Assembly: GCA_965116815.1 (NCBI GenBank) | Contig: OZ220722.1 | Location: forward strand, 671,050 to 735,049 | Reading direction: 5' to 3' | DNA length: 64,000 nt | Origin: Candidatus Poribacteria bacterium | GTDB lineage: Bacteria > Poribacteria > WGA-4E > WGA-3G | Part shown: positions 1 to 64,000 of the stretch, piece after piece | Position numbering within the stretch: the first letter of the stretch is position 1 | Layout of the letters: each line of letters starts with the position of its first letter | Notes under the pieces: model-generated | What the model saw: the letters and a program-made list of their open reading frames with translations, nothing else | Told to the model about the DNA's origin: nothing | Databases searched by the model: none | Made by a program: the position numbers and the translations under genes

Positions 1-1289
1 TGTAGGTACGGTATTTCAAAGAGATCGCGTCCCAACACCCCGAAGGTCCGTGCTGTGATATACGAGTTGAGCGGTGTATATAGGAATGCAAAGCCTAACA
101 GGAAACTCAATGGGAAATTCGGGACCATCCAGTGGATGAGCCAGACAAATCCACCCATACCGATGAACCACATTAATCCCATCAACCATATTGGAAAATC
201 GCCACGGTTCGGAGGTGGAGCGAAGGTACCGCGTTCACCAGCAGTTTTCTTGGTTTTCCGCATTTTAAAGATCATCGGGACCGAAGCTGCCATCCCTACG
301 ACTGCGAAACTGAACGATTTTCCCATGCTACCGCTCATCCAGAAATCCAGCCCATTGTACAAACCAACACCCCGAACATCTAATCCAGGTTTCCATTGGT
401 GAAGTATCTCAAATCGGTACAGGATTTGTGGGTTCAAGACAAATTGCGTTGCCATTGATGCAATAAATTCTGTCATCACCACCGGGAACGGCAGCACGAA
501 CCCAAAGAGCATCTGTCCGAAGTCCGTATGGAGGGCGAACACACCCGTTGGTGCGAAACCTTCGATACTCTGCGTAAAGTCTATCCACGGAATCTTCAGG
601 ATCTGAATCGGCTGGCTCATCATAACACCGGTGAGCGAAGGCACGCCGATATAGAGGAACCCCCAGATGAGTCCTGCCATTGAGCCGATAGAAAAAATTC
701 GCCACCGCCAGGTTTCCTCTTTGCCTGTCGTTTCGGCGAGCGCGGTTGCTCCTTGGGCACTAATAGGTGCCATCGGATATGGAAGTCGTTCAAGGTCCGC
801 CGTGAGCCTGAACAAGATATACTGCCCGCTGACAAATCGCAACGTACCGAGCAATTTTCCTGCAAGGTAGATACCGATTGGTAGGAGCCAGTCTGGATGC
901 AGCAGACTTCGCGTGAGTACGCCGACGGAATCACCTGCTGGCACGATCCAGTCTGGTATTTTGTCTGCGATTTCGTAGGATGCCGCCTGCGGCGTATTGA
1001 TGAAGTAGGCGTACCAGATAAAGTTCCGGTATTGCAATCCACTTCCGACCGCCGCGCCTGTTAACCCGAGGAGCATATAAAGCTCCTGGCGCCGGGCAGT
1101 CGTGAAAGACCGTCTTGCGAGCTCAGTGAATAGAATAACGGCAACCCAAGGTGCTGCACCAGCACCGGATTGGCCGGATACATAACTGAGATAGATGGAA
1201 CCCGGCATCATCAGCAAGCCAACGAAAAGTGCTCCGATAAACACCTTAACCGTTAATCCTGACTCAAAGGTACGGATACCACCTTCCAT
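1..1289 (-). CDS. Polytopic integral membrane protein of unknown function. Partial: the C-terminus runs off the window. The start is uncertain; an alternative TTG gives end 1346.
   Basis: Manual translation of the minus strand gives one uninterrupted frame from 1289 down to base 1: MEGGIRTFESGLTVKVFIGALFVGLLMMPGS...WLIHWMVPNFPLSFLLGFAFLY. It contains many hydrophobic helices. It is absent from the ORF track because no stop falls inside the window. The listed ORFs 55..402(+), 409..705(-) and 620..1042(-) are out-of-frame shadows of this gene. Confidence 0.5.
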   Translation of the reverse strand, partial: MEGGIRTFESGLTVKVFIGALFVGLLMMPGSIYLSYVSGQSGAGAAPWVAVILFTELARRSFTTARRQELYMLLGLTGAAVGSGLQYRNFIWYAYFINTPQAASYEIADKIPDWIVPAGDSVGVLTRSLLHPDWLLPIGIYLAGKLLGTLRFVSGQYILFRLTADLERLPYPMAPISAQGATALAETTGKEETWRWRIFSIGSMAGLIWGFLYIGVPSLTGVMMSQPIQILKIPWIDFTQSIEGFAPTGVFALHTDFGQMLFGFVLPFPVVMTEFIASMATQFVLNPQILYRFEILHQWKPGLDVRGVGLYNGLDFWMSGSMGKSFSFAVVGMAASVPMIFKMRKTKKTAGERGTFAPPPNRGDFPIWLMGLMWFIGMGGFVWLIHWMVPNFPLSFLLGFAFLYTPLNSYITARTFGVLGRDLFEIPYL

Positions 1290-1377
1290 GTCGTATCGCT
1301 GCGCCCAAGCTTGCCATTCATCTGCTTGTGTTACTCGTTCTCTTGCCAAATTGAGTGTTCTCCTTCCATTAGTTATC

Positions 1378-1446
1378 GGTTATCGGTTATCAGTTATCGG
1401 TAAAGAATTCCTATTTCTGACAACCGATAACTGATAACTGACAACT
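1378..1446. repeat. Imperfect long hairpin / inverted repeat whose arms are tandem heptamers: TTATCGG TTATCGG TTATCAG TTATCGG, a 23-nt loop, then CCGATAA CTGATAA CTGACAA.
   Basis: Seen directly. Bases 1386-1400 (gttatcagttatcgg) are the exact reverse complement of 1424-1438 (ccgataactgataac). With G-U pairs and a few mismatches the stem extends to about 23 bp. The loop contains GAATTC. Confidence 0.55.
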
Positions 1447-1451
1447 AATCG

Positions 1452-1640
1452 TTACTCTCCGTCTGACTCTTTGTCGCTGTCTGTGTCTCGCAATTCTTCC
1501 CAGAAATGTGCCGTAAAAATGCCAATTATCAACACAAGAGCTGATAACATCTGCCATTGCCAACGCCCTCCAAGGGCGAGAATACTAAACAGCCATAAGA
1601 AGGTGCCAATAATGATAATAAGGCTTGCTATTTTCTCCAC
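1452..1640 (-). CDS. Small hypothetical membrane protein (62 aa, two predicted TM helices).
   Basis: ORF with hydrophobic stretches IIIIGTFLWLFSILALG and LSALVLIIGIFTA. It lies immediately downstream of the giant gene on the same strand. Confidence 0.35.
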   Translation of the reverse strand: MEKIASLIIIIGTFLWLFSILALGGRWQWQMLSALVLIIGIFTAHFWEELRDTDSDKESDGE

Positions 1641-1713
1641 GTTTTCTGTCCTTTTTTGATTCGCAATCAGCTATCAGAAAGAGAACTCTTTTCTGACCGC
1701 TGACTGCTTCTTT

Positions 1714-4700
1714 TTAATCTGCTGGCGTTGGTGCTGGTTCCATCTGTGCTGTTTCTTCCGCCGAACCATCTGTGCCTTCAGTTCTGCCGCGTTCATGGAA
1801 CTCTGATCGAACATCGACACTGAACGTCCGCCAAATCAGAAGTTGTTTCCGCAGTAGGTTGAGGAACCGTCGATTCACTCGCTTCCAAGAGGCGATCTCA
1901 CCACTCTCGCGATGTACATCCAACGTAATCTTGTAGAGGTCCTCCTCTTCACCACCCGCTGGGGATGTGACGAATTGAATAGACTGACTCACACCCAAAT
2001 CATAAGGTGCTAACCATACCATCATCCCGATTTGATAGGAATCTTCTGCTTCCTCTTGACTGAAAGCAACCTGGTCCGTGTAGAAGTCGCTGGCGGATTC
2101 GTCTGCGTGCGCCTCAAAGTAATCCCGCATAAAGACGTTCAATCCAAGCGCTTCTTCTTCAAGGACGGTGAAAGGCAGATTGAAATGCCATACGTCACCC
2201 TCAGGTTCAGGGAGTTTCCATTTACGTTCAATATCAGGGACAGCCATCCGTGAGGCTTTAATGGCTGGGTACATGGTACTCAGCAGCACGACAGCCATGA
2301 CGATAATCGTTGCAACAACGGTTGACATTGATGAGTAATTGAGCGTCAATCCGGCAAGCCAACCAAAATGCACGAGAGTTGTCGCTATCGCTTGCCCCAT
2401 GAGATAGCCTAACACTGCGCCGACAATCGCATAGACGCATGCCTCAGCAAGGAAGAGGAAGGCGATATGCACAGGCGCGAGTCCGACGGAACTGTAAATA
2501 CCAATTTCACGAACCCGTTCATAGACTGCGCCAAGCATGGTGTTGAGCACGATAAGTGCTGCGATCAAAATTGGAACGAATAGGTTGCCCATCCCACTGA
2601 AACTCGTCATCCCGATACTGCTGTAGAGGTATGTGTCTTTATCGCGCCCGACGAAGAAATCAAGTGCGATGCGGTTCATAAGTGGTGCCATGATAAGGTC
2701 CAACTTATCTATCGCGCCGAGCAATTTCGGATCGTCATCTCTCGGTTCCATATTAACAGCGACGCTTCGGAGCGTCCCGCCTTGGTTCATAACGACTTCA
2801 TAAGGGAGAATGGCAATACTGTCTGGTGTGAGATGGAGATATTTCTGTAATTCACCTTCGAGGGTCTCATCACCCGTAGCGCCGCGGCTCCGCTGCTGTT
2901 GCATCAATTGATAGTCAACAGGTGTAAGTTCCTCACCATCGTTATCAGTTAGGTCTTTGAAACCGATACCGAGCACACCAACAACGGTGAAGTCGGCACC
3001 GTAAACAGAGACGGTCGCTTTCCCCATATCGCTTTCGGTGATTTTCAGCAATTCTGCCATCCCTTTGGGCAGTACAATCGCGTAGGGCCACTCTGTGGGC
3101 CATTCATGAGCATCTGCTGGGTTGAACCATTTTCCGTATTGGAGGTACCTGTCAATACCGCTGACCCCCGGTTCTGCTTCGTTCATACCCACGAGCATGT
3201 TTGCCGCGAACGTCAACGCTTCACCCGTGAGTTGATGTGTCGGTGGAGATGAATCTGCCGGATTTGGCGTGCGTGTAAGTTGAACAAATGATTGATCCCC
3301 TGTGCCTGAAGACTGATACCACGCACGCGGGGCGACGACGTTCCGAACAGTCACAACCGATTCTTCGTCTACCTGTTCAATGAAACCCCCTTGTTCTAAA
3401 GCGGCGGTTGCTGCTGAAATGTCAATAGGTTGTTGTCCTTGCTTAATGAGCAGTTCGTTCTTACGCTCCAGAAGTCTTTCTAAGGCTGTGAATGTGATCT
3501 GCGTTTTCTGCATGTCGTTTAGCACAGAGGTAAGCACCGGTTCTTCAAGTGGACGCCAGTATTGGTCACGGATAAGCAGTCCTGTATAGCGCGGTGTCAC
3601 CTGCGGCAAACTTGTTCTATTCGGATGCATAAACGTCCGCACAGATGTAAACGAGATGACCGTAAAGGTAAGGATGACCAACGTGCAGCAGGTCAGGATC
3701 GTACGTCCTTTCCGTTTCCGCATGTTGGAAATACCCAAACTAAACGCTGCTGCACTCGCACTCAACCTGCCGACATCAGCTTTATAAACCTTGTTCCCTT
3801 CTTGGCGAATTTTTTCGAGTTGCTCCTCAAATTTCCGGACAATAATACTTATAACGATAACAGTTAAGGCAAGTACAACGAACGCAATCAAGATAATCAC
3901 AGGCGTTGTCGTAATCTGGAATGCAGGGTGAACTTGGCTTAAGAAGAAAAACACAAGTAGAAAGATGGCAAACGATCCGATAATCTGCTTGTGGATATTC
4001 GGGAAACCGAAGATGAGCCGTTCCATAAAGTAGGCAAACGGCATCAGCAAGGCAAGATAGAACATTACGCCGTTAACGACATCGTTACCTGTCTGTTTGA
4101 CATCTGGGTATGCGCGTGATTCGTAACCCCACGCGGCACGTGCGAGTTTGAGTGCCTGTTGGTAATCGTTTTGAAGCAGCTCGGTCTCCGCGCGTGCGAG
4201 GTATTCATTCGCGAATTGATGGAGTTTATCGAGGCGGTCGCTGGAGATACCGAACCGTTTATAGAGTCGCGATCGGTTCTCATCAAGCCACCACATATCA
4301 CGAACAACAACGTAGGGTGTAAGCCGGATCTGTCCATTTTCACGGACGACAAACCCTTCGCCGGTGTAAAGCGTCGGGTTCTTCATACCGCTCTTTGTCG
4401 CCTTAATGAGTAGGAGACGTTTGCCGATCTGTCCGTAAGCCATTCCGACTTTAATGCGAGTGTTCGGTTCGCTATAGACGAGGGCGATAGGTTCGGCTGC
4501 GGAGACCCCTTCCTGCTGCCACGGTTTGGACATTCCGAACTTCTCCGGCGCGCTATCGGTAAGTGCGTCGTATACTTCAAGCTCTCGCAATGTCCGTAGA
4601 TACCGTTGGTCCACCAAGTCGTAGATAGTTGTAGACACGCAGGGGAACGTAACGACACGACACCCACGTCTGCGGGTATTAATTGGAACTTTATTCGGCA

Positions 4701-7700
4701 GCAGTTTCGCGCCGTAATTCCCCAAGTCCGGCGCATAGACGATGTCCCCGGAATCCGGATCAAGAATGTATGCTTCGACCTCTTGGGCACCACCGAGACG
4801 ACGTGTCGCTCTACCTTCCATCGCTAATCCGGCAACCTCAAAGTTCCCTTTGTTATCGCCCATCACAAACAGATCGCCACGCACACCCATCATGGATTTG
4901 TGTTTTCTGCGGAGTGTCAAAATAGGATAAGGCACCGGTTTGTTCGGTAGTGCGGACTCGCGCGCATCGAATTCAACGACATCGCCGAAGAGGTTACAGT
5001 AGAAATTCCCGACGCGTGCTGCAGTGGGCATCTCTTCATCGCGGAGGGCTTGGATAAGTAATGATGCCAATGTCTGTGCTTGTTGATGGAGGTTGCCACC
5101 TTCCTGCAAATCGACGCGTTCAATTGTATCGAGCGGCGTATCCGTTAAAACACGGGCATCTTCAATAGTCGCAAAAGCGATGCCGGTTTTTCCAACAAGT
5201 GTCGCTACCTCGCTGTCAAAGGCGATCTTACCTGGGATATAGGTTTTCCAAGTTTTTCCACCACTTGCGGAGATGGCGTTAACAAAGTTCGACTTGCCAC
5301 CGAGACCCGCAATTGAAATGAGGGTTCTAATGTCCTCAATTTCGTCCTCGGAGAAGGTGTCTGGATCTTCATACCGAAGTCGGAGCATGGCATCTAACTG
5401 CTCACGCGTCCGGATATTGTTCTTCCGATTTTTCTTTGCTGTACGGACATCGTTTCGAATGAAACGCTCTACCTCTTTACGGATATAATCCATATCTTTG
5501 AGCATATCCTCAGAGGGTTCGCCTTGATTGCGCCACTGCTCAAACTGCATCTTCATGAGTCGACTCACACCGCTGAGCCCTGTGAGTTTGTTGAAGTGCG
5601 AACTCAGCAGTGTTTCAAGCGTTTTTCCTTCAAGGGCAGCTTTGTCAGAGATTCCGTTTGCGACCGTCCATTGACGAGTCATCACCGCTTGTCGGATTTG
5701 GTCGTCTGTCCACTGCCAAAGTTTACGAACACGGACACCGAAATCGGCATCTTCAGCGTAAGAGGCAAGTTTATTGCCGATACTTGCGAACTCACGCCGC
5801 AGAACAAATTCGGGCTGTTGATCGTAGAACCATCCCTTATTGAACACCCCGAACTGATTCGACTGTGAAGAGAGATCAATGCTGATATAGAGAGAGGTGT
5901 AGTAGCGGTTAAACAGATCTTGAAGGGCAATAGCCGCCTCGATCTGTCCGAGTTTCCGATTATATTCGTTGGTGTCAATGCGCAACATTTTTTCAACGCG
6001 GCTCTGAATGTTTCGGAAACGTGCGTTTCGTAGGGTGAGTAGATTATCGCGTAGGAGGATCTTGGTCTCTTCATCCAAATCGGTATCTAATGTGGGTAAC
6101 CGTTCAAAGAGATTTTCGAGTGCGATAATATCTGCGTCCGCTCGCTTTTTGACGATTTCTAATAGTGCTGTTTCGCTAATATGTGATGCGATGCGAGAGC
6201 GTAACGAAAGTGCCTGTTCGACTTCTTCTTCTAAGAGGTAATTTTCTAAAATGAGGCGTTCTTCATCCAAATATTCCCGCCCTAATGTTCCGGATGTTGC
6301 AATCAAGTGCTGGATGCGTGTTTGTTCCAATCGGGCGTTCCGCAGTGCAATTTCAAAGATACCTTGTTTGTCCTTGAGAATGTCTGCTATTAATGTAGTG
6401 GTATCAGCGGTGTCTTCAGATTCGGTTAACCGCTGGCGAAGTTGGGTGTCAATAGTATTGAGTCGTTCGATTCCGGCTTTCGACAAAAATTTACCGCCAT
6501 AAACCAGGGAATCACCGCTCAGTTTGCCCATCGGTGTTTCCTTGAGTTTCCGGATGCTTGTTTTGATTGCATCTTCAACCGATTGGCTGTCAGGTATTTG
6601 TGCGAGAATTTTTTCAAGTAATTGGACTTCTCGCTGGATTGCGACTTCTTGGGAGTCGGTAGCCTCGCGCAAAACACTGCGTGCGTCTTTCACTTTATTG
6701 AGTGAGTGTAGGTCAAGATGCCGGTCGAGTATTTTCTCGGGGGTCCACATCAAGGCAAATTTGCTCTTGTCGCTCAGCTCCCAGTTTGCAAGGGTTTTGT
6801 TAAGCATCTCAAGGTCAGGCATGAGTTCTTGCGGGAGGTCTTCCGGTACAGGAATTTGCCAGTCTGAACCCTGTTGTTCGGGGAGAAGGTATGCATGATT
6901 TGGGTGTGTAGCATATTCATTGATGGTGCCGGTCTCTATGGCGCGAATGAGTTTCTCTACCGCCCATATATCGAGGCGGGCTATCGGGAGCGCGAGCGTT
7001 TCAATCAATTCGCGCTGCGCGGATCGGCTTGTGTCAAGGGCAACAGTGCGAACCTCCGTTAATCTTTGAACGATGTCTCGGAGAAAGTGGGTCGTTTGCA
7101 GGGACTCTTTCTTTGAGCGTGCAAGATTTACCAACAAGCGACTCTTTTCTTCACCTGTGAAGCCTTGCTTCTCACGTTTCCGGTTTCTATCTGTTTGTTT
7201 CTTCTGGCGTTCTGAAAAGTCCCGTTGTTGCGCCGTGAGGTTTTCGATTTCAGAGCGCGTCTCTGATAAACCGTCGAGCGTTGTTCCGAGCGATTCCAAA
7301 TCAGCCTTTACCCTATGTATACCGTGGAAGAAATAGGCAGGGAGATCAACAAGGACGCTCCGGTCAATGGAGAGTAGGAGTCTTCTGCCCAATTCTTCAA
7401 ATTCGATGATATCCGTAGAAAGCCCGCGGCGGAGTCCATGCATTGTTGGCGTACCGGGTGAGTCTGTGGCAGACCCCACAATGTCTTGTCCGATACCTTC
7501 CATAAAAGCACGCATTCCAGCAAGCCCTTGAAAATGTCCGTCGATTGCCACAAAGAGGACGGAGTAGCCCGGGCGATATTGGGGCTGACTAAAGAGGCGA
7601 GCGAGTTCCATCAAGGTTGCGATACCACAGGTCGGATCGGCACCGGGTGCCATTGCGGGCACAACAGACATAGAGTCATAATAAGCGGTGAGGATGATGA

Positions 7701-9042
7701 GTTCGTCGCGTAGCGTCGGGTCTCCACCTTCTAAGAATCCGCGTATGTTCTGTCCAACACGGCGTTCCCACGTCATCTTACCTCTAACACGGACATTAAC
7801 CTGATTTCCTTGTGCCTGTTCCGCTTCAAGTAGGTTGGTGAGAACATCCGCATCTTCTTTGGAAAGCCAAAATCGCGGTATGTTAGCGGGGACGGTACCG
7901 AATTTGTTTTCTGCTTCTCCTCGTATAGTGGTTTCGGGTTCAATAAAAATGACAGCCGTGCCACCGAGCATCGCTGCGTTGATGTAACGGGTACTGGAAT
8001 TAAAGTCAAGAAGGACTATAGCCCCTTTCGGGATGAAGATGTGTGATTCGCTTGCGGCGACGAACTCGCCTGTTTCATCGACCTGTCCATCGTTGTTGTT
8101 ATCGATGTCATCGGTAGCGTCGCCAGGGCTTTCATCTGTCCAACCATCGGCATCGTTGTCAATGCCGTCTGTTGCCCATCCCAGAATTTCCGAGAGCAGC
8201 GGTATTTCGCCATATTCGTCAACGGTGCCGTCCTCATCGTTGTCAATACCGTCAGATGCTTTTTGCAGGTGTTCGTTGAGTATGTCGTCAGTAATACTGG
8301 CTTCGGTGATGCGATAGCGGCGGGCGAGAGCCGTGAGGGTGTCTCCATCTTGAAGTTTATACCAGAATCCACCGATGTTTGTGCCGTTGAAATCAGCGAG
8401 TTCGCCATCATCGCCGTAAAGGAGTGGACCGGACAAACCACCTGTTGGGACGAAAACTGTACTCCCTTCAACGATAGGGGTTGGCAAAAATTTGTTTCGT
8501 TCGTCTGCGAGAATAGTCGCTTCAGGGACTTGATAGCTTACGGCTATATCTTCAAGTGTTTCGTCTGCTAAAACGGTATGTTTAATGCCATCTGCTAACA
8601 GAGAGGTACGAACGAGGTTGGGCCAGAGTGGTGTAAGTTTAAAGGTGTGCAGCACAGTGCCTTCAGGGGAGAGCACTTCAACAATACTGTCTCCGTGGTC
8701 GACCGGTACAGTCACAGAGAATTCTCGGCTTTCCACGTTTTGCAAGCCGATCTCAGCGAACCGGTCAAAGATATATTTACTACCACTTGCAGCTTGCGGA
8801 TAGCCTGTTACGCGGCTATCAAGGCTTGAGAGGCGTGCAAGGTCCTTTCGGATGTTGCCAATAGAGAGGTCATCCCGAATCTGAATGGCTGCAGATTGCA
8901 TGCCAGTACTGGAAATTGCTTGTGCATAAGCAGTACCCCACGGTTGCCCAGTGAAAAGCAAAACAGAAAGGAGAAGGGTTAATACGTTTATTAGAGCACT
9001 GAAGCGTAGCGAGTATTGCTCGCGCCTACCACAAATTTTCAT
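1714..9042 (-). CDS. Giant (2442 aa) secreted/membrane multidomain protein. Order: signal peptide, LysM-like segment, Asp-rich Ca-binding-type repeats, PA/M28-family metallopeptidase domain, ~900-aa coiled-coil region, TM helices, then a C-terminal FtsX/MacB-like permease domain.
   Basis: One ORF. N-terminus LINVLTLLLSVLLFTGQPWGTAYAQA is signal-peptide-like. GDTLTALARRYRITEASI is LysM-like. Repeated DGIDNDEDGTVDE / DGIDNDADGWTDE / DDIDNNNDGQVDE motifs. The M28-like core is YYDSMSVVPAMAPGADPTCGIATLMELARLF...SVLFVAIDGHFQGLAGMRAF. The centre is long, E/K/R/L-rich and heptad-like. The FtsX signature is VYERVREIGIYSSVGLAPVHIAFLFLAEACVYAIVGAVLGYLMG, plus flanking TM helices. Confidence 0.7.
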   Translation of the reverse strand: MKICGRREQYSLRFSALINVLTLLLSVLLFTGQPWGTAYAQAISSTGMQSAAIQIRDDLSIGNIRKDLARLSSLDSRVTGYPQAASGSKYIFDRFAEIGLQNVESREFSVTVPVDHGDSIVEVLSPEGTVLHTFKLTPLWPNLVRTSLLADGIKHTVLADETLEDIAVSYQVPEATILADERNKFLPTPIVEGSTVFVPTGGLSGPLLYGDDGELADFNGTNIGGFWYKLQDGDTLTALARRYRITEASITDDILNEHLQKASDGIDNDEDGTVDEYGEIPLLSEILGWATDGIDNDADGWTDESPGDATDDIDNNNDGQVDETGEFVAASESHIFIPKGAIVLLDFNSSTRYINAAMLGGTAVIFIEPETTIRGEAENKFGTVPANIPRFWLSKEDADVLTNLLEAEQAQGNQVNVRVRGKMTWERRVGQNIRGFLEGGDPTLRDELIILTAYYDSMSVVPAMAPGADPTCGIATLMELARLFSQPQYRPGYSVLFVAIDGHFQGLAGMRAFMEGIGQDIVGSATDSPGTPTMHGLRRGLSTDIIEFEELGRRLLLSIDRSVLVDLPAYFFHGIHRVKADLESLGTTLDGLSETRSEIENLTAQQRDFSERQKKQTDRNRKREKQGFTGEEKSRLLVNLARSKKESLQTTHFLRDIVQRLTEVRTVALDTSRSAQRELIETLALPIARLDIWAVEKLIRAIETGTINEYATHPNHAYLLPEQQGSDWQIPVPEDLPQELMPDLEMLNKTLANWELSDKSKFALMWTPEKILDRHLDLHSLNKVKDARSVLREATDSQEVAIQREVQLLEKILAQIPDSQSVEDAIKTSIRKLKETPMGKLSGDSLVYGGKFLSKAGIERLNTIDTQLRQRLTESEDTADTTTLIADILKDKQGIFEIALRNARLEQTRIQHLIATSGTLGREYLDEERLILENYLLEEEVEQALSLRSRIASHISETALLEIVKKRADADIIALENLFERLPTLDTDLDEETKILLRDNLLTLRNARFRNIQSRVEKMLRIDTNEYNRKLGQIEAAIALQDLFNRYYTSLYISIDLSSQSNQFGVFNKGWFYDQQPEFVLRREFASIGNKLASYAEDADFGVRVRKLWQWTDDQIRQAVMTRQWTVANGISDKAALEGKTLETLLSSHFNKLTGLSGVSRLMKMQFEQWRNQGEPSEDMLKDMDYIRKEVERFIRNDVRTAKKNRKNNIRTREQLDAMLRLRYEDPDTFSEDEIEDIRTLISIAGLGGKSNFVNAISASGGKTWKTYIPGKIAFDSEVATLVGKTGIAFATIEDARVLTDTPLDTIERVDLQEGGNLHQQAQTLASLLIQALRDEEMPTAARVGNFYCNLFGDVVEFDARESALPNKPVPYPILTLRRKHKSMMGVRGDLFVMGDNKGNFEVAGLAMEGRATRRLGGAQEVEAYILDPDSGDIVYAPDLGNYGAKLLPNKVPINTRRRGCRVVTFPCVSTTIYDLVDQRYLRTLRELEVYDALTDSAPEKFGMSKPWQQEGVSAAEPIALVYSEPNTRIKVGMAYGQIGKRLLLIKATKSGMKNPTLYTGEGFVVRENGQIRLTPYVVVRDMWWLDENRSRLYKRFGISSDRLDKLHQFANEYLARAETELLQNDYQQALKLARAAWGYESRAYPDVKQTGNDVVNGVMFYLALLMPFAYFMERLIFGFPNIHKQIIGSFAIFLLVFFFLSQVHPAFQITTTPVIILIAFVVLALTVIVISIIVRKFEEQLEKIRQEGNKVYKADVGRLSASAAAFSLGISNMRKRKGRTILTCCTLVILTFTVISFTSVRTFMHPNRTSLPQVTPRYTGLLIRDQYWRPLEEPVLTSVLNDMQKTQITFTALERLLERKNELLIKQGQQPIDISAATAALEQGGFIEQVDEESVVTVRNVVAPRAWYQSSGTGDQSFVQLTRTPNPADSSPPTHQLTGEALTFAANMLVGMNEAEPGVSGIDRYLQYGKWFNPADAHEWPTEWPYAIVLPKGMAELLKITESDMGKATVSVYGADFTVVGVLGIGFKDLTDNDGEELTPVDYQLMQQQRSRGATGDETLEGELQKYLHLTPDSIAILPYEVVMNQGGTLRSVAVNMEPRDDDPKLLGAIDKLDLIMAPLMNRIALDFFVGRDKDTYLYSSIGMTSFSGMGNLFVPILIAALIVLNTMLGAVYERVREIGIYSSVGLAPVHIAFLFLAEACVYAIVGAVLGYLMGQAIATTLVHFGWLAGLTLNYSSMSTVVATIIVMAVVLLSTMYPAIKASRMAVPDIERKWKLPEPEGDVWHFNLPFTVLEEEALGLNVFMRDYFEAHADESASDFYTDQVAFSQEEAEDSYQIGMMVWLAPYDLGVSQSIQFVTSPAGGEEEDLYKITLDVHRESGEIASWKRVNRRFLNLLRKQLLIWRTFSVDVRSEFHERGRTEGTDGSAEETAQMEPAPTPAD

Positions 9043-9699
9043 TCGATTTGATTTACGGACTGGAAACCCCTGAACACATTCAGGAGACGAAAGTCCGTCC
9101 TCCTTATGTATTTTTTTTAAAAAAGGATTAAACCTTTTTTAACTTCGCACGCCTAATGTCTTGGAGAGCAGCGATTTTTCAATACCAAACATCTCTTAGA
9201 AACTCGACGACTTTTGTTTACTCGAACAACGCCTCAAACGAGCTGCGCCTGAAGTCTATTCAGATACGAGCGTATCCGTAGAGGGGCTTCCCATCTGCAG
9301 TGGCGGATGAGTAAAGTTACGAGTTTCTGAGACCGCGAAAGTAGAACAGTCGAGCAGGAAGGTCTTAAGAGGTTCCTCTGACTTGAGTCAGCGGGTAGTT
9401 GGTGTTGTTAAAGTCTCCCACCTTTTTCTGGTTTTCAGATTTCTCTCCGTTGTTTTTCGGAGCCTTTTGGCGTAATTTTAGGAAGCGTAATATGTATATT
9501 CTATACTATTATTACAATTTTTGTCAAATTAAAATTTGCATTTAAGGCTTTTTTAGATTAAAATATATTTCGCGCCTTGCCTCTCATTGAAGCACCATTC
9601 TCTTAAAACCATACTTTGCTGCAACACCGCAGCGATGCTAAAATTCAAAAACTCAGCGGCGATATAACACCCCCGTGCTGTCTGATAAAGGAGCCAAAC

Positions 9700-10098
9700 G
9701 TGGCAAAAGAATCAAAGGACTCAAGTACTGACAAGGTCATCTCACGTATAAAATTACGTCGTCGTGAATTGGAATTGACACAAACAGAACTCGCAAAAGT
9801 GGCGAATCTAACACCTGCTGCAATCTCGCAATTTGAATCGGGAGCCAGAAAACCCTCGTTTAAGACGCTTTCAAGCCTTTCTGATGCCTTGAAGGTTACG
9901 ACCGATTACCTCCTTGGAAAAACTGAAAAAAGTTACGGCGATCTCTTAGCCGATCCGAAGATGGGTGCTATGTTCAGAGGCATGATGGAATTTACGGAGA
10001 AGGATAAGGAAACACTCTACGAGTTCTACGAATTTCTCAAAACGAAAGCAGAAGCACAGAAGACAGAGACAGAAGAACTCTCCTCAAACGAAGAGTAG
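9700..10098 (+). CDS. XRE-family helix-turn-helix transcriptional regulator (Cro/C1-type HTH).
   Basis: HTH motif LTQTELAKVANLTPAAISQFESGARKPSFKTLSSLSDAL. The likely start is GTG at 9700, preceded by AAAGGAG. The ORF-track start at 9616 is probably too far upstream. Confidence 0.7.
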   Translation: MAKESKDSSTDKVISRIKLRRRELELTQTELAKVANLTPAAISQFESGARKPSFKTLSSLSDALKVTTDYLLGKTEKSYGDLLADPKMGAMFRGMMEFTEKDKETLYEFYEFLKTKAEAQKTETEELSSNEE

Positions 10099-10127
10099 CC
10101 TGCTCCACAGGAAAGAAGTCCTGCCGG

Positions 10128-11177
10128 TTAGCCGGTAGGACGGAGGCAAATTTTTCCAAAATTTTGGCGATTCTCCAACAGCAAGTGTGCCTCACCCGCA
10201 CGATGGAGCGGCAGAACGCGGTCAATAATGGGTTCGAGTTTCCGTCGTCCGGCGAGTTGAACAAGCGTTCGGAGTTCAGTCACCGTGCCGAGGGCAGAGC
10301 CCATCACTGTGAGCTGCTTCTGATACAACTTTCGGATGTTAATTGTTCCGATATTACCTGTTGTGACACCACACGAAACGAGCCTCCCGTTTTTAGCAAG
10401 GCTCGCGATACTCTGTTCCCATGTTGCAGCCCCTACGTGCTCAAGAACAATATCTACCCCTCGCCCATCTGTTACGTCAAGTACCACCTCTGAAAAGTCT
10501 ATATCCTTATAGTTAATCGTAACGTCGGCACCCATTTCCCGTGCGCGTGCAAGTTTTTCATCGCTGCTTGCTGTGGCAAAGACTCTGGCACCACTCAACT
10601 TCGCGATCTGCAACCCCGCACTTCCGACACCACCGCCTACACCAAGAATTAAAATATCGTCCTCGGGACGAAGTTGTGCCCGCGTCATCAGCATGTGCCA
10701 TGCTGTAAGATAAGCGATCGGCATCGCAGCTGCGCTAACGAAGGACAGCGCGTCCGGTATCTGAATAGCGTTTTGGGCGGGTGCTTTCACATATTCTGCG
10801 TATCCACCATTCGTTTGGAAGCCGATGAGTTCTTGCGTGTCACACAGATTTTCCGCACCGCTGTGGCAGTCGCTACAGACACCACACGGGATACATGGCG
10901 CGAGGACAACCCGGTCCCCGACGGCTACACCGCGTGCCGCGTCCCCAATCTTAGCAATTGTTCCAGCGATGTCGGATCCAAGTATATGCGGTGTTTCGCC
11001 CCGTTGAAACTTCTCCGCAATCTCTGGTCGGTTCCGCCGGGCGTGAAGATCCAGATAGTTCACCGCACAGGCTTCGACTTTAACCAGCACTTCGTTAGTG
11101 TCAAGTGTTGGCTTCGGTACATCTGTATACTGAAGTACTTCTGTGCTTCCCTGTTCTAAGAAAACAATCGCTTTCAT
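10128..11177 (-). CDS. Zinc-dependent alcohol dehydrogenase / medium-chain dehydrogenase-reductase family oxidoreductase.
   Basis: MKAIVF...VLVKVEACAVNYLDLH. Structural-Zn motif CGVCSDCHSGAENLC. Rossmann motif ILILGVGGGVGSAGLQIAKLSGARV. Confidence 0.85.
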   Translation of the reverse strand: MKAIVFLEQGSTEVLQYTDVPKPTLDTNEVLVKVEACAVNYLDLHARRNRPEIAEKFQRGETPHILGSDIAGTIAKIGDAARGVAVGDRVVLAPCIPCGVCSDCHSGAENLCDTQELIGFQTNGGYAEYVKAPAQNAIQIPDALSFVSAAAMPIAYLTAWHMLMTRAQLRPEDDILILGVGGGVGSAGLQIAKLSGARVFATASSDEKLARAREMGADVTINYKDIDFSEVVLDVTDGRGVDIVLEHVGAATWEQSIASLAKNGRLVSCGVTTGNIGTINIRKLYQKQLTVMGSALGTVTELRTLVQLAGRRKLEPIIDRVLPLHRAGEAHLLLENRQNFGKICLRPTG

Positions 11178-11254
11178 ATTTTTCGTTGGCTGATGGACAA
11201 GAAAAGTGGTAATGAGTAAAGCTAACTTTCTGATTCACTCTATAGTTAGCAAAC

Positions 11255-12076
11255 CTAAGGTCTATGTAATTCATTTAAGCAATCAGAAAGTCCTAATATC
11301 TGTAATTCTCTGGAAACATAATTAAGAACAACCTTTTCCAAGGCGAGAGGGTAGGTCGCCCCGTGCTGTTTTGCAATATCCGGTCCGTACTGCTGCATAA
11401 TAGCCATCAAACGGAGATGTGCTCTCGCAATGCTTTCTTTGTCAACTCCCGGCATTGTTAATGCTTTTTCAATTTCTTCCGTGAGTGTTTGAGGCAGGAA
11501 GGGGTTGATGTTTTTTACACCGCGGTCTCTTTGCTTACCACAACCTATAATTAGTACTTCTGTCAATGACGTTACCACAAACGTAGTTCCCATGAATCCA
11601 GCGATGTATTCCTCGCGTCCTAAAACCGTGGGGAGAATCGCAAGTACACGCCAAAATTCGTTGAAGTGCTGCTTTAATGCTAATTTGACATCCTGTAGTT
11701 CGTTGTTGCTACACGCCGCCTTGAATTGAATACAACCTTCGTTGGCAGACAATACATGAACCTTGTTACGCTCAAGGAAAATTGTATTCCCTGCGTGCAC
11801 CCAGACATCAAGCCGCAAGCCTGCTGTCGTGATACAGGTTATCATCTGTCCGGGGAATGTGTCTCTAAAGAGGACTAGCGGCTGAATGTCGGATAACCAA
11901 GATTCCAGTTGTTGTTGGAAAGCCTTTTTATTCTCTTCGGCAACCAATAAATGGATATCGATATCTGAGTATCTATCGGCAGTACCCCTTCCGAAACTTC
12001 CTTCAAGCCACACCGCCAAAATATGCGCGTCTGACGCTGCTTTATCTGCAAGCGCGTTCAGGTATTCTTGATGCAT
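11255..12076 (-). CDS. Nucleotidyltransferase-fold protein, aminoglycoside 6-adenylyltransferase (AadK/ANT(6))-like.
   Basis: GSFGRGTADRYSDIDIHLLV is a nucleotidyltransferase G[SG]...D.D motif. Length is about 270 aa. An RBS AAGGAAT lies upstream. Confidence 0.55.
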   Translation of the reverse strand: MHQEYLNALADKAASDAHILAVWLEGSFGRGTADRYSDIDIHLLVAEENKKAFQQQLESWLSDIQPLVLFRDTFPGQMITCITTAGLRLDVWVHAGNTIFLERNKVHVLSANEGCIQFKAACSNNELQDVKLALKQHFNEFWRVLAILPTVLGREEYIAGFMGTTFVVTSLTEVLIIGCGKQRDRGVKNINPFLPQTLTEEIEKALTMPGVDKESIARAHLRLMAIMQQYGPDIAKQHGATYPLALEKVVLNYVSRELQILGLSDCLNELHRP

Positions 12077-12138
12077 TTTTCAATTCCTTACCGTGAATGT
12101 TTCAGACGCGCTATTTTTTTCAGGATAGGCATAGTAAT

Positions 12139-12948
12139 TTAACCGTAGGCACCGTGATTGAGGAAACCGAGTAAGCGACGTAAACGGGGACTTGCGTCTT
12201 TGTAGACAGAATCAGGCATATTATAGTTCATAAACGGATAATATTTATGCCCGACGAGGCGGCGCCCGTATGTCACTTGTGTGATATATCGGATGCGCTG
12301 GGTCTGATTAGGACCCCCGCGATGCCATACCTGATTGTTGAACATGATGACACTTCCCGCGTTTCCGAGGTTATACTGGACTTTATCCTCCCACTCTGTT
12401 CCTTCTATCGGGTTCGGGGGAGACGCACCAAAAAGATGGGAGCCCGGAACGACTTCTGTGCCACCGTGTTCAATCTCGGTGACATCGGTGAGATAGTAGT
12501 TCGCTGTAAAAAGCAGCACCGGCAGCCGCACGTTCTTTGGCGGTTCACCCTCCGTTACGATGTAGTGCGGTGCGTCGTCCTGATGCCAAGACGTAATCCC
12601 GCCGCCCGGAAACGTTTGGAACGAGTTGTTGTGAATAACATGGCAGTTGTCGGCGACAAGTGCTTCAGCGAAGGAGACAATCGGTTCGAGATCAAATAGG
12701 CGGCGATTCGCTTCGCTGTGTTCAAACATCCGATGGCTCAAGTGCATGCGCCCGCCGGGGCTTCCGCCATTTAAGCCGTTCGGATCGTTTTTGAGTGCCC
12801 ACTCTAAATCCTGTCGCAGTTGCGCGCAGTGATCAGGGGTCAAGACATTTTGCAAAAACAGACAGCCTCGCTGGTGGAAGGTCTCCACCCATTCCTGAAT
12901 TTGTTCATCACTGACAACCTGATCTGCTAAGTAGGTTGTTTGTCCCAT
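12139..12948 (-). CDS. Phytanoyl-CoA dioxygenase (PhyH) family Fe(II)/2-oxoglutarate oxygenase.
   Basis: GGITSWHQDDAPHY (HxD iron-binding motif) with overall PhyH-like layout. Confidence 0.7.
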   Translation of the reverse strand: MGQTTYLADQVVSDEQIQEWVETFHQRGCLFLQNVLTPDHCAQLRQDLEWALKNDPNGLNGGSPGGRMHLSHRMFEHSEANRRLFDLEPIVSFAEALVADNCHVIHNNSFQTFPGGGITSWHQDDAPHYIVTEGEPPKNVRLPVLLFTANYYLTDVTEIEHGGTEVVPGSHLFGASPPNPIEGTEWEDKVQYNLGNAGSVIMFNNQVWHRGGPNQTQRIRYITQVTYGRRLVGHKYYPFMNYNMPDSVYKDASPRLRRLLGFLNHGAYG

Positions 12949-13083
12949 TTTTCTACCTTCCCTCGTTTTTTGTGCCTGTGGATAGAGATAAAAGCAATTT
13001 GAAGGAGGGCTGGAAGGGTGGAAGCGTAGAAGGACGGGTGCCCAATCTTCCTATCTTCCAAACTTCCATCCGCCATCTCTTTG

Positions 13084-13419
13084 CTAACCCATCGCGGCGG
13101 CGACGATGATGCCGAGTGAGATGAGGACCCCCGCAACAGCAATGCCAGCAGCGGTGTTGTTCTCTTCGGCAATCTGACGGTTTAGATCGTAGGGAGTCGC
13201 CATATCGAAGACTTTATAGCCTATCATCAGAATTATTAAACCGACAATACTAAAAACGATGCCTTCAATGATGAAACCGCCTAAGACTTTGAAGTCTACC
13301 ATCGGAACCTCTCCAGATGCCGCGTCGGATTGGGCTATAGCGTTATGTGAAAACAGCGTAAAGGCAACAATTGCCACGGCAACCAGAATGAATGTGGTGA
13401 AAACGATCTTTTTAGCCAT
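13084..13419 (-). CDS. DUF350-family small membrane protein.
   Basis: Two-TM architecture with the DUF350-like segment IIEGIVFSIVGLIILMIGYKVFDMATPYDLNRQIAEENNTAAGIAVAGVLISLGIIVAAAM. RBS AAGGAGA. Confidence 0.55.
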   Translation of the reverse strand: MAKKIVFTTFILVAVAIVAFTLFSHNAIAQSDAASGEVPMVDFKVLGGFIIEGIVFSIVGLIILMIGYKVFDMATPYDLNRQIAEENNTAAGIAVAGVLISLGIIVAAAMG

Positions 13420-13471
13420 TTTGTAGCGTCTCCTTATTTGGACGGGACTTATAAAAATTTACCCCCGCTTG

Positions 13472-13498
13472 TATCTATGCGTAGGGGTTGGGTGACCC
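13472..13498. terminator. Near-perfect palindrome gtaggggttgggtgacccaatccctac, sitting just 3' of the 1331-aa gene on its strand. Candidate transcription terminator.
   Basis: Seen directly. A 12-bp stem, followed on the minus strand by a T-rich tract (aaatttttat). Confidence 0.3.
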
Positions 13499-13503
13499 AA
13501 TCC

Positions 13504-16500
13504 CTACGAATGTGTCAAAAGCTCGAACTGCACATCCGGGGTGGTGTGCAGATATTTTATCAGTATAGCGTCCTTATCTTCAATATAAAGCCATCCGGAT
13601 CCAACATCTTCAAGTGACTGCACAGCCGGAACCTCAATTTCTGCGTATTTATTCGATCCGTTGACGGGTTCAGAATCTTCAGGGGACGTGTCCGTATCGG
13701 TAGGAGTATCATCTGGAGGCGATGTGAGTTCATATCGCGCCCGGAGTGCTTGTGGCGCACGTCCGCAACCAACAATAAGTGAGTAGCTTGTTTCATTGTT
13801 AGCGTAACTGAGCTGCCAGTTCAACTGATCGGTGTTGGTTAAAGTAAGTTTCTCCACGCTTGCACCGGAACTGACGTGTATCTCACCCGCGATAAGGGTC
13901 TTTATACCCGGGTCGAGTCCTCGGAGTGCGTAAACATTCACCATGATATCTTCGGGGTTCAGATGCGGTCCTTTACCTTCGGTGCAGAAACCGTAAAATC
14001 CATCGGGATAGGTGCCTTTGAGGTCACCCTCTTCCCACTGCTGATACATCGCACTTACTGTAATACCTTCAGCAATCTGGAGCCATTTTTCATCTTCGGT
14101 GTGCTGGTCCAGTCGTTGTAAGTAGTAAGCGAGAACCAACCCATTCCATTGAACAGGGACACCGAACCAAGGGTGCGTATGGAAGCTCGTCCCGAAAACA
14201 GGGATTGAGGCGAACTGCATACCGGGTCGGTCAGACAAGTGCCAATGGTAGAGGAACGGCAGGGCTGTCTCTGCCCAATACGTTGCGCGCTTGAGATGTT
14301 CTTTTTCGTTTGTCAGTTCATAAGCTTCAACGTAGGCACCGATAGCGTGAGCGGCTGCGAGAACGTCCGGTTGATACATTGGGCATTCCCACATTTGCGC
14401 GCCGCGCGGCACGGAGAATTGCTGAATGAATTTAAGTGCCTTCAAGCCTGCCGCACGCGAGGTTTTATTTCCAGTAATTCGTGCGTGTTTGAGGAGTAAA
14501 TGTGCCGACTCTGCACAGGTGCCGAGCACGGCTTCGCCCGGTTCTCCAAGGGAAGTGGTTCGTTCGCTTGTTGGATGCCACCGCCAGCTTCCATCGGACG
14601 CTTGTGTAGCGAGGCGTTGCTGTGTCTCCTCTTCCATGTAAGTTAGTGCCGCATCAATATTGCTGATATAGAAAGGGAATTCCCATCTCAAAATGTGACA
14701 CGAACCACGTGCTGCCAAGCCTCCTGCTCCAGATTCGGCTACGGTATTTTTAGCGATTTCTTGCACCCGTTCCTTTACCTGCTCATCTTTTGTCGCGAGG
14801 TAGTCGTACCAAAGCAAGGTGCCGAAACCTGGTTCATTTTGAGCCGCCCAGTCTACACAGTGACGAGATTTTCGAGTGTTTTCATCCCATGTGGTGTGCA
14901 TAAATCCGTGCCGTGAGAGCAAAACTTGTTCTTCGTCACTACGCGGTGGTGGCAATGGCTTGGGCGTACCGTAAGCATCGTTCCAATGGGCTACGGCATC
15001 TAAAATAGAGGCGTTTCCATCCACAATGATTTCGCTTTTGATGGACAGCGGACGCGATGTCATCAACGGATACGGAATGGAAGCCTCCGCCTGATTTTCT
15101 TGGACCCACGTTGGGACGGTCGGTAGGAATACACCGAGGACGTGATTTTTCTGGGACTGATACCAATTCGGAGAGGCGAATATCGTAGAGAGCATCTGAT
15201 TCTCACCATCCCAAGTATCCAGGGGGTTCCAAACAATGCCGACTAACGATTTCTGCATTTCTACCGCCATGACCGGCACTGTAATCTTATAGGGGTGTGG
15301 CACAAGTCGGTTGTCGAGTGGAGGTGATGCATCACGCGGACTTGAGGAGCGTTCGTCGTTCTCCAGGAATTCAAGTCCAGGGAAGAGTGCAGCCGTTTTC
15401 TTCTCACGGTTACGCCCTTGCCCCGCATAAAGCATCGGACCTCGGAAACTGAGGAGTTCTCTGTTTCCGTCTGTTTGCAACTTATATTCTGTCTTCACTC
15501 GCGTCGCACGTTCAGCAAGCGTCCACTGCATCTCATAAGCCCATTCCACGCCATCGGCATCTGTGTCCGAACCACTTAAACGGATGATAGACTCTCCCTT
15601 GTTGTTTCCTGAGAGTTGATGGATCGTAGGCGTGAGTTGCAAAGTTTGGCGATTTTGCGATGCGTCTAAGTAGGTTACCTCAGAGAGGAACGGACTGGTT
15701 GCCACCTGTTGATAGTTCCTACCCTTTGCAACAAAAAGCACATAGTACGCAAAGCTGCCAGCCGCCTTTTTGTCGAAGTTGTTTTGGTTTTCAGTCTCTG
15801 ATGTTGCTTCAGTACCACGGACAAAAATGATGCGGAGATTTTTGTTCCCTAACACCACGCTACCATCTTGTGTGTAGGTGTGCAGTTCTTTCACGGCTTT
15901 CGTCGCGAGTTTGGGCGGGGCAGGACGAATCGCAACGCTGCCTTGAGCTGTTTGACGTTCTTCTCCGGCTGACGTTTGGCATTTGAGCGAAACGGAAATA
16001 GGAATTACAGTGGGATTTGAAAGACGACGCGCTACCCAAAAAATGGAGGTTTCTTCATTCGGTTCAATTCCTTTGACCGTTTGTCTCGGACGTCCACGCC
16101 GTAGTTTCACACCGTTGATAGAGATCCAAGCAGTATCTGCCTTACCGAGTGGCGCACTGCCGACATTCCGAAGCGTGCATTGCACTTCAAAATCTTCACC
16201 CGCGGCGACAACAGCGGCTGTCGCACCTACGCTCACAATCTCCAATTTCGGCTGTGCTGCGTAAATGGATAGCTTGATAGGGTGTTTTTCCGATTCGTGT
16301 GATTCAAGCAGAATATCCCTTAGCGCGGAAACCGATGTTGACGTGGATTGACTGAACTCCTGCAGCTGCGTCGCATCATCGCTGAAGTGTAGGATGGCAA
16401 GACCGCATCGAACTTCGGGTTCCTTATCTCTTTTCCCTTTCCGGAGCGATGTCTGTTTAAGTTTGCGTAACTGTGGTTTACCCCACAACGCCCACGCGTA

Positions 16501-17499
16501 GTTACTGTTGCCTTCTACGTTACACTCCGTCAAAAACGAGACAACGATCTCTTTACCAGCGTAGTGTGTCAGATCTATGCTTTTTTCTCTCCAGTGACAC
16601 TCCGTTGATACAGATTCAAAGCATCTTTCTGGTGTGGCTTCCAAATCTGTGTTCGGAAGATCGACAATTTCAATGGAAAATTTTACACCCCCGGGTGTTC
16701 GCGCTGCATCATCAAATACGACACCATCCCGCAAGCCGATCGAAAAGTGTAAGAAGAGTTTCTCTTTGTCATCGGCATCGGGAAGTGAAAGTGTGTAGTC
16801 AATTCTCGCGGTTTCTGTTGAGGTTGGATGTTCAAAAATGGCAGGTTTTACCACACCACCTGAGGAATCTGTACCGTTGGCAGATGCTTGTTCTGTTCCA
16901 GAAACAGTGCCCTGTTCAAACATCTCCACGAAGTCATAAATTTCCTCAATAATCCCAAGCTCCAGTGGTGGAGGTTCAGGTTCCGCTTCAGTCTTATCGC
17001 TTGGGGTTGTTTCGTCTGTTTCTTGCGTTTCAGTTTCTGGAACTTCGCTGTCGGCAACCTGTGGACTTTCCGCCACGGCATCCTCGGTTTCCGTCTCAGG
17101 CGGGGCAATCTCCTCCTCATCTTCGGAAACCGAATCGGTACCTTCTAATGATTGGGATGCCTCTTGACCTTCAGCGGAATCAAGGTTGGTAACCCCCTCA
17201 GGAACATTGTCTTCGCCTGTTTCAGGACTGTCCGCATGCATTTCGGTGCTCTCCTCTGTAGTGACAGGCGGAGCCTCATCCGTCGGTGCTTCCTCTGATG
17301 GAGCATCGTTTTCTTCGCTTTCCGAGTGTTCGGAAACCGGAGCATCTACGGGGTCAACATCACTTACCGGATTATCATCCGTTGCGAGTTCCAATTCCGT
17401 TTGAGGTTCGTCATCATGCTGTGCATCGTCGGGTTGATCGTTTTCTTCCTCTGTTTGCCCGATGCAGGCGGCTAAAAATTGTTGAAAACCGATGGACAT
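13504..17499 (-). CDS. Large (1331 aa) multidomain protein of unknown function. Order: strongly acidic low-complexity N-terminal ~200 aa, CARDB/Ig-like beta-sandwich segment, then a C-terminal alpha-helical toroid-like domain. No obvious signal peptide.
   Basis: The N-terminus is rich in D/E/P/T. The segment LEIVSVGATAAVVAAGEDFEVQCTLRNVGSAPLG is CARDB-like. Its start overlaps the stop of the upstream GH172-like gene (17499/17500), suggesting an operon. Confidence 0.65.
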   Translation of the reverse strand: MSIGFQQFLAACIGQTEEENDQPDDAQHDDEPQTELELATDDNPVSDVDPVDAPVSEHSESEENDAPSEEAPTDEAPPVTTEESTEMHADSPETGEDNVPEGVTNLDSAEGQEASQSLEGTDSVSEDEEEIAPPETETEDAVAESPQVADSEVPETETQETDETTPSDKTEAEPEPPPLELGIIEEIYDFVEMFEQGTVSGTEQASANGTDSSGGVVKPAIFEHPTSTETARIDYTLSLPDADDKEKLFLHFSIGLRDGVVFDDAARTPGGVKFSIEIVDLPNTDLEATPERCFESVSTECHWREKSIDLTHYAGKEIVVSFLTECNVEGNSNYAWALWGKPQLRKLKQTSLRKGKRDKEPEVRCGLAILHFSDDATQLQEFSQSTSTSVSALRDILLESHESEKHPIKLSIYAAQPKLEIVSVGATAAVVAAGEDFEVQCTLRNVGSAPLGKADTAWISINGVKLRRGRPRQTVKGIEPNEETSIFWVARRLSNPTVIPISVSLKCQTSAGEERQTAQGSVAIRPAPPKLATKAVKELHTYTQDGSVVLGNKNLRIIFVRGTEATSETENQNNFDKKAAGSFAYYVLFVAKGRNYQQVATSPFLSEVTYLDASQNRQTLQLTPTIHQLSGNNKGESIIRLSGSDTDADGVEWAYEMQWTLAERATRVKTEYKLQTDGNRELLSFRGPMLYAGQGRNREKKTAALFPGLEFLENDERSSSPRDASPPLDNRLVPHPYKITVPVMAVEMQKSLVGIVWNPLDTWDGENQMLSTIFASPNWYQSQKNHVLGVFLPTVPTWVQENQAEASIPYPLMTSRPLSIKSEIIVDGNASILDAVAHWNDAYGTPKPLPPPRSDEEQVLLSRHGFMHTTWDENTRKSRHCVDWAAQNEPGFGTLLWYDYLATKDEQVKERVQEIAKNTVAESGAGGLAARGSCHILRWEFPFYISNIDAALTYMEEETQQRLATQASDGSWRWHPTSERTTSLGEPGEAVLGTCAESAHLLLKHARITGNKTSRAAGLKALKFIQQFSVPRGAQMWECPMYQPDVLAAAHAIGAYVEAYELTNEKEHLKRATYWAETALPFLYHWHLSDRPGMQFASIPVFGTSFHTHPWFGVPVQWNGLVLAYYLQRLDQHTEDEKWLQIAEGITVSAMYQQWEEGDLKGTYPDGFYGFCTEGKGPHLNPEDIMVNVYALRGLDPGIKTLIAGEIHVSSGASVEKLTLTNTDQLNWQLSYANNETSYSLIVGCGRAPQALRARYELTSPPDDTPTDTDTSPEDSEPVNGSNKYAEIEVPAVQSLEDVGSGWLYIEDKDAILIKYLHTTPDVQFELLTHS

Positions 17500-18648
17500 C
17501 TATTCTTTCTCACTCCATTTCTGTTTCATCTGCTGCATCTCATCGTTAAGCACGATTTCCACTGAGGGCGTTTGGGCGGAAGACTCAATCTGCCATTTAC
17601 CAGATTCATCCTTCAGGACCGGCTTACGTTGAGCGACAGGCAAAATGCTAAACGGGACATGCGGCTCAATTTGGTACCAATACGCGACGGAGGACGTTTC
17701 ATTACTGAGGTGATTGCCGTGTCCGTGCTCTATTGTAACCCGAATCTCCTTCTCGAAGCGGATAGGATTTTCGATGTGATAGACATAAGAGGTCTGATAG
17801 CCGTCAGTGTTGTTTTCGTGAATAGCAGATCCGTTGTGTGCATAAGCGTTTTGTTGCATCCCCCACGCTTGGTTGAGGTAGTCCTCTGAACCTGTGCCGT
17901 GCAAATCGGGGGGCCATTTGTAACCATCGACCCAGATCATGTCGTCGCCTTCGCCCCACCATGTGCCTTGAAAATTGGTCACCGATAGGTTACAACCGAT
18001 ATAGTGGCCTCTACCTTCAGCGGACAGGATAAGGTAATTGTTATCCCACGCGGGTCGTTCTGCATTAATGATATTGGCTTCTGGGGTATTCACAGTAATT
18101 TCATGTCCCCATCCGTCACACGGGTTTTCACGGTGGAATTGGGCATGGAAATAGGCGACATCGTCCCCGTGCGGTTCGGGATACAGTTCATAATCAACAT
18201 AGAAGTATTGACGGTGGGTTGTATCGCCTTCGTTGACGAGTTCTATCCTTGCACTGCGATTAAAGGGCATCTGCAAGTAACAATTAAGCGCACAACCTGT
18301 ATTGAATGTGTTGTTTTGATGTGTGGAGGCAGAGAAGGGGATGGAATCATACGAATTAACGATTTCGTTGCCGAGTCCGAAGAAGTCACCTAATGGACAC
18401 AGGACGCTTGGATGTTCCTCATCGTCCCAAAACATCCGAATCAGGACGTTTCGGTAACCGTTTGGCTGCGTCATCCAGATATGGTTGACACATCCCGGTC
18501 CTTGAATGTCCGCAATGACGCGGGTTTCACCGGGTTCGACATTCCACGCATCGTTATTTCTGCCTGTCGTATCCCACGAGGAGGCGCGTAATGAGCGTGC
18601 TTTCTTGACACGCGTCAACGATGACAATAATCCGTCAACATAAGTCAT
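17500..18648 (-). CDS. DUF2961 / glycoside-hydrolase-family-172-like protein.
   Basis: Motifs WWGEGDDMIWVDG and GTGSEDYLNQAWG match the family as I recall it, with an overall beta-rich composition. About 380 aa. Confidence 0.55.
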   Translation of the reverse strand: MTYVDGLLSSLTRVKKARSLRASSWDTTGRNNDAWNVEPGETRVIADIQGPGCVNHIWMTQPNGYRNVLIRMFWDDEEHPSVLCPLGDFFGLGNEIVNSYDSIPFSASTHQNNTFNTGCALNCYLQMPFNRSARIELVNEGDTTHRQYFYVDYELYPEPHGDDVAYFHAQFHRENPCDGWGHEITVNTPEANIINAERPAWDNNYLILSAEGRGHYIGCNLSVTNFQGTWWGEGDDMIWVDGYKWPPDLHGTGSEDYLNQAWGMQQNAYAHNGSAIHENNTDGYQTSYVYHIENPIRFEKEIRVTIEHGHGNHLSNETSSVAYWYQIEPHVPFSILPVAQRKPVLKDESGKWQIESSAQTPSVEIVLNDEMQQMKQKWSEKE

Positions 18649-18791
18649 TCAACTTTTCCCTCTAAAATCCTCACTCAAAAACGTGAGGATACATGTAGAA
18701 TAAATATTCTTCCTATTATTATATCACGTACGCGTGGAAAATCAATACGATTTTTGGCTTTTATATCTTCCAAGCCCACTGCTGTCTGAAG

Positions 18792-19601
18792 TTAAGGCAG
18801 AACGGATTTCATCTTTTCCAATCCGATGCGTGCGACTTCTGCGGGGTCTTGTTCCCAATAGTTTGGATTGAACAATTCCAGCGAGATGACACCGGCATAT
18901 CCTACGTCTTCCAGAATAGAGATCATCTGTCCGAGATCAAGGATACCGTCGCCCGGATACACCCTGTCTGCATCCGACTGCTCGGCACGCGCAGGTTCGG
19001 CAGGCGCGTCGTTGAAGTGGAACACAGCGATTTTTTCGCCGGGGATGCCCTTCATATCTTCTATCTCTCCACCGCCACGATAGATATGGAAGGGATCAAG
19101 CACAATCGTGCTATCGGGGTGATCTGCTACTTCCATCACTTCCCATGCGTGCTTAACTTGGTTGACACCATCGACGAAACCGAGGAACTCCATGGCGGGT
19201 TTAACGCCAAATTCACGTCCGAGTTCGAGCAATTCGCGGTAGTTCTCGCCGCCTAATTGGAGATCTGCGACCTCACGGGGTGGACTGGAGATGATATAGG
19301 TCGATCCGACCGCAGCGGCTTGTGCCATGCGCCGTTTCGCTTCTTCAATCGCTTCTTGATGTTCAGGTCCTGTTGTGTTGAGCCAACCGTGTAAGGCTAT
19401 AACGGTAGGCACCGAAAGCCCGTTGTCATCAAGTGCTTTTTTGACATCCGTGAGCGAACCGCCCTGTTCCTGGTAAGCCGTTAAGTCGTCGTTCCATAAC
19501 TCAATCGCTGAATAGCCGGTTTCGGCAGCGATCCGAATCTTGTCCATTAACCCGGCGGGACGTATTGTGCTTGTATTTAAACCTAACTGAAATTGTGCCA
19601 T
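18792..19601 (-). CDS. Sugar phosphate isomerase/epimerase (xylose isomerase-like TIM barrel).
   Basis: MAQFQLGLNTSTIRPAGLMDKIRIAAETGYSAIELW... Start chosen at the ATG 2 nt after the upstream stop. The track's longer start overlaps the upstream gene. Confidence 0.8.
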   Translation of the reverse strand: MAQFQLGLNTSTIRPAGLMDKIRIAAETGYSAIELWNDDLTAYQEQGGSLTDVKKALDDNGLSVPTVIALHGWLNTTGPEHQEAIEEAKRRMAQAAAVGSTYIISSPPREVADLQLGGENYRELLELGREFGVKPAMEFLGFVDGVNQVKHAWEVMEVADHPDSTIVLDPFHIYRGGGEIEDMKGIPGEKIAVFHFNDAPAEPARAEQSDADRVYPGDGILDLGQMISILEDVGYAGVISLELFNPNYWEQDPAEVARIGLEKMKSVLP

Positions 19602-19602
19602 T

Positions 19603-20406
19603 CTATTGTTTCCCCAATAAACCGTTAATGAAGCGGACATCTATACGAGCGAGATCAATGACAGAGTCCACAGGTTCTCCGCTGTATTCACTATGAAAAC
19701 TCACAGGACCTGAGAATTCGATTGTTTGTAGTGTGTTCACTGCCGTTTCCCAGTCAACGAAGCCTTTTCCCATTCGGACAACACTGCCACCACGTGCGCC
19801 GGGTGAGCGTGCTAAATCCTTGAATGCCATAACCGCGAGATGCGATTTGACGATATCGAGTGCCATGTTAATAGGTTCGCCAACGATGGAGAGATGCCCA
19901 GTATCAGCAAAAACGCCGACGTGTTGCGGATCGAAACCCTTTACAAGGTTCATCACCGCGCACGAATTCAAGCCCATGGAAGTGCCAGAATGATTATGGA
20001 TACATGTCCGGGGTCCGTATTGTTCGGAGAGTTTTGCGAATCTGTACAATTGCTGACGGATGAAATCGACCTGTGCCCAGTAACCGCCGTCTTCTGCGTG
20101 CCAGTGCCAGTATCCCAATTTGATATTTTCGACACCTGCTTCACCGGCAGCAGCGAAGACGCGGCGCGTCTCTTCTTGTGCCGGATCGAGAAAATCTCCC
20201 GGTGTTGTGACGAGTGGAATGGACAAACCGGCATCGGTGAACTGCTTTGCGGCGGCAGGTAGTGCGTCCGTCGCGTTTTCTGGGTTCACCGGATAGCCCG
20301 GACGAACACATAGGTCTGCACCACTGACACCTACCGATTGTAACGCGGTAATAATCTCTGGAATTTCTAAACCTTCCAGATGTTTGGTAAACATTATAAA
20401 TTTCAT
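19603..20406 (-). CDS. Sugar phosphate isomerase/epimerase (xylose isomerase-like TIM barrel).
   Basis: MKFIMFTKHLEGLEIPEIITALQSVGVSGADLCVRPGY... is typical of the family. Confidence 0.8.
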   Translation of the reverse strand: MKFIMFTKHLEGLEIPEIITALQSVGVSGADLCVRPGYPVNPENATDALPAAAKQFTDAGLSIPLVTTPGDFLDPAQEETRRVFAAAGEAGVENIKLGYWHWHAEDGGYWAQVDFIRQQLYRFAKLSEQYGPRTCIHNHSGTSMGLNSCAVMNLVKGFDPQHVGVFADTGHLSIVGEPINMALDIVKSHLAVMAFKDLARSPGARGGSVVRMGKGFVDWETAVNTLQTIEFSGPVSFHSEYSGEPVDSVIDLARIDVRFINGLLGKQ

Positions 20407-20416
20407 AGTTTTATTA

Positions 20417-20566
20417 TTCAGTTTTCAGTTTTCAGTCATCGGTTAAGAGGGTTCCGATTGTCCAATATCTTTTGTAAAAGACTGCTTCAATTGGGTAACG
20501 ACCATTACAAAGAGGTGATCAAACATCAGAAACCGGACTGAAAACTGATAACTGATGACTGATAAC
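20417..20566. repeat. Intergenic inverted repeat with arms built from tandem heptamers: CAGTTTT CAGTTTT CAGTCAT...CGGTT, then ~86 nt, then AACCGG ACTGAAA ACTGATA ACTGATG ACTGATA. Related to the element at 1378-1446.
   Basis: Seen directly. 20426-20444 is the reverse complement (with a 2-nt bulge) of 20531-20548. The CTGATAA heptamer is shared with the 1378-1446 element. Confidence 0.45.
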
Positions 20567-20572
20567 TATGTT

Positions 20573-21676
20573 TTACCAATCAACAACGGAGCCGTCGTCG
20601 GGGTGGTATGACGTTGGATTCTGCCAATCGTGGTCAATCTTATCTTCGAGTGCGTCTTCATCCAGTTCGATGCCAAGCCCAGGACCGGTTGGGAGTTCAA
20701 CGAATCCATCTTTAAAGACGAAGGGGTTCTTCAGATACCCTTCACCGAGCGTTGTATGCTCCTGCATCACGAAGTTTGGAATCGACGCATCTAATTGGAT
20801 ACATGCCGCTAAGGAGATGGGACCGAGCGGATTATGCGGTGCGATACCACCATAGTAGGCTTCTGCCATACCGGCAATGATACGCACTTCATTGATACCT
20901 CCGGCGTGACAGAGGTCGGGCTGGAGGATGGATGCCGCCTGTTTCTCTAAGATTTCACGGAACCCCCATTTTGTAAAGACCCGTTCGCCGGTTGCAATCG
21001 GTAGATGAGTGCTCCGCGCGATTTCGGCGAGTGTGTCCACGTTTTGGCACTGAATCGGCTCTTCGATGAACATGGGTTGGTAAGGTTCCAACGCTTTAAT
21101 CAGGACTTTAGCAGTTTGCGGACTGACTGCACCGTGAAAATCAATTGCGAGATCGACTTCTGTGCCTGCGGCTTCGCGCAGTGCTGCGAAGTGATCCACG
21201 GCTTTGTCAATGAAAGCTTTATTTTCGATGATACGTGCAGGTCTGCCGCCTGCGGGACCTGTTTTGAATGCGGTAAACCCTTTATCGATCCACTCTTTGA
21301 TCCCTTCTGGGTCGCCGCCGCCTTTGTAGAGTCTGATGCGGTCGCGCGTCGGTCCACCGAAGAGTTGGTAAACAGGCACGCCGAGCGATTTCCCTGCGAG
21401 GTCCCAAAGTGCCTGCTCTACACCACTCAATGCGCTTGTCAGAATCGGACCGCCGCGATAGAATGCATGGCGATACATCGCCTGCCAGTGGTGGACAACG
21501 CGTCTTGGATCTTCACCGATGAGATAAGGTGCAAGTTCGTCAACGGCTTGCGCACACGTTTTTGCCCGTCCTTCTAAGATCGGCTCACCGAGACCGACTA
21601 ATCCTTCATCTGTGTGGATTTTAAGAAAGAGCCAACGCGGTTGTACCAGAAAAGTTTCCAGTTTTGTTATCTTCAT
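20573..21676 (-). CDS. dgoD: Enolase-superfamily sugar-acid dehydratase, D-galactonate dehydratase (DgoD)/mannonate dehydratase-like.
   Basis: N-terminus MKITKLETFLVQPRWLFLKIHTDEGLVGLGEPILEGRAKT...ALWDLAGKSLGVPVYQLFGG closely follows the E. coli DgoD N-terminal pattern from memory. RBS GAGGAG. Confidence 0.75.
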   Translation of the reverse strand: MKITKLETFLVQPRWLFLKIHTDEGLVGLGEPILEGRAKTCAQAVDELAPYLIGEDPRRVVHHWQAMYRHAFYRGGPILTSALSGVEQALWDLAGKSLGVPVYQLFGGPTRDRIRLYKGGGDPEGIKEWIDKGFTAFKTGPAGGRPARIIENKAFIDKAVDHFAALREAAGTEVDLAIDFHGAVSPQTAKVLIKALEPYQPMFIEEPIQCQNVDTLAEIARSTHLPIATGERVFTKWGFREILEKQAASILQPDLCHAGGINEVRIIAGMAEAYYGGIAPHNPLGPISLAACIQLDASIPNFVMQEHTTLGEGYLKNPFVFKDGFVELPTGPGLGIELDEDALEDKIDHDWQNPTSYHPDDGSVVDW

Positions 21677-21939
21677 TGAGACTCCTCAAATTAGATAGGG
21701 CTTGCAAGCAGCATCCGGCTGCTTGAAACGGATTGTTTTGTGGACTTTAATGTCATGTTACCATTTTCCTTGAATTCTGTCAACAATTATAGTGAATCCT
21801 AAAATATATGGACAGTTGCTCAGTGAAAGAGGGAACACCGAAACAAAAACACCCTCACAATCGCTGGCGAGGATTGTATCCTCGCCTTCCTGCAATGTCC
21901 ACGTAATTGTAGATTTCACTATAATCTCAGTGGTGTATG

Positions 21940-21988
21940 GACATTCAATCCTTCTGTAGGAGCGACCTCCTTGTCGCAATACGCACGC
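21940..21988. repeat. Copy 1 of a ~49-bp repeated element (gacattca...ctgtaggagcgacct...gtcgc.ata...), 240 bp upstream of the first array gene.
   Basis: Seen directly. About 37/49 identity to 35431-35479, with an identical 15-nt core ctgtaggagcgacct. Confidence 0.5.
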
Positions 21989-22227
21989 ATTATATTTCGA
22001 TTTATGCACCATTTCTGCTCCAAAATTGCGTCTATAAATAAATCGTAAAGCGAGGATTTAAATTTAATCCTCTATCAGACTTACATTGTGGTAAACAAGT
22101 TTTTTAAGATTACGTTAAGTGTTGTATCATTCTTGAACCTAAAGAATATCCCTAAGATTGACGTAATCCCCCAAACATGTTATTATCTTTCAAGACTAAC
22201 GGATTTGAAAAAAAGGAGGACTTCACA

Positions 22228-23508
22228 ATGCCCCGTTCTTACTACACTTCTCTTGTGATTTTCGTGCTTCTGTTTACAACATCCCTCCAGAGTGTCGCGA
22301 CGACATTTTCAGGAAGGGTTGTAGACGAAGCCGGGAAACCCGTTTCTGGCATCAAGTTAGCACTTCCCGCATTCAGAGCCGCTACACCCCAAGACCAAGA
22401 TGAACCTGTGTTTATCCTTTCTCAACAGGATGAAACGAATGAGGCAGGTGAATTCCTGATTAGTGACATTGATTCCCCTTCAGTTCAATTGACACTACTT
22501 CCTGTTCATAATTCAGCGTATGAAATTCGCGTTGTCGAAATTGAGGGTGTAGCTTTCTATCCCAATGAACGCCAACGCCGTTTTGGTGGACTCACATTTG
22601 CTATTGCACCGGGAGCGGATGTTAAAGGCGTAAAGGTAATTGTCCGTCCTCGGATGCGGATTCGTGGACGCGTTCTCTCTGTAGACGGTACCCCGCTTCA
22701 AAATTTGCGGGTTGGCATCTCAATAAAAAGTCGTGATGTGGATGGCAGCGGTAGCGGTGGGAGTGCAGGCACAAGAGAGCTTGACCACGATGGTTATTTT
22801 GTGGAGTATGTGAATGACCCTGCCTATTATACTGTTTATGTTAGATATGAGGGACAGTCCGCAGAATCCGAGGAGATACTGCTTAAAGATGGTGAGCGGC
22901 ACGATGACCTCGTTTTGACCCTCGACGGTGCGCCGCCTCCCAAGCCGTTACCGGCAGTGGCTCGCATCCCTGACCCTGTGAGAGTACACTTTAAGGATGA
23001 CGAGAAGATTGCCAGGGAACGCTTTAAAGCCGCAGAGGAACGCAATCGACAAGGTGTATGGGCGATTAATCCTGAAAATCGGCATGCCTACAAAAGGATT
23101 TATTGTGAAACCCGTGAAGATGCGCGCGCCCAAGCTGCTGCCGAAGAGGCGCATCTCGTTGCCATCAACGATGAAGCGGAAGAGAAGTGGCTCCTTGAAG
23201 TTTTTGGAAAAGAATACTTTTGGATTGGACTGGCCGGTGCTTCAAAAGAGGATACTCCGCACTGGGATAACGGCGAACCGGTCACCTACACCAATTGGGC
23301 TTTTCCAGAGAAGATTGCTGCAGGTGAAAAATCGAGGCAAGATGAGGATGTCCATCGGAATTACACGCTCCTCGTAGGATTGACTGGGAAGTGGCAGGAG
23401 ACACGTCAGGATAGTTCCCTCGCACGTATAACTGGACAAGCCATTCTGGAAAAAGAGCGTTTCACCGTTGGATTACCGGAATTAGACGAGGATGTTGAAA
23501 AACGTTAA
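22228..23508 (+). CDS. Array member A1: secreted protein with two carboxypeptidase-regulatory-like beta-sandwich domains and a C-terminal C-type lectin-like domain (CTLD).
   Basis: RBS AAGGAGG. Signal peptide LVIFVLLFTTSLQSVA. SGRVVDEAGKPVSGIKL and RMRIRGRVLSVDGTPLQN are CarbopepD_reg-like. CTLD motifs HAYKRIYCETREDARAQAAAEEAHLVAINDEAEEKWL, WIGLAG, HWDNGEPVTYTNW. Confidence 0.8.
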   Translation: MPRSYYTSLVIFVLLFTTSLQSVATTFSGRVVDEAGKPVSGIKLALPAFRAATPQDQDEPVFILSQQDETNEAGEFLISDIDSPSVQLTLLPVHNSAYEIRVVEIEGVAFYPNERQRRFGGLTFAIAPGADVKGVKVIVRPRMRIRGRVLSVDGTPLQNLRVGISIKSRDVDGSGSGGSAGTRELDHDGYFVEYVNDPAYYTVYVRYEGQSAESEEILLKDGERHDDLVLTLDGAPPPKPLPAVARIPDPVRVHFKDDEKIARERFKAAEERNRQGVWAINPENRHAYKRIYCETREDARAQAAAEEAHLVAINDEAEEKWLLEVFGKEYFWIGLAGASKEDTPHWDNGEPVTYTNWAFPEKIAAGEKSRQDEDVHRNYTLLVGLTGKWQETRQDSSLARITGQAILEKERFTVGLPELDEDVEKR

Positions 23509-23536
23509 GTGCCCTAAAACGCAAGGAGGTGTTGAC

Positions 23537-24823
23537 ATGAACCGTACCTATATGACATCAAAGTTAGCCGTACTTGTATTGATGCTTTTGTCTGTTATAA
23601 CAGGTATTGCTGCAGCGGAAGAGATGCTTAGTGGATTTTCAGGGAAAGTTGTTGATTTGGAGGGGAAGGGTGTTGCTAACTTTACATTCGCCATTCAACC
23701 TATGCGATTACACAACGGCTCTCTGGTGCCAGATGATGAATTTATGCCGTGGCGAGCTGATTCAACGGGTGCTTTCACTGTCAGGGACATCCAGCTACGT
23801 CTGATTCAATTAAGCGCACTTCCCGACATCCCGCTGGATGTGTTCGATCCGGAGAAAGGGAAGATTCCGTTGGAATTTAGGTATCGCAGAATTGAGTCGG
23901 ATAAGAAAATCATCTCTATTCAAATAGGGGCGGTCACCCTCTTTAATATGGGTGATCCGGACTTTTATGAGGGACTCACGTTTGCCCTCAAACCCGGTGA
24001 GAATATTGAAAACGTTAAGGTTATTGTCAAACCGAGGCTTCGGATTCGTGGACGAGTTGTTTATGCCGATGGCGCGCCCCTCGCCAACGCCGGATTAGAT
24101 TTTGACATGGAATGGCGACATGAGACCCGTCTGAATCATAGTGGGAACAGCGGGGCACACCCTTTTACGGATGCCGATGGATACTTTGTCCAATATGTAG
24201 ATAAACCGGGGTTTTACACACTGTCCGTGGAACATAATGATCTTTCTGCAGGCGCAGGTCCCTTTCTGATCAAAGATGATGTGCAACCTGAGGAAATTGT
24301 CTTTACACTTGAAGGTAAGCCGGATGTTGTCGAACTGCCTCCCCCGAAGATTAAAGCCTCCGGTAAAATAAAATTCCAAGAACCATCCACGCCACCAGCG
24401 AAAGGTGTGTGGGTAATTAATCCTGCGAATGGACACGCTTACAAAAGGATTCAGTGTGAGGATTGGCACGATGCCCAGCGCAAGGCAGTTGAGGAAAGGG
24501 CTCACCTTGTCTCAATCAACGATGAATCGGAACAACACTGGGTTCAGGTAATTTTCGGAGGGGACCCTTTTTGGATCGGACTTACGGATGCGAAAAAAGA
24601 GGGTGAGTGGCAATGGGATAGCGGTGAACCCGTCACTTACACTAATTGGGTGGTCCATCCGATCCTCCGTGATAAATCTCCGGACACCGAGAAAGACTAT
24701 GTTGTGTTCACCTTTATCAGAGGAGAGTGGCAAGCTATCAGTCTCAAGAGCCTGTTATGGGCGGAAATCGCAAAACAGGCAGTCATCGAAAAGGACGGAT
24801 TGGTTTCTACTATCGATGAGTAG
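23537..24823 (+). CDS. Array member A2: same architecture (signal peptide, 2x CarbopepD_reg-like, CTLD).
   Basis: RBS AAGGAGG. FSGKVVDLEGKGVANF, LRIRGRVVYADGAPLAN. CTLD HAYKRIQCEDWHDAQRKAVEERAHLVSINDESEQHW, WIGLTDAKKEGEWQWDSGEPVTYTNW. Confidence 0.8.
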   Translation: MNRTYMTSKLAVLVLMLLSVITGIAAAEEMLSGFSGKVVDLEGKGVANFTFAIQPMRLHNGSLVPDDEFMPWRADSTGAFTVRDIQLRLIQLSALPDIPLDVFDPEKGKIPLEFRYRRIESDKKIISIQIGAVTLFNMGDPDFYEGLTFALKPGENIENVKVIVKPRLRIRGRVVYADGAPLANAGLDFDMEWRHETRLNHSGNSGAHPFTDADGYFVQYVDKPGFYTLSVEHNDLSAGAGPFLIKDDVQPEEIVFTLEGKPDVVELPPPKIKASGKIKFQEPSTPPAKGVWVINPANGHAYKRIQCEDWHDAQRKAVEERAHLVSINDESEQHWVQVIFGGDPFWIGLTDAKKEGEWQWDSGEPVTYTNWVVHPILRDKSPDTEKDYVVFTFIRGEWQAISLKSLLWAEIAKQAVIEKDGLVSTIDE

Positions 24824-24898
24824 GGCCTAATACTGTAGAAAAAGGCGACCTTGTCTTGTAAGCGCGTATAGTGAGCTCAAACCAGAGGGGATAGAAAA

Positions 24899-26158
24899 AT
24901 GACACGTCTGTATTTCGGAAAGAGAATTCTCACATTTTTTATCGGAATTGTCGCACTTTTCCTTTTAAGTGCGTCGGAGAGCGGCGCACAGAACGATGTG
25001 TTGACCACACTCTCCGGTCGCGTTATTGATGCAGCTGGACAGCCAATTGCCGGACTTACGGTAGCTATTGTTCCTGTCCAAGACGGTCATGGCGCATGGT
25101 TTCCAATTGAGTTTGAGGTCGAAGAAGGTGGACGGCAAGGCGATCCGATGGCGTTCCAAGGGGAAACCGATGCAGCAGGACGTTTCGTCATTACCGATGC
25201 CATTGTTGGTCCCGTGTTGTTAGGGTTGTTTCCGTATAATGGGCCGGAGATGGAAATTTTGAATGTCCAAATCGGCGATATGTTTCTCTATGCGCCTAAA
25301 GAATCGTGGGGACGTGGCGTTATATTTTCTGTGGAGCCGGGTAAGCGCATTGAAGACCTTGAGGTCACAGTGCAGCCTTTTCTACAACTCCGGGCGAAAG
25401 TTCTAAGGATGGACGGGAGTCCACTCGCCAATGCACAACGTATCAGGGTCGGGTTAAGGCGACTCAGTTTAGATGGAGAATACGATGGTAGTGGGAGATG
25501 GAACGCGGAGACGGATGACGAAGGAAACTTTGCACGATATATGACAAGATATATGAATGGTCCCATATTTTACTTCATGTCTGTGACATATCAGGAGCAT
25601 CAAGCGCAGTTAGATCCAATTGTGGTCAAACCCGAAGATCTAATTCAGGAGGTGGTCTTCACTTTCGAGGTCCCACTGCCCCCTGATATACCCCAGAACG
25701 CTCCTCGCGGTTTTCATGCTGGCGCGCCAGCGCGATTTGGTGGCGGGCTTAACGCGAAAGGTGTATGGGTTATCAATCCAGCAAATGGTCACGCCTACAA
25801 AAAAATCCGTTTTAACGGCGTGGAAGATGCTATTGCGCAAGCAGCCAAGGAAGATGCTTATCTCGTCACGATTAACGATGAAGCGGAACAAAACTGGTTG
25901 GATCAAGTTTTTGTTGCACATCGCGCTTTAATTGGGCTTAGTGATGTTGAAGAAGAGGGGCAGTGGCAATGGCATAGTGGGGAACCCGTCACATATACAA
26001 ATTGGGCAATGTATGAACCACAGGATACCGACAAAGGCGATGAAGATTATGTCATCCTGTTCGCCGACCAGTGGGTGGACGTTGGTCCCGGAGATGTCCA
26101 ATGGCGTTTTATTCAGTCCGCACTCCTTGAAAAAGAAGAAGCGTCTCTAAAGAAGTAA
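24899..26158 (+). CDS. Array member A3: same architecture.
   Basis: Signal peptide ending SGAQ. LSGRVIDAAGQPIAGLTV. CTLD HAYKKIRFNGVEDAIAQAAKEDAYLVTINDEAEQNWL...LIGLSDVEEEGQWQWHSGEPVTYTNW. Confidence 0.8.
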   Translation: MTRLYFGKRILTFFIGIVALFLLSASESGAQNDVLTTLSGRVIDAAGQPIAGLTVAIVPVQDGHGAWFPIEFEVEEGGRQGDPMAFQGETDAAGRFVITDAIVGPVLLGLFPYNGPEMEILNVQIGDMFLYAPKESWGRGVIFSVEPGKRIEDLEVTVQPFLQLRAKVLRMDGSPLANAQRIRVGLRRLSLDGEYDGSGRWNAETDDEGNFARYMTRYMNGPIFYFMSVTYQEHQAQLDPIVVKPEDLIQEVVFTFEVPLPPDIPQNAPRGFHAGAPARFGGGLNAKGVWVINPANGHAYKKIRFNGVEDAIAQAAKEDAYLVTINDEAEQNWLDQVFVAHRALIGLSDVEEEGQWQWHSGEPVTYTNWAMYEPQDTDKGDEDYVILFADQWVDVGPGDVQWRFIQSALLEKEEASLKK

Positions 26159-26176
26159 ACCCTAAAGGAGAAAACC

Positions 26177-27607
26177 ATGAAATGTTCGGAGTCTAAAAGG
26201 CACGTTTTGTTATTTTTGATGGTGATAGTCGCACTTTTTATCGGTTTCATTTCGCACGCTGTTGCGCAGAAAGATACGGGGAGCGTTACCGGACGCGTTG
26301 TCGATCTGAGTGGAAACCCAGTTGTCGAGTTACCGATATTTATTGCTCCTCTTTATGTTGATGGCACTGGATACATGCGGACAGTAATTTTACCGTATGA
26401 GCACGCACAGTTGCGCCGTGCACGCACAGACCGAGAAGGTCGATTTTCCGTAACGGATGTCCCCTCGGGTCCTGTGTACATCGGTGCCCTTCCGGACGAC
26501 ATAGATAAACGCCTGCCTGAAGACTTTGAAAGGGTTGTAGATGAGTTCACATCCGGCAGAGATTGGGGGAAGACCACAGCAGACGAGATAGAGGCATTCG
26601 ATTCCAGTAACTTCGGCATGACTTCAGAGGATTTTGAGCCAGACGTTGAAATTTTGTTCATTCGCGTCCAAGGATTAACCCTATACCCGCGTACCGATTT
26701 TGTTGAAATCGCGTTCGGTCTCAAATCCGGCGCGCTTATGAAGGATATGGAAGTCACAGTGCAACCTCGGATGCGAGTTCGCGGACGCGTCCTTTTCAAA
26801 GACGGAACACCACTTGCCAATACACGCGTCGGCCTCTACACTCATGCTCGTACTGTAAGTGGCGGCTCCATCGGCTCCGGTGGAAATTTATGGACGGACA
26901 CTGACGGCTATTTTGTTTATTATATAGATGAGAAGGATGATGCTGCGTTCTACACGTTTTCTGTGGAATACCAAGATCTTGTGGTAGAGGCTGAGCCGAT
27001 TCGCCTTGATCCAGGAGACCGGTTCGATGGGTTGACATTGACGTTTGATAGCGAACCGATTCCACCCAACCAACTGCCTCAAAAAATCGAAACTGACGAG
27101 TTGGAACCGCTTTCACCCGCATGGGAAGTCCCGTCAGTACCAACAGCATCTCATGACGTGTGGGTCGTCAATCCCGAAAATGGACACGCCTATAAAAGGG
27201 TTCACTGCGAAACTCGCGATGATGCGATTGCCCAGGCAACCGAAGAGAAGGCGCATCTCGTCGCGATTAATGACGCTGCGGAGCAGGCATGGTTGGAAGC
27301 GGTTTTTGGACACAAGTTCTATTGGATCGGACTCAGCCGCGTTCCTACAACAGGGACACTTTCTAAGCGAGCAAAAAAATGGTGGCAATGGGATAACGGC
27401 GATCCTATCACCTATGCCAACTGGTTACCCAATGAGTTCTTTTCTGAATCCTTGGATGCCAGTGAAAGAGACTATGCCGTCATGACGCTCTCTGATGGAA
27501 AGTGGTATGCGGTGAATCCCGACAGTGTTATCTGGGATATGACGGAGATGGCGATCCTTGAAAAAGCAGATGTACTTGACAATCCATCCGCTGCAGAAAG
27601 ACGATGA
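26177..27607 (+). CDS. Array member A4: same architecture, with a longer linker.
   Basis: RBS AAAGGAG. VTGRVVDLSGNPV, RMRVRGRVLFKDGTPLANTRV. CTLD HAYKRVHCETRDDAIAQATEEKAHLVAINDAAEQAWL...WIGLSRV...WWQWDNGDPITYANW. Confidence 0.8.
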   Translation: MKCSESKRHVLLFLMVIVALFIGFISHAVAQKDTGSVTGRVVDLSGNPVVELPIFIAPLYVDGTGYMRTVILPYEHAQLRRARTDREGRFSVTDVPSGPVYIGALPDDIDKRLPEDFERVVDEFTSGRDWGKTTADEIEAFDSSNFGMTSEDFEPDVEILFIRVQGLTLYPRTDFVEIAFGLKSGALMKDMEVTVQPRMRVRGRVLFKDGTPLANTRVGLYTHARTVSGGSIGSGGNLWTDTDGYFVYYIDEKDDAAFYTFSVEYQDLVVEAEPIRLDPGDRFDGLTLTFDSEPIPPNQLPQKIETDELEPLSPAWEVPSVPTASHDVWVVNPENGHAYKRVHCETRDDAIAQATEEKAHLVAINDAAEQAWLEAVFGHKFYWIGLSRVPTTGTLSKRAKKWWQWDNGDPITYANWLPNEFFSESLDASERDYAVMTLSDGKWYAVNPDSVIWDMTEMAILEKADVLDNPSAAERR

Positions 27608-27723
27608 ACACGACACATAACACCTTATTGCTTTTTTTATATCAACACCCTCGTATTTTTGGCAAAATTATGCACCAGTTTTACACCTCATAAGCGTCAC
27701 TATAGGGCAATCGGAGGTAATTC

Positions 27724-29775
27724 ATGAAAAACATCGATGTTGAACTCATTCACCGTGTGCTTGATGGCGATGATACCGCTTTCACTGAACTTGTGAAAAA
27801 ATACCAAAAGCCCGTTCACACGCTGGTGTGGCGTAAAATTGGAGATTTCCACATCGCCGAGGAAATTACGCAGGATACATTCTTAAAGGCGTATCAGGAA
27901 TTGGCAAAGCTGAAAAAACCACAGAGTTTTGCGAGTTGGCTTTATGTGATCGCTGCGAACCACTGCAGTACATGGCTGCGTAAAAAGCGTTTACAGACGC
28001 AGTCGCTTGAGGAAACGAGCAGTGCTCGATTAGAAAAGGCGACATATTCGGGGTATGTTGTTGAAGAAAATGAGCGGACAGCAGTGGAAGCACAACGCGA
28101 AGTCGTGAAAAAATTGCTTGCGAAACTCCAAGAGAGTGAACGCACAGTGCTCACACTGCATTACTTCGGTGAGATGTCCAGTACAGAGATTGGCGCGTTT
28201 TTAGGTGTGTCAGCAAATACGATTCGGAGTCGTCTCCGTCGTGCGCAGCAGCGTTTAAGGAAAGATGAACCGATGATTCGAGAAGCCTTGGCCAATTTTC
28301 AAATCACGCCGCATCTCACAGAAAATATCATGCGTGAGATTGCGCGTATGAAACCCGCTGCGCCGTCTGGCAGTAAACCGCTGGTGCCGTGGGCAATTAC
28401 GACGATTTCTACAGTAGCGGTGGTGCTTTTGATGTTAGGCGTTGGAAGCCATCAATACTTATCACGTGTCCAAAAGCCGTATAGTTTCGACGCAATGTCA
28501 GAGATGAGGGTTGAACTAATTGAGGCACCTGTTGTGCTAAATCTTGAGTCCAAACCGGGTGTTCAGACTCAACTTGGCGACAACGATGCAACCGGTAGAG
28601 ACAATAAGACGCATCAGAACTCTGATGCGACGCTATTTTCCTCCACCTCCGGTCACATCCTTAATGAAGCAGGCGAACCGGTTTCTGGGATCAAGATAGC
28701 GATTACACCTGTCGTAGATGGTAAAGGGGCTTGGTTTCCGATTCATGTGCAAGAGCGTGCTCTTGAAGATACGCGTGAACGCCACGTGGAGAGCGATGCA
28801 GAGGGGCGTTTTACTATCACCGGTGACATCTCCGGTCCTGTGTTGTTGTCGCTATTTCCGCTTCGCAGCTCGTCAGTCCGTATTTTAAGGGTTCAAATCG
28901 GCGGATTATTTTTCTATCCAAGCGGAATGATGGAGCGTGGAATTGTATTTGCCCCACCCCCGGGTGAATCCATTGCGAATATTGAAGTTACGGTACAGAG
29001 TCCGCACATCCGAGGGAGAGTACAACGCATAGATGGGAGACCAATCGCCAATGCAAAAATCAAACGCCGGTTGCGGACAGTAAGTCAGCACGGTGAGTCT
29101 TCTGGTTCTGGCAGTGTTCATACGGACGCTGAAGGATACTTTTCACACTATGTGGACAAGGATATAGAGCAACCAACATTTTACATGTTTTCTCTGACCT
29201 ATCAGGGGCAGACCGTCAATGCAGACCCGATTGTGCTTAAACCCGGGGATCCAACACACGACATCGTTTTTACCTTTGATAGTTTACCGGAAAAGCCTTT
29301 ACAAGCGCGGCGTGGAGTTTTCGCGAGCGCGTCCGCTTCAGTGGGTTATCGTGCACAAAATGTATGGGTGATAAAACCGGACTTTCCCCTACAAACTGGC
29401 GGGCATGCTTACAAGAAAATTAAGTGTGAGAATCGGGAAGATGCGAGAGCCCAAGCCGCCGCCGAAGGGGCGTATCTCGTCACAATTAACGACGAGGCAG
29501 AGCAGAAGTGGTTGCAAGCTGTCTTTGGAAATCAACCGATTTGGATTGGACTTAACGATGTTGCAACAGAAGGAGAATGGCAATGGGACAACGGCGAACC
29601 GCTTACCTATACCAACTGGGAATTTCAGGAACCCCATGACCCGAACAATGAGGCTGAGGATTATGTCATCCTTAATCCTTTAGGGAAATGGGAGGACAGT
29701 AACGCCAGAAATCCAAAATGGGGCTGGATTCGGACAGCACTCATTGAGAAGGAAACGTTACCCGTGAAGAAGTAG
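27724..29775 (+). CDS. Array member A5: ECF sigma-70 factor (regions 2 and 4) fused through one TM helix to an extracytoplasmic module of 2x CarbopepD_reg-like domains plus a CTLD (683 aa).
   Basis: RBS GGAGG. Sigma region 2 is DDTAFTELVKKYQKPVHTLVWRKIGDFHIAEEITQDTFLKAYQEL...WLYVIAANHCSTWLRKKR. Region 4 is SSTEIGAFLGVSANTIRSRLRRAQQRLRK. The TM helix is LVPWAITTISTVAVVLLMLGVG. After it come SGHILNEAGEPVSGIKI, and the CTLD HAYKKIKCENREDARAQAAAEGAYLVTINDEAEQKWL...WIGLNDVATEGEWQWDNGEPLTYTNW. Confidence 0.8.
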   Translation: MKNIDVELIHRVLDGDDTAFTELVKKYQKPVHTLVWRKIGDFHIAEEITQDTFLKAYQELAKLKKPQSFASWLYVIAANHCSTWLRKKRLQTQSLEETSSARLEKATYSGYVVEENERTAVEAQREVVKKLLAKLQESERTVLTLHYFGEMSSTEIGAFLGVSANTIRSRLRRAQQRLRKDEPMIREALANFQITPHLTENIMREIARMKPAAPSGSKPLVPWAITTISTVAVVLLMLGVGSHQYLSRVQKPYSFDAMSEMRVELIEAPVVLNLESKPGVQTQLGDNDATGRDNKTHQNSDATLFSSTSGHILNEAGEPVSGIKIAITPVVDGKGAWFPIHVQERALEDTRERHVESDAEGRFTITGDISGPVLLSLFPLRSSSVRILRVQIGGLFFYPSGMMERGIVFAPPPGESIANIEVTVQSPHIRGRVQRIDGRPIANAKIKRRLRTVSQHGESSGSGSVHTDAEGYFSHYVDKDIEQPTFYMFSLTYQGQTVNADPIVLKPGDPTHDIVFTFDSLPEKPLQARRGVFASASASVGYRAQNVWVIKPDFPLQTGGHAYKKIKCENREDARAQAAAEGAYLVTINDEAEQKWLQAVFGNQPIWIGLNDVATEGEWQWDNGEPLTYTNWEFQEPHDPNNEAEDYVILNPLGKWEDSNARNPKWGWIRTALIEKETLPVKK

Positions 29776-29806
29776 GTCTTATGCTTTATTCCAAAGGAGA
29801 GAAATT

Positions 29807-31138
29807 GTGAAATGTTTGAAATCCTGTAACAAAGTTTTTGCATTGTTCATAATAATTGGTTCGCTTTTCATTGAGTTTGCCTCACACAGCATTGCTGACG
29901 AGAAAACAGGAACTTTCTCAGGACGTGTTGTTGATGTGGAAGGAAATCCTGTTGCGAAATTGCCAGTTATGATTGTACCTGCTATGGTTATGGGGTACGG
30001 AATTCACACATTGTTTCCAAGGCAGTATTCTACTGTGCGACGCACACTGACAGATGCGGACGGGCGATTTTTCATTACGGATATTGCGCCGGGAATTTCC
30101 TATTTTGGTGTACTTCCTTACGATGTAGAGGAGATGGAGGATGATGATTTTGACCCCGATATTGAGGTTTTATCTCTCCGCATCCAAGGGATAACGTTCT
30201 ATCCGCGTACCGATTACGAACAGATTGGGTTTAGTGTCAAACCGGGAACCCATATTGAGAATGTAGAGGTCACAGTTCAACCTCGGATGCGAATTCGGGG
30301 ACGCATCGTTTTCAAAGATGGAACACCGCTTGCGAGTGCACGGTTCAACCTCCGCTTCCATTCTAAGACTGTGGATGGGACAGGCAACCGGCAGTCCGGA
30401 GGCAGACCGCGAACAGATACTGATGGCTATTTTGTCTATTATCTGGATGAGAAAGATGATCCTGCATTCTACACATTTTCTGTGGAATATCGAAATCTTA
30501 CCGCAAAGGCTGGACCGATCCGCATTAATCCAGGGGAGCGTCTTGACGGATTGACGTTGAAATTCGATAGTGAACCGATTTCCCCACAACCATCGTCTCA
30601 TACTGTTCCACAACCATTATCTCAGACAAAGACACTTGATCGTCCATCTGCTGCTACGCCACCGCCGAGAAAATCAATGCCGGTCTCTGAAGAGGTGTGG
30701 ATAGCCAATCCCGCGAATTTGCATGCCTACAAAAGAATTCATTGTGAGACCCGCGAAGATGCTGTTGCCCAAGCAAGGGAAGAAAATGCGCATCTTGTCA
30801 CTATTAACGACGCTGCTGAGGAAGCGTGGTTGGTAGAGGTTTTTGAGCGTAACCTCTACTGGATCGGACTCAGCCGCGTCCCACCGATAGGCACGGATTC
30901 TAACACAACGCAATGGCGATGGGAGAATGGTGAACCTATCACCTATGCGAACTGGTTACCCGATTATATCTTTGGTGAGTCTTTGGATGTCAGTAAGAGG
31001 GTCTATGCTGTTATGATGACGTTCACCGATGGAAAATGGTATGCCGTTGGTCCTGACAGTCTCGTTTGGCGTATGACGGAGATGGCGATCCTCGAAAAAG
31101 CATACCTGCTTGATAATCCGTCCGCTGCAGAGAAATGA
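29807..31138 (+). CDS. Array member A6: same architecture (GTG start).
   Basis: RBS AAAGGAGAG before GTG. FSGRVVDVEGNPVAKLPV, RMRIRGRIVFKDGTPLASARF. CTLD HAYKRIHCETREDAVAQAREENAHLVTINDAAEEAWL...WIGLSRV...QWRWENGEPITYANW. Closest to A4. Confidence 0.75.
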   Translation: MKCLKSCNKVFALFIIIGSLFIEFASHSIADEKTGTFSGRVVDVEGNPVAKLPVMIVPAMVMGYGIHTLFPRQYSTVRRTLTDADGRFFITDIAPGISYFGVLPYDVEEMEDDDFDPDIEVLSLRIQGITFYPRTDYEQIGFSVKPGTHIENVEVTVQPRMRIRGRIVFKDGTPLASARFNLRFHSKTVDGTGNRQSGGRPRTDTDGYFVYYLDEKDDPAFYTFSVEYRNLTAKAGPIRINPGERLDGLTLKFDSEPISPQPSSHTVPQPLSQTKTLDRPSAATPPPRKSMPVSEEVWIANPANLHAYKRIHCETREDAVAQAREENAHLVTINDAAEEAWLVEVFERNLYWIGLSRVPPIGTDSNTTQWRWENGEPITYANWLPDYIFGESLDVSKRVYAVMMTFTDGKWYAVGPDSLVWRMTEMAILEKAYLLDNPSAAEK

Positions 31139-31234
31139 TAGTTGTAAAAGATGTTCCTGTTCATATATGAATATATCTTGTAGGGGCAGCCCTTGTGGCT
31201 GCCCGCTGTTCCTGTTCTAAAAGGAGAATTTATA

Positions 31235-32467
31235 ATGAATCTGCAAAGTTTCAAACAAAATTTTGGATTACTTTTGTTGGTGATGCTACTCTCCCTTCTG
31301 GTATCGTCGTCTGTTGTTGCCCAACAAGGTGCGACGATTTCTGGGCGCGTCGTTGATGAGCTGGGGAATCCGGTTGTCGGTACTTCGGTAGCACTCCATC
31401 GGTATAAAGCCATAGATGGTGATCAGAGAGGACGATTTGTGCCTTTCTGGCAAAAGCCGGTCGATTTAGATGGTCATTTTTCCTTCGTAAATATTGCGCC
31501 AACGGAGTCCGTTAGTTTTATCGTAGAAGATGAACGGACTAAAGGAAAAATCCTTTCTATCCAAATGGGTGAGCTCACCCTTTATCCGGGGGACCATCCA
31601 CATTTTGGTAAAGTAAGATTTTCCTTGGAAGCAGGGATGGAAATCGAAGACGTTGTCATCACGGTGAACACAAATATTCCGCCACAAGTCCGCGCGCGAG
31701 TCGTCTCTGCTGACGGTACACCGCTTGTCAACACAACTATATATGTTGCAGTGCAACGTAAAAGTCTGGATGGAACGGGCTCTGGCGGTTCTGGTGGCAC
31801 AAGACAGACCGATGCAGAAGGATATTTCGTAGAAGACCTGCAGGTGGACGATAATCCCAGATTCTATGTGCTTGGTGTTAAATATCAGGGGCTTTTTGCG
31901 AAAGCACCTCCTTTCATTTTACATGAAGGGCAACCGCAAGTTCATCTCCTTTTGACACTCAAAGGTAATCCAGATCCGCTTGCACGACCACCAGTACGTC
32001 CGCTGGTAGGTCCACCGTCCGCTGCATTAACGACGTTTCTTGATCCACCAACGGTGTGGATTGTGAACCCCGCGAATGGACACGCTTACAAAAAGATTCA
32101 TTGTGACGGTGTAACGGATGCGACGACCCAAGCCGCTGCAGAAAATGCGTATCTCGTTGCCATCAATGATGAAGCAGAAAATGAATGGTTGGAGGAAATC
32201 TTTGGGCGAGAACGTTTTTGGATTGGACTCAACGATGCCGCCGAAGAAGGACAGTTGGCTTGGGATAGCGGTGAACCTGTTACCTATACGAACTGGGGTG
32301 AACATGAACGAGCAGGTAACAACACTGAGGTGAATGACTACGTTATCTGGGGATTTGGCGGTAGATGGGAGATGGTCGCACTTGGAAGTGGGCATGCACA
32401 TTTTGTCAAAACAGCAATTCTCGAAACGACAGATGTCCCTGTTGAAACATCACCTGAGAATAATTAG
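31235..32467 (+). CDS. Array member A7: same architecture.
   Basis: RBS AAAAGGAGA. ISGRVVDELGNPVVGTSV. CTLD HAYKKIHCDGVTDATTQAAAENAYLVAINDEAENEWL...WIGLNDAAEEGQLAWDSGEPVTYTNW. Confidence 0.8.
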   Translation: MNLQSFKQNFGLLLLVMLLSLLVSSSVVAQQGATISGRVVDELGNPVVGTSVALHRYKAIDGDQRGRFVPFWQKPVDLDGHFSFVNIAPTESVSFIVEDERTKGKILSIQMGELTLYPGDHPHFGKVRFSLEAGMEIEDVVITVNTNIPPQVRARVVSADGTPLVNTTIYVAVQRKSLDGTGSGGSGGTRQTDAEGYFVEDLQVDDNPRFYVLGVKYQGLFAKAPPFILHEGQPQVHLLLTLKGNPDPLARPPVRPLVGPPSAALTTFLDPPTVWIVNPANGHAYKKIHCDGVTDATTQAAAENAYLVAINDEAENEWLEEIFGRERFWIGLNDAAEEGQLAWDSGEPVTYTNWGEHERAGNNTEVNDYVIWGFGGRWEMVALGSGHAHFVKTAILETTDVPVETSPENN

Positions 32468-32540
32468 CGACAACCCAACATTGGGTTTGCTTCCAGTTCG
32501 CCCCAATCTACATTTGTCTATTCTATAAGGAGAACTTACA

Positions 32541-33878
32541 ATGAATCGCTTAAGTTTCACACGTATTGCATACCTTTTCGGAGTTGTAATTGTACTCTCT
32601 CTCATTGCATCCGTTCCTTGTATCGCACAGGACGAGACAACACTCTCTGGTACCGTCCTTGATACAGAGGGGAAACCGATTGCTGGATTTGCCATTGGTC
32701 TTTTACAAGGTTCTCTCATATCGAAGACTGATGAAGAAGGGGCTTTCACCTTTACCAATATCCCTGCCGGACCGGTTCAAATTGCGATTCCAGCGCAGCC
32801 GTCCAAAGAAAATGAGAAGCCTGTATTCAACTTTGAGGCAGATGATGAGATCGTTTCAATCAAAATCAAGGGTGTAACGCTTTATCAGGACATGCGTCCG
32901 CCTTTCGGCGGTATCACATTCGGGGTCAAATCGGGCAGTCATATTGAAGACATAACGGTTACCGTACGTCCACGGATGCGAATTCGGGCGAGAGTCGTTT
33001 TCAAAGATGGGAAACCGCTAACGAATACTTCTGTTGCCACGCGAGTCGAAGGCGGTGGTGGTACGTCGACTGGAGGGGCTACTACGGACTCTGAAGGATA
33101 TTTTGTGCATTATATGGATAACGACGATGTTCCGGCACACTACACGGTCACCGTAAAATATAAAGGGCTCTCGGCGAAATCAGAGCAATTTTTGCTTGAA
33201 AAGGGTGCGCGCTATGATGATTTAGTCTTGACGCTTGATGGCGATGTACCGCCTGCTGCGCCACAAACGGAATCTCTGCCGAAAGTTTTGGATAAATTGA
33301 CTGGTGGATCGACACCATCTGAGAAACCGACACTCACCGAAACAAACCGCTCTGTACCGACTAACAAGGGACAAGTTAATATTCGAGAGGTGGAAGTAAA
33401 GCCTCGTGGAACAGATACTAAACCTGCTAACTCCGTTAGGCAGATGCGACCGCCGTGGGAGAAAGATGCGTGGGCTGTGAACCCGGCGAATGGACACGCC
33501 TATAAAAAGATTCGGTGCGACAGTCTGGATGAGGCACGAGATCAAGCCGCTGCGCAAGGTGCACACCTCGTCGCGATTAACGACGCAGCGGAGCAGGAAT
33601 GGATTTCGGGACTCTTTGGCAATCATCTCTATTGGATTGGACTCAGTGATGCTGAAAACGAAGGGGAATGGGCATGGCAGAACGGTGAGCCTCTCACCTA
33701 TACGAATTGGGGACCCAAGCACAGTTTCCCGCGGAGTCCACTTTCACCGGAAAAGAAGGACAGTGTTGTTATGACGTTTGCGAATGGACAGTGGCATGCC
33801 GTTGGTCCCGGTGACCTTTTTTGGCATAAGACGAAGATGGCAATCCTTGAAAAAGCAAACGTGCTTGATGGGAAATGA
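32541..33878 (+). CDS. Array member A8: same architecture.
   Basis: RBS AAGGAG. LSGTVLDTEGKPIAGFAI, RMRIRARVVFKDGKPLTNTSV. CTLD HAYKKIRCDSLDEARDQAAAQGAHLVAINDAAEQEWI...WIGLSDAENEGEWAWQNGEPLTYTNW. Confidence 0.8.
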   Translation: MNRLSFTRIAYLFGVVIVLSLIASVPCIAQDETTLSGTVLDTEGKPIAGFAIGLLQGSLISKTDEEGAFTFTNIPAGPVQIAIPAQPSKENEKPVFNFEADDEIVSIKIKGVTLYQDMRPPFGGITFGVKSGSHIEDITVTVRPRMRIRARVVFKDGKPLTNTSVATRVEGGGGTSTGGATTDSEGYFVHYMDNDDVPAHYTVTVKYKGLSAKSEQFLLEKGARYDDLVLTLDGDVPPAAPQTESLPKVLDKLTGGSTPSEKPTLTETNRSVPTNKGQVNIREVEVKPRGTDTKPANSVRQMRPPWEKDAWAVNPANGHAYKKIRCDSLDEARDQAAAQGAHLVAINDAAEQEWISGLFGNHLYWIGLSDAENEGEWAWQNGEPLTYTNWGPKHSFPRSPLSPEKKDSVVMTFANGQWHAVGPGDLFWHKTKMAILEKANVLDGK

Positions 33879-33934
33879 TATTTCTCGGACTCCGGTTTAT
33901 TTGGCATCTCAATATTGAAAAAAGGAGAATCTAC

Positions 33935-35326
33935 ATGAATCTTCAGCGTCTCGGTCTAAAACTTTGTATCCTCGTCGGGATTGTAGCGTTTTTCTTTACT
34001 ATTGCTGCTGACGTGCAGGCAGATCGCCCACAAATTCACGCGCGGGTCGTCCATGCTGACGGGACACCGCTTGTGAACGCGGATATATATGTTGCGGTGC
34101 TACGCAAAAGCTTGGATGCAGGCGGCTCCGGAGGTACAGGAAGTACAATGCAGACCGATGCCGCGGGATACTTTGTGGAAACTCTTAACGTAGGTAATAG
34201 CCCAAAATTCTATGTGGTTGGTGTTGCGTATCAGCGGCATCTCGCGAAAGCACCCCCTTTTATTTTGCAGGAGGGACAACCGGAAGTTCATCTACTCTTG
34301 ACACTTGATGAGAATCACGTTCCGCCAGATAGATGGGGATTTGATCAAGTACATACTACATTAAAAGCATTTCTTGAACCCCCAACGGCGTGGGTAGTGA
34401 ATCCTATAAATGGGCACGCTTACAAAAGGATTTATTGTCACGATGTAATGGATGCGATGACCCAGGCTATTACAGAAGGTGCTTATCTTGTTTCCATTAA
34501 CGATGAAGCAGAGGAGATATGGATACAAGGAGTCTTTGAACCAGATAGTTTTTGGATCGGACTCAGCGATGTCACTAAGGAGGGGCAGTGGGTCTGGCAC
34601 AGTGGTGAACCGGTTACGTATACCAACTGGGGAGAGAATAAACAAAACGGTGGTAACACCGAGGCGAACGATTACGTTATCTCTGATTTTGGTGCCGAAT
34701 GGTTGTCGGTTGCGCCGGGAGATGCCCCTTTTGTCGAAGAGGCAATCCTCGAAAAAGCGGAGTTACCCGTTAAGACGCAATCTGATAAACAAACCGATGT
34801 CCAGCCAACTGGTGTCTCAATACCACCGAATAAAACTATCGCCACTCAAGCCAGTCGTTCTGTCCCACCTCAGAAAATAAAGTCCCTTTTAGAGATAGGT
34901 GTATGGGCTGTGAACCCCGCAAATGGACACGCGTACATAAAGATTTGGTGCGAAAGTCTGGACGATGCGAGAGATAGTGCCGCTGCCCAAGGGGCACACC
35001 TCGTCGCTATTAACGATGTAGCGGAACAGCAGTGGCTTTTAGGGCTCTTTGGGAATCACCTCTATTGGATTGGACTCAGTGATGCAAAAAAAGAGGGTGA
35101 ATGGGTATGGCAGAACGGTGAACCACTTACTTATGAAAATTGGGGATCCAAGTATAAATTTCCGCGTAGTGCTCTCTCACCGGAAGAGAAAGACAGTGCT
35201 GTTATGACGTTTGCGAATGGACAGTGGCATGCCGTCGGTCCCGGTGATCTGCTCTGGAATACGACTCGACAGGCAATCCTTGAAAAAACAGACGTGTTTG
35301 ACAGTCCTCCTGTCAAAGAAAAATAA
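33935..35326 (+). CDS. Array member A9: chimeric paralog. It has a signal peptide, only the second beta-sandwich domain, and then two CTLDs in tandem.
   Basis: RBS AAAAGGAGA. N-terminal half RPQIHARVVHADGTPLVNADIYVAV...FILQEGQPEVHLLLTL is ~80% identical to the A7 interior. CTLD-1 is HAYKRIYCHDVMDAMTQAITEGAYLVSINDEAEEIWI...WIGLSDVTKEGQWVWHSGEPVTYTNW. CTLD-2 is HAYIKIWCESLDDARDSAAAQGAHLVAINDVAEQQWL...WIGLSDAKKEGEWVWQNGEPLTYENW, about 85% nt identity to the A8 CTLD. Confidence 0.75.
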   Translation: MNLQRLGLKLCILVGIVAFFFTIAADVQADRPQIHARVVHADGTPLVNADIYVAVLRKSLDAGGSGGTGSTMQTDAAGYFVETLNVGNSPKFYVVGVAYQRHLAKAPPFILQEGQPEVHLLLTLDENHVPPDRWGFDQVHTTLKAFLEPPTAWVVNPINGHAYKRIYCHDVMDAMTQAITEGAYLVSINDEAEEIWIQGVFEPDSFWIGLSDVTKEGQWVWHSGEPVTYTNWGENKQNGGNTEANDYVISDFGAEWLSVAPGDAPFVEEAILEKAELPVKTQSDKQTDVQPTGVSIPPNKTIATQASRSVPPQKIKSLLEIGVWAVNPANGHAYIKIWCESLDDARDSAAAQGAHLVAINDVAEQQWLLGLFGNHLYWIGLSDAKKEGEWVWQNGEPLTYENWGSKYKFPRSALSPEEKDSAVMTFANGQWHAVGPGDLLWNTTRQAILEKTDVFDSPPVKEK

Positions 35327-35430
35327 TGGTTTTGAATCTACAATTGTTTCGTTCCGTGTTCACTTCTTCCCAGACAATTTTTTCCAATTAATTTGTCAGT
35401 CATTCCCACAAAGTCTACAGAGACATTCAG

Positions 35431-35479
35431 TTTTCCTGTAGGAGCGACCTTCCAGTCGCTATACCTCGGCTGTTTCTCC
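35431..35479. repeat. Copy 2 of the ~49-bp repeated element (see 21940-21988), 125 bp upstream of array member A10.
   Basis: Seen directly; shares the core ctgtaggagcgacct. Confidence 0.5.
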
Positions 35480-35605
35480 AGTCCAAGATGGACGCGTGTA
35501 CAAAGCGGACCGAGTAACACTTGTGGGAGAGGTTTCTTGTGGAAATCCGCAGAAACACCCAAGCAAAAACATCCGAATCTCTTCCCCCTAAGAAGGAAAT
35601 GGCTT

Positions 35606-36352
35606 ATGAGCAGCCGAAAGCTTTTGGATAAAATAGTGGTCATCCCCCTTGTTATTTTGGTTTCTGCCTTGCTGGGTTGTGGTGAAACTATAGAAACTAT
35701 AGAAATAGACAGAGCGAGTTTTTCAGGACGCGTTGTTGATGAAACTGGAAATCCGATTGCTGGACTTGCGTTAGTCATTGTACCCTGTGAAGTTGATGAT
35801 GCCAGTATAGCGGTTTACGACGCGCAGACCAATGATACAGGTCATTTCTCTATCACGGGTATCTATCCCGGAAAAGCTGATTTCATGTTAGTGCCTGAGT
35901 ATCAGAATGGTCTACCTCTTGAGCCGGAATATCAACTTCTTTCCTTTAAAATCGGGGTTTCTGATTACCATCCGAAAGACCTATCCCTTGATCCTTGCAC
36001 TCAGGACACCTTTTTTATCGGGTCGGGTGCGCGAATCGAAAACGTAGAGGTCACGGTGCGACTCCGGATGCGGATTCGAGCGAAAGTCGTTTTGGAGGAT
36101 GGTACACCCTTGGCAGACAAAAAGGTTAGCCTCAACATAAGGGCGTTCGATTCGCAAAGAAGTCGTGTTGTTGGAGGTATCCAGGGATCTGTGCAGACCG
36201 ATGCTCAAGGATACTTTGTGCAGTATGTAGATAGGAGCGAGGCAATTGGCTATAGGGTGTCAGTTGAATATAAATGGCTTTGCGCAACATCGGAGATATT
36301 TATACTCGGAGTTAGGGAACGTCGCGAAGATCTGATTTTGAAGTTAAGTTGA
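35606..36352 (+). CDS. Array member A10: short lipoprotein form with the two CarbopepD_reg-like beta-sandwich domains only and no CTLD.
   Basis: Lipobox LLGCGE (signal VVIPLVILVSALLGC). FSGRVVDETGNPIAGLAL, RMRIRAKVVLEDGTPLADKKV. It ends at the conserved EDLILKLS boundary where the other members continue into the linker and CTLD. The ORF-track start (35393) is too far upstream; the ATG at 35606 has a weak RBS. Confidence 0.65.
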   Translation: MSSRKLLDKIVVIPLVILVSALLGCGETIETIEIDRASFSGRVVDETGNPIAGLALVIVPCEVDDASIAVYDAQTNDTGHFSITGIYPGKADFMLVPEYQNGLPLEPEYQLLSFKIGVSDYHPKDLSLDPCTQDTFFIGSGARIENVEVTVRLRMRIRAKVVLEDGTPLADKKVSLNIRAFDSQRSRVVGGIQGSVQTDAQGYFVQYVDRSEAIGYRVSVEYKWLCATSEIFILGVRERREDLILKLS

Positions 36353-36464
36353 AGTTGCCAAGTGCTCCCAAGTGAAATATGACACTTTCAAGACTATAAA
36401 CCGGAAGTTTCAGAAGTGAGACCGGTGTGTCTTGGGTTATCCATATAAAGGAGAAGAGTTAACT

Positions 36465-37262
36465 ATGAGTCGTCAAAACTTCTTACATGAAATGGTGGTG
36501 ATTTTCTCTGTAATTGCAATCTGTACCCTGTTGGGTTGTGGTGAAACTGAGGATACGTCCTCCGCTATGTTGTCAGAGACCGTGATGGGGGGAGACACAA
36601 CGAGTTTTTCGGGGCGTGTTGTTGATGAAGATGGGAATCCGGTTGCTGGGCTTGCCTTGATCATTCAGCTTCGCGAAGTTGACGATAATACTGGAGCGCG
36701 GACGTACGGTCCTAATTTAGAAGCGAAGACCGATGATGCAGGACATTTCTCTATCACAAATATTCGTCCCGGGCAATTTCAATTCATGTTGGCGCGTGAC
36801 TATGGGAACAGTCTGCTTTTTGAAACGGAATATCAACTCCTTTCTGTCAAAATCGGGGCTTTCGCCTATCATCCGAGTGACCGGTTCCCTCCTGCTTTTA
36901 CTAAAGATACTCTTTCTATCACTCCAGGCGCGGAAATAAAAAACGTAGAGGTCACGGTGCGGCTCCGAATGCGGATTCGCGCGAAAATTGTTTTTGCGGA
37001 TGGCACCCCCTTAGCAAACAAGGAAGTTAGGATCGATATAAAAGGGCGGGATTTACACGGGGATGGGAGTGCAAAAATTGGTACTACATGGGAGACTGAT
37101 GCCCGAGGGTACTTTATACAGTACATGGATGCAAATAGGACGAGATCCTATACGGTGTCAGTGGAGTATAATGGGCTTTCCGCAACGTCGGAGAAGTTTG
37201 TACTCAAAGTCGGGGAACGCCGTGAAGATTTGATTTTGAAGTTGTCGGGTCCTCCTCAGTAA
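36465..37262 (+). CDS. Array member A11: short lipoprotein form (two beta-sandwich domains, no CTLD). Close paralog of A10.
   Basis: RBS AAGGAGAAG. Lipobox LLGCGE. FSGRVVDEDGNPVAGLAL, RMRIRAKIVFADGTPLANKEV. Ends ...EDLILKLSGPPQ. Confidence 0.7.
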   Translation: MSRQNFLHEMVVIFSVIAICTLLGCGETEDTSSAMLSETVMGGDTTSFSGRVVDEDGNPVAGLALIIQLREVDDNTGARTYGPNLEAKTDDAGHFSITNIRPGQFQFMLARDYGNSLLFETEYQLLSVKIGAFAYHPSDRFPPAFTKDTLSITPGAEIKNVEVTVRLRMRIRAKIVFADGTPLANKEVRIDIKGRDLHGDGSAKIGTTWETDARGYFIQYMDANRTRSYTVSVEYNGLSATSEKFVLKVGERREDLILKLSGPPQ

Positions 37263-37308
37263 AGATGGTGGTAACGCCACTAAAACGTATGAATTAGGTT
37301 TGGTCGCC

Positions 37309-38388
37309 TTATGAAAGCAGGTTTCCACAATACGCGCAAGCGTCTAATGTGACATCACCATTGAACGTTTCACGTTCCGGCGTTAAGTAGGTCTCATAGT
37401 TCGTAACGCAATTTGTGTTTTCACACGTCCGTGTGGAAGGTCCAATGTTTCGTTTCGGCGGTTGGGTCAAGATGAGTTGTTCCAACCCCATGAGGCTGGC
37501 GATGAGTGCCATCCGAACCGGCACTGCATTGGCGGATTGCTCGAAGTAAGCAGCACGTGGATCGTCGTCTAACTCATAGGCAAGTTCATTGACGCGCGGG
37601 AGTGGATGCATAATCATCGCGTCCGGCTTCGCGTTTGTCATGACTTCTGCATTTAGCAGATAACTACCGCGCACAGCGGCTGGATCCATGTTTGCTGGTA
37701 GTCGTTCCTCCTGAAGCCGATTCACATAGATAACATCCAGCCTCTCGATCACTTCTGTGATATTCTCTACTTCAAGCGGTATCTGTCCATGACACTGTTC
37801 CAGCTGCGCGAGTACCCACGGCGGCATCTGTAGCGGCTTCGGCGCGATGTGAACCAGTTGCCCACCGAATCTCGCAACCGCCAAAGCAAAAGAGTGTGCC
37901 GCCCGTCCAAATTGGAGATCGCCGCAGATACCGACGGTTAACCCTTCTACTTTCGATTTCCGCCGTATAATGGTATATAGATCCGCGAGTGCTTGTGTTG
38001 GGTGTGTATGGCTTCCATCACCGCCATTGATAACGGGGATGTGTGCGTATTGTGCCATAACACGTGCTGCGCCCGCCCAGTTATGCCGCACCACAATGAT
38101 GTCAGCATAATTCGTCACCATCCGCGCGGTGTCGGCGAGCGTTTCGCCTTTCGTGGTAGAAGTCGCGCTTGGGTCAGCGAAACCGAGCGTGCCGCCGTTG
38201 AGGCGTTCCATCGCACTTTCAAACGAAAGCCGGGTCCGTGTGCTCGGTTCATAGAAGAGCGTTGCGAGCAATTTGCTCCTGCTGATGCCCGCCCATGTCT
38301 CCAGTTGCGACTGCATGCCTCCTGCGAGTCGAAAAATCTGTTCAATCTCAAAATTCGACAGATCGTCGAGTGTTACCAGATGCCGCAT
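37309..38388 (-). CDS. pyrB: Aspartate carbamoyltransferase catalytic chain with a C-terminal fusion of a PyrI-type zinc-binding domain.
   Basis: STRTRLSFESAMERLNGG and HPTQALAD are ATCase motifs (HPTQ rather than the HPCQ of OTCase). The ~55-aa C-terminal extension CENTNCVTNYETYL...DACAYCGNLLS matches the CxNxNC...CxYC Zn motif of the ATCase regulatory chain. Confidence 0.8.
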   Translation of the reverse strand: MRHLVTLDDLSNFEIEQIFRLAGGMQSQLETWAGISRSKLLATLFYEPSTRTRLSFESAMERLNGGTLGFADPSATSTTKGETLADTARMVTNYADIIVVRHNWAGAARVMAQYAHIPVINGGDGSHTHPTQALADLYTIIRRKSKVEGLTVGICGDLQFGRAAHSFALAVARFGGQLVHIAPKPLQMPPWVLAQLEQCHGQIPLEVENITEVIERLDVIYVNRLQEERLPANMDPAAVRGSYLLNAEVMTNAKPDAMIMHPLPRVNELAYELDDDPRAAYFEQSANAVPVRMALIASLMGLEQLILTQPPKRNIGPSTRTCENTNCVTNYETYLTPERETFNGDVTLDACAYCGNLLS

Positions 38389-38424
38389 TGTTCTCCTCTA
38401 AGCGTTCGTGTTTATCATGCGTTA

Positions 38425-39354
38425 TTACAAACCAACTTGCAAACTCCCAACCAATTCTTTCATTGATCTCATGTTTGCTTGTTTGAGATAGGCGTGAATG
38501 CCTTTTACCACTTCTATTGATGCGTGTGGATTGACGAAGTTCGCCGTCCCGATTGCCACGGCGGATGCACCAGCGATAAAAAATTCAATGGCATCTGTCG
38601 CGGTCATAATGCCACCCATCCCAACGATCGGGATAGAGACGCTTTTGTAAACCTCCCAAACCAATCGGAGTGCCACCGGCTTTATCGCAGGACCGGAAAG
38701 CCCACCTGTCACGTTCGCGAGTTCCGGTTTCCGTGTTTCGGCGTTAATTGCCATACCGAGAAGCGTATTGATGGCGGATAGCGCGTTCGCACCCGCATCC
38801 TCAACCGCACGCGCAATTATTGTAATATCTGTAACATTTGGGGAAAGTTTCACCAAGAGTGGGAGGTGTGTCTTTGCTCTGACCTCTGTGACGAGTTGAT
38901 GTGCCAACGTTGCATCGACACCGAAACTCATACCACCGCAATCTAAGTTCGGACAGGAGATATTGAGTTCCACGCCAGCGACACCGTCTGCCGTGTTTAG
39001 TTTCTCGGTCACCGTCAGGTATTCTTCGACCGTTTTACCACAGATGTTGACAATTACCGGTACATCGAAATCACGAAGGTAGGGCAACTTCTCTGAAATA
39101 AAACCGTCTACACCGACGTTTTGAAGTCCAATCGCATTGAGCATACCGGAAGGCGTTTCCATGATGCGTTGCATCGGATTGCCGGGCCACGGTACGCTTG
39201 TGATGCCTTTAACGACGACCGCACCGAGTCGGTTCAGATCCACGAAATCCACGTATTCACTGCCGTAGCCGAATGTGCCGGATGCCGTCATGACGGGATT
39301 GCGCATCTGTATCCCGCCGATATTCACGCTGAGTGGTAAGTCTGTTGTGTCCAT
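38425..39354 (-). CDS. pyrD: Dihydroorotate dehydrogenase catalytic subunit (class 1).
   Basis: NPVMTASGTFGYG...GAVVVKGIT...IVNICG...ELNISCPN are conserved DHODH motifs. Adjacent to pyrB. Confidence 0.85.
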   Translation of the reverse strand: MDTTDLPLSVNIGGIQMRNPVMTASGTFGYGSEYVDFVDLNRLGAVVVKGITSVPWPGNPMQRIMETPSGMLNAIGLQNVGVDGFISEKLPYLRDFDVPVIVNICGKTVEEYLTVTEKLNTADGVAGVELNISCPNLDCGGMSFGVDATLAHQLVTEVRAKTHLPLLVKLSPNVTDITIIARAVEDAGANALSAINTLLGMAINAETRKPELANVTGGLSGPAIKPVALRLVWEVYKSVSIPIVGMGGIMTATDAIEFFIAGASAVAIGTANFVNPHASIEVVKGIHAYLKQANMRSMKELVGSLQVGL

Positions 39355-39383
39355 TTTATTTAAATGAGGGTGGTTTTGCTATT

Positions 39384-39638
39384 CTAACGAAAATAATTAT
39401 TGAGAAAAAGCAACGCAAGCAATGAAATGCAAATTAAAACGATACGTACCCAAGATGGTAATATCGGTTGGGACCATCTCGGAGGTAATTTGTCCTTAAA
39501 AAAGGTCGAAACGGCTAAAACAGAGAATAGGATGAAGTTTATGAGTGCGTCGATGATGTCTGCCGAAAGGGCACTGCGTACTGTGAAGCCTATCCCACAT
39601 ATTCCAGCGATAATACCAACAATATGATGCCGTTTCAT
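39384..39638 (-). CDS. Small hypothetical membrane protein (84 aa).
   Basis: ORF with two or three hydrophobic helices. No recognisable motif. Confidence 0.3.
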   Translation of the reverse strand: MKRHHIVGIIAGICGIGFTVRSALSADIIDALINFILFSVLAVSTFFKDKLPPRWSQPILPSWVRIVLICISLLALLFLNNYFR

Positions 39639-39767
39639 AAGAACATGCTCCTACAGATGTTATGTTTTTGAAGCGTGTCAAAAATCAGTCCTTCAATTCT
39701 GCACGAAAAGTTTAGCACCAATATATCTCAGATGTCAAGCAATTTTCCGCATTCTTTTTTTCGAGAT

Positions 39768-41711
39768 TTACCAACTTAGATAGACGACGCGGAAATCGAA
39801 TATCAGTCCCAAAATACTAATAATAGAAGCAACAATCACATCACCGATAACCAACCCTATGAAAAACGGAATTGAACGCCGATATAAGCGAACACCGCCT
39901 GTTGAGAGCAATATCCGTTTAATGATCCAGCTGATTAGGAGCGGAAACCACAGTCCGGTAAAGGTCCACCAACTTGAAACGACGTATCCAACCGGATGTA
40001 GGGGCCACTGAATAAATCGCCATCGTAGGAGCAGGAGGCTAACCGCGAACCCAAATCCACCAGCGGTATAGAGCATACCGCTGATACTCGTTTCGCTTGG
40101 GTTATAGAGCCATCCCGCAAGTCTATTGAAAGCGGCGCGTGCATACCACGAACGCGCCTGCTCTAAACCGACTTGGTATGAGAGATGCAAGTGTCCCCAC
40201 GCTGCAGAGAGCGCGCCTACGAAGATGGCAATCGCCAATACCCATAGTAATTGCGTCGGATTGAAACGGGTTTGATGTGCGAGTTTCAATCCCTCCAATT
40301 GATGCGGCATCGGGTGCGCGCGATACGACAGATGGTTCAACCAGAAAAAGAGCGACATCACCGAGAGATTCCGATTGCCGATGCGTCGTGTGCCAAGCGC
40401 GTCTGTCAAGAGTAAGTCTGGACCGGCATTGTAGAGGTCGTGCGCGGGTGGTCCCAGTTCGGCACGAATACGGGTGATTGTCACCGACATCGCGAAATAG
40501 AGCGCGAAAAATAGGGCTGCAAACCAGAGCGACATTCCCGCCTTCAGGCAAAACGCCAGAATCAAGATGAATCCGATGAGCGCGCCGATGCCTGCTGTTC
40601 TATAACGTAGTGCTTCACCTTCGTCGTTAGTGGTAGGCGCGCGGTTGTTGAAAATCGTCTGCAGCACTACCTTAACATGTGAACGCCCCATCCACAGGGT
40701 CCAGAGAAATAGGGCGATCCAGACACCTCGAATTTGCGCCATTTCCCGTGGAAATCCGACAGCCCCTCGCCAACCGAACATCTCACCAATAATCCGCTCA
40801 AAGTGCCAAAACAGATGAAAAAACCAGCAGGAGAACCCCAAATCGAGCGGAATCAGGAAACCGACCCCAATCGCAAACGGAAAGAAACTGATGCGGAAAC
40901 CGGGATTATTCATCGCACTCCACGGTTTTTCACCGAGTCGAAATCCGTGGTAAAGCGGAATTGTAGGGAAAACAGGATCGATTTGGTGTAAACTATAGAG
41001 AAGATTCAGGACACCAGCGATGCATAAGCCGACGGTCATCATCCGTCTATTGAAAAACAGATGAGACGCAGTCCGCAGGTGGTTTCCTGCATTTGTCGCC
41101 GCTCGTGTGATTTCATAAGGGAGTTGTGCGATCGGGTAGGTGAGCCGTTCATGTTCCTGCCACTGCTTGCGTATAAGCACGTTGATGCAGAGCATCGTCA
41201 CTCCGATAACGAGGCAGAAACCTACCCATATCAGTGTTGGCAGCAGCCATGCTTGTATGTTGGTCTGGAGGTAGAACGTGGATTCGCCTTTGTAGAAACC
41301 TTGTAATATCTCCTGTTTCCCAACGACAAGCCATTCGGGGAGGTGTTGATGAAAGAGTTGTGCCCATTCGTTTTCGGTAGTTGCGTACCAAAAACCGTTG
41401 CACATCAATGGCACCAGGACTTGTAGCATGTCGCGTCCAGCGAAAACGGAGGCTTGGCACAGCATCGCATAGATTGTTAGCAGTTCGCTCTGCGTGAATG
41501 CCAACGTTGGGTGCAAGCGGCGTAGGACCACGCTGAGTCCGATAAGGACGAGCAGCGTGAACAGGACATTGAACAGCAATGCTAAACTCGTGGGGCGGTT
41601 GGAGTCCCATATATAGCTGAGATGTAGAACCCAGTAGCTATTAAAAGGGATGAGAAGGATTCCAATCAGCGTTGCACGTAGCGTAATAGGACTTTTTGAG
41701 GGGTGTTTCAT
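39768..41711 (-). CDS. Large polytopic integral membrane protein of unknown function (647 aa, at least 12 predicted TM helices).
   Basis: Continuous ORF with many hydrophobic helices. No catalytic motif recognised. Confidence 0.55.
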   Translation of the reverse strand: MKHPSKSPITLRATLIGILLIPFNSYWVLHLSYIWDSNRPTSLALLFNVLFTLLVLIGLSVVLRRLHPTLAFTQSELLTIYAMLCQASVFAGRDMLQVLVPLMCNGFWYATTENEWAQLFHQHLPEWLVVGKQEILQGFYKGESTFYLQTNIQAWLLPTLIWVGFCLVIGVTMLCINVLIRKQWQEHERLTYPIAQLPYEITRAATNAGNHLRTASHLFFNRRMMTVGLCIAGVLNLLYSLHQIDPVFPTIPLYHGFRLGEKPWSAMNNPGFRISFFPFAIGVGFLIPLDLGFSCWFFHLFWHFERIIGEMFGWRGAVGFPREMAQIRGVWIALFLWTLWMGRSHVKVVLQTIFNNRAPTTNDEGEALRYRTAGIGALIGFILILAFCLKAGMSLWFAALFFALYFAMSVTITRIRAELGPPAHDLYNAGPDLLLTDALGTRRIGNRNLSVMSLFFWLNHLSYRAHPMPHQLEGLKLAHQTRFNPTQLLWVLAIAIFVGALSAAWGHLHLSYQVGLEQARSWYARAAFNRLAGWLYNPSETSISGMLYTAGGFGFAVSLLLLRWRFIQWPLHPVGYVVSSWWTFTGLWFPLLISWIIKRILLSTGGVRLYRRSIPFFIGLVIGDVIVASIISILGLIFDFRVVYLSW

Positions 41712-41766
41712 ATTTTTTAACTATGTGCGTTGCTACGATCTGGCTGAAGGGAGGAGATAACGAGAA

Positions 41767-41988
41767 ATGGTGATGATGGTGGTATTCGGTCTTGTTGTTA
41801 TAGTTATGATAGGTGGCGGTGTATTGCTTGCGCGTCTGGCAACTGTTGCCAAATCCAAACGTTCATGGATATGGGGATTTTTCGTCCTCATTGTGCTTAT
41901 CTGTGTTCCACTTTTTCTATTAGGTCTCGGCGTGTGGTTTCTCCACTTCAGTGGGATATCGTCGGGAAGCTTTAGCCCATTTGGTTAA
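41767..41988 (+). CDS. Small hypothetical membrane protein (73 aa).
   Basis: Two hydrophobic helices. GGAGGA lies 11 nt upstream. Weak call. Confidence 0.25.
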   Translation: MVMMVVFGLVVIVMIGGGVLLARLATVAKSKRSWIWGFFVLIVLICVPLFLLGLGVWFLHFSGISSGSFSPFG

Positions 41989-42031
41989 TATGAACTTCCT
42001 GAAACGACAGATGGGGCAACCATCAGTATAC

Positions 42032-42739
42032 CTATAAGTTAGAGATTTCCTCGGTGTTTTCCTCGGTAGATGTTTGTTGGACAGTCGAGGTCTTCCCTGA
42101 GAGGTAGAGAAACCATATCGTGAGCGCAATTGCGATGAGAATCCACAAAGCCCCCCAAACCTCAGTCGCAATGCCTGTCACCTCCGATAGCATCCGCGCA
42201 TCCGAACGGAGACTGGATCTGTCTAAGACATCGCTCTTAATGTCAAGGATCGCGTAGAGACAACTCGTCACACCGATAATACGTAACACCCAATCGTTGA
42301 CAGCCTCTGGAAGATAAAAGCCGATGGCAATCAATGCAACACCAAAGCCGATGCCGAACAGATAGGTAAATGTACTCTCGCCGAAGCCGATGGAGATAGC
42401 CACCATACCGAAGCCGATCAGGATACTAATTGCTTTGTCGAAACGTGTTCTCGCTGCCAGAAGCAGGATGATACCACCCCACAATAGGCTGCCAAGATAA
42501 CCCGCTGTTAATGTCCAAAACCGAGAGCCCCCTTGTGTGAGCGCGTGCCCGCCTTGTTGTGGGTTAATCTGAATTTCGAGAATACGCCCTCCGGTTGCGA
42601 TTGCCGCAAGCCCGTGGCTTACCTCATGCATGAACACAACGAAAATTTTGAGCGGATACACAAACAGCGTGTTCCATAAAAACCCGATGGCTATGAAAAT
42701 CAAGAGCAGCGCGATATAGCGTTTAAAAATTGATAGCAT
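42032..42739 (-). CDS. Membrane-embedded HExxH zinc metalloprotease, peptidase M50B-like family.
   Basis: N-proximal FMHEVSHGLAA (HExxH) inside a TM-rich ~235-aa protein, typical of M50B-like proteins. Confidence 0.5.
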   Translation of the reverse strand: MLSIFKRYIALLLIFIAIGFLWNTLFVYPLKIFVVFMHEVSHGLAAIATGGRILEIQINPQQGGHALTQGGSRFWTLTAGYLGSLLWGGIILLLAARTRFDKAISILIGFGMVAISIGFGESTFTYLFGIGFGVALIAIGFYLPEAVNDWVLRIIGVTSCLYAILDIKSDVLDRSSLRSDARMLSEVTGIATEVWGALWILIAIALTIWFLYLSGKTSTVQQTSTEENTEEISNL

Positions 42740-42861
42740 AGAATGATTGTCGGTTGTCGGTTAAGACGTATGATGATTGCGATCGTTTGCACATGCCACA
42801 CGTCTTAACTCTCGGTGGAAGGCAGAGCGGAAACCCTACAGTTAAGAATCCTTTAAATTAC

Positions 42862-42890
42862 TTGCGTTTTGCGAAAGAATCTGTTATATT
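42862..42890 (+). promoter_or_regulatory. Candidate sigma-70-type promoter for aroC: TTGCGT, 17 nt spacer, TATATT.
   Basis: Seen directly, about 75 nt upstream of the aroC start. Not validated. Confidence 0.25.
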
Positions 42891-42964
42891 ATATCACAAA
42901 ATGTCCAAAATATACAATTCTAAAAGTAAAGGTGCGCGCTTACAAAACGCGTCTGTGAAACTAA

Positions 42965-44050
42965 ATGAATACATTCGGTCACCTTTTTCGGATTACGACG
43001 TGGGGCGAGTCGCACGGTGGTGCTGTCGGTGTTGTGGTTGATGGATGTCCACCGCAAATTGACTTGGACGAATCCGCGATACAATTTGAGCTTGATCGAC
43101 GGAGACCAGGCCAAAGCCATCTCACAACATCGCGTCAAGAGGGCGATGCCGTTGAAATACTTTCCGGTGTCTTTGAGGGTAAAACGCTTGGAACGCCGAT
43201 CTCTATGCTGGTATGGAATAAGGACGCACGTCCATCAGCCTACGAACATCTAAAAGACCTTTACAGACCTTCACACGCCGATTTTACATATCAACAGAAA
43301 TACGGTATCCGAAACTGGCAAGGTGGCGGTAGAGCGAGTGCACGGGAAACCATCGGACGCGTCGCTGCAGGCGCAATCGCCAAGCAAGTTTTGCGTGAGA
43401 TGTCCGGGACCGAAACGCTTGCTTATGTCAAACAGATTCATACATTGGAAGCTAACGTTGATGCGGACGCGGTGACGCTTGAAGAGATAGAAGCAAGTCC
43501 TGTCCGGTGTCCCGATCCGATTGTTGGTCCGAAGATGGCAGAACGCGTTGATCAAGCGCGACGTGATCTTGACTCTCTCGGTGGTGTCATTGAATCGGTT
43601 GCTCGTAATGTTCCTGTGGGGCTTGGTGAACCGGTATTCGACAAACTCAAAGCGGATTTGGCGAAAGCGATGATGTCTCTCCCCGCGACGATGGGTTTCC
43701 AAATCGGCTCCGGCTTTGGCGGTGTTACGATGACGGGGGCTGAACATAACGATCCGTTTTATCTCCAAAAGGACGATGGGACGAAACGCATTCGGACGCG
43801 TACAAATAATTCGGGCGGCACACAGGGCGGCATTTCAAACGGCGAAAATATTCTGTTCCAAGTCGCTTTCAAACCGACAGCGACAATTGGGAAACCACAA
43901 CAAACCGTCGATGTCGATGGAAACGAGGTGACGTTAGAGGCGAGCGGACGACACGATCCGTGTGTGCTGGTGCGCGCGCCCGCGATTGTGGAGGCGATGG
44001 CGGCACTTGTCCTCACAGATCATTTGCTCCGCCAACGCGCAAAATCTTGA
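42965..44050 (+). CDS. aroC: Chorismate synthase.
   Basis: [31 protein letters not shown]...SRQEGD...[20 protein letters not shown] is the full-length chorismate synthase signature. Confidence 0.9.
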
Positions 44051-44165
44051 TAGTTGAAGGTTGCCAAGATATCGTGAGTATTTTCGCCTATTTTTTGTTG
44101 GCGAGAGTTCTGCTTTCCGAGTAAATTGATGATAAAGGGATCCTAAGATAGAGGAAGCTGGAAAA

Positions 44166-44630
44166 ATGACGACAGCCTTGGAAATCGAAAATATCTCGCC
44201 TGATAGCACGTTGGAAGCCTGTGCTCGTCAGGTGATTGTGAGTTATTTTCAAAAGATGATGTCCTACAAGGAGGGTGCCAAGGACGGAACGGATATTGAA
44301 TTTGTCCACGAGATGCGTGTCACTTCGCGTCGCTTACGCGCTGCCATGGACAATTTCGCTGATTGCTTTCCGGAAAAACCCTTCAAGAAATACTACAAGA
44401 AGATAAAAGCGATGACTCGAACCATGGGAGCCGTGCGTGACTTGGATGTCCTTATCGCTCGTTTTCAGAGCGAATTGGTTACCCTGACTGAAGCGGAACA
44501 GGCGGACATTCGAGGATTAATCGAACATTTACAGCAGAAGCAGGAAGATGCTCGAAAACCGATGCTGACGCTCTTTGCCAAACTGGAAGAAACCGATTTT
44601 GAGACCAAGTTTTTGGAATTCTTTATGTAA
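44166..44630 (+). CDS. CHAD-domain protein, N-terminal half.
   Basis: FVHEMRVTSRRLRAAMDNFADCF...MGAVRDLDVLIARF is the CHAD helical repeat signature. Its stop overlaps the next start by 1 nt (TAATG). Confidence 0.55.
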   Translation: MTTALEIENISPDSTLEACARQVIVSYFQKMMSYKEGAKDGTDIEFVHEMRVTSRRLRAAMDNFADCFPEKPFKKYYKKIKAMTRTMGAVRDLDVLIARFQSELVTLTEAEQADIRGLIEHLQQKQEDARKPMLTLFAKLEETDFETKFLEFFM

Positions 44631-45202
44631 TGGAGAACCGGTATACGGAGAGGGACTTGAAAGTCACTAACCCATCTCATCGAACCGCAAGGTATAATCA
44701 AAAAATGGCAAAGGTGCACAAGGTCATCGGCGTTGCGCCGAAGCAGAATTATCACGAGAATGCACGCATTATTCTCCCGCAAAAGGTGGAGGAGGTCTAC
44801 ACGTGGGAGCCGTTCATCCGTGATGAAGCGCGGCGCGAAGAACTCCACAACATGCGGATTTCGATTAAACGCCTCCGGTATACGATGGAAATTTTTCGTG
44901 CTGCTTATCAGCTACCAAAGATATATGCTAAAGAGGCTTCAACAACTTATAACGAACTCCTTACGGTGATCGTTGATTTGCAAGAGATACTCGGTGATAT
45001 TCACGACTCTGATGTCGTTTTGGAAGTTTTAACCGATTATGCATGTCAGTCGGGATGTGAAATTTCAGCACAAGGTGTTGCTACGCTTATTGATCGGACG
45101 AGGGAAGCCCGTAAAGCGGATTACAAAGTATTTCTGAAAAAATGGGAGCAACTGTCCACAACAGGTTTCAAACAGAAGTTGCTATCATTCTTGGCATCAT
45201 AA
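44630..45202 (+). CDS. CHAD-domain protein, C-terminal half (second CHAD repeat).
   Basis: LHNMRISIKRLRYTMEIFRAAYQ...LQEILGDIHDSDVVLEVL is a second CHAD-like H.{2}R...R(R/Y)...D.DV repeat. Confidence 0.55.
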   Translation: MENRYTERDLKVTNPSHRTARYNQKMAKVHKVIGVAPKQNYHENARIILPQKVEEVYTWEPFIRDEARREELHNMRISIKRLRYTMEIFRAAYQLPKIYAKEASTTYNELLTVIVDLQEILGDIHDSDVVLEVLTDYACQSGCEISAQGVATLIDRTREARKADYKVFLKKWEQLSTTGFKQKLLSFLAS

Positions 45203-45255
45203 CAACTAATTATCAAAGTGCGCTCGTGGCAGATGCGCATAGGGAGACTACTATA

Positions 45256-46230
45256 ATGAGCACGAATGTTGTCGGTGTGGATATGGGTGGCACCAAGATT
45301 CTATCGGCTGTCATTGATTCAGAAGGGAATATTTTAAGTACAGCCAAAGTACCAACCAAAGCAGATAAAGGTCCATCCATTGTGATTGATCGGATCGCGG
45401 CATCTATCCAAAGGGCTATTGATAAGTCAGGCGTTCCCGCGGCCTCGATTCAATCTGTCGGAATTGGCGCGCCGGGACCACTTGACCCAGCCACAGGCGT
45501 TGTTATTTTTGCCCCCAACCTCCGCTGGAAGAATGTCCGACTCAAGGAGGAATTGGAAGCACGCGTCAATATTCCGACATTTGTTGACAATGATGTGAAC
45601 GTCGGGACACTCGGTGAACACGTATTCGGTGCGGGGAAAGATTTTCAGAACGTCGTCGGGATTTTTGTAGGGACTGGCATTGGTGGCGGAATTATTTTGC
45701 AGGGCGAACTTTTTCATGGTGCAAGTAAGACGGCTGGCGAAATCGGGCATATCATTGTCAAAGCAGGGGGACCAAGATGTGGATGCGGTACGCGTGGCTG
45801 CTTAGAGGCACTCGCGAGCCGCACTGCGATGGCAAAACAGTTTCAGAAGGCAATTCTAAAGAATGGGAAAAAAAGCGTGCTCTCCGAACTCACTGATGGT
45901 GACTTGCGGACGGTTCGGAGCGGGGTGTTGGCGAAAGCGATTCGCGCAAATGATAAACTAACCCTGAAAGTTATCAAAAGGGCAACGAAATACCTCGGTA
46001 TCGGTATTGGTTCTATTGTAAATTTCTTGAATCCAGAAATGATTATACTCGGCGGTGGAGTCGTTGAAGCACTGGACGATACATTTTTGGACAGCATCCG
46101 AGCTGCTGCGAAAAAATACGCACTGCCCAACACGCTGGACGGGGTCCAGATTGTACCGGCAAAACTGGGAGACAATGCCGGTATCCTTGGCGCAGCAGCA
46201 CTGGCACGACAGCGCTCCGAAACCGGGTAG
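45256..46230 (+). CDS. ROK-family sugar kinase (glucokinase-like).
   Basis: VVGVDMGGTKILSAVID... The ROK zinc motif is GGPRCGCGTRGCLEA. RBS AGGGAG, start at 45256 rather than the track's 45142. Confidence 0.8.
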   Translation: MSTNVVGVDMGGTKILSAVIDSEGNILSTAKVPTKADKGPSIVIDRIAASIQRAIDKSGVPAASIQSVGIGAPGPLDPATGVVIFAPNLRWKNVRLKEELEARVNIPTFVDNDVNVGTLGEHVFGAGKDFQNVVGIFVGTGIGGGIILQGELFHGASKTAGEIGHIIVKAGGPRCGCGTRGCLEALASRTAMAKQFQKAILKNGKKSVLSELTDGDLRTVRSGVLAKAIRANDKLTLKVIKRATKYLGIGIGSIVNFLNPEMIILGGGVVEALDDTFLDSIRAAAKKYALPNTLDGVQIVPAKLGDNAGILGAAALARQRSETG

Positions 46231-46280
46231 GATAACCGAGGCACGGAGGTATCGTTTTATAAGTTGAGGGGGATACATCT

Positions 46281-47963
46281 ATGTTAGTAGATGATAACAG
46301 AGAAGAACATCGGATGATGATTTTCGGTAACGATAGTCGTCTCGTCCAAGACCAGTTAATCGTGGAAAGCAAGGCAAAGTCGGAGGGGATCCTTGCGCAG
46401 AAGGTTCACGCGGATTCCTATACCGTCACGCTGTATGTATTACTGAAGGATTACGGGCTCACACCCGTCTTTCGCATCAAGCCGCGCATCCGTTTCCACC
46501 GCTCTAACTACGATAATCTCTCTTCAAGCGCACCCATCCGATATAGCCTTGACGACATCATCCACTTCGCTGAGTTGAAACGCGGTGTTGACTTGACGGA
46601 AAAGATTGACGATGTCAAACTCGCGGAAATCCTTGGGGACGCGCCTGCCCTCAAGGATGTAACGGATGATCCAGCACTGCACCTGGTCTCACAGCGCGAT
46701 GTGTCGCTCCGAAATCCGCCGTTCAAAACCAAGACTAAGATTTTTGGGCAAAGTGAAGATGAAGGTGTAGAAGAGGGAGGCATCCGTATAGGAACCTTCC
46801 TTGATGCCCTGAATCAACCGAAACGCACCGAGCAAATTTTCAAACGGTTTGCGAAAGGAAGTGAATTCGCTCGCGATTTGCGGGAGGCTTTAGCACCCTA
46901 CGAAGATTTTGAGTTTCAATTCGGACTCTATTCCCGATATGAACGACGAGATTGCATCTTGGCGAATGGGGACGAAGAGACCAGCGGGAATTACCGAGCA
47001 ACATTCGATCCTTGGACAGCACTCGGATATATCCGAACTGCTGCTGGTGATACACAGCAGTTCCAGATTTTAATGCATGAACGCGGGACACGATGGGAAC
47101 ATAAAATTATGTTGGAGCAGCTGGATACTCCGACGCTTGATCGCCTCGCGACAGAGATTCCGAGGCTTCGCTGCGAGTACCTAATTGGGCGAGTCTTATC
47201 CAAAAGCCAGACTGCCTTGACACGCTTGGCTGAACTTCGTCAATCCCAGTTAAATCTGACAACCGATTTACACACCGGATATACACTCCGACTTGAAATA
47301 CCTGTTTCTCAAAAACGGTTTTCTGTCATAGAACACCGCCGGAAATTGCGCCAGACATTTAACGGCGGCGGTGCTTATCGCCTCCATCCACTGAATGGTG
47401 AATTTGTCGAGAAACATCATAACATGGCGAAGGGTATCCGAGATGGGATCGTCTGGACCTTGGATTCCGTGGACCTATTTACAGGACAACCGGCTTTAGA
47501 GGAGAACGATGACGGGTTTCTTATCATCAAAACGCCGCATCAAAATAAGTTTGTCGTCCGTTCTGCCGAAGAGCTTCGCGAACGTCTCCCGACAAACGGG
47601 TTTGAGAAGTGTTGGAATGAAGCAATTGATATGGGCGGCTATACTGTCCTCAACCAGATGAGTGGTAGGGTCTATATGGTGAGTTACGGACGGAGAAATA
47701 CTGGCAGCATCCATGAGGGCAATAGTACGAAAGAGGATGTCGCGCATTATCTTTCAATTGACTACCTCGGCGTAGATCCTACACGTGTTGGCGTTTCACG
47801 TTTTGGGGTACCTGCCCATGTCCAGCAGAGTTTCTTTGACAGACTTTTCAGTAGACAACCTGTATCGCCGCTCTTTAGCCAGTTGATCCAAACCGAGGCA
47901 CAGGTCCTTGCAGAAATAAAAACGCTTGCGCGGTACTGTAGGGAAAAGTTAGAGATTTTATAA
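46281..47963 (+). CDS. Hypothetical protein (560 aa), with no recognisable domain.
   Basis: Long ORF with good coding character, lying immediately upstream of the ATPase/TOPRIM pair. Confidence 0.45.
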   Translation: MLVDDNREEHRMMIFGNDSRLVQDQLIVESKAKSEGILAQKVHADSYTVTLYVLLKDYGLTPVFRIKPRIRFHRSNYDNLSSSAPIRYSLDDIIHFAELKRGVDLTEKIDDVKLAEILGDAPALKDVTDDPALHLVSQRDVSLRNPPFKTKTKIFGQSEDEGVEEGGIRIGTFLDALNQPKRTEQIFKRFAKGSEFARDLREALAPYEDFEFQFGLYSRYERRDCILANGDEETSGNYRATFDPWTALGYIRTAAGDTQQFQILMHERGTRWEHKIMLEQLDTPTLDRLATEIPRLRCEYLIGRVLSKSQTALTRLAELRQSQLNLTTDLHTGYTLRLEIPVSQKRFSVIEHRRKLRQTFNGGGAYRLHPLNGEFVEKHHNMAKGIRDGIVWTLDSVDLFTGQPALEENDDGFLIIKTPHQNKFVVRSAEELRERLPTNGFEKCWNEAIDMGGYTVLNQMSGRVYMVSYGRRNTGSIHEGNSTKEDVAHYLSIDYLGVDPTRVGVSRFGVPAHVQQSFFDRLFSRQPVSPLFSQLIQTEAQVLAEIKTLARYCREKLEIL

Positions 47964-48008
47964 GCATTCAGATTTTACGTTGGGAACTATCTCTGTGAGG
48001 TAAAACAG

Positions 48009-49238
48009 ATGATACAATATCTTAAAGTTGAAGGACTCAATAACCGGTTTGATGGCGAATTTGAGTTTAATGAAGACTTAAACATTTTTACTGGAGCAAA
48101 CGGTTCAGGTAAAACAACATTGTTGAAACTTATTTGGTATCTAATCAGCGGCAATTTGGAGCGAATTCTTCTTGAAATTCCGTTTCGTTCGGTTTCGCTT
48201 CGGACGGATCTATTTGCTTTGAGCATAACTCGAGTTAATTCGGATGAGGTGCAGTTTGTTAGTAAGAAAAATACCTTCTCAAGATCGGTAGATTTTACTA
48301 TCGCTGCGAATTCCGAAACTGGAAACCTAGAGAAACAAACGGATGCAGAAGAAATAGATGAACTTAATACCGATATAGCTAATGCAATGAAGAGTAGTCT
48401 ATTTTTCCCAACCTTCAGAAGGATTGAAGGAGGCTTTTCTACTTCTCATATTCCCAACAAGTATATTCCGATTGAGCCGAGCACCACTAGAAGAAAGGTA
48501 TATAGTTATCGGATGGCAGAAGATCTTCGAGAGGCAATATCAGAGCTCACGGATGTGGTATCGGTTCATGAACATAAGTTCATTGTTTCAATCTCAACAG
48601 ATGATATATCAGCTTTGTTGCCACAAAAATACGCCAATATTTCCCAAAATATAGACAAACTTCAAGTAGAGTCGTCACAAGAAATCACACAGAAGATTAA
48701 AGATTATTTTGATAATGAAAAAGAGTCTGAAGTCAAGGAATCTCAAAAAGCACGACTTGTGTTAGACAAGATTCAAAAAAGGGTTGAGCAGGTTACTTCT
48801 AACCGAGAGATCCTGCTTAAACCATTTTCTGTGCTATCTGATCTTATTCAAAACATTTTGCAATATAAATCAGTTAATGTCTCTGGACAGATTGTGCGTG
48901 ACGATGACACAGAAGGAATTACTTTTGATGAAGGTGCAGAAGGAATTACGCTTAGTGCAACAAAGGGAGCAATATCTTCTGACAAACTCTCTTCTGGTGA
49001 AAAGCAAATGCTCAGTTTTTTGTGTTACAACGCTTTTTACAAGGATACGGCTATCTTCATTGATGAACCTGAGTTAAGTCTCCATGTCGATTGGCAAGGG
49101 CTTCTCCTATCAACTTTGCTTGAGCAGGCAACAGGAAATCAGTTTTTCGTTGCCACCCACTCACCTTTCATCTATACTATGTATCCTGACAAGGAGTTTA
49201 TGTTAGATGATACTCGGGGATATCAAGGAGAGACTTAA
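48009..49238 (+). CDS. ABC/SMC-type AAA ATPase (AAA_15/AAA_21-like).
   Basis: Walker A FTGANGSGKTTLLKLI. C-terminal signature/Walker B region LSSGEKQMLSFL...AIFIDEPELSLH...FVATHSP. Lower GC than the neighbours. Confidence 0.7.
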   Translation: MIQYLKVEGLNNRFDGEFEFNEDLNIFTGANGSGKTTLLKLIWYLISGNLERILLEIPFRSVSLRTDLFALSITRVNSDEVQFVSKKNTFSRSVDFTIAANSETGNLEKQTDAEEIDELNTDIANAMKSSLFFPTFRRIEGGFSTSHIPNKYIPIEPSTTRRKVYSYRMAEDLREAISELTDVVSVHEHKFIVSISTDDISALLPQKYANISQNIDKLQVESSQEITQKIKDYFDNEKESEVKESQKARLVLDKIQKRVEQVTSNREILLKPFSVLSDLIQNILQYKSVNVSGQIVRDDDTEGITFDEGAEGITLSATKGAISSDKLSSGEKQMLSFLCYNAFYKDTAIFIDEPELSLHVDWQGLLLSTLLEQATGNQFFVATHSPFIYTMYPDKEFMLDDTRGYQGET

Positions 49239-50020
49239 TGCCAACGCCGAATCCGATGACGGTGGAGCATTTAGTTGGTGTTCTGCGGAGGTCTCGCAAA
49301 CCGAGCATTGTTGTTGAGGGAGATGATGATGTAGTCATCTATCGGGAATTAGCCAAGCGAATCGGAATACTTGAAGTTGTTTTACGACCTTCTGGTGGAA
49401 GGGAAAAATTACTCCAAGTTTATGAGCGCAGAAGTGAATTTATCCAAATCCCTGTTGCTTTTATTGCAGATCAGGATATGTGGTTATTTTCTGGGATTGA
49501 GCCAGGTTACGAAGATGTTATTTGGACTAACGGATATAGTATTGAAAACGACTTGTATTCCGATGCAGGCTTAGAACGTCTTTTGGATGAAAGTGATACA
49601 CTTGAACATCAACAAATTCTGGATTCTATCAGCGTGTGGTTTGCATTTGCCGTTGAGGAGTATTTAGCAGGAAACGCTCCAAAGCTTGATCTGCATTGTG
49701 ACGAAATGGTTCCACCTGGTAAAACTGAATTGGATGCCGACTTTTGCGTACGTCAAAGTTTTCGCACTCCTAATACAGAGCGAGTGCAACAAATCAGATC
49801 CGCATATCAACTGTTACTCAGAGGAAAACAACTTTTCCAGTTGTTAGTTCGTTTCCTGAGCAAGCCCATCCACGGTTTTGAGAAAGCAAGCCTTAACGAT
49901 TATGCTCTGTACAATTTGGCACTCAGAATGCCGGAACAGTACCCATTGCTGGATGGATTAATGGAAAAAGTAAAGCAAAAAATTGCAGCGCAACAACCAC
50001 TTCCTGATACACCTCAATAA
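49238..50020 (+). CDS. TOPRIM-like (OLD/DUF4435-like) protein, partner of the upstream ATPase.
   Basis: IVVEGDDDVVIY (Toprim E-G...D motif) followed by AFIADQDMW (DxD-like). Its start overlaps the ATPase stop by 1 nt. Low GC. Confidence 0.45.
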   Translation: MPTPNPMTVEHLVGVLRRSRKPSIVVEGDDDVVIYRELAKRIGILEVVLRPSGGREKLLQVYERRSEFIQIPVAFIADQDMWLFSGIEPGYEDVIWTNGYSIENDLYSDAGLERLLDESDTLEHQQILDSISVWFAFAVEEYLAGNAPKLDLHCDEMVPPGKTELDADFCVRQSFRTPNTERVQQIRSAYQLLLRGKQLFQLLVRFLSKPIHGFEKASLNDYALYNLALRMPEQYPLLDGLMEKVKQKIAAQQPLPDTPQ

Positions 50021-50043
50021 CCTTTGAAGGAAACACTAAACAA

Positions 50044-50871
50044 ATGCCAAACCGCAGAAAAGTCCTTATCACCGGCGCATCAGGCTATGTCGCCGGACGG
50101 ATGCTCCCAGAATTTCGCCAACGTTATGAACTCGTACTGCTGGACGTGAAGACCACGAATCGGCAGGGAGAGGAAGTCGAAGGGATTCAGATTGCTGAAC
50201 TCACGGATCCTGACCGAAACGCATACCGTCATCATTTTGAAGGCGTTGACGCTGTCGTCCACTGTGCCTTTAAGGGTGGTAGTTTTGAGAACGAGCTTGC
50301 CAACGTTCAGATGGCATACAACCTCTACCAAACCTGCGTTGAAACCGATGTCCGGCGCGTCGTCGTTTGTAGTTCTAACCACGCCGCCGACTATTATGAA
50401 CGTCTCATCTGGGCAGATAAGTGGGATGTGGTGACACCGGAAATGCGTCCGCTCTCCGATAACTTCTACGGGTGGGCAAAAGAGGCGTATGAGCACCTCG
50501 GTTTTGTCTTTGCAACGGGACACGTTGACGGTAAGAAATTACAGAATATCCAGTTGCGTATCGGTGGACCGCGCGAGACAGATATGGCGAATTCTTCAGC
50601 AGACGATTTGAAGGCGATGCGCCGCGGACTCGGCGCGTATTTGAGCGTCCGAGATCAGGTCCAACTCTTCGTCAAGAGCATTGAGACGGAAAACATAGAG
50701 GACGAAAACGGGATTCCGTTCCAGATTTTCTACGGCATCAGTGATAACTCACATAAGTTCTGGAGTATCGCCAACGCACGGAAAGTAATAGGCTATGCAC
50801 CAGAGGACGACAGTCAACTTCGCTTTGCCGATCGGTTGGCAGAATTGTTAGAGCAGGCGAAAGATAAGTAA
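50044..50871 (+). CDS. NAD-dependent epimerase/dehydratase family (extended SDR) protein.
   Basis: VLITGASGYVAGRM is a Rossmann GxxGxxG motif. About 275 aa. Confidence 0.7.
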   Translation: MPNRRKVLITGASGYVAGRMLPEFRQRYELVLLDVKTTNRQGEEVEGIQIAELTDPDRNAYRHHFEGVDAVVHCAFKGGSFENELANVQMAYNLYQTCVETDVRRVVVCSSNHAADYYERLIWADKWDVVTPEMRPLSDNFYGWAKEAYEHLGFVFATGHVDGKKLQNIQLRIGGPRETDMANSSADDLKAMRRGLGAYLSVRDQVQLFVKSIETENIEDENGIPFQIFYGISDNSHKFWSIANARKVIGYAPEDDSQLRFADRLAELLEQAKDK

Positions 50872-50895
50872 TTCCCTCCTTTAAGGATTCCCACA

Positions 50896-51918
50896 ATGCC
50901 GAACTTTACAGCAGAGGAACTCACCGAAATTTGCCGTAACGTCTTTCAAGAATTAAATATCCCGGCAGCCGAAGCGGAAATCGTGACCCGCTCTATGGTG
51001 GATGCTAACCGCGTCGGACACGATTCACACGGCGTTATTCACCTCCCAAAATATGTCCGAGAATTGGAGGAAAGATTAATCCAGCCCGGTGCGCCAACAG
51101 AGACGCTACACGAATCTGCCTCCATCGCAGTGTTAGATGGGAATTGGGGGTTCGGTCCCGTAATCGCGACGCGCGCCGTTGAATTGGCAATCCAGAAGGC
51201 GAAACAGACGGATCTTAGTTCTGTCGCTGTGTCACGCTGCAATGAGGTGGGCAGGTTAGGTGGATACGCGTGCCTCGCTGCAGATGCAGGGATGATCGCA
51301 CTGCTCATGGCGAACGACCATGGCGGTGGCACATGTGTCGCACCGCACGGCGGCGTTGAAGGCAGACTCTCTACAAATCCGCTCGCGTGTGCAGTGCCGA
51401 TTGAGGGGCAGGATCCGATTGTACAGGATATGTCGACGAGTGTTGTCGCATCGGGGAAGATTCGGGTCAAACAGCATCGGAATGAAGCAGTGCCGTACGG
51501 ATGGCTCATTGACGCGGAAGGCGCGTCAACCACTGATGCAGACGACTTCTATGGCACACCACCTGCCGCCATATTACCGTTCGGTGGAATTGCTGCACAC
51601 AAAGGATTCGGGTTGAGTGTCATTGTTGACATCTTGTCGGGGGCACTTACGGGAGCAGGGTGTAGCAGGAGTGAGGATGCCCGCGTCGGCAATGGGTTGT
51701 TCGTGCTGGTGATTAACGTTGCGAGTTTTAGAGGGTTTCCGGGGTTCAGTGCGGAGATAGAACGGTTTATTGCGTATCTCAAATCGGCGAAGCGCATTGC
51801 TGGTGTTGACGCAATTCGGATGCCGGGTGAACGCGGTTGGGAAGAGCAACGCAGGCGGGAACGGGACGGTATTCCGATAGACGCAGAAACATGGACACAA
51901 ATTCAAACTCTTTTCTAA
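50896..51918 (+). CDS. Malate/L-lactate dehydrogenase family 2 (Ldh_2) oxidoreductase (ureidoglycolate/sulfolactate dehydrogenase-like).
   Basis: RVGHDSHGVIHLPKYV...GNWGFGPV...GGIAAHKGFGLSVIVDILSGALTGAG is the Ldh_2 family pattern. Confidence 0.75.
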   Translation: MPNFTAEELTEICRNVFQELNIPAAEAEIVTRSMVDANRVGHDSHGVIHLPKYVRELEERLIQPGAPTETLHESASIAVLDGNWGFGPVIATRAVELAIQKAKQTDLSSVAVSRCNEVGRLGGYACLAADAGMIALLMANDHGGGTCVAPHGGVEGRLSTNPLACAVPIEGQDPIVQDMSTSVVASGKIRVKQHRNEAVPYGWLIDAEGASTTDADDFYGTPPAAILPFGGIAAHKGFGLSVIVDILSGALTGAGCSRSEDARVGNGLFVLVINVASFRGFPGFSAEIERFIAYLKSAKRIAGVDAIRMPGERGWEEQRRRERDGIPIDAETWTQIQTLF

Positions 51919-52021
51919 TTTTCCTTGCGGTTCTTGAGGCAGGTTTTAGGAAGGATGTCCCTCTCCGTATATCCCGTTTCCCGGTTTCCCGTTGGCTGGG
52001 TTTACACTCTTTTCAATCTTT

Positions 52022-53125
52022 TCAATGGCGTGCGGGAGCTGTTAACGATTTGCCTGTCTCTGGGTGAAACAAATGCGCTTTGTCCATATTGAAGTTGACT
52101 GTCACTGGAGCATTGTGTTGTGGCACGTTGAGCAGATCCGATTGGGCAACGAAGTTGTTCTTCTCTGTCCGAAGGTATAAGAGGGCGTGGTTTCCGAGTG
52201 GCTCAACCAATTCTACCTGTGTACCAACGTTGTTCTTGCCATTCTCACCTACATAGATGTCCTCTGGACGGATCCCGAGCGTCACCGAATCCCCTGAAAG
52301 TTCGTTCAGTGTTGATTGGAGTTGGGCATTCAGTTCCACTTTGAAGGTTTCAAATTTAAGGGTTGGGGTGCCACCGTTGTTCACAATCTGCGTCTCTATA
52401 AAGTTCATCGGTGGCGTGCCGATGAAACCCCCGACGAATTGATTTGCCGGTTTATGATAAAGCGTTCCTGGATCGGCAATCTGCTGGATTTTCCCCTCAT
52501 TGAGCACCACGATCTGATCGCCCATCGTCATCGCTTCGACTTGGTCGTGTGTGACGTAGACGATGGTAGCGTTGAGCCGGTCGTGAAGCCGACTGATTTC
52601 CATCCGCATCTGCACCCGTAGTTTTGCATCGAGGTTGCTCAAGGGTTCATCGAATAGGAAGACCTTCGGGTGTCGAACGATTGCCCTACCGACAGCGACG
52701 CGTTGGCGTTCTCCACCGGAGAGATGCTTCGGTTTGCGGTTCAAAAGATGTGAAATGCTCAGAATCTCCGCCGCCTCTTTGACACGCGCATCAATCTCCG
52801 TTTTCGAGTATTTGCGAAGTTTCAACCCAAACGCCATGTTCTTATACACTGTCATGTGTGGATAGAGGGCATAGTTTTGGAAGACCATGGCGATATCCCT
52901 GTCTTTAGGAGGGATATCGTTAATGCGTTCCTCATCAATATAGATGTCCCCTTCCGTTATCTCTTCCAACCCGGCAATCATCCGTAAGATTGTTGATTTA
53001 CCGCAACCCGACGGACCGACAAGCACTGTAAACGACTCATCTGGAATCTGAAAATCCGCCTGTTCAACTGCGAGAACGTCACCGTCGTAAATTTTGGTGA
53101 CATCTTTCAAAGTAAGGTGTGCCAT
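52022..53125 (-). CDS. ABC transporter ATP-binding protein, MalK/UgpC-type sugar importer ATPase.
   Basis: Walker A GPSGCGKST, LSGGERQRVAVGRAI, Walker B VFLFDEPLSNLD, and a C-terminal TOBE-like regulatory domain. Confidence 0.85.
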   Translation of the reverse strand: MAHLTLKDVTKIYDGDVLAVEQADFQIPDESFTVLVGPSGCGKSTILRMIAGLEEITEGDIYIDEERINDIPPKDRDIAMVFQNYALYPHMTVYKNMAFGLKLRKYSKTEIDARVKEAAEILSISHLLNRKPKHLSGGERQRVAVGRAIVRHPKVFLFDEPLSNLDAKLRVQMRMEISRLHDRLNATIVYVTHDQVEAMTMGDQIVVLNEGKIQQIADPGTLYHKPANQFVGGFIGTPPMNFIETQIVNNGGTPTLKFETFKVELNAQLQSTLNELSGDSVTLGIRPEDIYVGENGKNNVGTQVELVEPLGNHALLYLRTEKNNFVAQSDLLNVPQHNAPVTVNFNMDKAHLFHPETGKSLTAPARH

Positions 53126-53213
53126 AATCCTGTGTTAATGAGGTGCTGCAAATAGGCGGGGTTTCAGACCCCGCCAGCAAAGTATGAGAGAAGCGTTACA
53201 CCCGCATTTATTC

Positions 53214-55499
53214 TCACGGACGAAACAGGGCTTCGTCAATTTCAGTGTTCAGCGTAACGTCGGTGATAAAGACTCGTCGGTATTCACCGTTCTTTGTCGT
53301 ACGATAATGCGGGATTTTAATGCCATCTACGTCCCGATAATCGTCAAGGAAGGCTACCACGTTTTCCTCTTCTCCACCTATCTCAACGTCATAACTAAAC
53401 TGGATTACGTAGTGGGTTTCTTTACTAATGAAGATTTTTAATTTTTTCCCGGAAGGCTGCGTAACGAGGAGAACGGATGTAGGTTCACCCTTTACCTGTT
53501 CTGTTCCTATGTATTGAACGGGAACATTGCTTTTCGAGAGGGTTGCCAAAAGCCACATAGGTTCTCGGAAAAGACTGTCCTTAAAGAAGCTAACATAAAA
53601 CTTAGTCTCCTCCGGTGGAACAGGTTTGACCTCTCCGGCTGCTATCACAAACACCGATTCTCCATCAAAGATTAGGTGGTTATCCTTCTGGGCGTGAATA
53701 CCCCAATCGCTGCGGACCCTGTTGGCATCAAAGTATGTTTTCGCCGGTCCCTCGTCCTGCATGGTTCCGTCCGGAAGGTGTTCAAAACTCTCAGATTCCA
53801 TCACAATGCTTTTCACTGCTTCGAGTTTCTCAAGTCCACCGTGCGCAGCGATAGCCGCGCTGATAATTTCTTTGACATCGGGTCCTACATTTTGCGCACC
53901 GTCAGGCGGATCGGAAGGTGTTCTTATAGGCGCATCGACGGGTTTCGCGAGATTTTCCGCCACCAATTCCGCAACAGCAGATTCAACATCAAAACCGCCG
54001 AGGCTCGCCTTTCGGATAATTCCCTCACTGTCAATTAAAAAAGCTGATGGAATGCCCCACACCCCGTATAGCGTCCTTAACTGCCGACTTTCATCCCAGT
54101 AGTGAATCCATCCAAGTCCTTCTTTTTCAATATATTCCTCAAGTGGTTGCTTTGACCTATCCAAGCTGATACCGATGATTTGGAAACCCTGATCCTTGTA
54201 TGCTTCATAGGTCCGCTTCACTTTGGGCATCTCGGCAATGCAGGGTCCACACCATGTTGCCCAGAAGTCCAGAAGCACAATTTGCCCTCGGAAGTCTTTC
54301 AAAGAAAGTTCTTCACCTTTCAAATTCGTTACCTGAAAATCTGGGGCAGGTTTACCGACCCACTCACTTGGATGTGTCCTGGCAGGCTTAATTGGTTCAT
54401 TTTTTTGAGAAGTTGTTTCCTGTTTCAGGAGTTTTGTCGCGGGTATCGACTGTGATTGCGAACCTGTCTCAGATGTTTTGGCAGGCTTCGCGAGATTTTC
54501 CTTCACCAAGTCCTCAACGGCATGTTCAAGCGCGTGTCCACGGAGGTTCGTCTTGCGGATGGTCCCCTCACCGTCAATCAGGAAGGTAGACGGAATTCCC
54601 CGCACCTTATACATATTACTAACTTTACCGCTGTTGTCCCAATAGTGAACCCATCCGAGTTCCTTTTTTTCAATGTATTCCTCAAGGGGCGTTATGGACC
54701 TGTCTAAACTAATACCGATAATCTGAAACTTCTGATCTTTATACTTTTCGTAAGTCCGCTTAACGTTCGGTATCTCAGCGATGCAGGGTCCGCACCACGT
54801 TGCCCAGAAATCCAGCAGTACAACCTGCCCTCGGTATTTTTCCAACGAGAGTTCGTCACCTTTCAGATCCGTTACCTGAAAGTCAAGTGCTGGTTTACCA
54901 ATCCACTCACTGGGGGGCGTTCCCATTCCCTGACTTGCCCCTGGCGGTTTCGGTAATTCACCCATTCGATCGGCTTTATCCTGTTCAAGGAGTCGCTTCG
55001 CAAATTTTGCTTGCGATCGTTTACCATACTTCGGGTGATCTATCAATTTCTGGTAAGCACCGTCTGCTGCATCGTGATTACCAAGTTTATCGTACGCCAA
55101 TCCTAAATCTAACAGGCAACGTTCAACATAACGAGCCTCTGGATAATTCCTGACGACTTTTTCAAAGGCTTCGATGCCTTCTTCAACACTCCCCAACTGC
55201 ACTAAGGCGTTGCCGAGAAGGTGATAGACTTCATCCACCCGTTTGTATTCTGGGTGCGCCGCAACAAAATCTCTCGACTTCTCAACTAACCGCTCTAACT
55301 CTTCCTGTGTCTTCTGCTTTTTGAGATTTTTAGAAATTGCCTTGATTTCCTGATACTTGTAAGCTGCTTTTATCGAAGCCGCATCAACGAAGTTCGCACA
55401 AAAACCGATTAGCACAAGGCTTATGAGTGCGCAAACGAGATGTGCACGGAAGCCTCTATTTCCGCTTTGTTGTGAATGTCTTTCATTTCGGGAGTACAT
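53214..55499 (-). CDS. Membrane-anchored protein with TPR-like repeats, two tandem TlpA/ResA-like thioredoxin domains and a C-terminal domain of unknown function.
   Basis: N-terminal TM helix LVCALISLVLIGFCANF. TPR-like helices. The FWATWCGPCIAE redox motif appears twice (LLDFWATWCGPCIAEIPNVK and LLDFWATWCGPCIAEMPKVK). Confidence 0.75.
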   Translation of the reverse strand: MYSRNERHSQQSGNRGFRAHLVCALISLVLIGFCANFVDAASIKAAYKYQEIKAISKNLKKQKTQEELERLVEKSRDFVAAHPEYKRVDEVYHLLGNALVQLGSVEEGIEAFEKVVRNYPEARYVERCLLDLGLAYDKLGNHDAADGAYQKLIDHPKYGKRSQAKFAKRLLEQDKADRMGELPKPPGASQGMGTPPSEWIGKPALDFQVTDLKGDELSLEKYRGQVVLLDFWATWCGPCIAEIPNVKRTYEKYKDQKFQIIGISLDRSITPLEEYIEKKELGWVHYWDNSGKVSNMYKVRGIPSTFLIDGEGTIRKTNLRGHALEHAVEDLVKENLAKPAKTSETGSQSQSIPATKLLKQETTSQKNEPIKPARTHPSEWVGKPAPDFQVTNLKGEELSLKDFRGQIVLLDFWATWCGPCIAEMPKVKRTYEAYKDQGFQIIGISLDRSKQPLEEYIEKEGLGWIHYWDESRQLRTLYGVWGIPSAFLIDSEGIIRKASLGGFDVESAVAELVAENLAKPVDAPIRTPSDPPDGAQNVGPDVKEIISAAIAAHGGLEKLEAVKSIVMESESFEHLPDGTMQDEGPAKTYFDANRVRSDWGIHAQKDNHLIFDGESVFVIAAGEVKPVPPEETKFYVSFFKDSLFREPMWLLATLSKSNVPVQYIGTEQVKGEPTSVLLVTQPSGKKLKIFISKETHYVIQFSYDVEIGGEEENVVAFLDDYRDVDGIKIPHYRTTKNGEYRRVFITDVTLNTEIDEALFRP

Positions 55500-55537
55500 T
55501 GTCGACCTCCTCAGATTTGTCGGAAAATTGGCGTGTG

Positions 55538-56128
55538 TTAAACGGCGTTTCGATAGGAATACGCCAATAACAACTTAATCTCTTCCGCCTGCACTTGTTG
55601 CAAGAAACGGGTTACATCCGAATCAGAGTCACCTTCGGCAGCTTGGCACCAATCGATAAATTGATAAGCATCCCACGCCTCTTGCGCTGCAATCGTCTGT
55701 CCGATGTCTGCGAGCGCGTCCGATGGATTTTGTGTTCCGTTGAAAAGTTCGAGTGCGCGTTCACGAAGTGCTGGGAAAATTGGGTGTGTACCAACTCTGC
55801 CGAACCAATATTTGGAGTTGCTGTAGTCCGGTTCACGACGATGCATAATACCGTGCCAGTAGCTGCCTGTCTGGTTTCCTAACTCTTGCGAGATGTTATG
55901 GGATTCGTCCAGCGCGTCGTTCCATAGAAGCAAACCGCTTTTGATGGCTTCCGCAAACGTCGTATTTTTCAGTGATTCTCCCTCAAAAAGTTCGTCAAGG
56001 GATACTGATTCTAAGGCATCTGTCAGTTCACTGTTCCACGCTTTCTGTGGAACGAGTGTGGGGAGTGGGTTCCCTGCTTCTAATTTTTCGATAGTTTCAG
56101 CGATTGCTGATGTGTATGTTACATCCAT
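55538..56128 (-). CDS. Hypothetical cytoplasmic protein (~196 aa).
   Basis: RBS AAGGAG 7 nt before MDVTYT. No motif recognised. Confidence 0.45.
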   Translation of the reverse strand: MDVTYTSAIAETIEKLEAGNPLPTLVPQKAWNSELTDALESVSLDELFEGESLKNTTFAEAIKSGLLLWNDALDESHNISQELGNQTGSYWHGIMHRREPDYSNSKYWFGRVGTHPIFPALRERALELFNGTQNPSDALADIGQTIAAQEAWDAYQFIDWCQAAEGDSDSDVTRFLQQVQAEEIKLLLAYSYRNAV

Positions 56129-56366
56129 AAGAAGGCTCCTTAGCGTCCAAATCAATCTAATTTAAAATTAATTTACCATCTTTCTCCAAATAAATCAAGC
56201 ATTTTTGGATTCCGCGTCCGAAACGAGAAACCGATTGACATTTCTGAAGATTCATGGTAGACTCTACCGATATGTGTTGGCGCAGTTGCAGTCGGTGCAC
56301 TAAAGGCAAAACAACCTGCGTATGCGCTATATACTATTTTATTCAGGAGACGCTTTGAGGTAATTT

Positions 56367-57263
56367 ATGGCAAAAGTTGGACTCATCGGGGTCGGTAATA
56401 TGGGCATAGGGATGTCGAGAAATATCTTGAAAGCCGGACATGAACTGACGGTATACGATGTCCGCCCAGAGCCGTTAGAAACACTTGTACGAGAAGGGGC
56501 AAACGCCGCCGCATCACCGCGTGAAGTGGGCACTGCCGCGGATGCTGTCTTTATCATGGTGCTGAATGTTGAACAAGTTAAAGCAGCATTACTCACAGAA
56601 GACGGGCTGCTGGCAGGGCTCAAACCAGGATCTACACTCATTTGTACAGCGACTATCGGACGCTCACAGGTGATGGAAATTGCCGAACTGGTAACAGCGG
56701 AAGGAATCAATATCGTTGACGCGCCTGTTAGTGGGGGTGCACCGGGCGCGGCTGCGGGCACACTCACAATGATGGCCTCGGCACCAACCGAGACGTTTGA
56801 AGCATCAAAGTCGGTGCTTGAAGCAGTCGGACGGGACATCTACCACGTCGGGGAAGAGGTCGGGATGGGACAGACTGTCAAATCCGCACTCGCAGTACTG
56901 ATAGGTACCACATACACAGGTATCTTTGAGGCACTGACGCTTGCAGTGAAGGCAGGTGTAGCACCGGAAACACTTCGCGATGTCGTTAGCACAAGCGTCG
57001 TCGGGAATTTTCTCTTCAGCGATACAACACAAAACATCTTGGATCGGAACTTTAAGGGACAGAGCAATATCGGTACGATGTATAAAGACCTCACCTTAGC
57101 GAAAAATATGGCGAGTGAATGTGGTGTGCCTCTTTTCGCAGCAAGTGCTGCCTTTGAACTCTTTCAAGCGGGGAAGGCAGTAAATCCTGATGAGGATAAC
57201 TGGACGATTATCAAAATCCTTGAAAACATCGCAGGTGTTGAGGTCAAAAAAACGGAAAAATGA
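56367..57263 (+). CDS. NAD(P)-dependent 3-hydroxyisobutyrate/2-hydroxy-3-oxopropionate reductase family (HIBADH) oxidoreductase.
   Basis: MAKVGLIGVGNMGIGMSRNILKAGHELTVYD is the 6PGDH-type NAD-binding N-terminus. About 298 aa. Confidence 0.8.
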   Translation: MAKVGLIGVGNMGIGMSRNILKAGHELTVYDVRPEPLETLVREGANAAASPREVGTAADAVFIMVLNVEQVKAALLTEDGLLAGLKPGSTLICTATIGRSQVMEIAELVTAEGINIVDAPVSGGAPGAAAGTLTMMASAPTETFEASKSVLEAVGRDIYHVGEEVGMGQTVKSALAVLIGTTYTGIFEALTLAVKAGVAPETLRDVVSTSVVGNFLFSDTTQNILDRNFKGQSNIGTMYKDLTLAKNMASECGVPLFAASAAFELFQAGKAVNPDEDNWTIIKILENIAGVEVKKTEK

Positions 57264-57388
57264 AACCGAAAAACGGAAGAATGGAGGGATGGAAGGATCA
57301 GTGGATACCCAATCTTCCAATCTTTCCAGCATCGTAAGAGCAGAACTTCTGTTATTTGTTCAAACGAAAGAAATTGAAAGGGAATTGA

Positions 57389-58240
57389 ATGTTCAAACTG
57401 GGGACAATCACGGATGGAATTAGTCGGGATTTCGAGTACGCACTTGACACAATGGTAGAAACCGGCTTGGAATACGTTGAGTTACAGTACCTTTGGGAGA
57501 AACAGGTCGGAGAGTTGACGGATGCAGATATCGAGCGAGTCAAGGGATTAATTAATGATCGGGATTTAAAGGTATCATGTATCTCACACCATAACCTCTC
57601 GGCACTTCCTGTGGAAACAGCGGTTGACGCGCCTGCGTATCGCTCCCACATTGAGACATTGCAACGGTGTATTGATGTTGCACAAGCACTCGGCACAAAT
57701 TTGGTGCGGATTTTCAGTTTTCGGAAAGAGATGGTCCTTTTTGGGGCGGAGCCGATTATCTCCGAAGACGCATGGACAACGCTCCTGAATCGTTTAGAAG
57801 AACCTTTGCGAATCGCCGATGCTGCTGGCATTACACTTGTCATTGAGACGGCAATCTCCGGTAATGTGACATCCGCATACCTTGCGAGGAAACTGATTGA
57901 TGAATTGGATGTGTCCCATCTGAAAGTCCTCTGGGATCCGTGCAGCTCACTCTATTGTACCGAAGTCCCCTATCCAGACGGCTATGAAATGATCCGTGAT
58001 TCTCTCGCACATGTCCATCTCAAGGACGGGGTCGTAAATCTCCCAGCGGCAACATTCGATTTCTGTGCGATGCGTCAAGGACAGATGGACCCTTACTACA
58101 ATGACATTGTGGACGCGTTGAAACAGGATGGATATGATGGTGCTATCTCTTTAGAGAGTGTTTATACACCAGAGGGTGGAACGCGCGAAGATGGATTTAG
58201 AGAATCGTTACCTGTCTTTATGGAACTTATGGGACAATAG
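57389..58240 (+). CDS. Sugar phosphate isomerase/epimerase (xylose isomerase-like TIM barrel).
   Basis: Family-typical layout LEYVELQYLW...LVRIFSF...VLWDPCSS...LKDG. Confidence 0.75.
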   Translation: MFKLGTITDGISRDFEYALDTMVETGLEYVELQYLWEKQVGELTDADIERVKGLINDRDLKVSCISHHNLSALPVETAVDAPAYRSHIETLQRCIDVAQALGTNLVRIFSFRKEMVLFGAEPIISEDAWTTLLNRLEEPLRIADAAGITLVIETAISGNVTSAYLARKLIDELDVSHLKVLWDPCSSLYCTEVPYPDGYEMIRDSLAHVHLKDGVVNLPAATFDFCAMRQGQMDPYYNDIVDALKQDGYDGAISLESVYTPEGGTREDGFRESLPVFMELMGQ

Positions 58241-58318
58241 AGACCGACAAAAAAAGGACGCAGCCAATATATAATATACAGACTGCGTCCTTTATTTATT
58301 CTAAGGTACGGAGACCTA

Positions 58319-59545
58319 TTACCTGGCTTTCAAGCTTCCCCAAGTAGTGAAGAGTTTACCAGCAGGTTCGACAGAAACAAATCCACCGGTGTAAACTTCC
58401 CATATACCACCGACACCGGCAAACAAGCTCCAACCGCCGCCACGTTCGCTGACCTTCACCAACAGGACATTTTTACCTGCGATCAGGTTAACTTTGAAGT
58501 CGTCTTGGAAGTCGCCAGCACCACGGTTGACTGGGTTGTTATGGACAACCTCACCGTTGAACCAGACCTTGACAGAATCATCACTACCGACTTTCGCCGG
58601 AACGCCATCCTGAGCTTCAGGAGCGTCAAGGATGATCAATCCATAAACCGAATGGTCGTTGACATCGCCTTCACCCAAACCGAGATCGTTGACGAGATCG
58701 TTGACGTTGTTACCGCCGGTTTCAGAAATTTCACCGACTGTCCATTCTAAATCACCGACAGCATCGCCTGCACTGGCACCGTTTGCTGCGACCATATCTT
58801 CAGTGACCTCACCACCACTGGCTTCAGCGAGTGAATCCACATCGGTGGAATTCGCGCCACCTTGGCCTGTTTCGGTTGCTGCAATCATCCACAGCCATGG
58901 ACCGGTAATTTTTCCAGCCACACCAATAACAGCGGGTCTTATGGCAGTTTCCACATCGGCATCAACACCGGCGAACATACTCCAACCACCACCACGCTCA
59001 CTGACCTTCACGAGTAAGAGGTTATCACCTTGCTTTATATCAACCTGAAATGTGTCCTGGAAATCACCAGCACCGCGGTTGACTGGATTGTTATGGACAA
59101 CCTCACCGTTGAGCCAAACCTTGACAGAGTCGTCACTGCCGACTCTCATATCCACACCGCTCTGATCAGAAGCGGATACAAGCGTGATTAGTCCATAAGA
59201 CGAATGGTCATTGACATCACCTTCGCCCAAGCCGATTTCATTGACGAGGTCGTTGACATTGTTACCGCCGGTTGCGGAAATCTCACCGACCGTCCATACC
59301 AAGTCACCGACAGCATCGCCTTCGTTTGCGCCGTTTTCTGCGACCATCTGTTCAGTGACCTCACCACCGCTGGCTTCAGCGAGTGAATCCACATCGGTGG
59401 AATTCGCGCCACCTTGGCCTGTTTCGGTTGCTGCAATCATCCAAAGCCACGGACCGGTAATTTTGTCTTGGGCATTAGCGGTCATCGTCATGGCAAAAAG
59501 TGCTATGAGACATGCCAACCCTATTGTGAATAGTTTCCTATACAT
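58319..59545 (-). CDS. Secreted protein made of two tandem ~190-aa repeats of an uncharacterised beta-sandwich-like domain.
   Basis: RBS GGAGGA. Signal peptide LACLIALFAMTMTANAQ. The two internal repeats are ~85% identical, each containing KITGPWLWMIAATETGQGGANSTDVDSLAEASGGEVTE...GSDDSVKVW.NGEVVHNNPVNRGAGDFQD.F.V....G.N.LLVKVSERGGGWS.FAGV. Confidence 0.65.
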   Translation of the reverse strand: MYRKLFTIGLACLIALFAMTMTANAQDKITGPWLWMIAATETGQGGANSTDVDSLAEASGGEVTEQMVAENGANEGDAVGDLVWTVGEISATGGNNVNDLVNEIGLGEGDVNDHSSYGLITLVSASDQSGVDMRVGSDDSVKVWLNGEVVHNNPVNRGAGDFQDTFQVDIKQGDNLLLVKVSERGGGWSMFAGVDADVETAIRPAVIGVAGKITGPWLWMIAATETGQGGANSTDVDSLAEASGGEVTEDMVAANGASAGDAVGDLEWTVGEISETGGNNVNDLVNDLGLGEGDVNDHSVYGLIILDAPEAQDGVPAKVGSDDSVKVWFNGEVVHNNPVNRGAGDFQDDFKVNLIAGKNVLLVKVSERGGGWSLFAGVGGIWEVYTGGFVSVEPAGKLFTTWGSLKAR

Positions 59546-59809
59546 GGAAATCCTCCAATTAATTTTTACTTTCTGAATCAAACAGAGTGAATTAGTGTTG
59601 CCCATTCTTGCGGATCCCGTTGCGCCTGAATCAAGAGATCGCGGCTGCAATATCATGTCGGTGTTTACAAAGATAGGACAACTTCTTTAGAGTAGTATAT
59701 AAAATATACCACAATTAAATCAAGCACAAAAAATTTTGTGCGGTTTTAACCGGTAAAAACAATTCCGAATCGAAAACCGCGGAAGGGTAATACCGGTTAA
59801 AACACCAAC

Positions 59810-60502
59810 TTAGTAAGAACTTTTAACTTCCGCCCACCGCGTCGCTAATTTGCCAGCGGGTTCAACGGGAAATCCTTTGAACTTCAGGTTGTATTCCAAA
59901 GGCGCGTCGATACCGGCGAACATGCTCCAACCGCCGCCGCGTTCGCACACTTTAACCATGAAAACGTTATCGCCTTTTTTCAAGTCCACGTCAAATGTGT
60001 CCTGAAAATCGCCAGCACCGCGGTTGACAGGATTTTTGTGAACCTCGTCGCCATTCATCCAGACCTTGACAGAATCATCACTACCGACGCGGGCTTCAAC
60101 GCCTTTCTTCGTAACCTTTGATACAGCATTGATTACGGCGTAGGAGCAGTGGTCGTTGATATCGCCACCGGGGCCCAACTTAATCTTTAGGAGCATGTCG
60201 TTGATGTTGTTACCACCGACTGGAGCGATTTCGCCCTCGGTCCATTTGTAATTTTCTGCAAATTTGACCTTCAGAACCTTATCGGTAATCCCTTCTTTGG
60301 CAACATCTTCCTCGGTCAGTTTACCTTTTGTTGCGTCTTTAATACCGTCGTCATCTGTTACGGCGGCACCACCTCCACCGGCAGGGCTTTCGGTGATCAT
60401 CCACATCCAAGGACCTTCAATTTTATCTAAGGCAGTGGCAAATTGTGCCGTAAGAAGAAATCCAATAGCACACACTGCCAAGAGTACATATCTGCTTTTC
60501 AT
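59810..60502 (-). CDS. Secreted single-domain paralog of the upstream two-repeat protein.
   Basis: Signal peptide AIGFLLTAQFATA. KIEGPWMWMITESPAGGGGAA...GSDDSVKVWMNGDEVHKNPVNRGAGDFQDTFDVDLKKGDNVFMVKVCERGGGWSMFAGI. Confidence 0.65.
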   Translation of the reverse strand: MKSRYVLLAVCAIGFLLTAQFATALDKIEGPWMWMITESPAGGGGAAVTDDDGIKDATKGKLTEEDVAKEGITDKVLKVKFAENYKWTEGEIAPVGGNNINDMLLKIKLGPGGDINDHCSYAVINAVSKVTKKGVEARVGSDDSVKVWMNGDEVHKNPVNRGAGDFQDTFDVDLKKGDNVFMVKVCERGGGWSMFAGIDAPLEYNLKFKGFPVEPAGKLATRWAEVKSSY

Positions 60503-60611
60503 TTTTGAGTTTAACCTCCTTAATATTCAACTAACGTGATAGATTATCACAAGTTACCAAAAATGTCAAATTAATTTTTCAATTAAAATTAAATTTGAAA
60601 ACGTCTATCAG

Positions 60612-60917
60612 TTATTCTATCTTTAACTGATTTTGGACACTGGCAACCTTATCGTTCATTGTTTGGGGTCTGTCAATTCGAGTCCCAAACTTGAGTGTCG
60701 TTGTGATTCGGGGGGCGCCCATTTCATGAACGACCTCGTGGCACCGTCGAATTGCCGCAAACACAACGTCCCATTCACCTTCAATATTGGTGCCGTAAGC
60801 ATGCAGTTTCGTTTCCAAACCTGCCTCTTTTAGCACCTTTTCGCACGCCGTAACGTATTTGGAGACCGATACACCGACACCCATCGGAACAACACAGAGA
60901 TCCGCGATAACCTTCAT
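60612..60917 (-). CDS. MTH1187/YkoF-family (UPF0045) small protein.
   Basis: MKVIADLCVVPMGVGVSVSKYVTACEKVLKEAGL...YGTNIEGEWDVVFAAIRRCHE. RBS GAGGAG. Start at 60917 rather than the track's 61001. Confidence 0.6.
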   Translation of the reverse strand: MKVIADLCVVPMGVGVSVSKYVTACEKVLKEAGLETKLHAYGTNIEGEWDVVFAAIRRCHEVVHEMGAPRITTTLKFGTRIDRPQTMNDKVASVQNQLKIE

Positions 60918-60927
60918 ATAACTCTCC

Positions 60928-61866
60928 TCAATTATCGCGTAATTGTTCCAAAACGTTAGTCGGCAGAGATGCCGCATTCGATGTCGCGACACCATCATCA
61001 ACCTGTGCCGGTGTCATCATCCCTGGCACGACACAGGAGACTGCGGGGTGTGCCAAGATAAATTTGAGGGCGGCTTGTGGAAGGCTGCGCGCTTTGTTTC
61101 CAATGATCGACTTGACCGCTTCTACTCGCTCCAGATCAGCGAGGAACTTCTCACGGGACCACGTCTTGCGGTAATCGTTTTCCGCAAAAACAGTATCCGG
61201 ACCGAGTTGTCCAGAGAGTAAACCTGAGGACAAGGGTTGTCGGACAATAACAGCGACACCTCTTTCAGCAGCGGTTTCCATCACCGGAGCTGCCATATCT
61301 TGTGCAAGGATATTGTAGGTGAGCATCAGCGAAGAGATACCGGTTTCTTCGATAGCCTTTAGCGCATCCGCTTCACTACCGAGACCCATCCCATAGAATC
61401 GGATTTTGCCTTCGGCTTTGAGGTTTTCCATAGTTCCGAACGCGTTGTCCCATTCGGGTGCCGGGGGAGGTCCATGGAATTGGTAGATGTCTATAACATC
61501 TCTCTTTAACCGTGTGAGGCTGCCTTCAACTGCTGAGCGGATATAATCGGGTGAAACATTGAACGATGGGCGTTCCCATCCATGGCTAATCCACCCGTCA
61601 GAATCCAATTCATAACCGAGTTTCGTCGCAATGACGACCCTGTCACCGAGTGCTGAAAAAGCCTCGCCAAGTAGGCGTTCTGCACGACCACCGCCGTACT
61701 GATCGGCTGTATCGTAATAGGTAACACCGCTCTCAAAGGCGTATCGAAGGAGATCAACGGCATCGGTCTCACCGATGTCACCCCATTCGCGTCCACCGAG
61801 CTCCCATGTTCCCATACCGATTTCAGAGACGGTTAATCCTGTACTCCCTAATTCGCGTTTGCGCAC
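60928..61866 (-). CDS. Aldo/keto reductase family oxidoreductase.
   Basis: RKRELGSTGLTVSEIGMGTWELGG...YYDTADQYGGG...IATK is the AKR N-terminal signature. Likely GTG start with RBS GAGGGG. Confidence 0.8.
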   Translation of the reverse strand: MRKRELGSTGLTVSEIGMGTWELGGREWGDIGETDAVDLLRYAFESGVTYYDTADQYGGGRAERLLGEAFSALGDRVVIATKLGYELDSDGWISHGWERPSFNVSPDYIRSAVEGSLTRLKRDVIDIYQFHGPPPAPEWDNAFGTMENLKAEGKIRFYGMGLGSEADALKAIEETGISSLMLTYNILAQDMAAPVMETAAERGVAVIVRQPLSSGLLSGQLGPDTVFAENDYRKTWSREKFLADLERVEAVKSIIGNKARSLPQAALKFILAHPAVSCVVPGMMTPAQVDDGVATSNAASLPTNVLEQLRDN

Positions 61867-62093
61867 TGTTTTCCCCTCACAAGATCGCAAGGCACGAATC
61901 CCTGCGTTTAGAAAACTCTACAATTTAGATCCACTCTCCATTTTATTACATTTGCCATTATTTGTCAAGGGATATTTAATTTTTCTGTAGTTTTGATCTC
62001 TCCATCCGAGGACGAATTTGAGTTGACAAGTGATGTCTCTTTCTGATAAGATATGGTTATGCGTTTGACTCCGCGAAAGGGAACTCATCACTA

Positions 62094-63128
62094 ATGAAAT
62101 TACTGGTCACTGGTGGTGCGGGATTTATCGGGACCAACTTCATCCGATACTGGCTGCAACACCACACAGACGATGCCATCGTTAACCTCGACCTCCTGAC
62201 GTACGCTGGGGATCTCTCCAATCTAAAGGATATAGCGGCACACCATCCAGAACGGTACAAGTTTGCACAGGGTGATATTCTGAATTCCGCTTTTGTGGAA
62301 AGTGTTTTGAAGGAAGAGCGTCCGGATACGATCGTCAATTTCGCTGCGGAATCACACAACAGTCGAGCAATTCTGCATCCACGGCGTTTCTTTGAGACAA
62401 ACGTGATGGGTACACAGGTCTTACTGGACGCGGCTCGGAAGTACGATGTGCAACGGTTCCATCATATTTCTACGTGTGAGGTTTACGGCGAACTTCCTTT
62501 AGATTCGCCCAATAGGTTTAGTGAAGACGCACCCTATCGTCCGCAGACACCCTATAACGCTTCTAAAGCGGCAGCAGATCATCTCGTGAACGCTTACTTT
62601 CATAGCTTCGGCACGCCGATAACGATTTCTAATTGTGCGAACAACTACGGTCCCTACCAGCACCCAGAGAAGTTGATTCCGCTCTTCACAACGAATGCGA
62701 TTCGAGATTTACCTTTAACGCTCTATCGGAGCAGTCATAACCGACGCGAATGGCTGCATGTCGAGGACCATTGCGCCGCAATCGCAGTGGTTCTCAAGCA
62801 CGGAAAAATCGGTGAGACTTATAACGTTGGGAGCGGTGTGGAAAAGAGCATTGAAGAAATTAGCGATTTCATCTTGGATGTTCTCAACAAACCACAGACG
62901 TTGAAAACTTACGTCCCTGACAGACCTGGACACGATTGCCGGTATCTGTTGGATTCGGAAAAGATCGCCCGTGATGTCGGATGGAAACCGGCTATCGCAT
63001 TTGAGGATGGCATACGCGAGACGATTCAGTGGTACGTCGAAAATCAGGAATGGTGGCAGACGATTCAACAGAAAGCAGGCAGTGAAATGGTTCAAGAGGA
63101 TAAATGGGAAACGTTCACACGGAGGTAA
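62094..63128 (+). CDS. rfbB: dTDP-glucose 4,6-dehydratase.
   Basis: MKLLVTGGAGFIGTNF...HHISTCEVYG...YNASKAAADHLV (catalytic YxxxK) matches RmlB/RfbB. Confidence 0.85.
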   Translation: MKLLVTGGAGFIGTNFIRYWLQHHTDDAIVNLDLLTYAGDLSNLKDIAAHHPERYKFAQGDILNSAFVESVLKEERPDTIVNFAAESHNSRAILHPRRFFETNVMGTQVLLDAARKYDVQRFHHISTCEVYGELPLDSPNRFSEDAPYRPQTPYNASKAAADHLVNAYFHSFGTPITISNCANNYGPYQHPEKLIPLFTTNAIRDLPLTLYRSSHNRREWLHVEDHCAAIAVVLKHGKIGETYNVGSGVEKSIEEISDFILDVLNKPQTLKTYVPDRPGHDCRYLLDSEKIARDVGWKPAIAFEDGIRETIQWYVENQEWWQTIQQKAGSEMVQEDKWETFTRR

Positions 63129-63129
63129 C

Positions 63130-64000
63130 ATGATGCAGCTAACCACGGAACAGTTGGCAACATGGGAGCGAGATGGAATAATCGTGGTGCCGAACGTATT
63201 TTCACCGGAAATAATTGCGCCCGCGTTAGAAGAGATTGAACGGAATGCTTATGATGGATTAACTTACACCGAATATCAAGCGAAATGGGGTCCGCAGCCA
63301 GAGGCACTGAAAAGTGCCTATGAGAAGAACAGTGATATGCAACGACTTGGGGGACCTTTTGGAAAGGCAGTGCATTTTCCGACGGGCTTGGAAGCCGTGG
63401 ATAAACTGATTGAAAATAAAGCGTATTTAGCGATTGCAAAGCAGCTGTTAGATACAGAAGAAATTCGGCTCGGTTATGGGCAAATCTTCTTTCGCGAAGG
63501 TCTCACCGATAGTCGTCATAGTGAACATCCATGGCAAGGATACCATATTGATAATGCGACGAACTCACCCTTGCCACCACACCCTGATTGGCAACGCTAT
63601 GGATATGTTCTGACCGCTATTTTTGTACACGACATTGAATTAGACGGCGCGCCGATGCTTGTCTGTCCGGGTTCACAGAACCAGTTGGATAAAATATGGG
63701 CGAAGTATCCGGGCAGAGCGGGCGGAATGGGTATCCCTGATCTGCGTGAGTTTAAGGGAGAACTCTCGGATCCGGTTCCGCTTACGGCGAAAGCGGGGAG
63801 TGTGTCGTTCCGCTCAAGTTACTTGGTTCACGCTGCACAACCGTTTGAGAATAAGAGTAGACAACGTGGATGGATGGGGTTCCACTTCCATCGTGCCGAC
63901 AATGACGATTGGTGCAAAACAACGCGCCCGGTGCCCGGTTGGGGCAGCCCAAACTACATGAAATTTGTCGCGCAAACAACACCTGCTGTCCGGCGTGTTT
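63130..64000 (+). CDS. Phytanoyl-CoA dioxygenase (PhyH)-family protein. Partial: the 3' end lies outside the window.
   Basis: Frame open to the window end. The RBS GGAGG overlaps the rfbB stop. PhyH-like motifs WERDGIIVVPNVF...HIDNAT...SYLVHAAQP. Not in the ORF track because it has no stop. Confidence 0.6.
   Translation, partial: MMQLTTEQLATWERDGIIVVPNVFSPEIIAPALEEIERNAYDGLTYTEYQAKWGPQPEALKSAYEKNSDMQRLGGPFGKAVHFPTGLEAVDKLIENKAYLAIAKQLLDTEEIRLGYGQIFFREGLTDSRHSEHPWQGYHIDNATNSPLPPHPDWQRYGYVLTAIFVHDIELDGAPMLVCPGSQNQLDKIWAKYPGRAGGMGIPDLREFKGELSDPVPLTAKAGSVSFRSSYLVHAAQPFENKSRQRGWMGFHFHRADNDDWCKTTRPVPGWGSPNYMKFVAQTTPAVRRV

What the first reader, a model, noticed from the sequence alone, without database searches (positions are those of the whole stretch)
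33935..35326. Chimeric array member with two tandem CTLDs documents recombination within the array
A9 lacks the first beta-sandwich domain. Its N-terminal half is ~80% nt identical to the interior of A7. Its first CTLD is A7-like. After a short linker it carries a second CTLD that is ~85% nt identical to the A8 CTLD. This is direct evidence that the array evolves by unequal crossing-over and gene fusion, and it creates a bivalent lectin.
Basis: seen in the sequence. Interest (0 to 1): 0.55.

Follow-up and report, generated by a model that had tools for sequence, protein, structure and literature searches.

The report
Ancient fused two-lectin-domain gene, Poribacteria
One gene in a tandem family of secreted lectin-like proteins of a sponge-symbiont bacterium (Candidatus Poribacteria) is a real fusion of two neighbouring family members, but the fusion is old, conserved in many species and under purifying selection, so it is not a recent recombination event or an assembly error.

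Summary
The mosaic is real. A9 (33935-35326) has a signal peptide, only the second beta-sandwich domain, an A7-type C-type-lectin-like domain (CTLD), a 39-residue linker and an A8-type CTLD.

The gene is not a recent chimera. Proteins with the same architecture occur in 63 of the 120 best database hits (47-92% identity). They sit at the syntenic locus in more than 12 Candidatus Poribacteria genomes, including closed chromosomes. Some of these arrays lack A7 and A8. A second, relocated paralog family has the same layout.

Both CTLDs are under purifying selection (dN/dS 0.12-0.21). Both junctions fall at non-homologous positions. This fits a duplicated A7-A8 gene pair fused by two in-frame deletions better than unequal crossing-over.

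A quartet-site test suggests old gene conversion between the A8 CTLD and A9's second CTLD, but none since the closest relatives split.

"Bivalent lectin" is unproven. Neither CTLD keeps the EPN/QPD + WND calcium/sugar motif or the canonical disulfides.

This is ordinary gene-family evolution in an undescribed, fast-changing poribacterial CTLD array.

The parts
33920..33934 (+). Ribosome-binding region (AAAAGGAGAATCTAC) in front of the true A9 start codon
   Evidence: 23 of 27 nt match the region upstream of A7's start, 31219-31245.
33935..35326 (+). A9 gene: 463 aa plus stop, with the layout signal peptide - d2 - CTLD1 - linker - CTLD2
   Evidence: ORF list, Pfam, domain HMMs and orthologs that start at MNLQ.
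33935..34021 (+). Sec-type signal peptide (aa 1-29, MNLQRLGLKLCILVGIVAFFFTIAADVQA). It is A7-like and is not a lipobox.
   Evidence: A7 and A9 N-termini share MNLQ(S/R)(F/L)..L across genomes. AF2 predicts a helix at aa 3-26 with low pLDDT. The cleavage site is inferred.
34022..34315 (+). Single beta-sandwich domain d2 (CarboxypepD_reg/transthyretin-like), A7-type. The d1 domain found in all other CTLD-bearing members is deleted in frame.
   Evidence: HMM d2 match at aa 27-127. 71% aa identity to A7 d2 against at most 40% to others. A9 'DRPQIHARVV' matches the A7 d1/d2 boundary 'NIPPQVRARVV'. AF2 pLDDT is about 90.
34379..34774 (+). CTLD1 (aa 149-280), A7-type
   Evidence: HMM match. 59-61% aa and 71% nt identity to the A7 CTLD. 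The clade A7 + A9-CTLD1 + F-CTLD1 has 98% bootstrap. dN/dS is 0.21 against the L001 ortholog.
34775..34891 (+). Inter-CTLD linker (aa 281-319). It consists of the former A7 C-tail (ELPVKTQSDKQ), then about 5 residues of unknown origin, then a remnant of the A8 d2-CTLD linker (GVSIPPNKTIATQASRSVPPQK ... IKSLLEIG).
   Evidence: Alignment of A9 linkers, A7 tails and A8 linkers across genomes. AF2 pLDDT is 27-35, so the linker is predicted disordered. dN/dS is 0.56.
34892..35305 (+). CTLD2 (aa 320-457), A8-type
   Evidence: 82% nt and 78% aa identity to the A8 CTLD. The clade A8 + A9-CTLD2 + F-CTLD2 has 99% bootstrap. dN/dS is 0.12.
31235..32467 (+). A7, the closest paralog of the N-terminal two thirds of A9 (signal peptide - d1 - d2 - CTLD)
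32541..33878 (+). A8, the closest paralog of A9's linker remnant and second CTLD (signal peptide - d1 - d2 - long linker - CTLD). It lies directly after A7 in every genome that has either gene.
22177..37262 (+). The whole 11-member tandem array A1-A11, which lies between a MR_MLE gene (-) and OTCase/DHODH genes (-)
   Evidence: The locus is syntenic in Poribacteria genomes.

Best explanation
A9 is an old, fixed gene fusion inside a poribacterial tandem array of secreted beta-sandwich + CTLD proteins.

Proposed origin:
1. The adjacent A7-A8 gene pair was duplicated as a unit.
2. Two non-homologous, in-frame deletions then reshaped the copy. One removed domain d1 between the signal-peptide end and the start of d2. 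The other removed everything from the A7' stop codon to the middle of the A8' d2-CTLD linker.
3. The result is signal peptide - d2 - CTLD(A7-type) - linker - CTLD(A8-type).

This happened before the sampled Poribacteria species diverged, and probably before a second, relocated two-CTLD family ('F') split off. Since then the gene has been kept by purifying selection, in some lineages even after the A7-A8 pair was lost from the locus.

The second CTLD looks more A8-like than the first looks A7-like for two reasons. The A8-type CTLD evolves more slowly at the protein level. In addition, it has probably exchanged sequence with the A8 CTLD by gene conversion on deep branches.

Functionally (inferred, not shown), A9 is a Sec-exported protein that carries two different CTLD binding modules on a flexible linker. 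That would make it a hetero-bivalent binder of unknown ligands, such as host or matrix glycans or proteins. It is not a canonical Ca2+-dependent lectin.
For: - Mosaic: with the figures given in the observation check.
- Conservation: 63 of the 120 best database hits have the d2-CTLD-CTLD layout at 47-92% identity and full coverage. A9 orthologs lie at the syntenic MR_MLE...OTCase locus in L001, L002/L015, L005-L010, L012-L014 and L024, which include closed chromosomes OZ240248, OZ253447, OZ241378 and OX639973.
- Independence from A7/A8: the arrays in L002, L005, L009, L010 and L012 have A9 but no A7 or A8. L016-L020 have A7-A8 but no A9. A7 and A8 are adjacent in every locus that has them.
- Junctions: the same junction sequences occur in all orthologs. 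The signal peptide and 'TDNRPQ(I/V)RARVV' match A7. 'LPVKT.SD.Q' matches the A7 tail 'VPVET..EDN*'. 'TG.STPP.KTT..QT.RSVP' matches the A8 linker 'TGGSTPP.KPT..QTNRSVPT'.
- Domain trees: A7+A9n+Fn has 98% bootstrap and A8+A9c+Fc has 99%.
- Age: paralog dS values are of the same order (0.83-1.03 for A7/A9, 0.72 for A8/A9). They exceed ortholog dS (0.22-0.63). dN/dS is 0.12-0.39 for all A9 domains.
- Gene conversion: for the A8/A9-CTLD2 pair, 'concerted' sites exceed the noise class. The counts (orthology|concerted|other) for the window genome (W) are 8|18|1 against L013 (p=4e-5) and 3|25|6 against L014 (p=4e-4). Against the close relative L024 they are 43|1|1. The A7/A9-CTLD1 control shows concerted roughly equal to noise.
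- Fold: AF2 gives a beta-sandwich plus two CTLDs (pTM 0.75). Foldseek hits mannose-receptor-family tandem CTLDs at E 1e-11 and single CRDs at TM 0.72-0.79.
Against: - The NJ trees place the F-family second CTLD outside A8 + A9-CTLD2 (99%). A single fusion without later exchange predicts A9c + Fc. This needs later conversion, or a rate artefact, to be reconciled.
- A8 and A9c are not reciprocally monophyletic (bootstrap 10-14%).
- The 'concerted' sites are mostly third-codon positions and are dispersed rather than forming a tract. Lineage-specific codon drift is therefore not fully excluded, although the A7/A9n control argues against it.
- Only distance trees were possible. No maximum-likelihood or reconciliation analysis was run.
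- The direction of change (fusion versus fission) rests on parsimony.
- Export, ligand binding and expression are untested.
Confidence: 0.78

Rival explanations
1. One reading: A9 is a recent chimera made in this genome's array by unequal crossing-over between A7 and A8. It would then be a live record of ongoing recombination.
For: A9 sits directly after A7-A8, and its two halves are most similar to those two genes.
Against: - Orthologs with identical architecture and junctions exist in more than 12 species-level genomes, some without A7 or A8.
- A9 is 85-92% identical to its orthologs but only about 60-78% identical to A7 and A8.
- Paralog dS is 0.7-1.0.
- The longest exact run shared with A8 is 36 nt, and with A7 13 nt.
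- Both junctions are at non-homologous positions.
Confidence: 0.03
2. Assembly artefact: A8-like and A7-like reads were collapsed or mis-joined to make a false two-CTLD ORF.
For: Arrays of paralogs are prone to mis-assembly. No read data are available for this window.
Against: - The same gene is present in independent assemblies, including closed long-read chromosomes and 3.5-6.7 Mb contigs.
- The frame is intact, and dN/dS is 0.12-0.37.
- The paralogs are at most 82% identical, which is too divergent to collapse.
Confidence: 0.01
3. Reverse direction: the two-CTLD protein is ancestral. A7 and A8 arose from it by fission, with d1 (A7) and signal peptide + d1 + d2 (A8) acquired from other array members.
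For: - Some arrays have A9 without A7 or A8.
- The F family shows that the two-CTLD form is old.
- The A8 CTLDs nest within a paraphyletic A9-CTLD2 group in the nucleotide NJ tree.
Against: - The d1-d2-CTLD layout is shared by all other paralog clades (A1-A6) and by the divergent array in L022.
- Fission would need two precise domain gains.
- A9's linker looks like a shortened A8 linker and a read-through A7 tail.
Confidence: 0.1
4. The fusion is old, but the second CTLD was replaced from A8 (or the fusion arose independently) in the array lineage and in the F lineage. There would then be more than one fusion or replacement event.
For: - The topology (Fc,(A8,A9c)) has 99% bootstrap.
- The quartet test shows excess concerted sites.
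- The A9 second CTLD of L014 nests among A8 CTLDs.
Against: - A9 and F share the same d1 deletion boundary ('PQ.IRARVV' directly after the signal peptide) and the 'LP(V/I)KT' join, which favours one origin.
- This rival overlaps with the gene-conversion component of the best explanation.
Confidence: 0.12

Closest known systems
The single-CTLD paralogs A7 and A8 of the same array (poribacterial signal peptide - d1 - d2 - CTLD family, which has no NCBIfam model)
   Same: A9 has the same signal-peptide type, the same d2 domain and the same CTLD subtypes. It shares junction-flanking motifs with them and lies in the same operon-like + strand array.
   Different: A9 lacks d1 and carries two CTLDs of different subtypes. 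It forms its own conserved ortholog group, and there is a relocated sister family F.
Animal mannose-receptor family (MRC1, Endo180/MRC2, PLA2R, DEC-205): tandem canonical CTLDs
   Same: These are the best sequence and structure matches in the PDB. The profile search gives PLA2R at E 7e-40, DEC-205 at 1e-33 and MRC1 at 2.5e-27. Foldseek alignments span two consecutive CTLDs at E about 1e-11. The WIGL and W..W..G.P..Y.NW core motifs are conserved.
   Different: - A9 has no CysR or FNII domains, no membrane anchor, and only two CTLDs.
- It has one Cys per CTLD, so the canonical disulfides are absent.
- It has no EPN/QPD + WND motif. The corresponding residues are ENK...WLS in CTLD1 and KFP...WHA in CTLD2.
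- It is bacterial. The similarity is at domain level only.
Collectin/SRCL, CD23 and langerin-type single carbohydrate-recognition domains
   Same: Each A9 CTLD has this fold (TM 0.72-0.79, 19-29% identity).
   Different: The calcium/sugar ligands are not conserved in A9. These known proteins oligomerise through coiled coils, whereas A9 places two unlike domains in one chain.
Domain-shuffled members of bacterial tandem paralog arrays in general (duplication followed by deletion fusion and gene conversion). This comparison rests on established knowledge of gene-family evolution.
   Same: Duplication of a gene pair, fusion by in-frame deletions, and later homogenisation between neighbouring repeats.
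   Different: Nothing in the mechanism is unusual. The specific features are the CTLD content and the poribacterial host.

Membership tests
CTLD superfamily / Pfam PF00059 Lectin_C | Match to the family HMM above the gathering score | tested here: met
   87.8 bits against a cut-off of 22.6, E 1e-24, in two separate stretches.
CTLD superfamily / Pfam PF00059 Lectin_C | CTLD fold: two helices, two antiparallel sheets, and the WIGL plus W...W hydrophobic core | tested here: met
   The AF2 model has pTM 0.75, and the CTLD cores have pLDDT of about 80-92. Foldseek gives TM 0.72-0.79 to solved CRDs. W207/I208/G209/L210, W219/W221, and W378/I379/L381, W390/W392 are invariant or nearly invariant in 60 homologs.
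CTLD superfamily / Pfam PF00059 Lectin_C | Two conserved disulfides (four Cys) of the canonical short-form CTLD | tested here: not met
   Each CTLD has only one Cys (RIYC, KIWC).
C-type lectin in the strict sense (Ca2+-dependent carbohydrate-recognition domain) | EPN or QPD tripeptide plus WND motif, which form Ca2+ site 2 | tested here: not met
   The aligned positions read ENK...WLS in CTLD1 and KFP/PRS...WHA in CTLD2. The HMMER alignments to CRDs mostly end at 'YxNW'. Array members A3 and A5 keep EPQ/EPH...WVD/WED.
C-type lectin in the strict sense (Ca2+-dependent carbohydrate-recognition domain) | Demonstrated sugar binding | not testable with these tools
   This needs a glycan array or ITC with recombinant domains.
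Mannose-receptor family | CysR (ricin-B) + FNII + 8-10 CTLDs + transmembrane anchor | tested here: not met
   Pfam finds only Lectin_C and a weak CarboxypepD_reg match. The protein is 463 aa with two CTLDs.
Poribacterial signal peptide - d1 - d2 - CTLD array family | Position in the syntenic array between MR_MLE and OTCase/DHODH | tested here: met
Poribacterial signal peptide - d1 - d2 - CTLD array family | Both beta-sandwich domains d1 and d2 present | tested here: not met
   d1 is absent in A9 and in all its orthologs. A9 is a derived sub-architecture of the family.
Product of unequal crossing-over (non-allelic homologous recombination) | Junctions lie within sequence that is homologous between the two parents and produce hybrid domains | tested here: not met
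   The junctions are signal-peptide end | d2 start, and A7 C-tail | A8 linker. The parental sequences are not homologous at either join, and both CTLDs are complete.
Gene conversion between array paralogs | Excess of sites that group paralogs by lineage over the noise class, with a control pair | tested here: inconclusive
   For A8/A9-CTLD2, concerted versus other is 18 vs 1 and 25 vs 6 (p=4e-5 and 4e-4). The A7/A9-CTLD1 control gives 6 vs 9 and 10 vs 7. The sites are mostly third positions and dispersed, and no tract could be defined.
DGR (diversity-generating retroelement) variable CTLD protein | A near-identical template/variable repeat pair with adenine-specific differences, and a reverse transcriptase nearby | tested here: not met
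   No repeat within 22000-37400 exceeds 85% identity, and none of 100 nt or more exceeds 81%. The presence of a reverse transcriptase elsewhere in the window was not examined.

The most novel reading that the evidence does not exclude
The array as a whole could be a sponge-symbiont-specific extracytoplasmic recognition system built on animal-type (PF00059) CTLDs.

- One member (A5) wires the same d1-d2-CTLD ectodomain to a fused ECF sigma factor, so it would act as a one-component sensor.
- The secreted paralogs, including the hetero-bivalent A9, would bind or cross-link host or matrix ligands.
- Duplication, fusion, linker-length change and gene conversion would keep diversifying the repertoire between symbiont species.

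In that picture A9 would be a conserved adaptor that joins two different ligands, not an evolutionary accident.
Probability: 0.2. Interest if true: 0.6.

Novelty: new variant of a known kind. Interest (0 to 1): 0.3.

Why it matters
As evidence for ongoing recombination, the finding matters little. The fusion is old, and its mechanism (duplication, deletion fusion, some gene conversion) is textbook.

It does show three other things.
- Candidatus Poribacteria carry a large, rapidly reshuffled array of secreted proteins with canonical animal-type CTLDs. Neither the searchable literature nor NCBIfam describes this family.
- A two-CTLD member is one of its most widely retained components. It is kept even where its parental genes are gone, and it is present a second time elsewhere in the genome. 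This argues that linking the two unlike CTLDs has a selected function.
- The family is therefore a reasonable candidate for symbiont-host or symbiont-matrix recognition in sponges, and the two CTLDs are a concrete pair of domains to test for ligands.

Tried and rejected
- Exact-sequence look-up of A9 found nothing. The closest relative is 92% identical (P0001).
- NCBIfam has no model for A9 or A8.
- Three literature searches found no description of poribacterial CTLD proteins. The search terms were Poribacteria + C-type lectin; lectin / eukaryote-like; and CTLD + sponge symbiont + carboxypeptidase regulatory-like.
- A first protein-level test for concerted evolution was negative. It compared same-genome with different-genome identity (78.3 vs 77.5% for A8/A9c, 62.2 vs 62.3% for A7/A9n). 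Only the nucleotide quartet test showed a deeper-branch signal.
- The nucleotide NJ tree did not group paralogs by genome, except that the L014 A9 second CTLD fell among A8 sequences.
- The promoter/terminator consensus scan of the array was uninformative. Terminator-like hits were below the shuffled expectation, and the promoter-like hits could not be tied to gene starts.
- I considered a DGR target and rejected it, because there is no near-identical repeat pair.
- I considered a lipoprotein. A9 has 'LKLC', but orthologs have G at that position and the -1 residue is wrong, so I rejected it.
- I considered whether d1 was lost by recombination between the homologous d1 and d2 'RVV' starts. I rejected this because A9 retains the d2-upstream 'TDNRPQ' boundary residues.
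- I checked whether the 97-100% amino-acid identity of the flanking MR_MLE gene meant recent transfer. Nucleotide identity is 85-89%, so it reflects purifying selection only.
Full report
**What is in the window.** Between a minus-strand MR_MLE gene (20573-21676) and minus-strand OTCase/DHODH genes (37309-39354) lie eleven plus-strand paralogs, A1-A11, at 22177-37262. The standard member has a signal peptide, two CarboxypepD_reg/transthyretin-like beta-sandwich domains (d1, d2), a linker and one Pfam Lectin_C domain (CTLD). A5 carries an N-terminal ECF sigma factor and a transmembrane segment. A10 and A11 lack the CTLD. The finding concerns A9.

**Checking the observation.**
- The ORF is 33875-35326, but the true start is ATG 33935. 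It follows an AAGGAG site that matches the A7 upstream region at 23 of 27 nt, and all orthologs start MNLQ.
- HMMs built from the array find in A9 no d1, one d2 (aa 27-127) and two CTLDs (aa 149-280 and 320-457). Pfam scores Lectin_C at 87.8 bits in two stretches.
- BLASTN within the window gives two strong, non-overlapping matches. A9 34028-34754 matches A7 31682-32426 at 70.6% over 745 columns. A9 34892-35301 matches A8 33459-33868 at 82.0% over 410 ungapped columns. All other array matches are at most 71% and shorter.
- By domain, A9 d2 is 71% identical in protein to A7 (others at most 40%). CTLD1 is 59% to A7 (others at most 53%). CTLD2 is 78% to A8 (others at most 52%). The two CTLDs of A9 are 45% identical to each other.
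- The mosaic is therefore real and far beyond chance.

**Not recent and not an artefact.**
- A search of the 5.8-billion-protein collection returned full-length homologs with 100% coverage, from 92% down to about 47% identity. All named hits are Candidatus Poribacteria. Of the 120 best hits, 63 have the d2-CTLD-CTLD layout.
- I fetched loci by exact protein look-up and by a scan of GTDB species genomes.
- Array content varies widely:
  - A1 A2 A9 A11 (L002/L015)
  - A1 A2 A1' A9 (L005)
  - A1 A2 A1' A5 A6 A9 (L009, L010)
  - A1 A2 A1' A3 A4 A5 A6 A9 A11 A7 A8 (L006)
  - ...A9 A9' A11 A7 A8 A11' (L007)
  - A1 A2 ... A7 A8 without A9 (L016, L018-L020)
  - A3 A4 A5 A6 A7 A8 A9 A10 A11 A11' in the 92% relative (L024)
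- Three things follow. A9 is an ortholog group of its own and occurs in arrays that have no A7 or A8. A7 and A8 are adjacent wherever they occur, so they behave as a unit.
- A second family of two-CTLD proteins ('F', P0049-P0066, 47-50% identical to A9) sits in an unrelated context (L004).

**Junctions.**
- Across genomes the A9 N-terminus (MNLQSFRQKLG...AQTDNRPQIRARVV) combines two A7 pieces. These are the A7 signal peptide (MNLQSFRQNLG...AQ) and the A7 d1/d2 boundary (KTDIRPQVRARVV). Domain d1 was therefore removed cleanly and in frame.
- After CTLD1, A9 continues 'LPVKT.SD.Q', which corresponds to the A7 C-terminal tail 'VPVET..EDN*'.
- About five residues later comes 'TG.STPP.KTT..QT.RSVP', which corresponds to the first part of the A8 d2-CTLD linker ('TGGSTPP.KPT..QTNRSVPT').
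- 'QIKSLLEIGVWAVNP' then corresponds to the end of the A8 linker ('RQMRPPWEKDAWAVNP').
- Some orthologs have shortened the inter-CTLD linker further, to about 6 residues.
- The simplest history is duplication of the A7-A8 pair followed by two deletions. Neither deletion endpoint pair lies in sequence that is homologous between the partners, and both CTLDs are complete rather than hybrid. A9 is therefore evidence for deletion-type fusion, not for unequal crossing-over.

**Phylogeny and rates.**
- Bootstrapped NJ trees of 72 CTLDs give 98% support for A7 + A9-CTLD1 + F-CTLD1 and 99% for A8 + A9-CTLD2 + F-CTLD2. Every two-CTLD protein is thus 'A7-type then A8-type' (broader tree).
- Mean CTLD identities are 83% within A8, 81% within A9c and 78% between A8 and A9c. 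The corresponding values are 72% within A7, 72% within A9n and 62% between A7 and A9n. The A8 type simply evolves more slowly in protein sequence.
- Nei-Gojobori estimates:
  - Paralog dS is 0.83-1.03 for A7/A9 and 0.72 for A8/A9.
  - Ortholog dS is 0.22-0.42 against L001 and 0.35-0.63 against L002.
  - dN/dS is 0.37 (d2), 0.21 (CTLD1), 0.56 (linker) and 0.12 (CTLD2).
- Both CTLDs are therefore maintained by selection, and the duplication is older than the sampled speciation events.

**Recombination signal.**
- Protein-level comparison of same-genome and different-genome paralog identity showed nothing. At nucleotide level, however, A8 and A9-CTLD2 within a lineage (82-85%) are as similar as, or more similar than, A8 orthologs between lineages (75-79%).
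- I ran a four-sequence informative-site test. The counts (orthology | concerted | other) for A8/A9-CTLD2 in the window genome (W) were:
  - against L013: 8|18|1
  - against L014: 3|25|6
  - against L007: 7|18|6
  - against close relatives L024 and L001: 43|1|1 and 31|6|2
- The A7/A9-CTLD1 control shows concerted roughly equal to noise (for example 18|6|9 and 18|10|7).
- This fits past gene conversion between the A8 CTLD and the second CTLD of A9 on deeper branches, with none recently. It would also explain why F-CTLD2 falls outside A8 + A9c (99%).
- Caveats: the concerted sites are mainly third positions and are dispersed, and only distance methods were available. I rate this component as probable, not shown.

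**Structure and likely function.**
- AlphaFold2 with a 60-sequence alignment (pTM 0.75) predicts an N-terminal helix (the signal peptide), a confident beta-sandwich (aa 33-123), a CTLD, a disordered 40-residue linker (pLDDT about 30) and a second CTLD.
- Foldseek and profile searches against the PDB hit the tandem CTLDs of the mannose receptor, Endo180, DEC-205 and PLA2R first. Single CRDs follow, such as SRCL and CD23 (TM 0.72-0.79).
- These are canonical-type CTLDs by sequence and fold. However, each has a single Cys, so the canonical disulfides are absent.
- The positions of the EPN/QPD and WND Ca2+/sugar motifs read ENK...WLS in CTLD1 and KFP...WHA in CTLD2. By established knowledge of CTLDs, domains without these motifs often bind proteins or other ligands, or bind sugars by other means.
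- 'Bivalent lectin' is therefore unproven. My working model (inferred) is a Sec-exported protein that presents two different binding modules on a flexible tether.

**Comparison with what is known.** NCBIfam has no model for A8 or A9. Full-text searches found no description of poribacterial CTLD proteins. The closest relatives are the array paralogs themselves. The closest characterised proteins are animal multi-CTLD receptors, and A9 fails their defining architecture. The evolutionary process is ordinary.

**Verdict.** The finding rates low to moderate interest on its own. The surrounding array, with its ECF-sigma-fused member and rapid turnover, is the more interesting object.

Noticed in passing
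window 27724-29775 (+), A5: A5 fuses an N-terminal ECF sigma factor (Sigma70_r2 + r4) and a transmembrane segment to the same d1-d2-CTLD ectodomain as its secreted neighbours. The fusion is conserved in L001, L006 and L024. It resembles sigma/anti-sigma hybrids such as IutY (ECF243) and SCO4117 (ECF52, which has a periplasmic carbohydrate-binding domain) described in PMC8999054. This suggests that the CTLD module is a sensor domain.
   Followed up: partly
window 35603-36352 and 36465-37262 (+), A10 and A11: The last two array members have d1-d2 but no CTLD. They carry a lipobox (LLGC / LLGC-GET), so they are probably lipoproteins. Close relatives L001 and L024 have three such genes instead of two.
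   Followed up: partly
loci L001-L024 (syntenic MR_MLE ... OTCase interval): The array ranges from 4 to at least 12 genes, with different member sets and orders, among Poribacteria species. The flanking genes stay at 80-93% nt identity. Array orthologs are much more diverged (A1 about 65-75% nt, about 50-70% aa).
   Followed up: yes
L007 10461-11762 and 11796-13178: Two adjacent A9-type genes occur in one genome. One has a linker of about 6 residues between the CTLDs and the other a linker of about 34 residues. Short-linker and long-linker forms are both widespread (432-aa and 460-466-aa classes).
   Followed up: partly
L004 10001-11377 (P0049 family): A second conserved two-CTLD family (47-50% identical to A9, same d2-CTLD-CTLD layout) lies outside the array. 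Its neighbours are PSCyt2/PSD1, Laminin_G_3-like and GH32 genes.
   Followed up: partly
window 24899-26158 (A3) and 27724-29775 (A5): Only A3 and A5 retain near-canonical Ca2+/sugar-site residues (EPQ...WVD and EPH...WED). All other members, including A7, A8 and A9, have lost them.
   Followed up: no
L014 10001-11395: The second CTLD of this A9 ortholog nests among A8 CTLDs in the nucleotide NJ tree. It also gives the strongest concerted-site excess, which suggests a lineage-specific conversion from A8.
   Followed up: partly
L005 9173-10489, L006 2867-4183, L009 4970-6292 and others ('A1'' members): A third A1-like paralog, absent from the window, has an insertion that splits its CTLD HMM match at about model position 57.
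   Followed up: no
window 13504-17499 (-) and 1714-9042 (-): A 1331-aa ORF has no Pfam match at E<=1e-5. A 2442-aa ORF was not examined. Both lie upstream of a GH172/DUF2961 gene, two xylose-isomerase-like TIM-barrel genes and the MR_MLE gene.
   Followed up: no
window 48001-50000: GC content drops to 0.398 here, against about 0.47-0.51 elsewhere in the window.
   Followed up: no

What the first reader, a model, noticed from the sequence alone, without database searches (positions are those of the whole stretch)
48009..50020. Low-GC two-gene module (ABC-type AAA ATPase plus TOPRIM/DUF4435-like protein), a candidate PARIS/OLD-like antiphage system
The two ORFs overlap by one nucleotide (TAATG). 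The first carries Walker A, an ABC signature LSGGE-like motif (LSSGEKQ) and Walker B/D-loop motifs, as in AAA_15/AAA_21 ATPases. The second has an N-terminal IVVEGDDD plus downstream DxD arrangement, compatible with a Toprim nuclease. The segment is visibly more AT-rich than the ~50% GC of its surroundings, consistent with horizontal acquisition. The gene order, sizes and translational coupling resemble AriA/AriB (PARIS) and class-2 OLD systems. AriA is usually longer, so this may be a divergent variant.
Basis: partly seen in the sequence, partly recalled or inferred. Interest (0 to 1): 0.7.

Follow-up and report, generated by a model that had tools for sequence, protein, structure and literature searches.

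The report
PARIS-type phage defence gene pair
This is a two-gene anti-phage system of the known PARIS type (a sensor ATPase plus an RNA-cutting nuclease) in a sponge-symbiont (Poribacteria) chromosome; the system itself is ordinary, but it sits in a lineage-wide hotspot where its sensor and nuclease parts recombine in many combinations.

Summary
Two + strand ORFs (48009-49238, 409 aa; 49238-50020, 260 aa) overlap by one base (TAATG). All the quoted motifs are present. The segment is the lowest-GC 2 kb of the window (0.398 vs 0.483, z = -6.6).

It is not an OLD, Gabija, Septu or AbiL system.

The host is Candidatus Poribacteria. The module lies between the same two chromosomal genes in about 40 species-level genomes. 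One metagenome contig has that site empty, and three genomes carry two or three tandem modules there. Related pairs occur in sponge Caldilineaceae, always AT-richer than their flanks. The ORF1 middle, and the ORF1 tail together with ORF2, behave as two cassettes that assort independently.

Verdict: a new, divergent member of a known system. Function is inferred, not shown.

The parts
48009..49238 (+). ORF1, AriA-like ABC/SMC-type sensor ATPase (409 aa)
48093..48119 (+). Walker A (G29-T37, K35, equivalent to AriA K39)
   Evidence: Read from the translation. Invariant in A2. Aligned to the AriA Walker A. K39A abolishes trigger binding in E. coli AriA (PMC11464382).
48189..48968 (+). Hypervariable middle of ORF1 (about aa 61-320): helical hairpin plus two low-confidence loops; proposed trigger-sensing cassette
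   Evidence: Segments 81-120, 141-180, 221-260 and 281-320 are only 14-30% identical across 77 homologues, against 75-94% for the ATPase motifs. Nucleotide identity to otherwise 80-90% identical genomes falls to about 0.55 over 48150-48900. The AF2 model has helices 197-235 and 241-284 and pLDDT<50 loops at 138-171 and 286-324. Basic cluster R161 R162 K163 R168 lies in the first loop (sequence).
48987..49073 (+). ABC signature LSSGEKQ (aa 327-333) to Walker B AIFIDEPE (aa 348-355); the D-loop and H-loop follow
   Evidence: Sequence. Invariant in A2. Aligned to AriA 366-395.
49236..49240 (+). TAATG stop/start overlap (translational coupling), with AAGGAG at 49225-49230
   Evidence: The same 1-nt overlap, or a 4-nt overlap, is seen in most of the 80 related loci.
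49238..50020 (+). ORF2, AriB-like DUF4435/Toprim nuclease (260 aa)
49307..49552 (+). Toprim catalytic core (aa 24-105): E27, D31, D78, D80, E103
   Evidence: These align in register with AriB E26, D30, D88, E90, E122 (residue list from PMC11464382). Invariant or at least 90% conserved in A1.

Best explanation
The pair is a PARIS-family (AriA/AriB) abortive-infection module carried in the chromosome of a Candidatus Poribacteria sponge symbiont.

By homology with the E. coli B185 system, the likely mechanism is as follows. ORF1 is an ABC/Rad50-like ATPase with a helical insertion. It forms an oligomeric scaffold that holds the ORF2 Toprim nuclease inactive. A phage protein (in E. coli, small acidic anti-restriction proteins such as Ocr) binds the variable, loop-rich surface of ORF1 in an ATP-dependent way. 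ORF2 is then released, dimerises, and cuts host tRNA anticodon stem-loops in a metal-dependent reaction. Translation stops, and so does phage production.

Shown here:
- gene architecture and translational coupling;
- intact ATPase and Toprim catalytic motifs;
- closest sequence and fold relatives are AriA and AriB;
- strict co-occurrence of the two genes in 80 loci;
- presence/absence and copy-number variation at one chromosomal site;
- independent assortment of the ORF1 middle and of the ORF1-tail-plus-ORF2 block.

Inferred only: complex formation, the nature of the trigger, tRNA as the target, and defence itself.
For: Family assignment:
- AAA_15/AAA_21 plus DUF4435; PADLOC AriA 7e-28 and AriB 1.1e-10.
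- AriA is the best solved relative by 17-18 orders of magnitude in E-value.
- AriB is the top fold match for ORF2, followed by OLD Toprims.
- all five Toprim acidic positions are kept.

The two genes form a unit:
- in all 80 loci the ORF1 and ORF2 homologues lie side by side. The ATPase gene lies just upstream in all but the tandem array L022, where the best hits came from two modules. Most have a 1- or 4-nt overlap.
- The Poribacteria flanking genes are absent from the Caldilineaceae, Desulfobacterales and Pyrinomonadaceae copies.

Accessory, immune-like behaviour:
- GC is lower than the flanks in every host.
- the site is empty in L087.
- tandem arrays in L020, L022 and L062.
- hypervariable ORF1 segments with sharp identity boundaries.
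- the E. coli AriA pore/trigger residues are likewise poorly conserved across PARIS clades (PMC11464382).
Against: - The sequence link between ORF2 and E. coli AriB is weak (profile E = 0.32; hhalign probability 55% to a Pseudoalteromonas AriB), and Pfam DUF4435 covers only the N-terminal half.
- The global Foldseek TM-score to AriB is low (0.33-0.38).
- The middle of ORF1 (aa 150-318) does not align with AriA by sequence. It is modelled partly at low confidence, so the IS1 and IS2 insertions that mediate trigger binding and hexamer assembly in E. coli AriA could not be confirmed.
- The E. coli AriA-AriB salt-bridge residues are mostly not conserved: AriB R28/R31 correspond to D29/V32, and AriA E404 corresponds to G364.
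- The module has no obvious promoter of its own. It sits 45 nt and 23 nt from housekeeping-type neighbours in a co-directional gene string.
- There are no functional data for any member of this clade.
Confidence: 0.8

Rival explanations
1. It is a PARIS-like ATPase plus Toprim defence pair with a different output. ORF2 would nick or degrade DNA, as OLD and GajA nucleases do, or would cut a different RNA. ORF1 might form a different oligomer from the AriA hexamer.
Against: AriB aligns over 184 residues, against 131-138 for the three closest OLD Toprims, so part of the DUF4435 helical domain is shared. The split two-gene architecture with DUF4435 is what defines PARIS. Basic residues (R55, K57) lie where AriB K60/K64 hold the anticodon loop.
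Confidence: 0.13
2. It is a domesticated or housekeeping ATPase-nuclease pair, for example in RNA processing or DNA repair, kept at a fixed core-genome position rather than acting as an immune system.
For: It lies at a fixed position in a co-directional string of metabolic genes in about 40 species. There are no mobile-element genes, tRNAs or repeats around it. At least one archaeal OLD-family ATPase is reported to act in the cell cycle rather than in defence (PMC12796447, abstract seen).
Against: The site is empty in a syntenic relative. Tandem copy number varies. Divergence is extreme and mosaic while the flanks stay 75-95% identical. GC is atypical in every host. Relatives occur in unrelated phyla without the same neighbours.
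Confidence: 0.04
3. It is a selfish toxin-antitoxin-like addiction cassette. ORF2 would be the toxin and ORF1 the antitoxin, and the pair would persist because losing it is harmful, not because it defends against phage.
For: PDB depositors name AriA an 'antitoxin'. The Pfam AAA_21 description refers to a type IV TA system. The two genes are tightly coupled.
Against: E. coli AriB alone is only mildly toxic and needs AriA to become active (PMC11464382), which is not antitoxin logic. Diversification of the ATPase surface suggests it senses external ligands.
Confidence: 0.03

Closest known systems
PARIS (AriA/AriB) of E. coli B185 P4-like satellite; structures 8UX9, 8V45-8V49
   Same: Two co-directional, overlapping genes. 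The upstream gene encodes an ABC/Rad50-like ATPase (AAA_15/AAA_21) with a helical insertion. The downstream gene encodes a DUF4435 Toprim nuclease. All ATPase motifs and all five Toprim acidic residues are conserved. AriA and AriB are the best sequence and fold matches. The trigger-side surface of the ATPase is poorly conserved in both.
   Different: Both proteins are smaller (409 vs 464 aa; 260 vs about 308-316 aa). There is about 23% structural-alignment identity for ORF1 and 13-16% for ORF2. The middle of ORF1 cannot be aligned by sequence. The salt-bridge residues that tether AriB in E. coli are not kept. The module lies in a chromosomal hotspot of an uncultivated sponge symbiont rather than in a phage satellite. 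The sensor and effector parts recombine here, whereas ariA and ariB are reported to co-evolve clade by clade (PMC11464382).
OLD-family nucleases (class 1 P2 Old / Ts OLD 6P74; class 2 GajA of Gabija)
   Different: In OLD and GajA the ATPase and Toprim are fused in one polypeptide. Class 2 systems need a UvrD-like GajB partner. Here the two domains are separate genes, ORF2 carries the DUF4435 helical domain, and no helicase gene is adjacent. Pfam OLD-like_TOPRIM is below threshold (E = 0.063).
Septu / retron-associated PtuA-PtuB
   Different: The PtuB partner is an HNH nuclease. ORF2 is a Toprim/DUF4435 protein and gives no PtuB hit.
AbiL (AbiLi ATPase + AbiLii RloB-like Toprim)
   Same: A two-gene ATPase plus Toprim-like arrangement. 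ORF1 hits AbiLi at 1.7e-12.
   Different: ORF2 gives no AbiLii/RloB hit. The AriA models score 10-16 orders of magnitude better for ORF1.

Membership tests
PARIS (AriA/AriB) | Two adjacent co-directional genes, with the ATPase upstream of the nuclease | tested here: met
   48009-49238 and 49238-50020 overlap by 1 nt. In all 80 related loci the two homologues lie side by side, the ATPase gene just upstream in all but the tandem array L022, where the best hits came from two modules.
PARIS (AriA/AriB) | AriA: AAA_15/AAA_21 ABC ATPase with intact Walker A/B, signature, D-loop and H-loop | tested here: met
   Pfam AAA_15 77.9 bits (cut-off 32.1) and AAA_21 69.1 bits (cut-off 27). PADLOC AriA 7e-28. 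The motifs are invariant in the family alignment.
PARIS (AriA/AriB) | AriA is the closest characterised relative of the ATPase | tested here: met
PARIS (AriA/AriB) | AriA insertions IS1 (trigger binding) and IS2 (four-helix bundle enabling the hexamer) | tested here: inconclusive
PARIS (AriA/AriB) | AriB: DUF4435 protein with Toprim acidic residues (E26, D30, D88, E90, E122 in E. coli) | tested here: met
   DUF4435 scores 38.2 bits against a cut-off of 27, covering profile positions 2-116 of 238. PADLOC AriB 1.1e-10. E27, D31, D78, D80 and E103 are in register and conserved.
PARIS (AriA/AriB) | AriB fold, including the helical domain C-terminal to the Toprim (dimerisation) | tested here: inconclusive
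PARIS (AriA/AriB) | E. coli B185-specific AriA-AriB salt bridges (AriB R28/R31 with AriA D401/E404); a property of the model system, not a family-defining feature | tested here: not met
   ORF2 has D29 and V32 at the aligned positions. ORF1 keeps D361 (equivalent to D401) but has G364 at E404. Across 75 loci these positions vary without charge complementarity.
PARIS (AriA/AriB) | Phage defence triggered by anti-restriction proteins; tRNA cleavage by released AriB | not testable with these tools
   This needs experiments. The host is uncultivated.
OLD family, class 1 / class 2 (Gabija GajA) | ATPase and Toprim fused in one polypeptide; class 2 has an adjacent UvrD-like helicase | tested here: not met
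   The two domains are separate ORFs. The neighbours are an uncharacterised 560-aa protein and an NAD-dependent epimerase. OLD-like_TOPRIM E = 0.063 is below the cut-off.
Septu (PtuA/PtuB) | HNH nuclease partner PtuB | tested here: not met
   ORF2 hits only AriB in PADLOC, plus a Csm3 hit at E = 0.025. There is no HNH or PtuB hit.
AbiL | AbiLii / RloB-type partner | tested here: not met
   ORF2 gives no AbiLii or RloB hit. The ORF1 hit to AbiLi (1.7e-12) is far weaker than its hit to AriA.
ABC transporter nucleotide-binding domain | Closest relatives are transporter NBDs, with a permease partner | tested here: not met

The most novel reading that the evidence does not exclude
In Poribacteria this site may work as a modular immune locus. 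A sensor cassette (the ORF1 middle) and an effector cassette (the ORF1 C-terminal tail plus ORF2) are exchanged independently. Several deeply diverged types (about 48% identity) persist across host clades at the same chromosomal position. That pattern would fit balancing or diversifying selection fed by tandem arrays and by exchange among sponge symbionts of different phyla. It would contrast with the published view that ariA and ariB co-evolve and are rarely swapped. It would also give a natural panel of PARIS variants for mapping trigger specificity.
Probability: 0.35. Interest if true: 0.6.

Novelty: new member of a known kind. Interest (0 to 1): 0.4.

Why it matters
PARIS has been studied almost only in E. 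coli satellites. This is a compact, divergent clade from an uncultivated sponge-symbiont phylum, and no paper in the searched library mentions PARIS in Poribacteria. It extends the family's range and shows which features hold at about 15-25% identity: the ATPase motifs and the five Toprim acidic residues. It also shows which do not: the tethering salt bridges and the sequence of the helical insertion. The comparative pattern offers natural chimeras for testing which part of AriA reads the phage trigger and which part must match AriB. That pattern comprises one hotspot carrying zero, one, two or three modules, with the sensor middle and the effector block assorting independently.

Tried and rejected
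- Direct phmmer of ORF2 against PDB found nothing. A family profile was needed, and even then AriB reached only E = 0.32. The fold searches settled the assignment.
- NCBIfam gave only sub-threshold hits for ORF1 and none for ORF2.
- The look-up of encoding contigs returned only a 1.2-kb Logan contig.
- I looked for the E. coli AriA gene with a 156-aa fragment. There was no hit in 'phages'. In 'plasmids' the best was a 51%-identical Pseudoalteromonas PARIS (L082). hhalign against it gave only local alignments, which did not resolve IS1 and IS2.
- I tested for charge-swap covariation between ORF1 position 364 and ORF2 position 29 as evidence of a conserved interface. There was no complementarity.
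- A search for att-like direct or inverted repeats at the module borders found only chance-level matches. There are no tRNA genes in the window.
- Promoter-like and terminator-like sites were no more frequent than in shuffled sequence, and none lies in the 45-nt upstream gap.
- The upstream 560-aa gene was considered as a third component. It was rejected because it evolves like the host flanks and is absent from the non-Poribacteria loci.
- Two literature searches for PARIS in sponge symbionts or Poribacteria found nothing relevant.

Full report
**1. Observation**

ORF1 is 48009-49238 (+, 409 aa) and ORF2 is 49238-50020 (+, 260 aa). The ORF1 stop TAA (49236-49238) shares its last base with the ORF2 start ATG (49238-49240), with AAGGAG 7 nt upstream. 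GAGG lies 8 nt upstream of the ORF1 ATG.

All quoted motifs are present.
- ORF1: Walker A G29-ANGSGKT-T37, signature LSSGEKQ 327-333, Walker B AIFIDEPE 348-355, D-loop SLHVD 357-361, H-loop H384.
- ORF2: IVVEGDDD 24-31, DQD 78-80, IEND 102-105.

These residues are invariant or nearly so in alignments of 27 homologues each.

The AT-richness is real and is not a chance fluctuation.
- Module GC is 0.398, against 0.483 +/- 0.016 for the non-overlapping 2012-nt tiles among 620 tiles taken every 100 nt (z = -6.6).
- Only one of the 620 tiles is lower, and that tile overlaps the module.
- Tetranucleotide distance gives z = 4.5.
- GC3 is 0.33-0.35, against 0.47-0.57 in the neighbouring genes.

**2. 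What the proteins are**

ORF1:
- It matches Pfam AAA_15 (1.5e-21) and AAA_21 (8.6e-19). The transporter model ABC_tran matches only around Walker A.
- In PADLOC the three best models are AriA (7e-28, 6.5e-23, 2.7e-21), followed by many PtuA models.
- Against all PDB sequences the best hit is AriA of the PARIS complex (8UX9/8V45) at 1.6e-23. The next families (retron Ec78 PtuA, GajA) sit near 1e-6.
- A family profile raises AriA to 3.6e-28, against 1.6e-10 for the next.

ORF2:
- It passes Pfam's DUF4435 threshold (38.2 bits vs 27), but only over its N-terminal half. It hits only AriB in PADLOC (1.1e-10).
- Its sequence link to E. coli AriB is weak. There is no phmmer hit, the profile E-value is 0.32, and hhalign probability is 55% to a Pseudoalteromonas AriB.
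- Even so, the alignments put the catalytic residues in register.
- Burman et al. list the AriB Toprim residues as E26, D30, D88, E90 and E122 (PMC11464382). ORF2 has E27, D31, D78, D80 and E103.

**3. Context and relatives**

The host is Candidatus Poribacteria, a sponge-symbiont phylum. The neighbouring genes are ordinary: chorismate synthase, a split CHAD protein, a ROK kinase, an unannotatable 560-aa protein ('up560'), then the module, then an NAD-dependent epimerase and an Ldh_2 dehydrogenase, all co-directional. The window has no tRNA genes. There are no border repeats and no promoter-like site in the 45-nt upstream gap.

I retrieved 80 genomic loci that encode an ORF2 relative.
- In every one an ORF1 homologue is adjacent. 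It lies just upstream in all but the tandem array L022, where my best hits came from two modules. Most show a 1- or 4-nt overlap.
- In about 40 Poribacteria genomes the pair lies between up560 and the epimerase, exactly as here.
- In sponge-associated Caldilineaceae, a Desulfobacterales MAG and a Pyrinomonadaceae MAG, the pair occurs without those flanks.

So the two genes are the unit, and up560 is not part of it.

In all loci the module is AT-richer than its flanks, for example 0.47-0.49 against 0.60-0.65 in Caldilineaceae. A metagenome contig (L087) has up560 followed by the epimerase after only 76 nt. That is an empty site. Three genomes carry tandem arrays of two or three PARIS-like modules at the same site (L020, L022, L062).

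The site is therefore a PARIS hotspot with presence/absence and copy-number variation. It is not a recent insertion in this particular genome.

**4. Mosaic evolution**

Across 77 homologues, ORF1 is 75-94% identical in the ATPase motif blocks (aa 21-60, 121-140, 321-400). It is only 14-30% identical in aa 81-120, 141-180, 221-260 and 281-320.

Nucleotide identity between the window and near-syntenic genomes follows this mosaic.

| Comparison | Flanks | ORF1 first 150 nt | 48150-48900 | ORF2 |
|---|---|---|---|---|
| Window vs L002/L003 | 0.8-0.9 | 0.83 | about 0.55 | about 0.9 |
| Window vs L024/L049 | 0.8-0.9 | 0.85-0.87 | about 0.5 | about 0.58 |

In the second comparison, identity returns sharply to flank level at the ORF2 stop.

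Pairwise divergence of ORF1 and of ORF2 is almost uncorrelated (Spearman 0.14 for the variable part, 0.32 for the core).
- Window vs L002: ORF2 90%, ORF1 variable part 29%.
- L002 vs L073: ORF1 variable part 86%, ORF2 47%.

One ORF1 type is found with four ORF2 types, and one ORF2 type with four to six ORF1 types. The last roughly 20-50 residues of ORF1 co-vary with the ORF2 type. So the exchange breakpoint lies in the conserved ATPase C-lobe.

The three main ORF2 types are about 48% identical to one another. Each occurs in both major host clades, whose up560 proteins are about 76% identical. Within a type, ORF2 identity tracks host identity (Spearman 0.5-0.6). This fits old, maintained types, or differential loss from tandem arrays that hold different types together. 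I cannot separate these two explanations here.

Two caveats apply. These are MAGs. The analysis uses identity clustering, not formal recombination tests.

**5. Mechanism (inferred from the E. coli system)**

In E. coli, six AriA subunits scaffold three AriB subunits. ATP-dependent binding of Ocr or Ptr1/2 to AriA releases AriB. Released AriB dimerises and cleaves tRNA-Lys/Thr/Asn, which arrests translation (PMC11464382; PMC12409363).

The hypervariable ORF1 segments flank the conserved FFPTFRR motif. They map roughly onto AriA 85-130 and beyond 160, the region holding the central and radial pore residues R116/R119 and R168/R172. ORF1 has a low-confidence loop at 138-171 with a basic cluster (R161 R162 K163 R168) (sequence). 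Burman et al. also found the pore residues poorly conserved, and proposed that they have evolved to recognise different triggers.

I therefore propose that the ORF1 middle is the trigger-reading cassette, and that ORF2 together with the ORF1 tail is the effector cassette.

Not supported by homology:
- The tethering salt bridges. AriB R28/R31 and AriA E404 correspond to D29/V32 and G364, with no charge covariation.
- The presence of IS1 and IS2.

The oligomeric state and the tethering mode may therefore differ from E. coli PARIS.

**6. Comparison and verdict**

The pair meets the operational definition of PARIS: an AAA_15/21 ATPase plus a DUF4435 Toprim protein, adjacent on the same strand. Its closest solved relatives are AriA and AriB.

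It fails the definitions of the alternatives.
- OLD/Gabija: needs a fused polypeptide, and for class 2 a helicase partner.
- Septu: needs an HNH partner.
- AbiL: needs an RloB-type partner.
- ABC transporter: the closest relatives would be transporter NBDs.

It is a new, divergent and compact member of a known kind. The 'horizontal acquisition' inference needs qualifying: the composition is foreign and the site is polymorphic, but the module is long resident at a fixed hotspot.

Interest is moderate. The system itself is expected. The hotspot and the independent assortment of the sensor and effector parts are the points worth following up.

Noticed in passing
window 46281-47963 (+): A 560-aa protein directly upstream has no Pfam, NCBIfam or PADLOC match. 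It is conserved at 74-93% in syntenic Poribacteria. It is 50-56% identical in other metagenome contigs (L089-L101), where neither the module nor the epimerase was detected.
   Followed up: partly
L020 5702-10599; L022 6964-10907; L062 4778-8747: The same up560/epimerase site carries two or three tandem PARIS-like modules of different types. These include 314-aa AriA-like genes about 100 aa shorter than ORF1, one of them (L020 5702-6646) without an adjacent AriB-like gene.
   Followed up: partly
L087 7675-7750 (Ga0209754_1000019): This is an empty site. The up560 stop is followed after 76 nt by the epimerase start, with no ATPase or Toprim gene between them.
   Followed up: yes
window 50871-50896, compared with L003, L006, L007, L008, L011, L017, L044, L046, L056, L078, L079: The epimerase and the Ldh_2 dehydrogenase are adjacent in the window. 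In many related genomes they are about 1.5-6 kb apart, which suggests a second variable insertion spot just downstream.
   Followed up: no
window 44166-44630 and 44630-45202 (+): A CHAD domain is split over two ORFs that overlap by one base. The first covers Pfam profile positions 5-128 and the second covers 166-227. This may be a frameshift or a genuine split gene.
   Followed up: no
L027, L031, L036, L037, L048, L054, L055, L063; L046 and L071: A further ORF2 type occurs in genomes labelled Poribacteria at loci without the up560/epimerase flanks. One isolate (3e89c7d8) has two copies, one syntenic and one elsewhere.
   Followed up: no
L026-L081 (Caldilineaceae, Desulfobacterales and Pyrinomonadaceae loci): Nearly all retrieved relatives of this PARIS clade come from Poribacteria or Caldilineaceae MAGs (the closest ones match sponge-symbiont genomes). 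The module is 4-24 GC points below its flanks in each, which hints at a shared AT-rich donor pool or exchange between phyla.
   Followed up: partly
window 53214-55499 (-): A 761-aa protein combines TPR repeats with two AhpC/TSA-redoxin (thioredoxin-like, WCGPC) domains.
   Followed up: no
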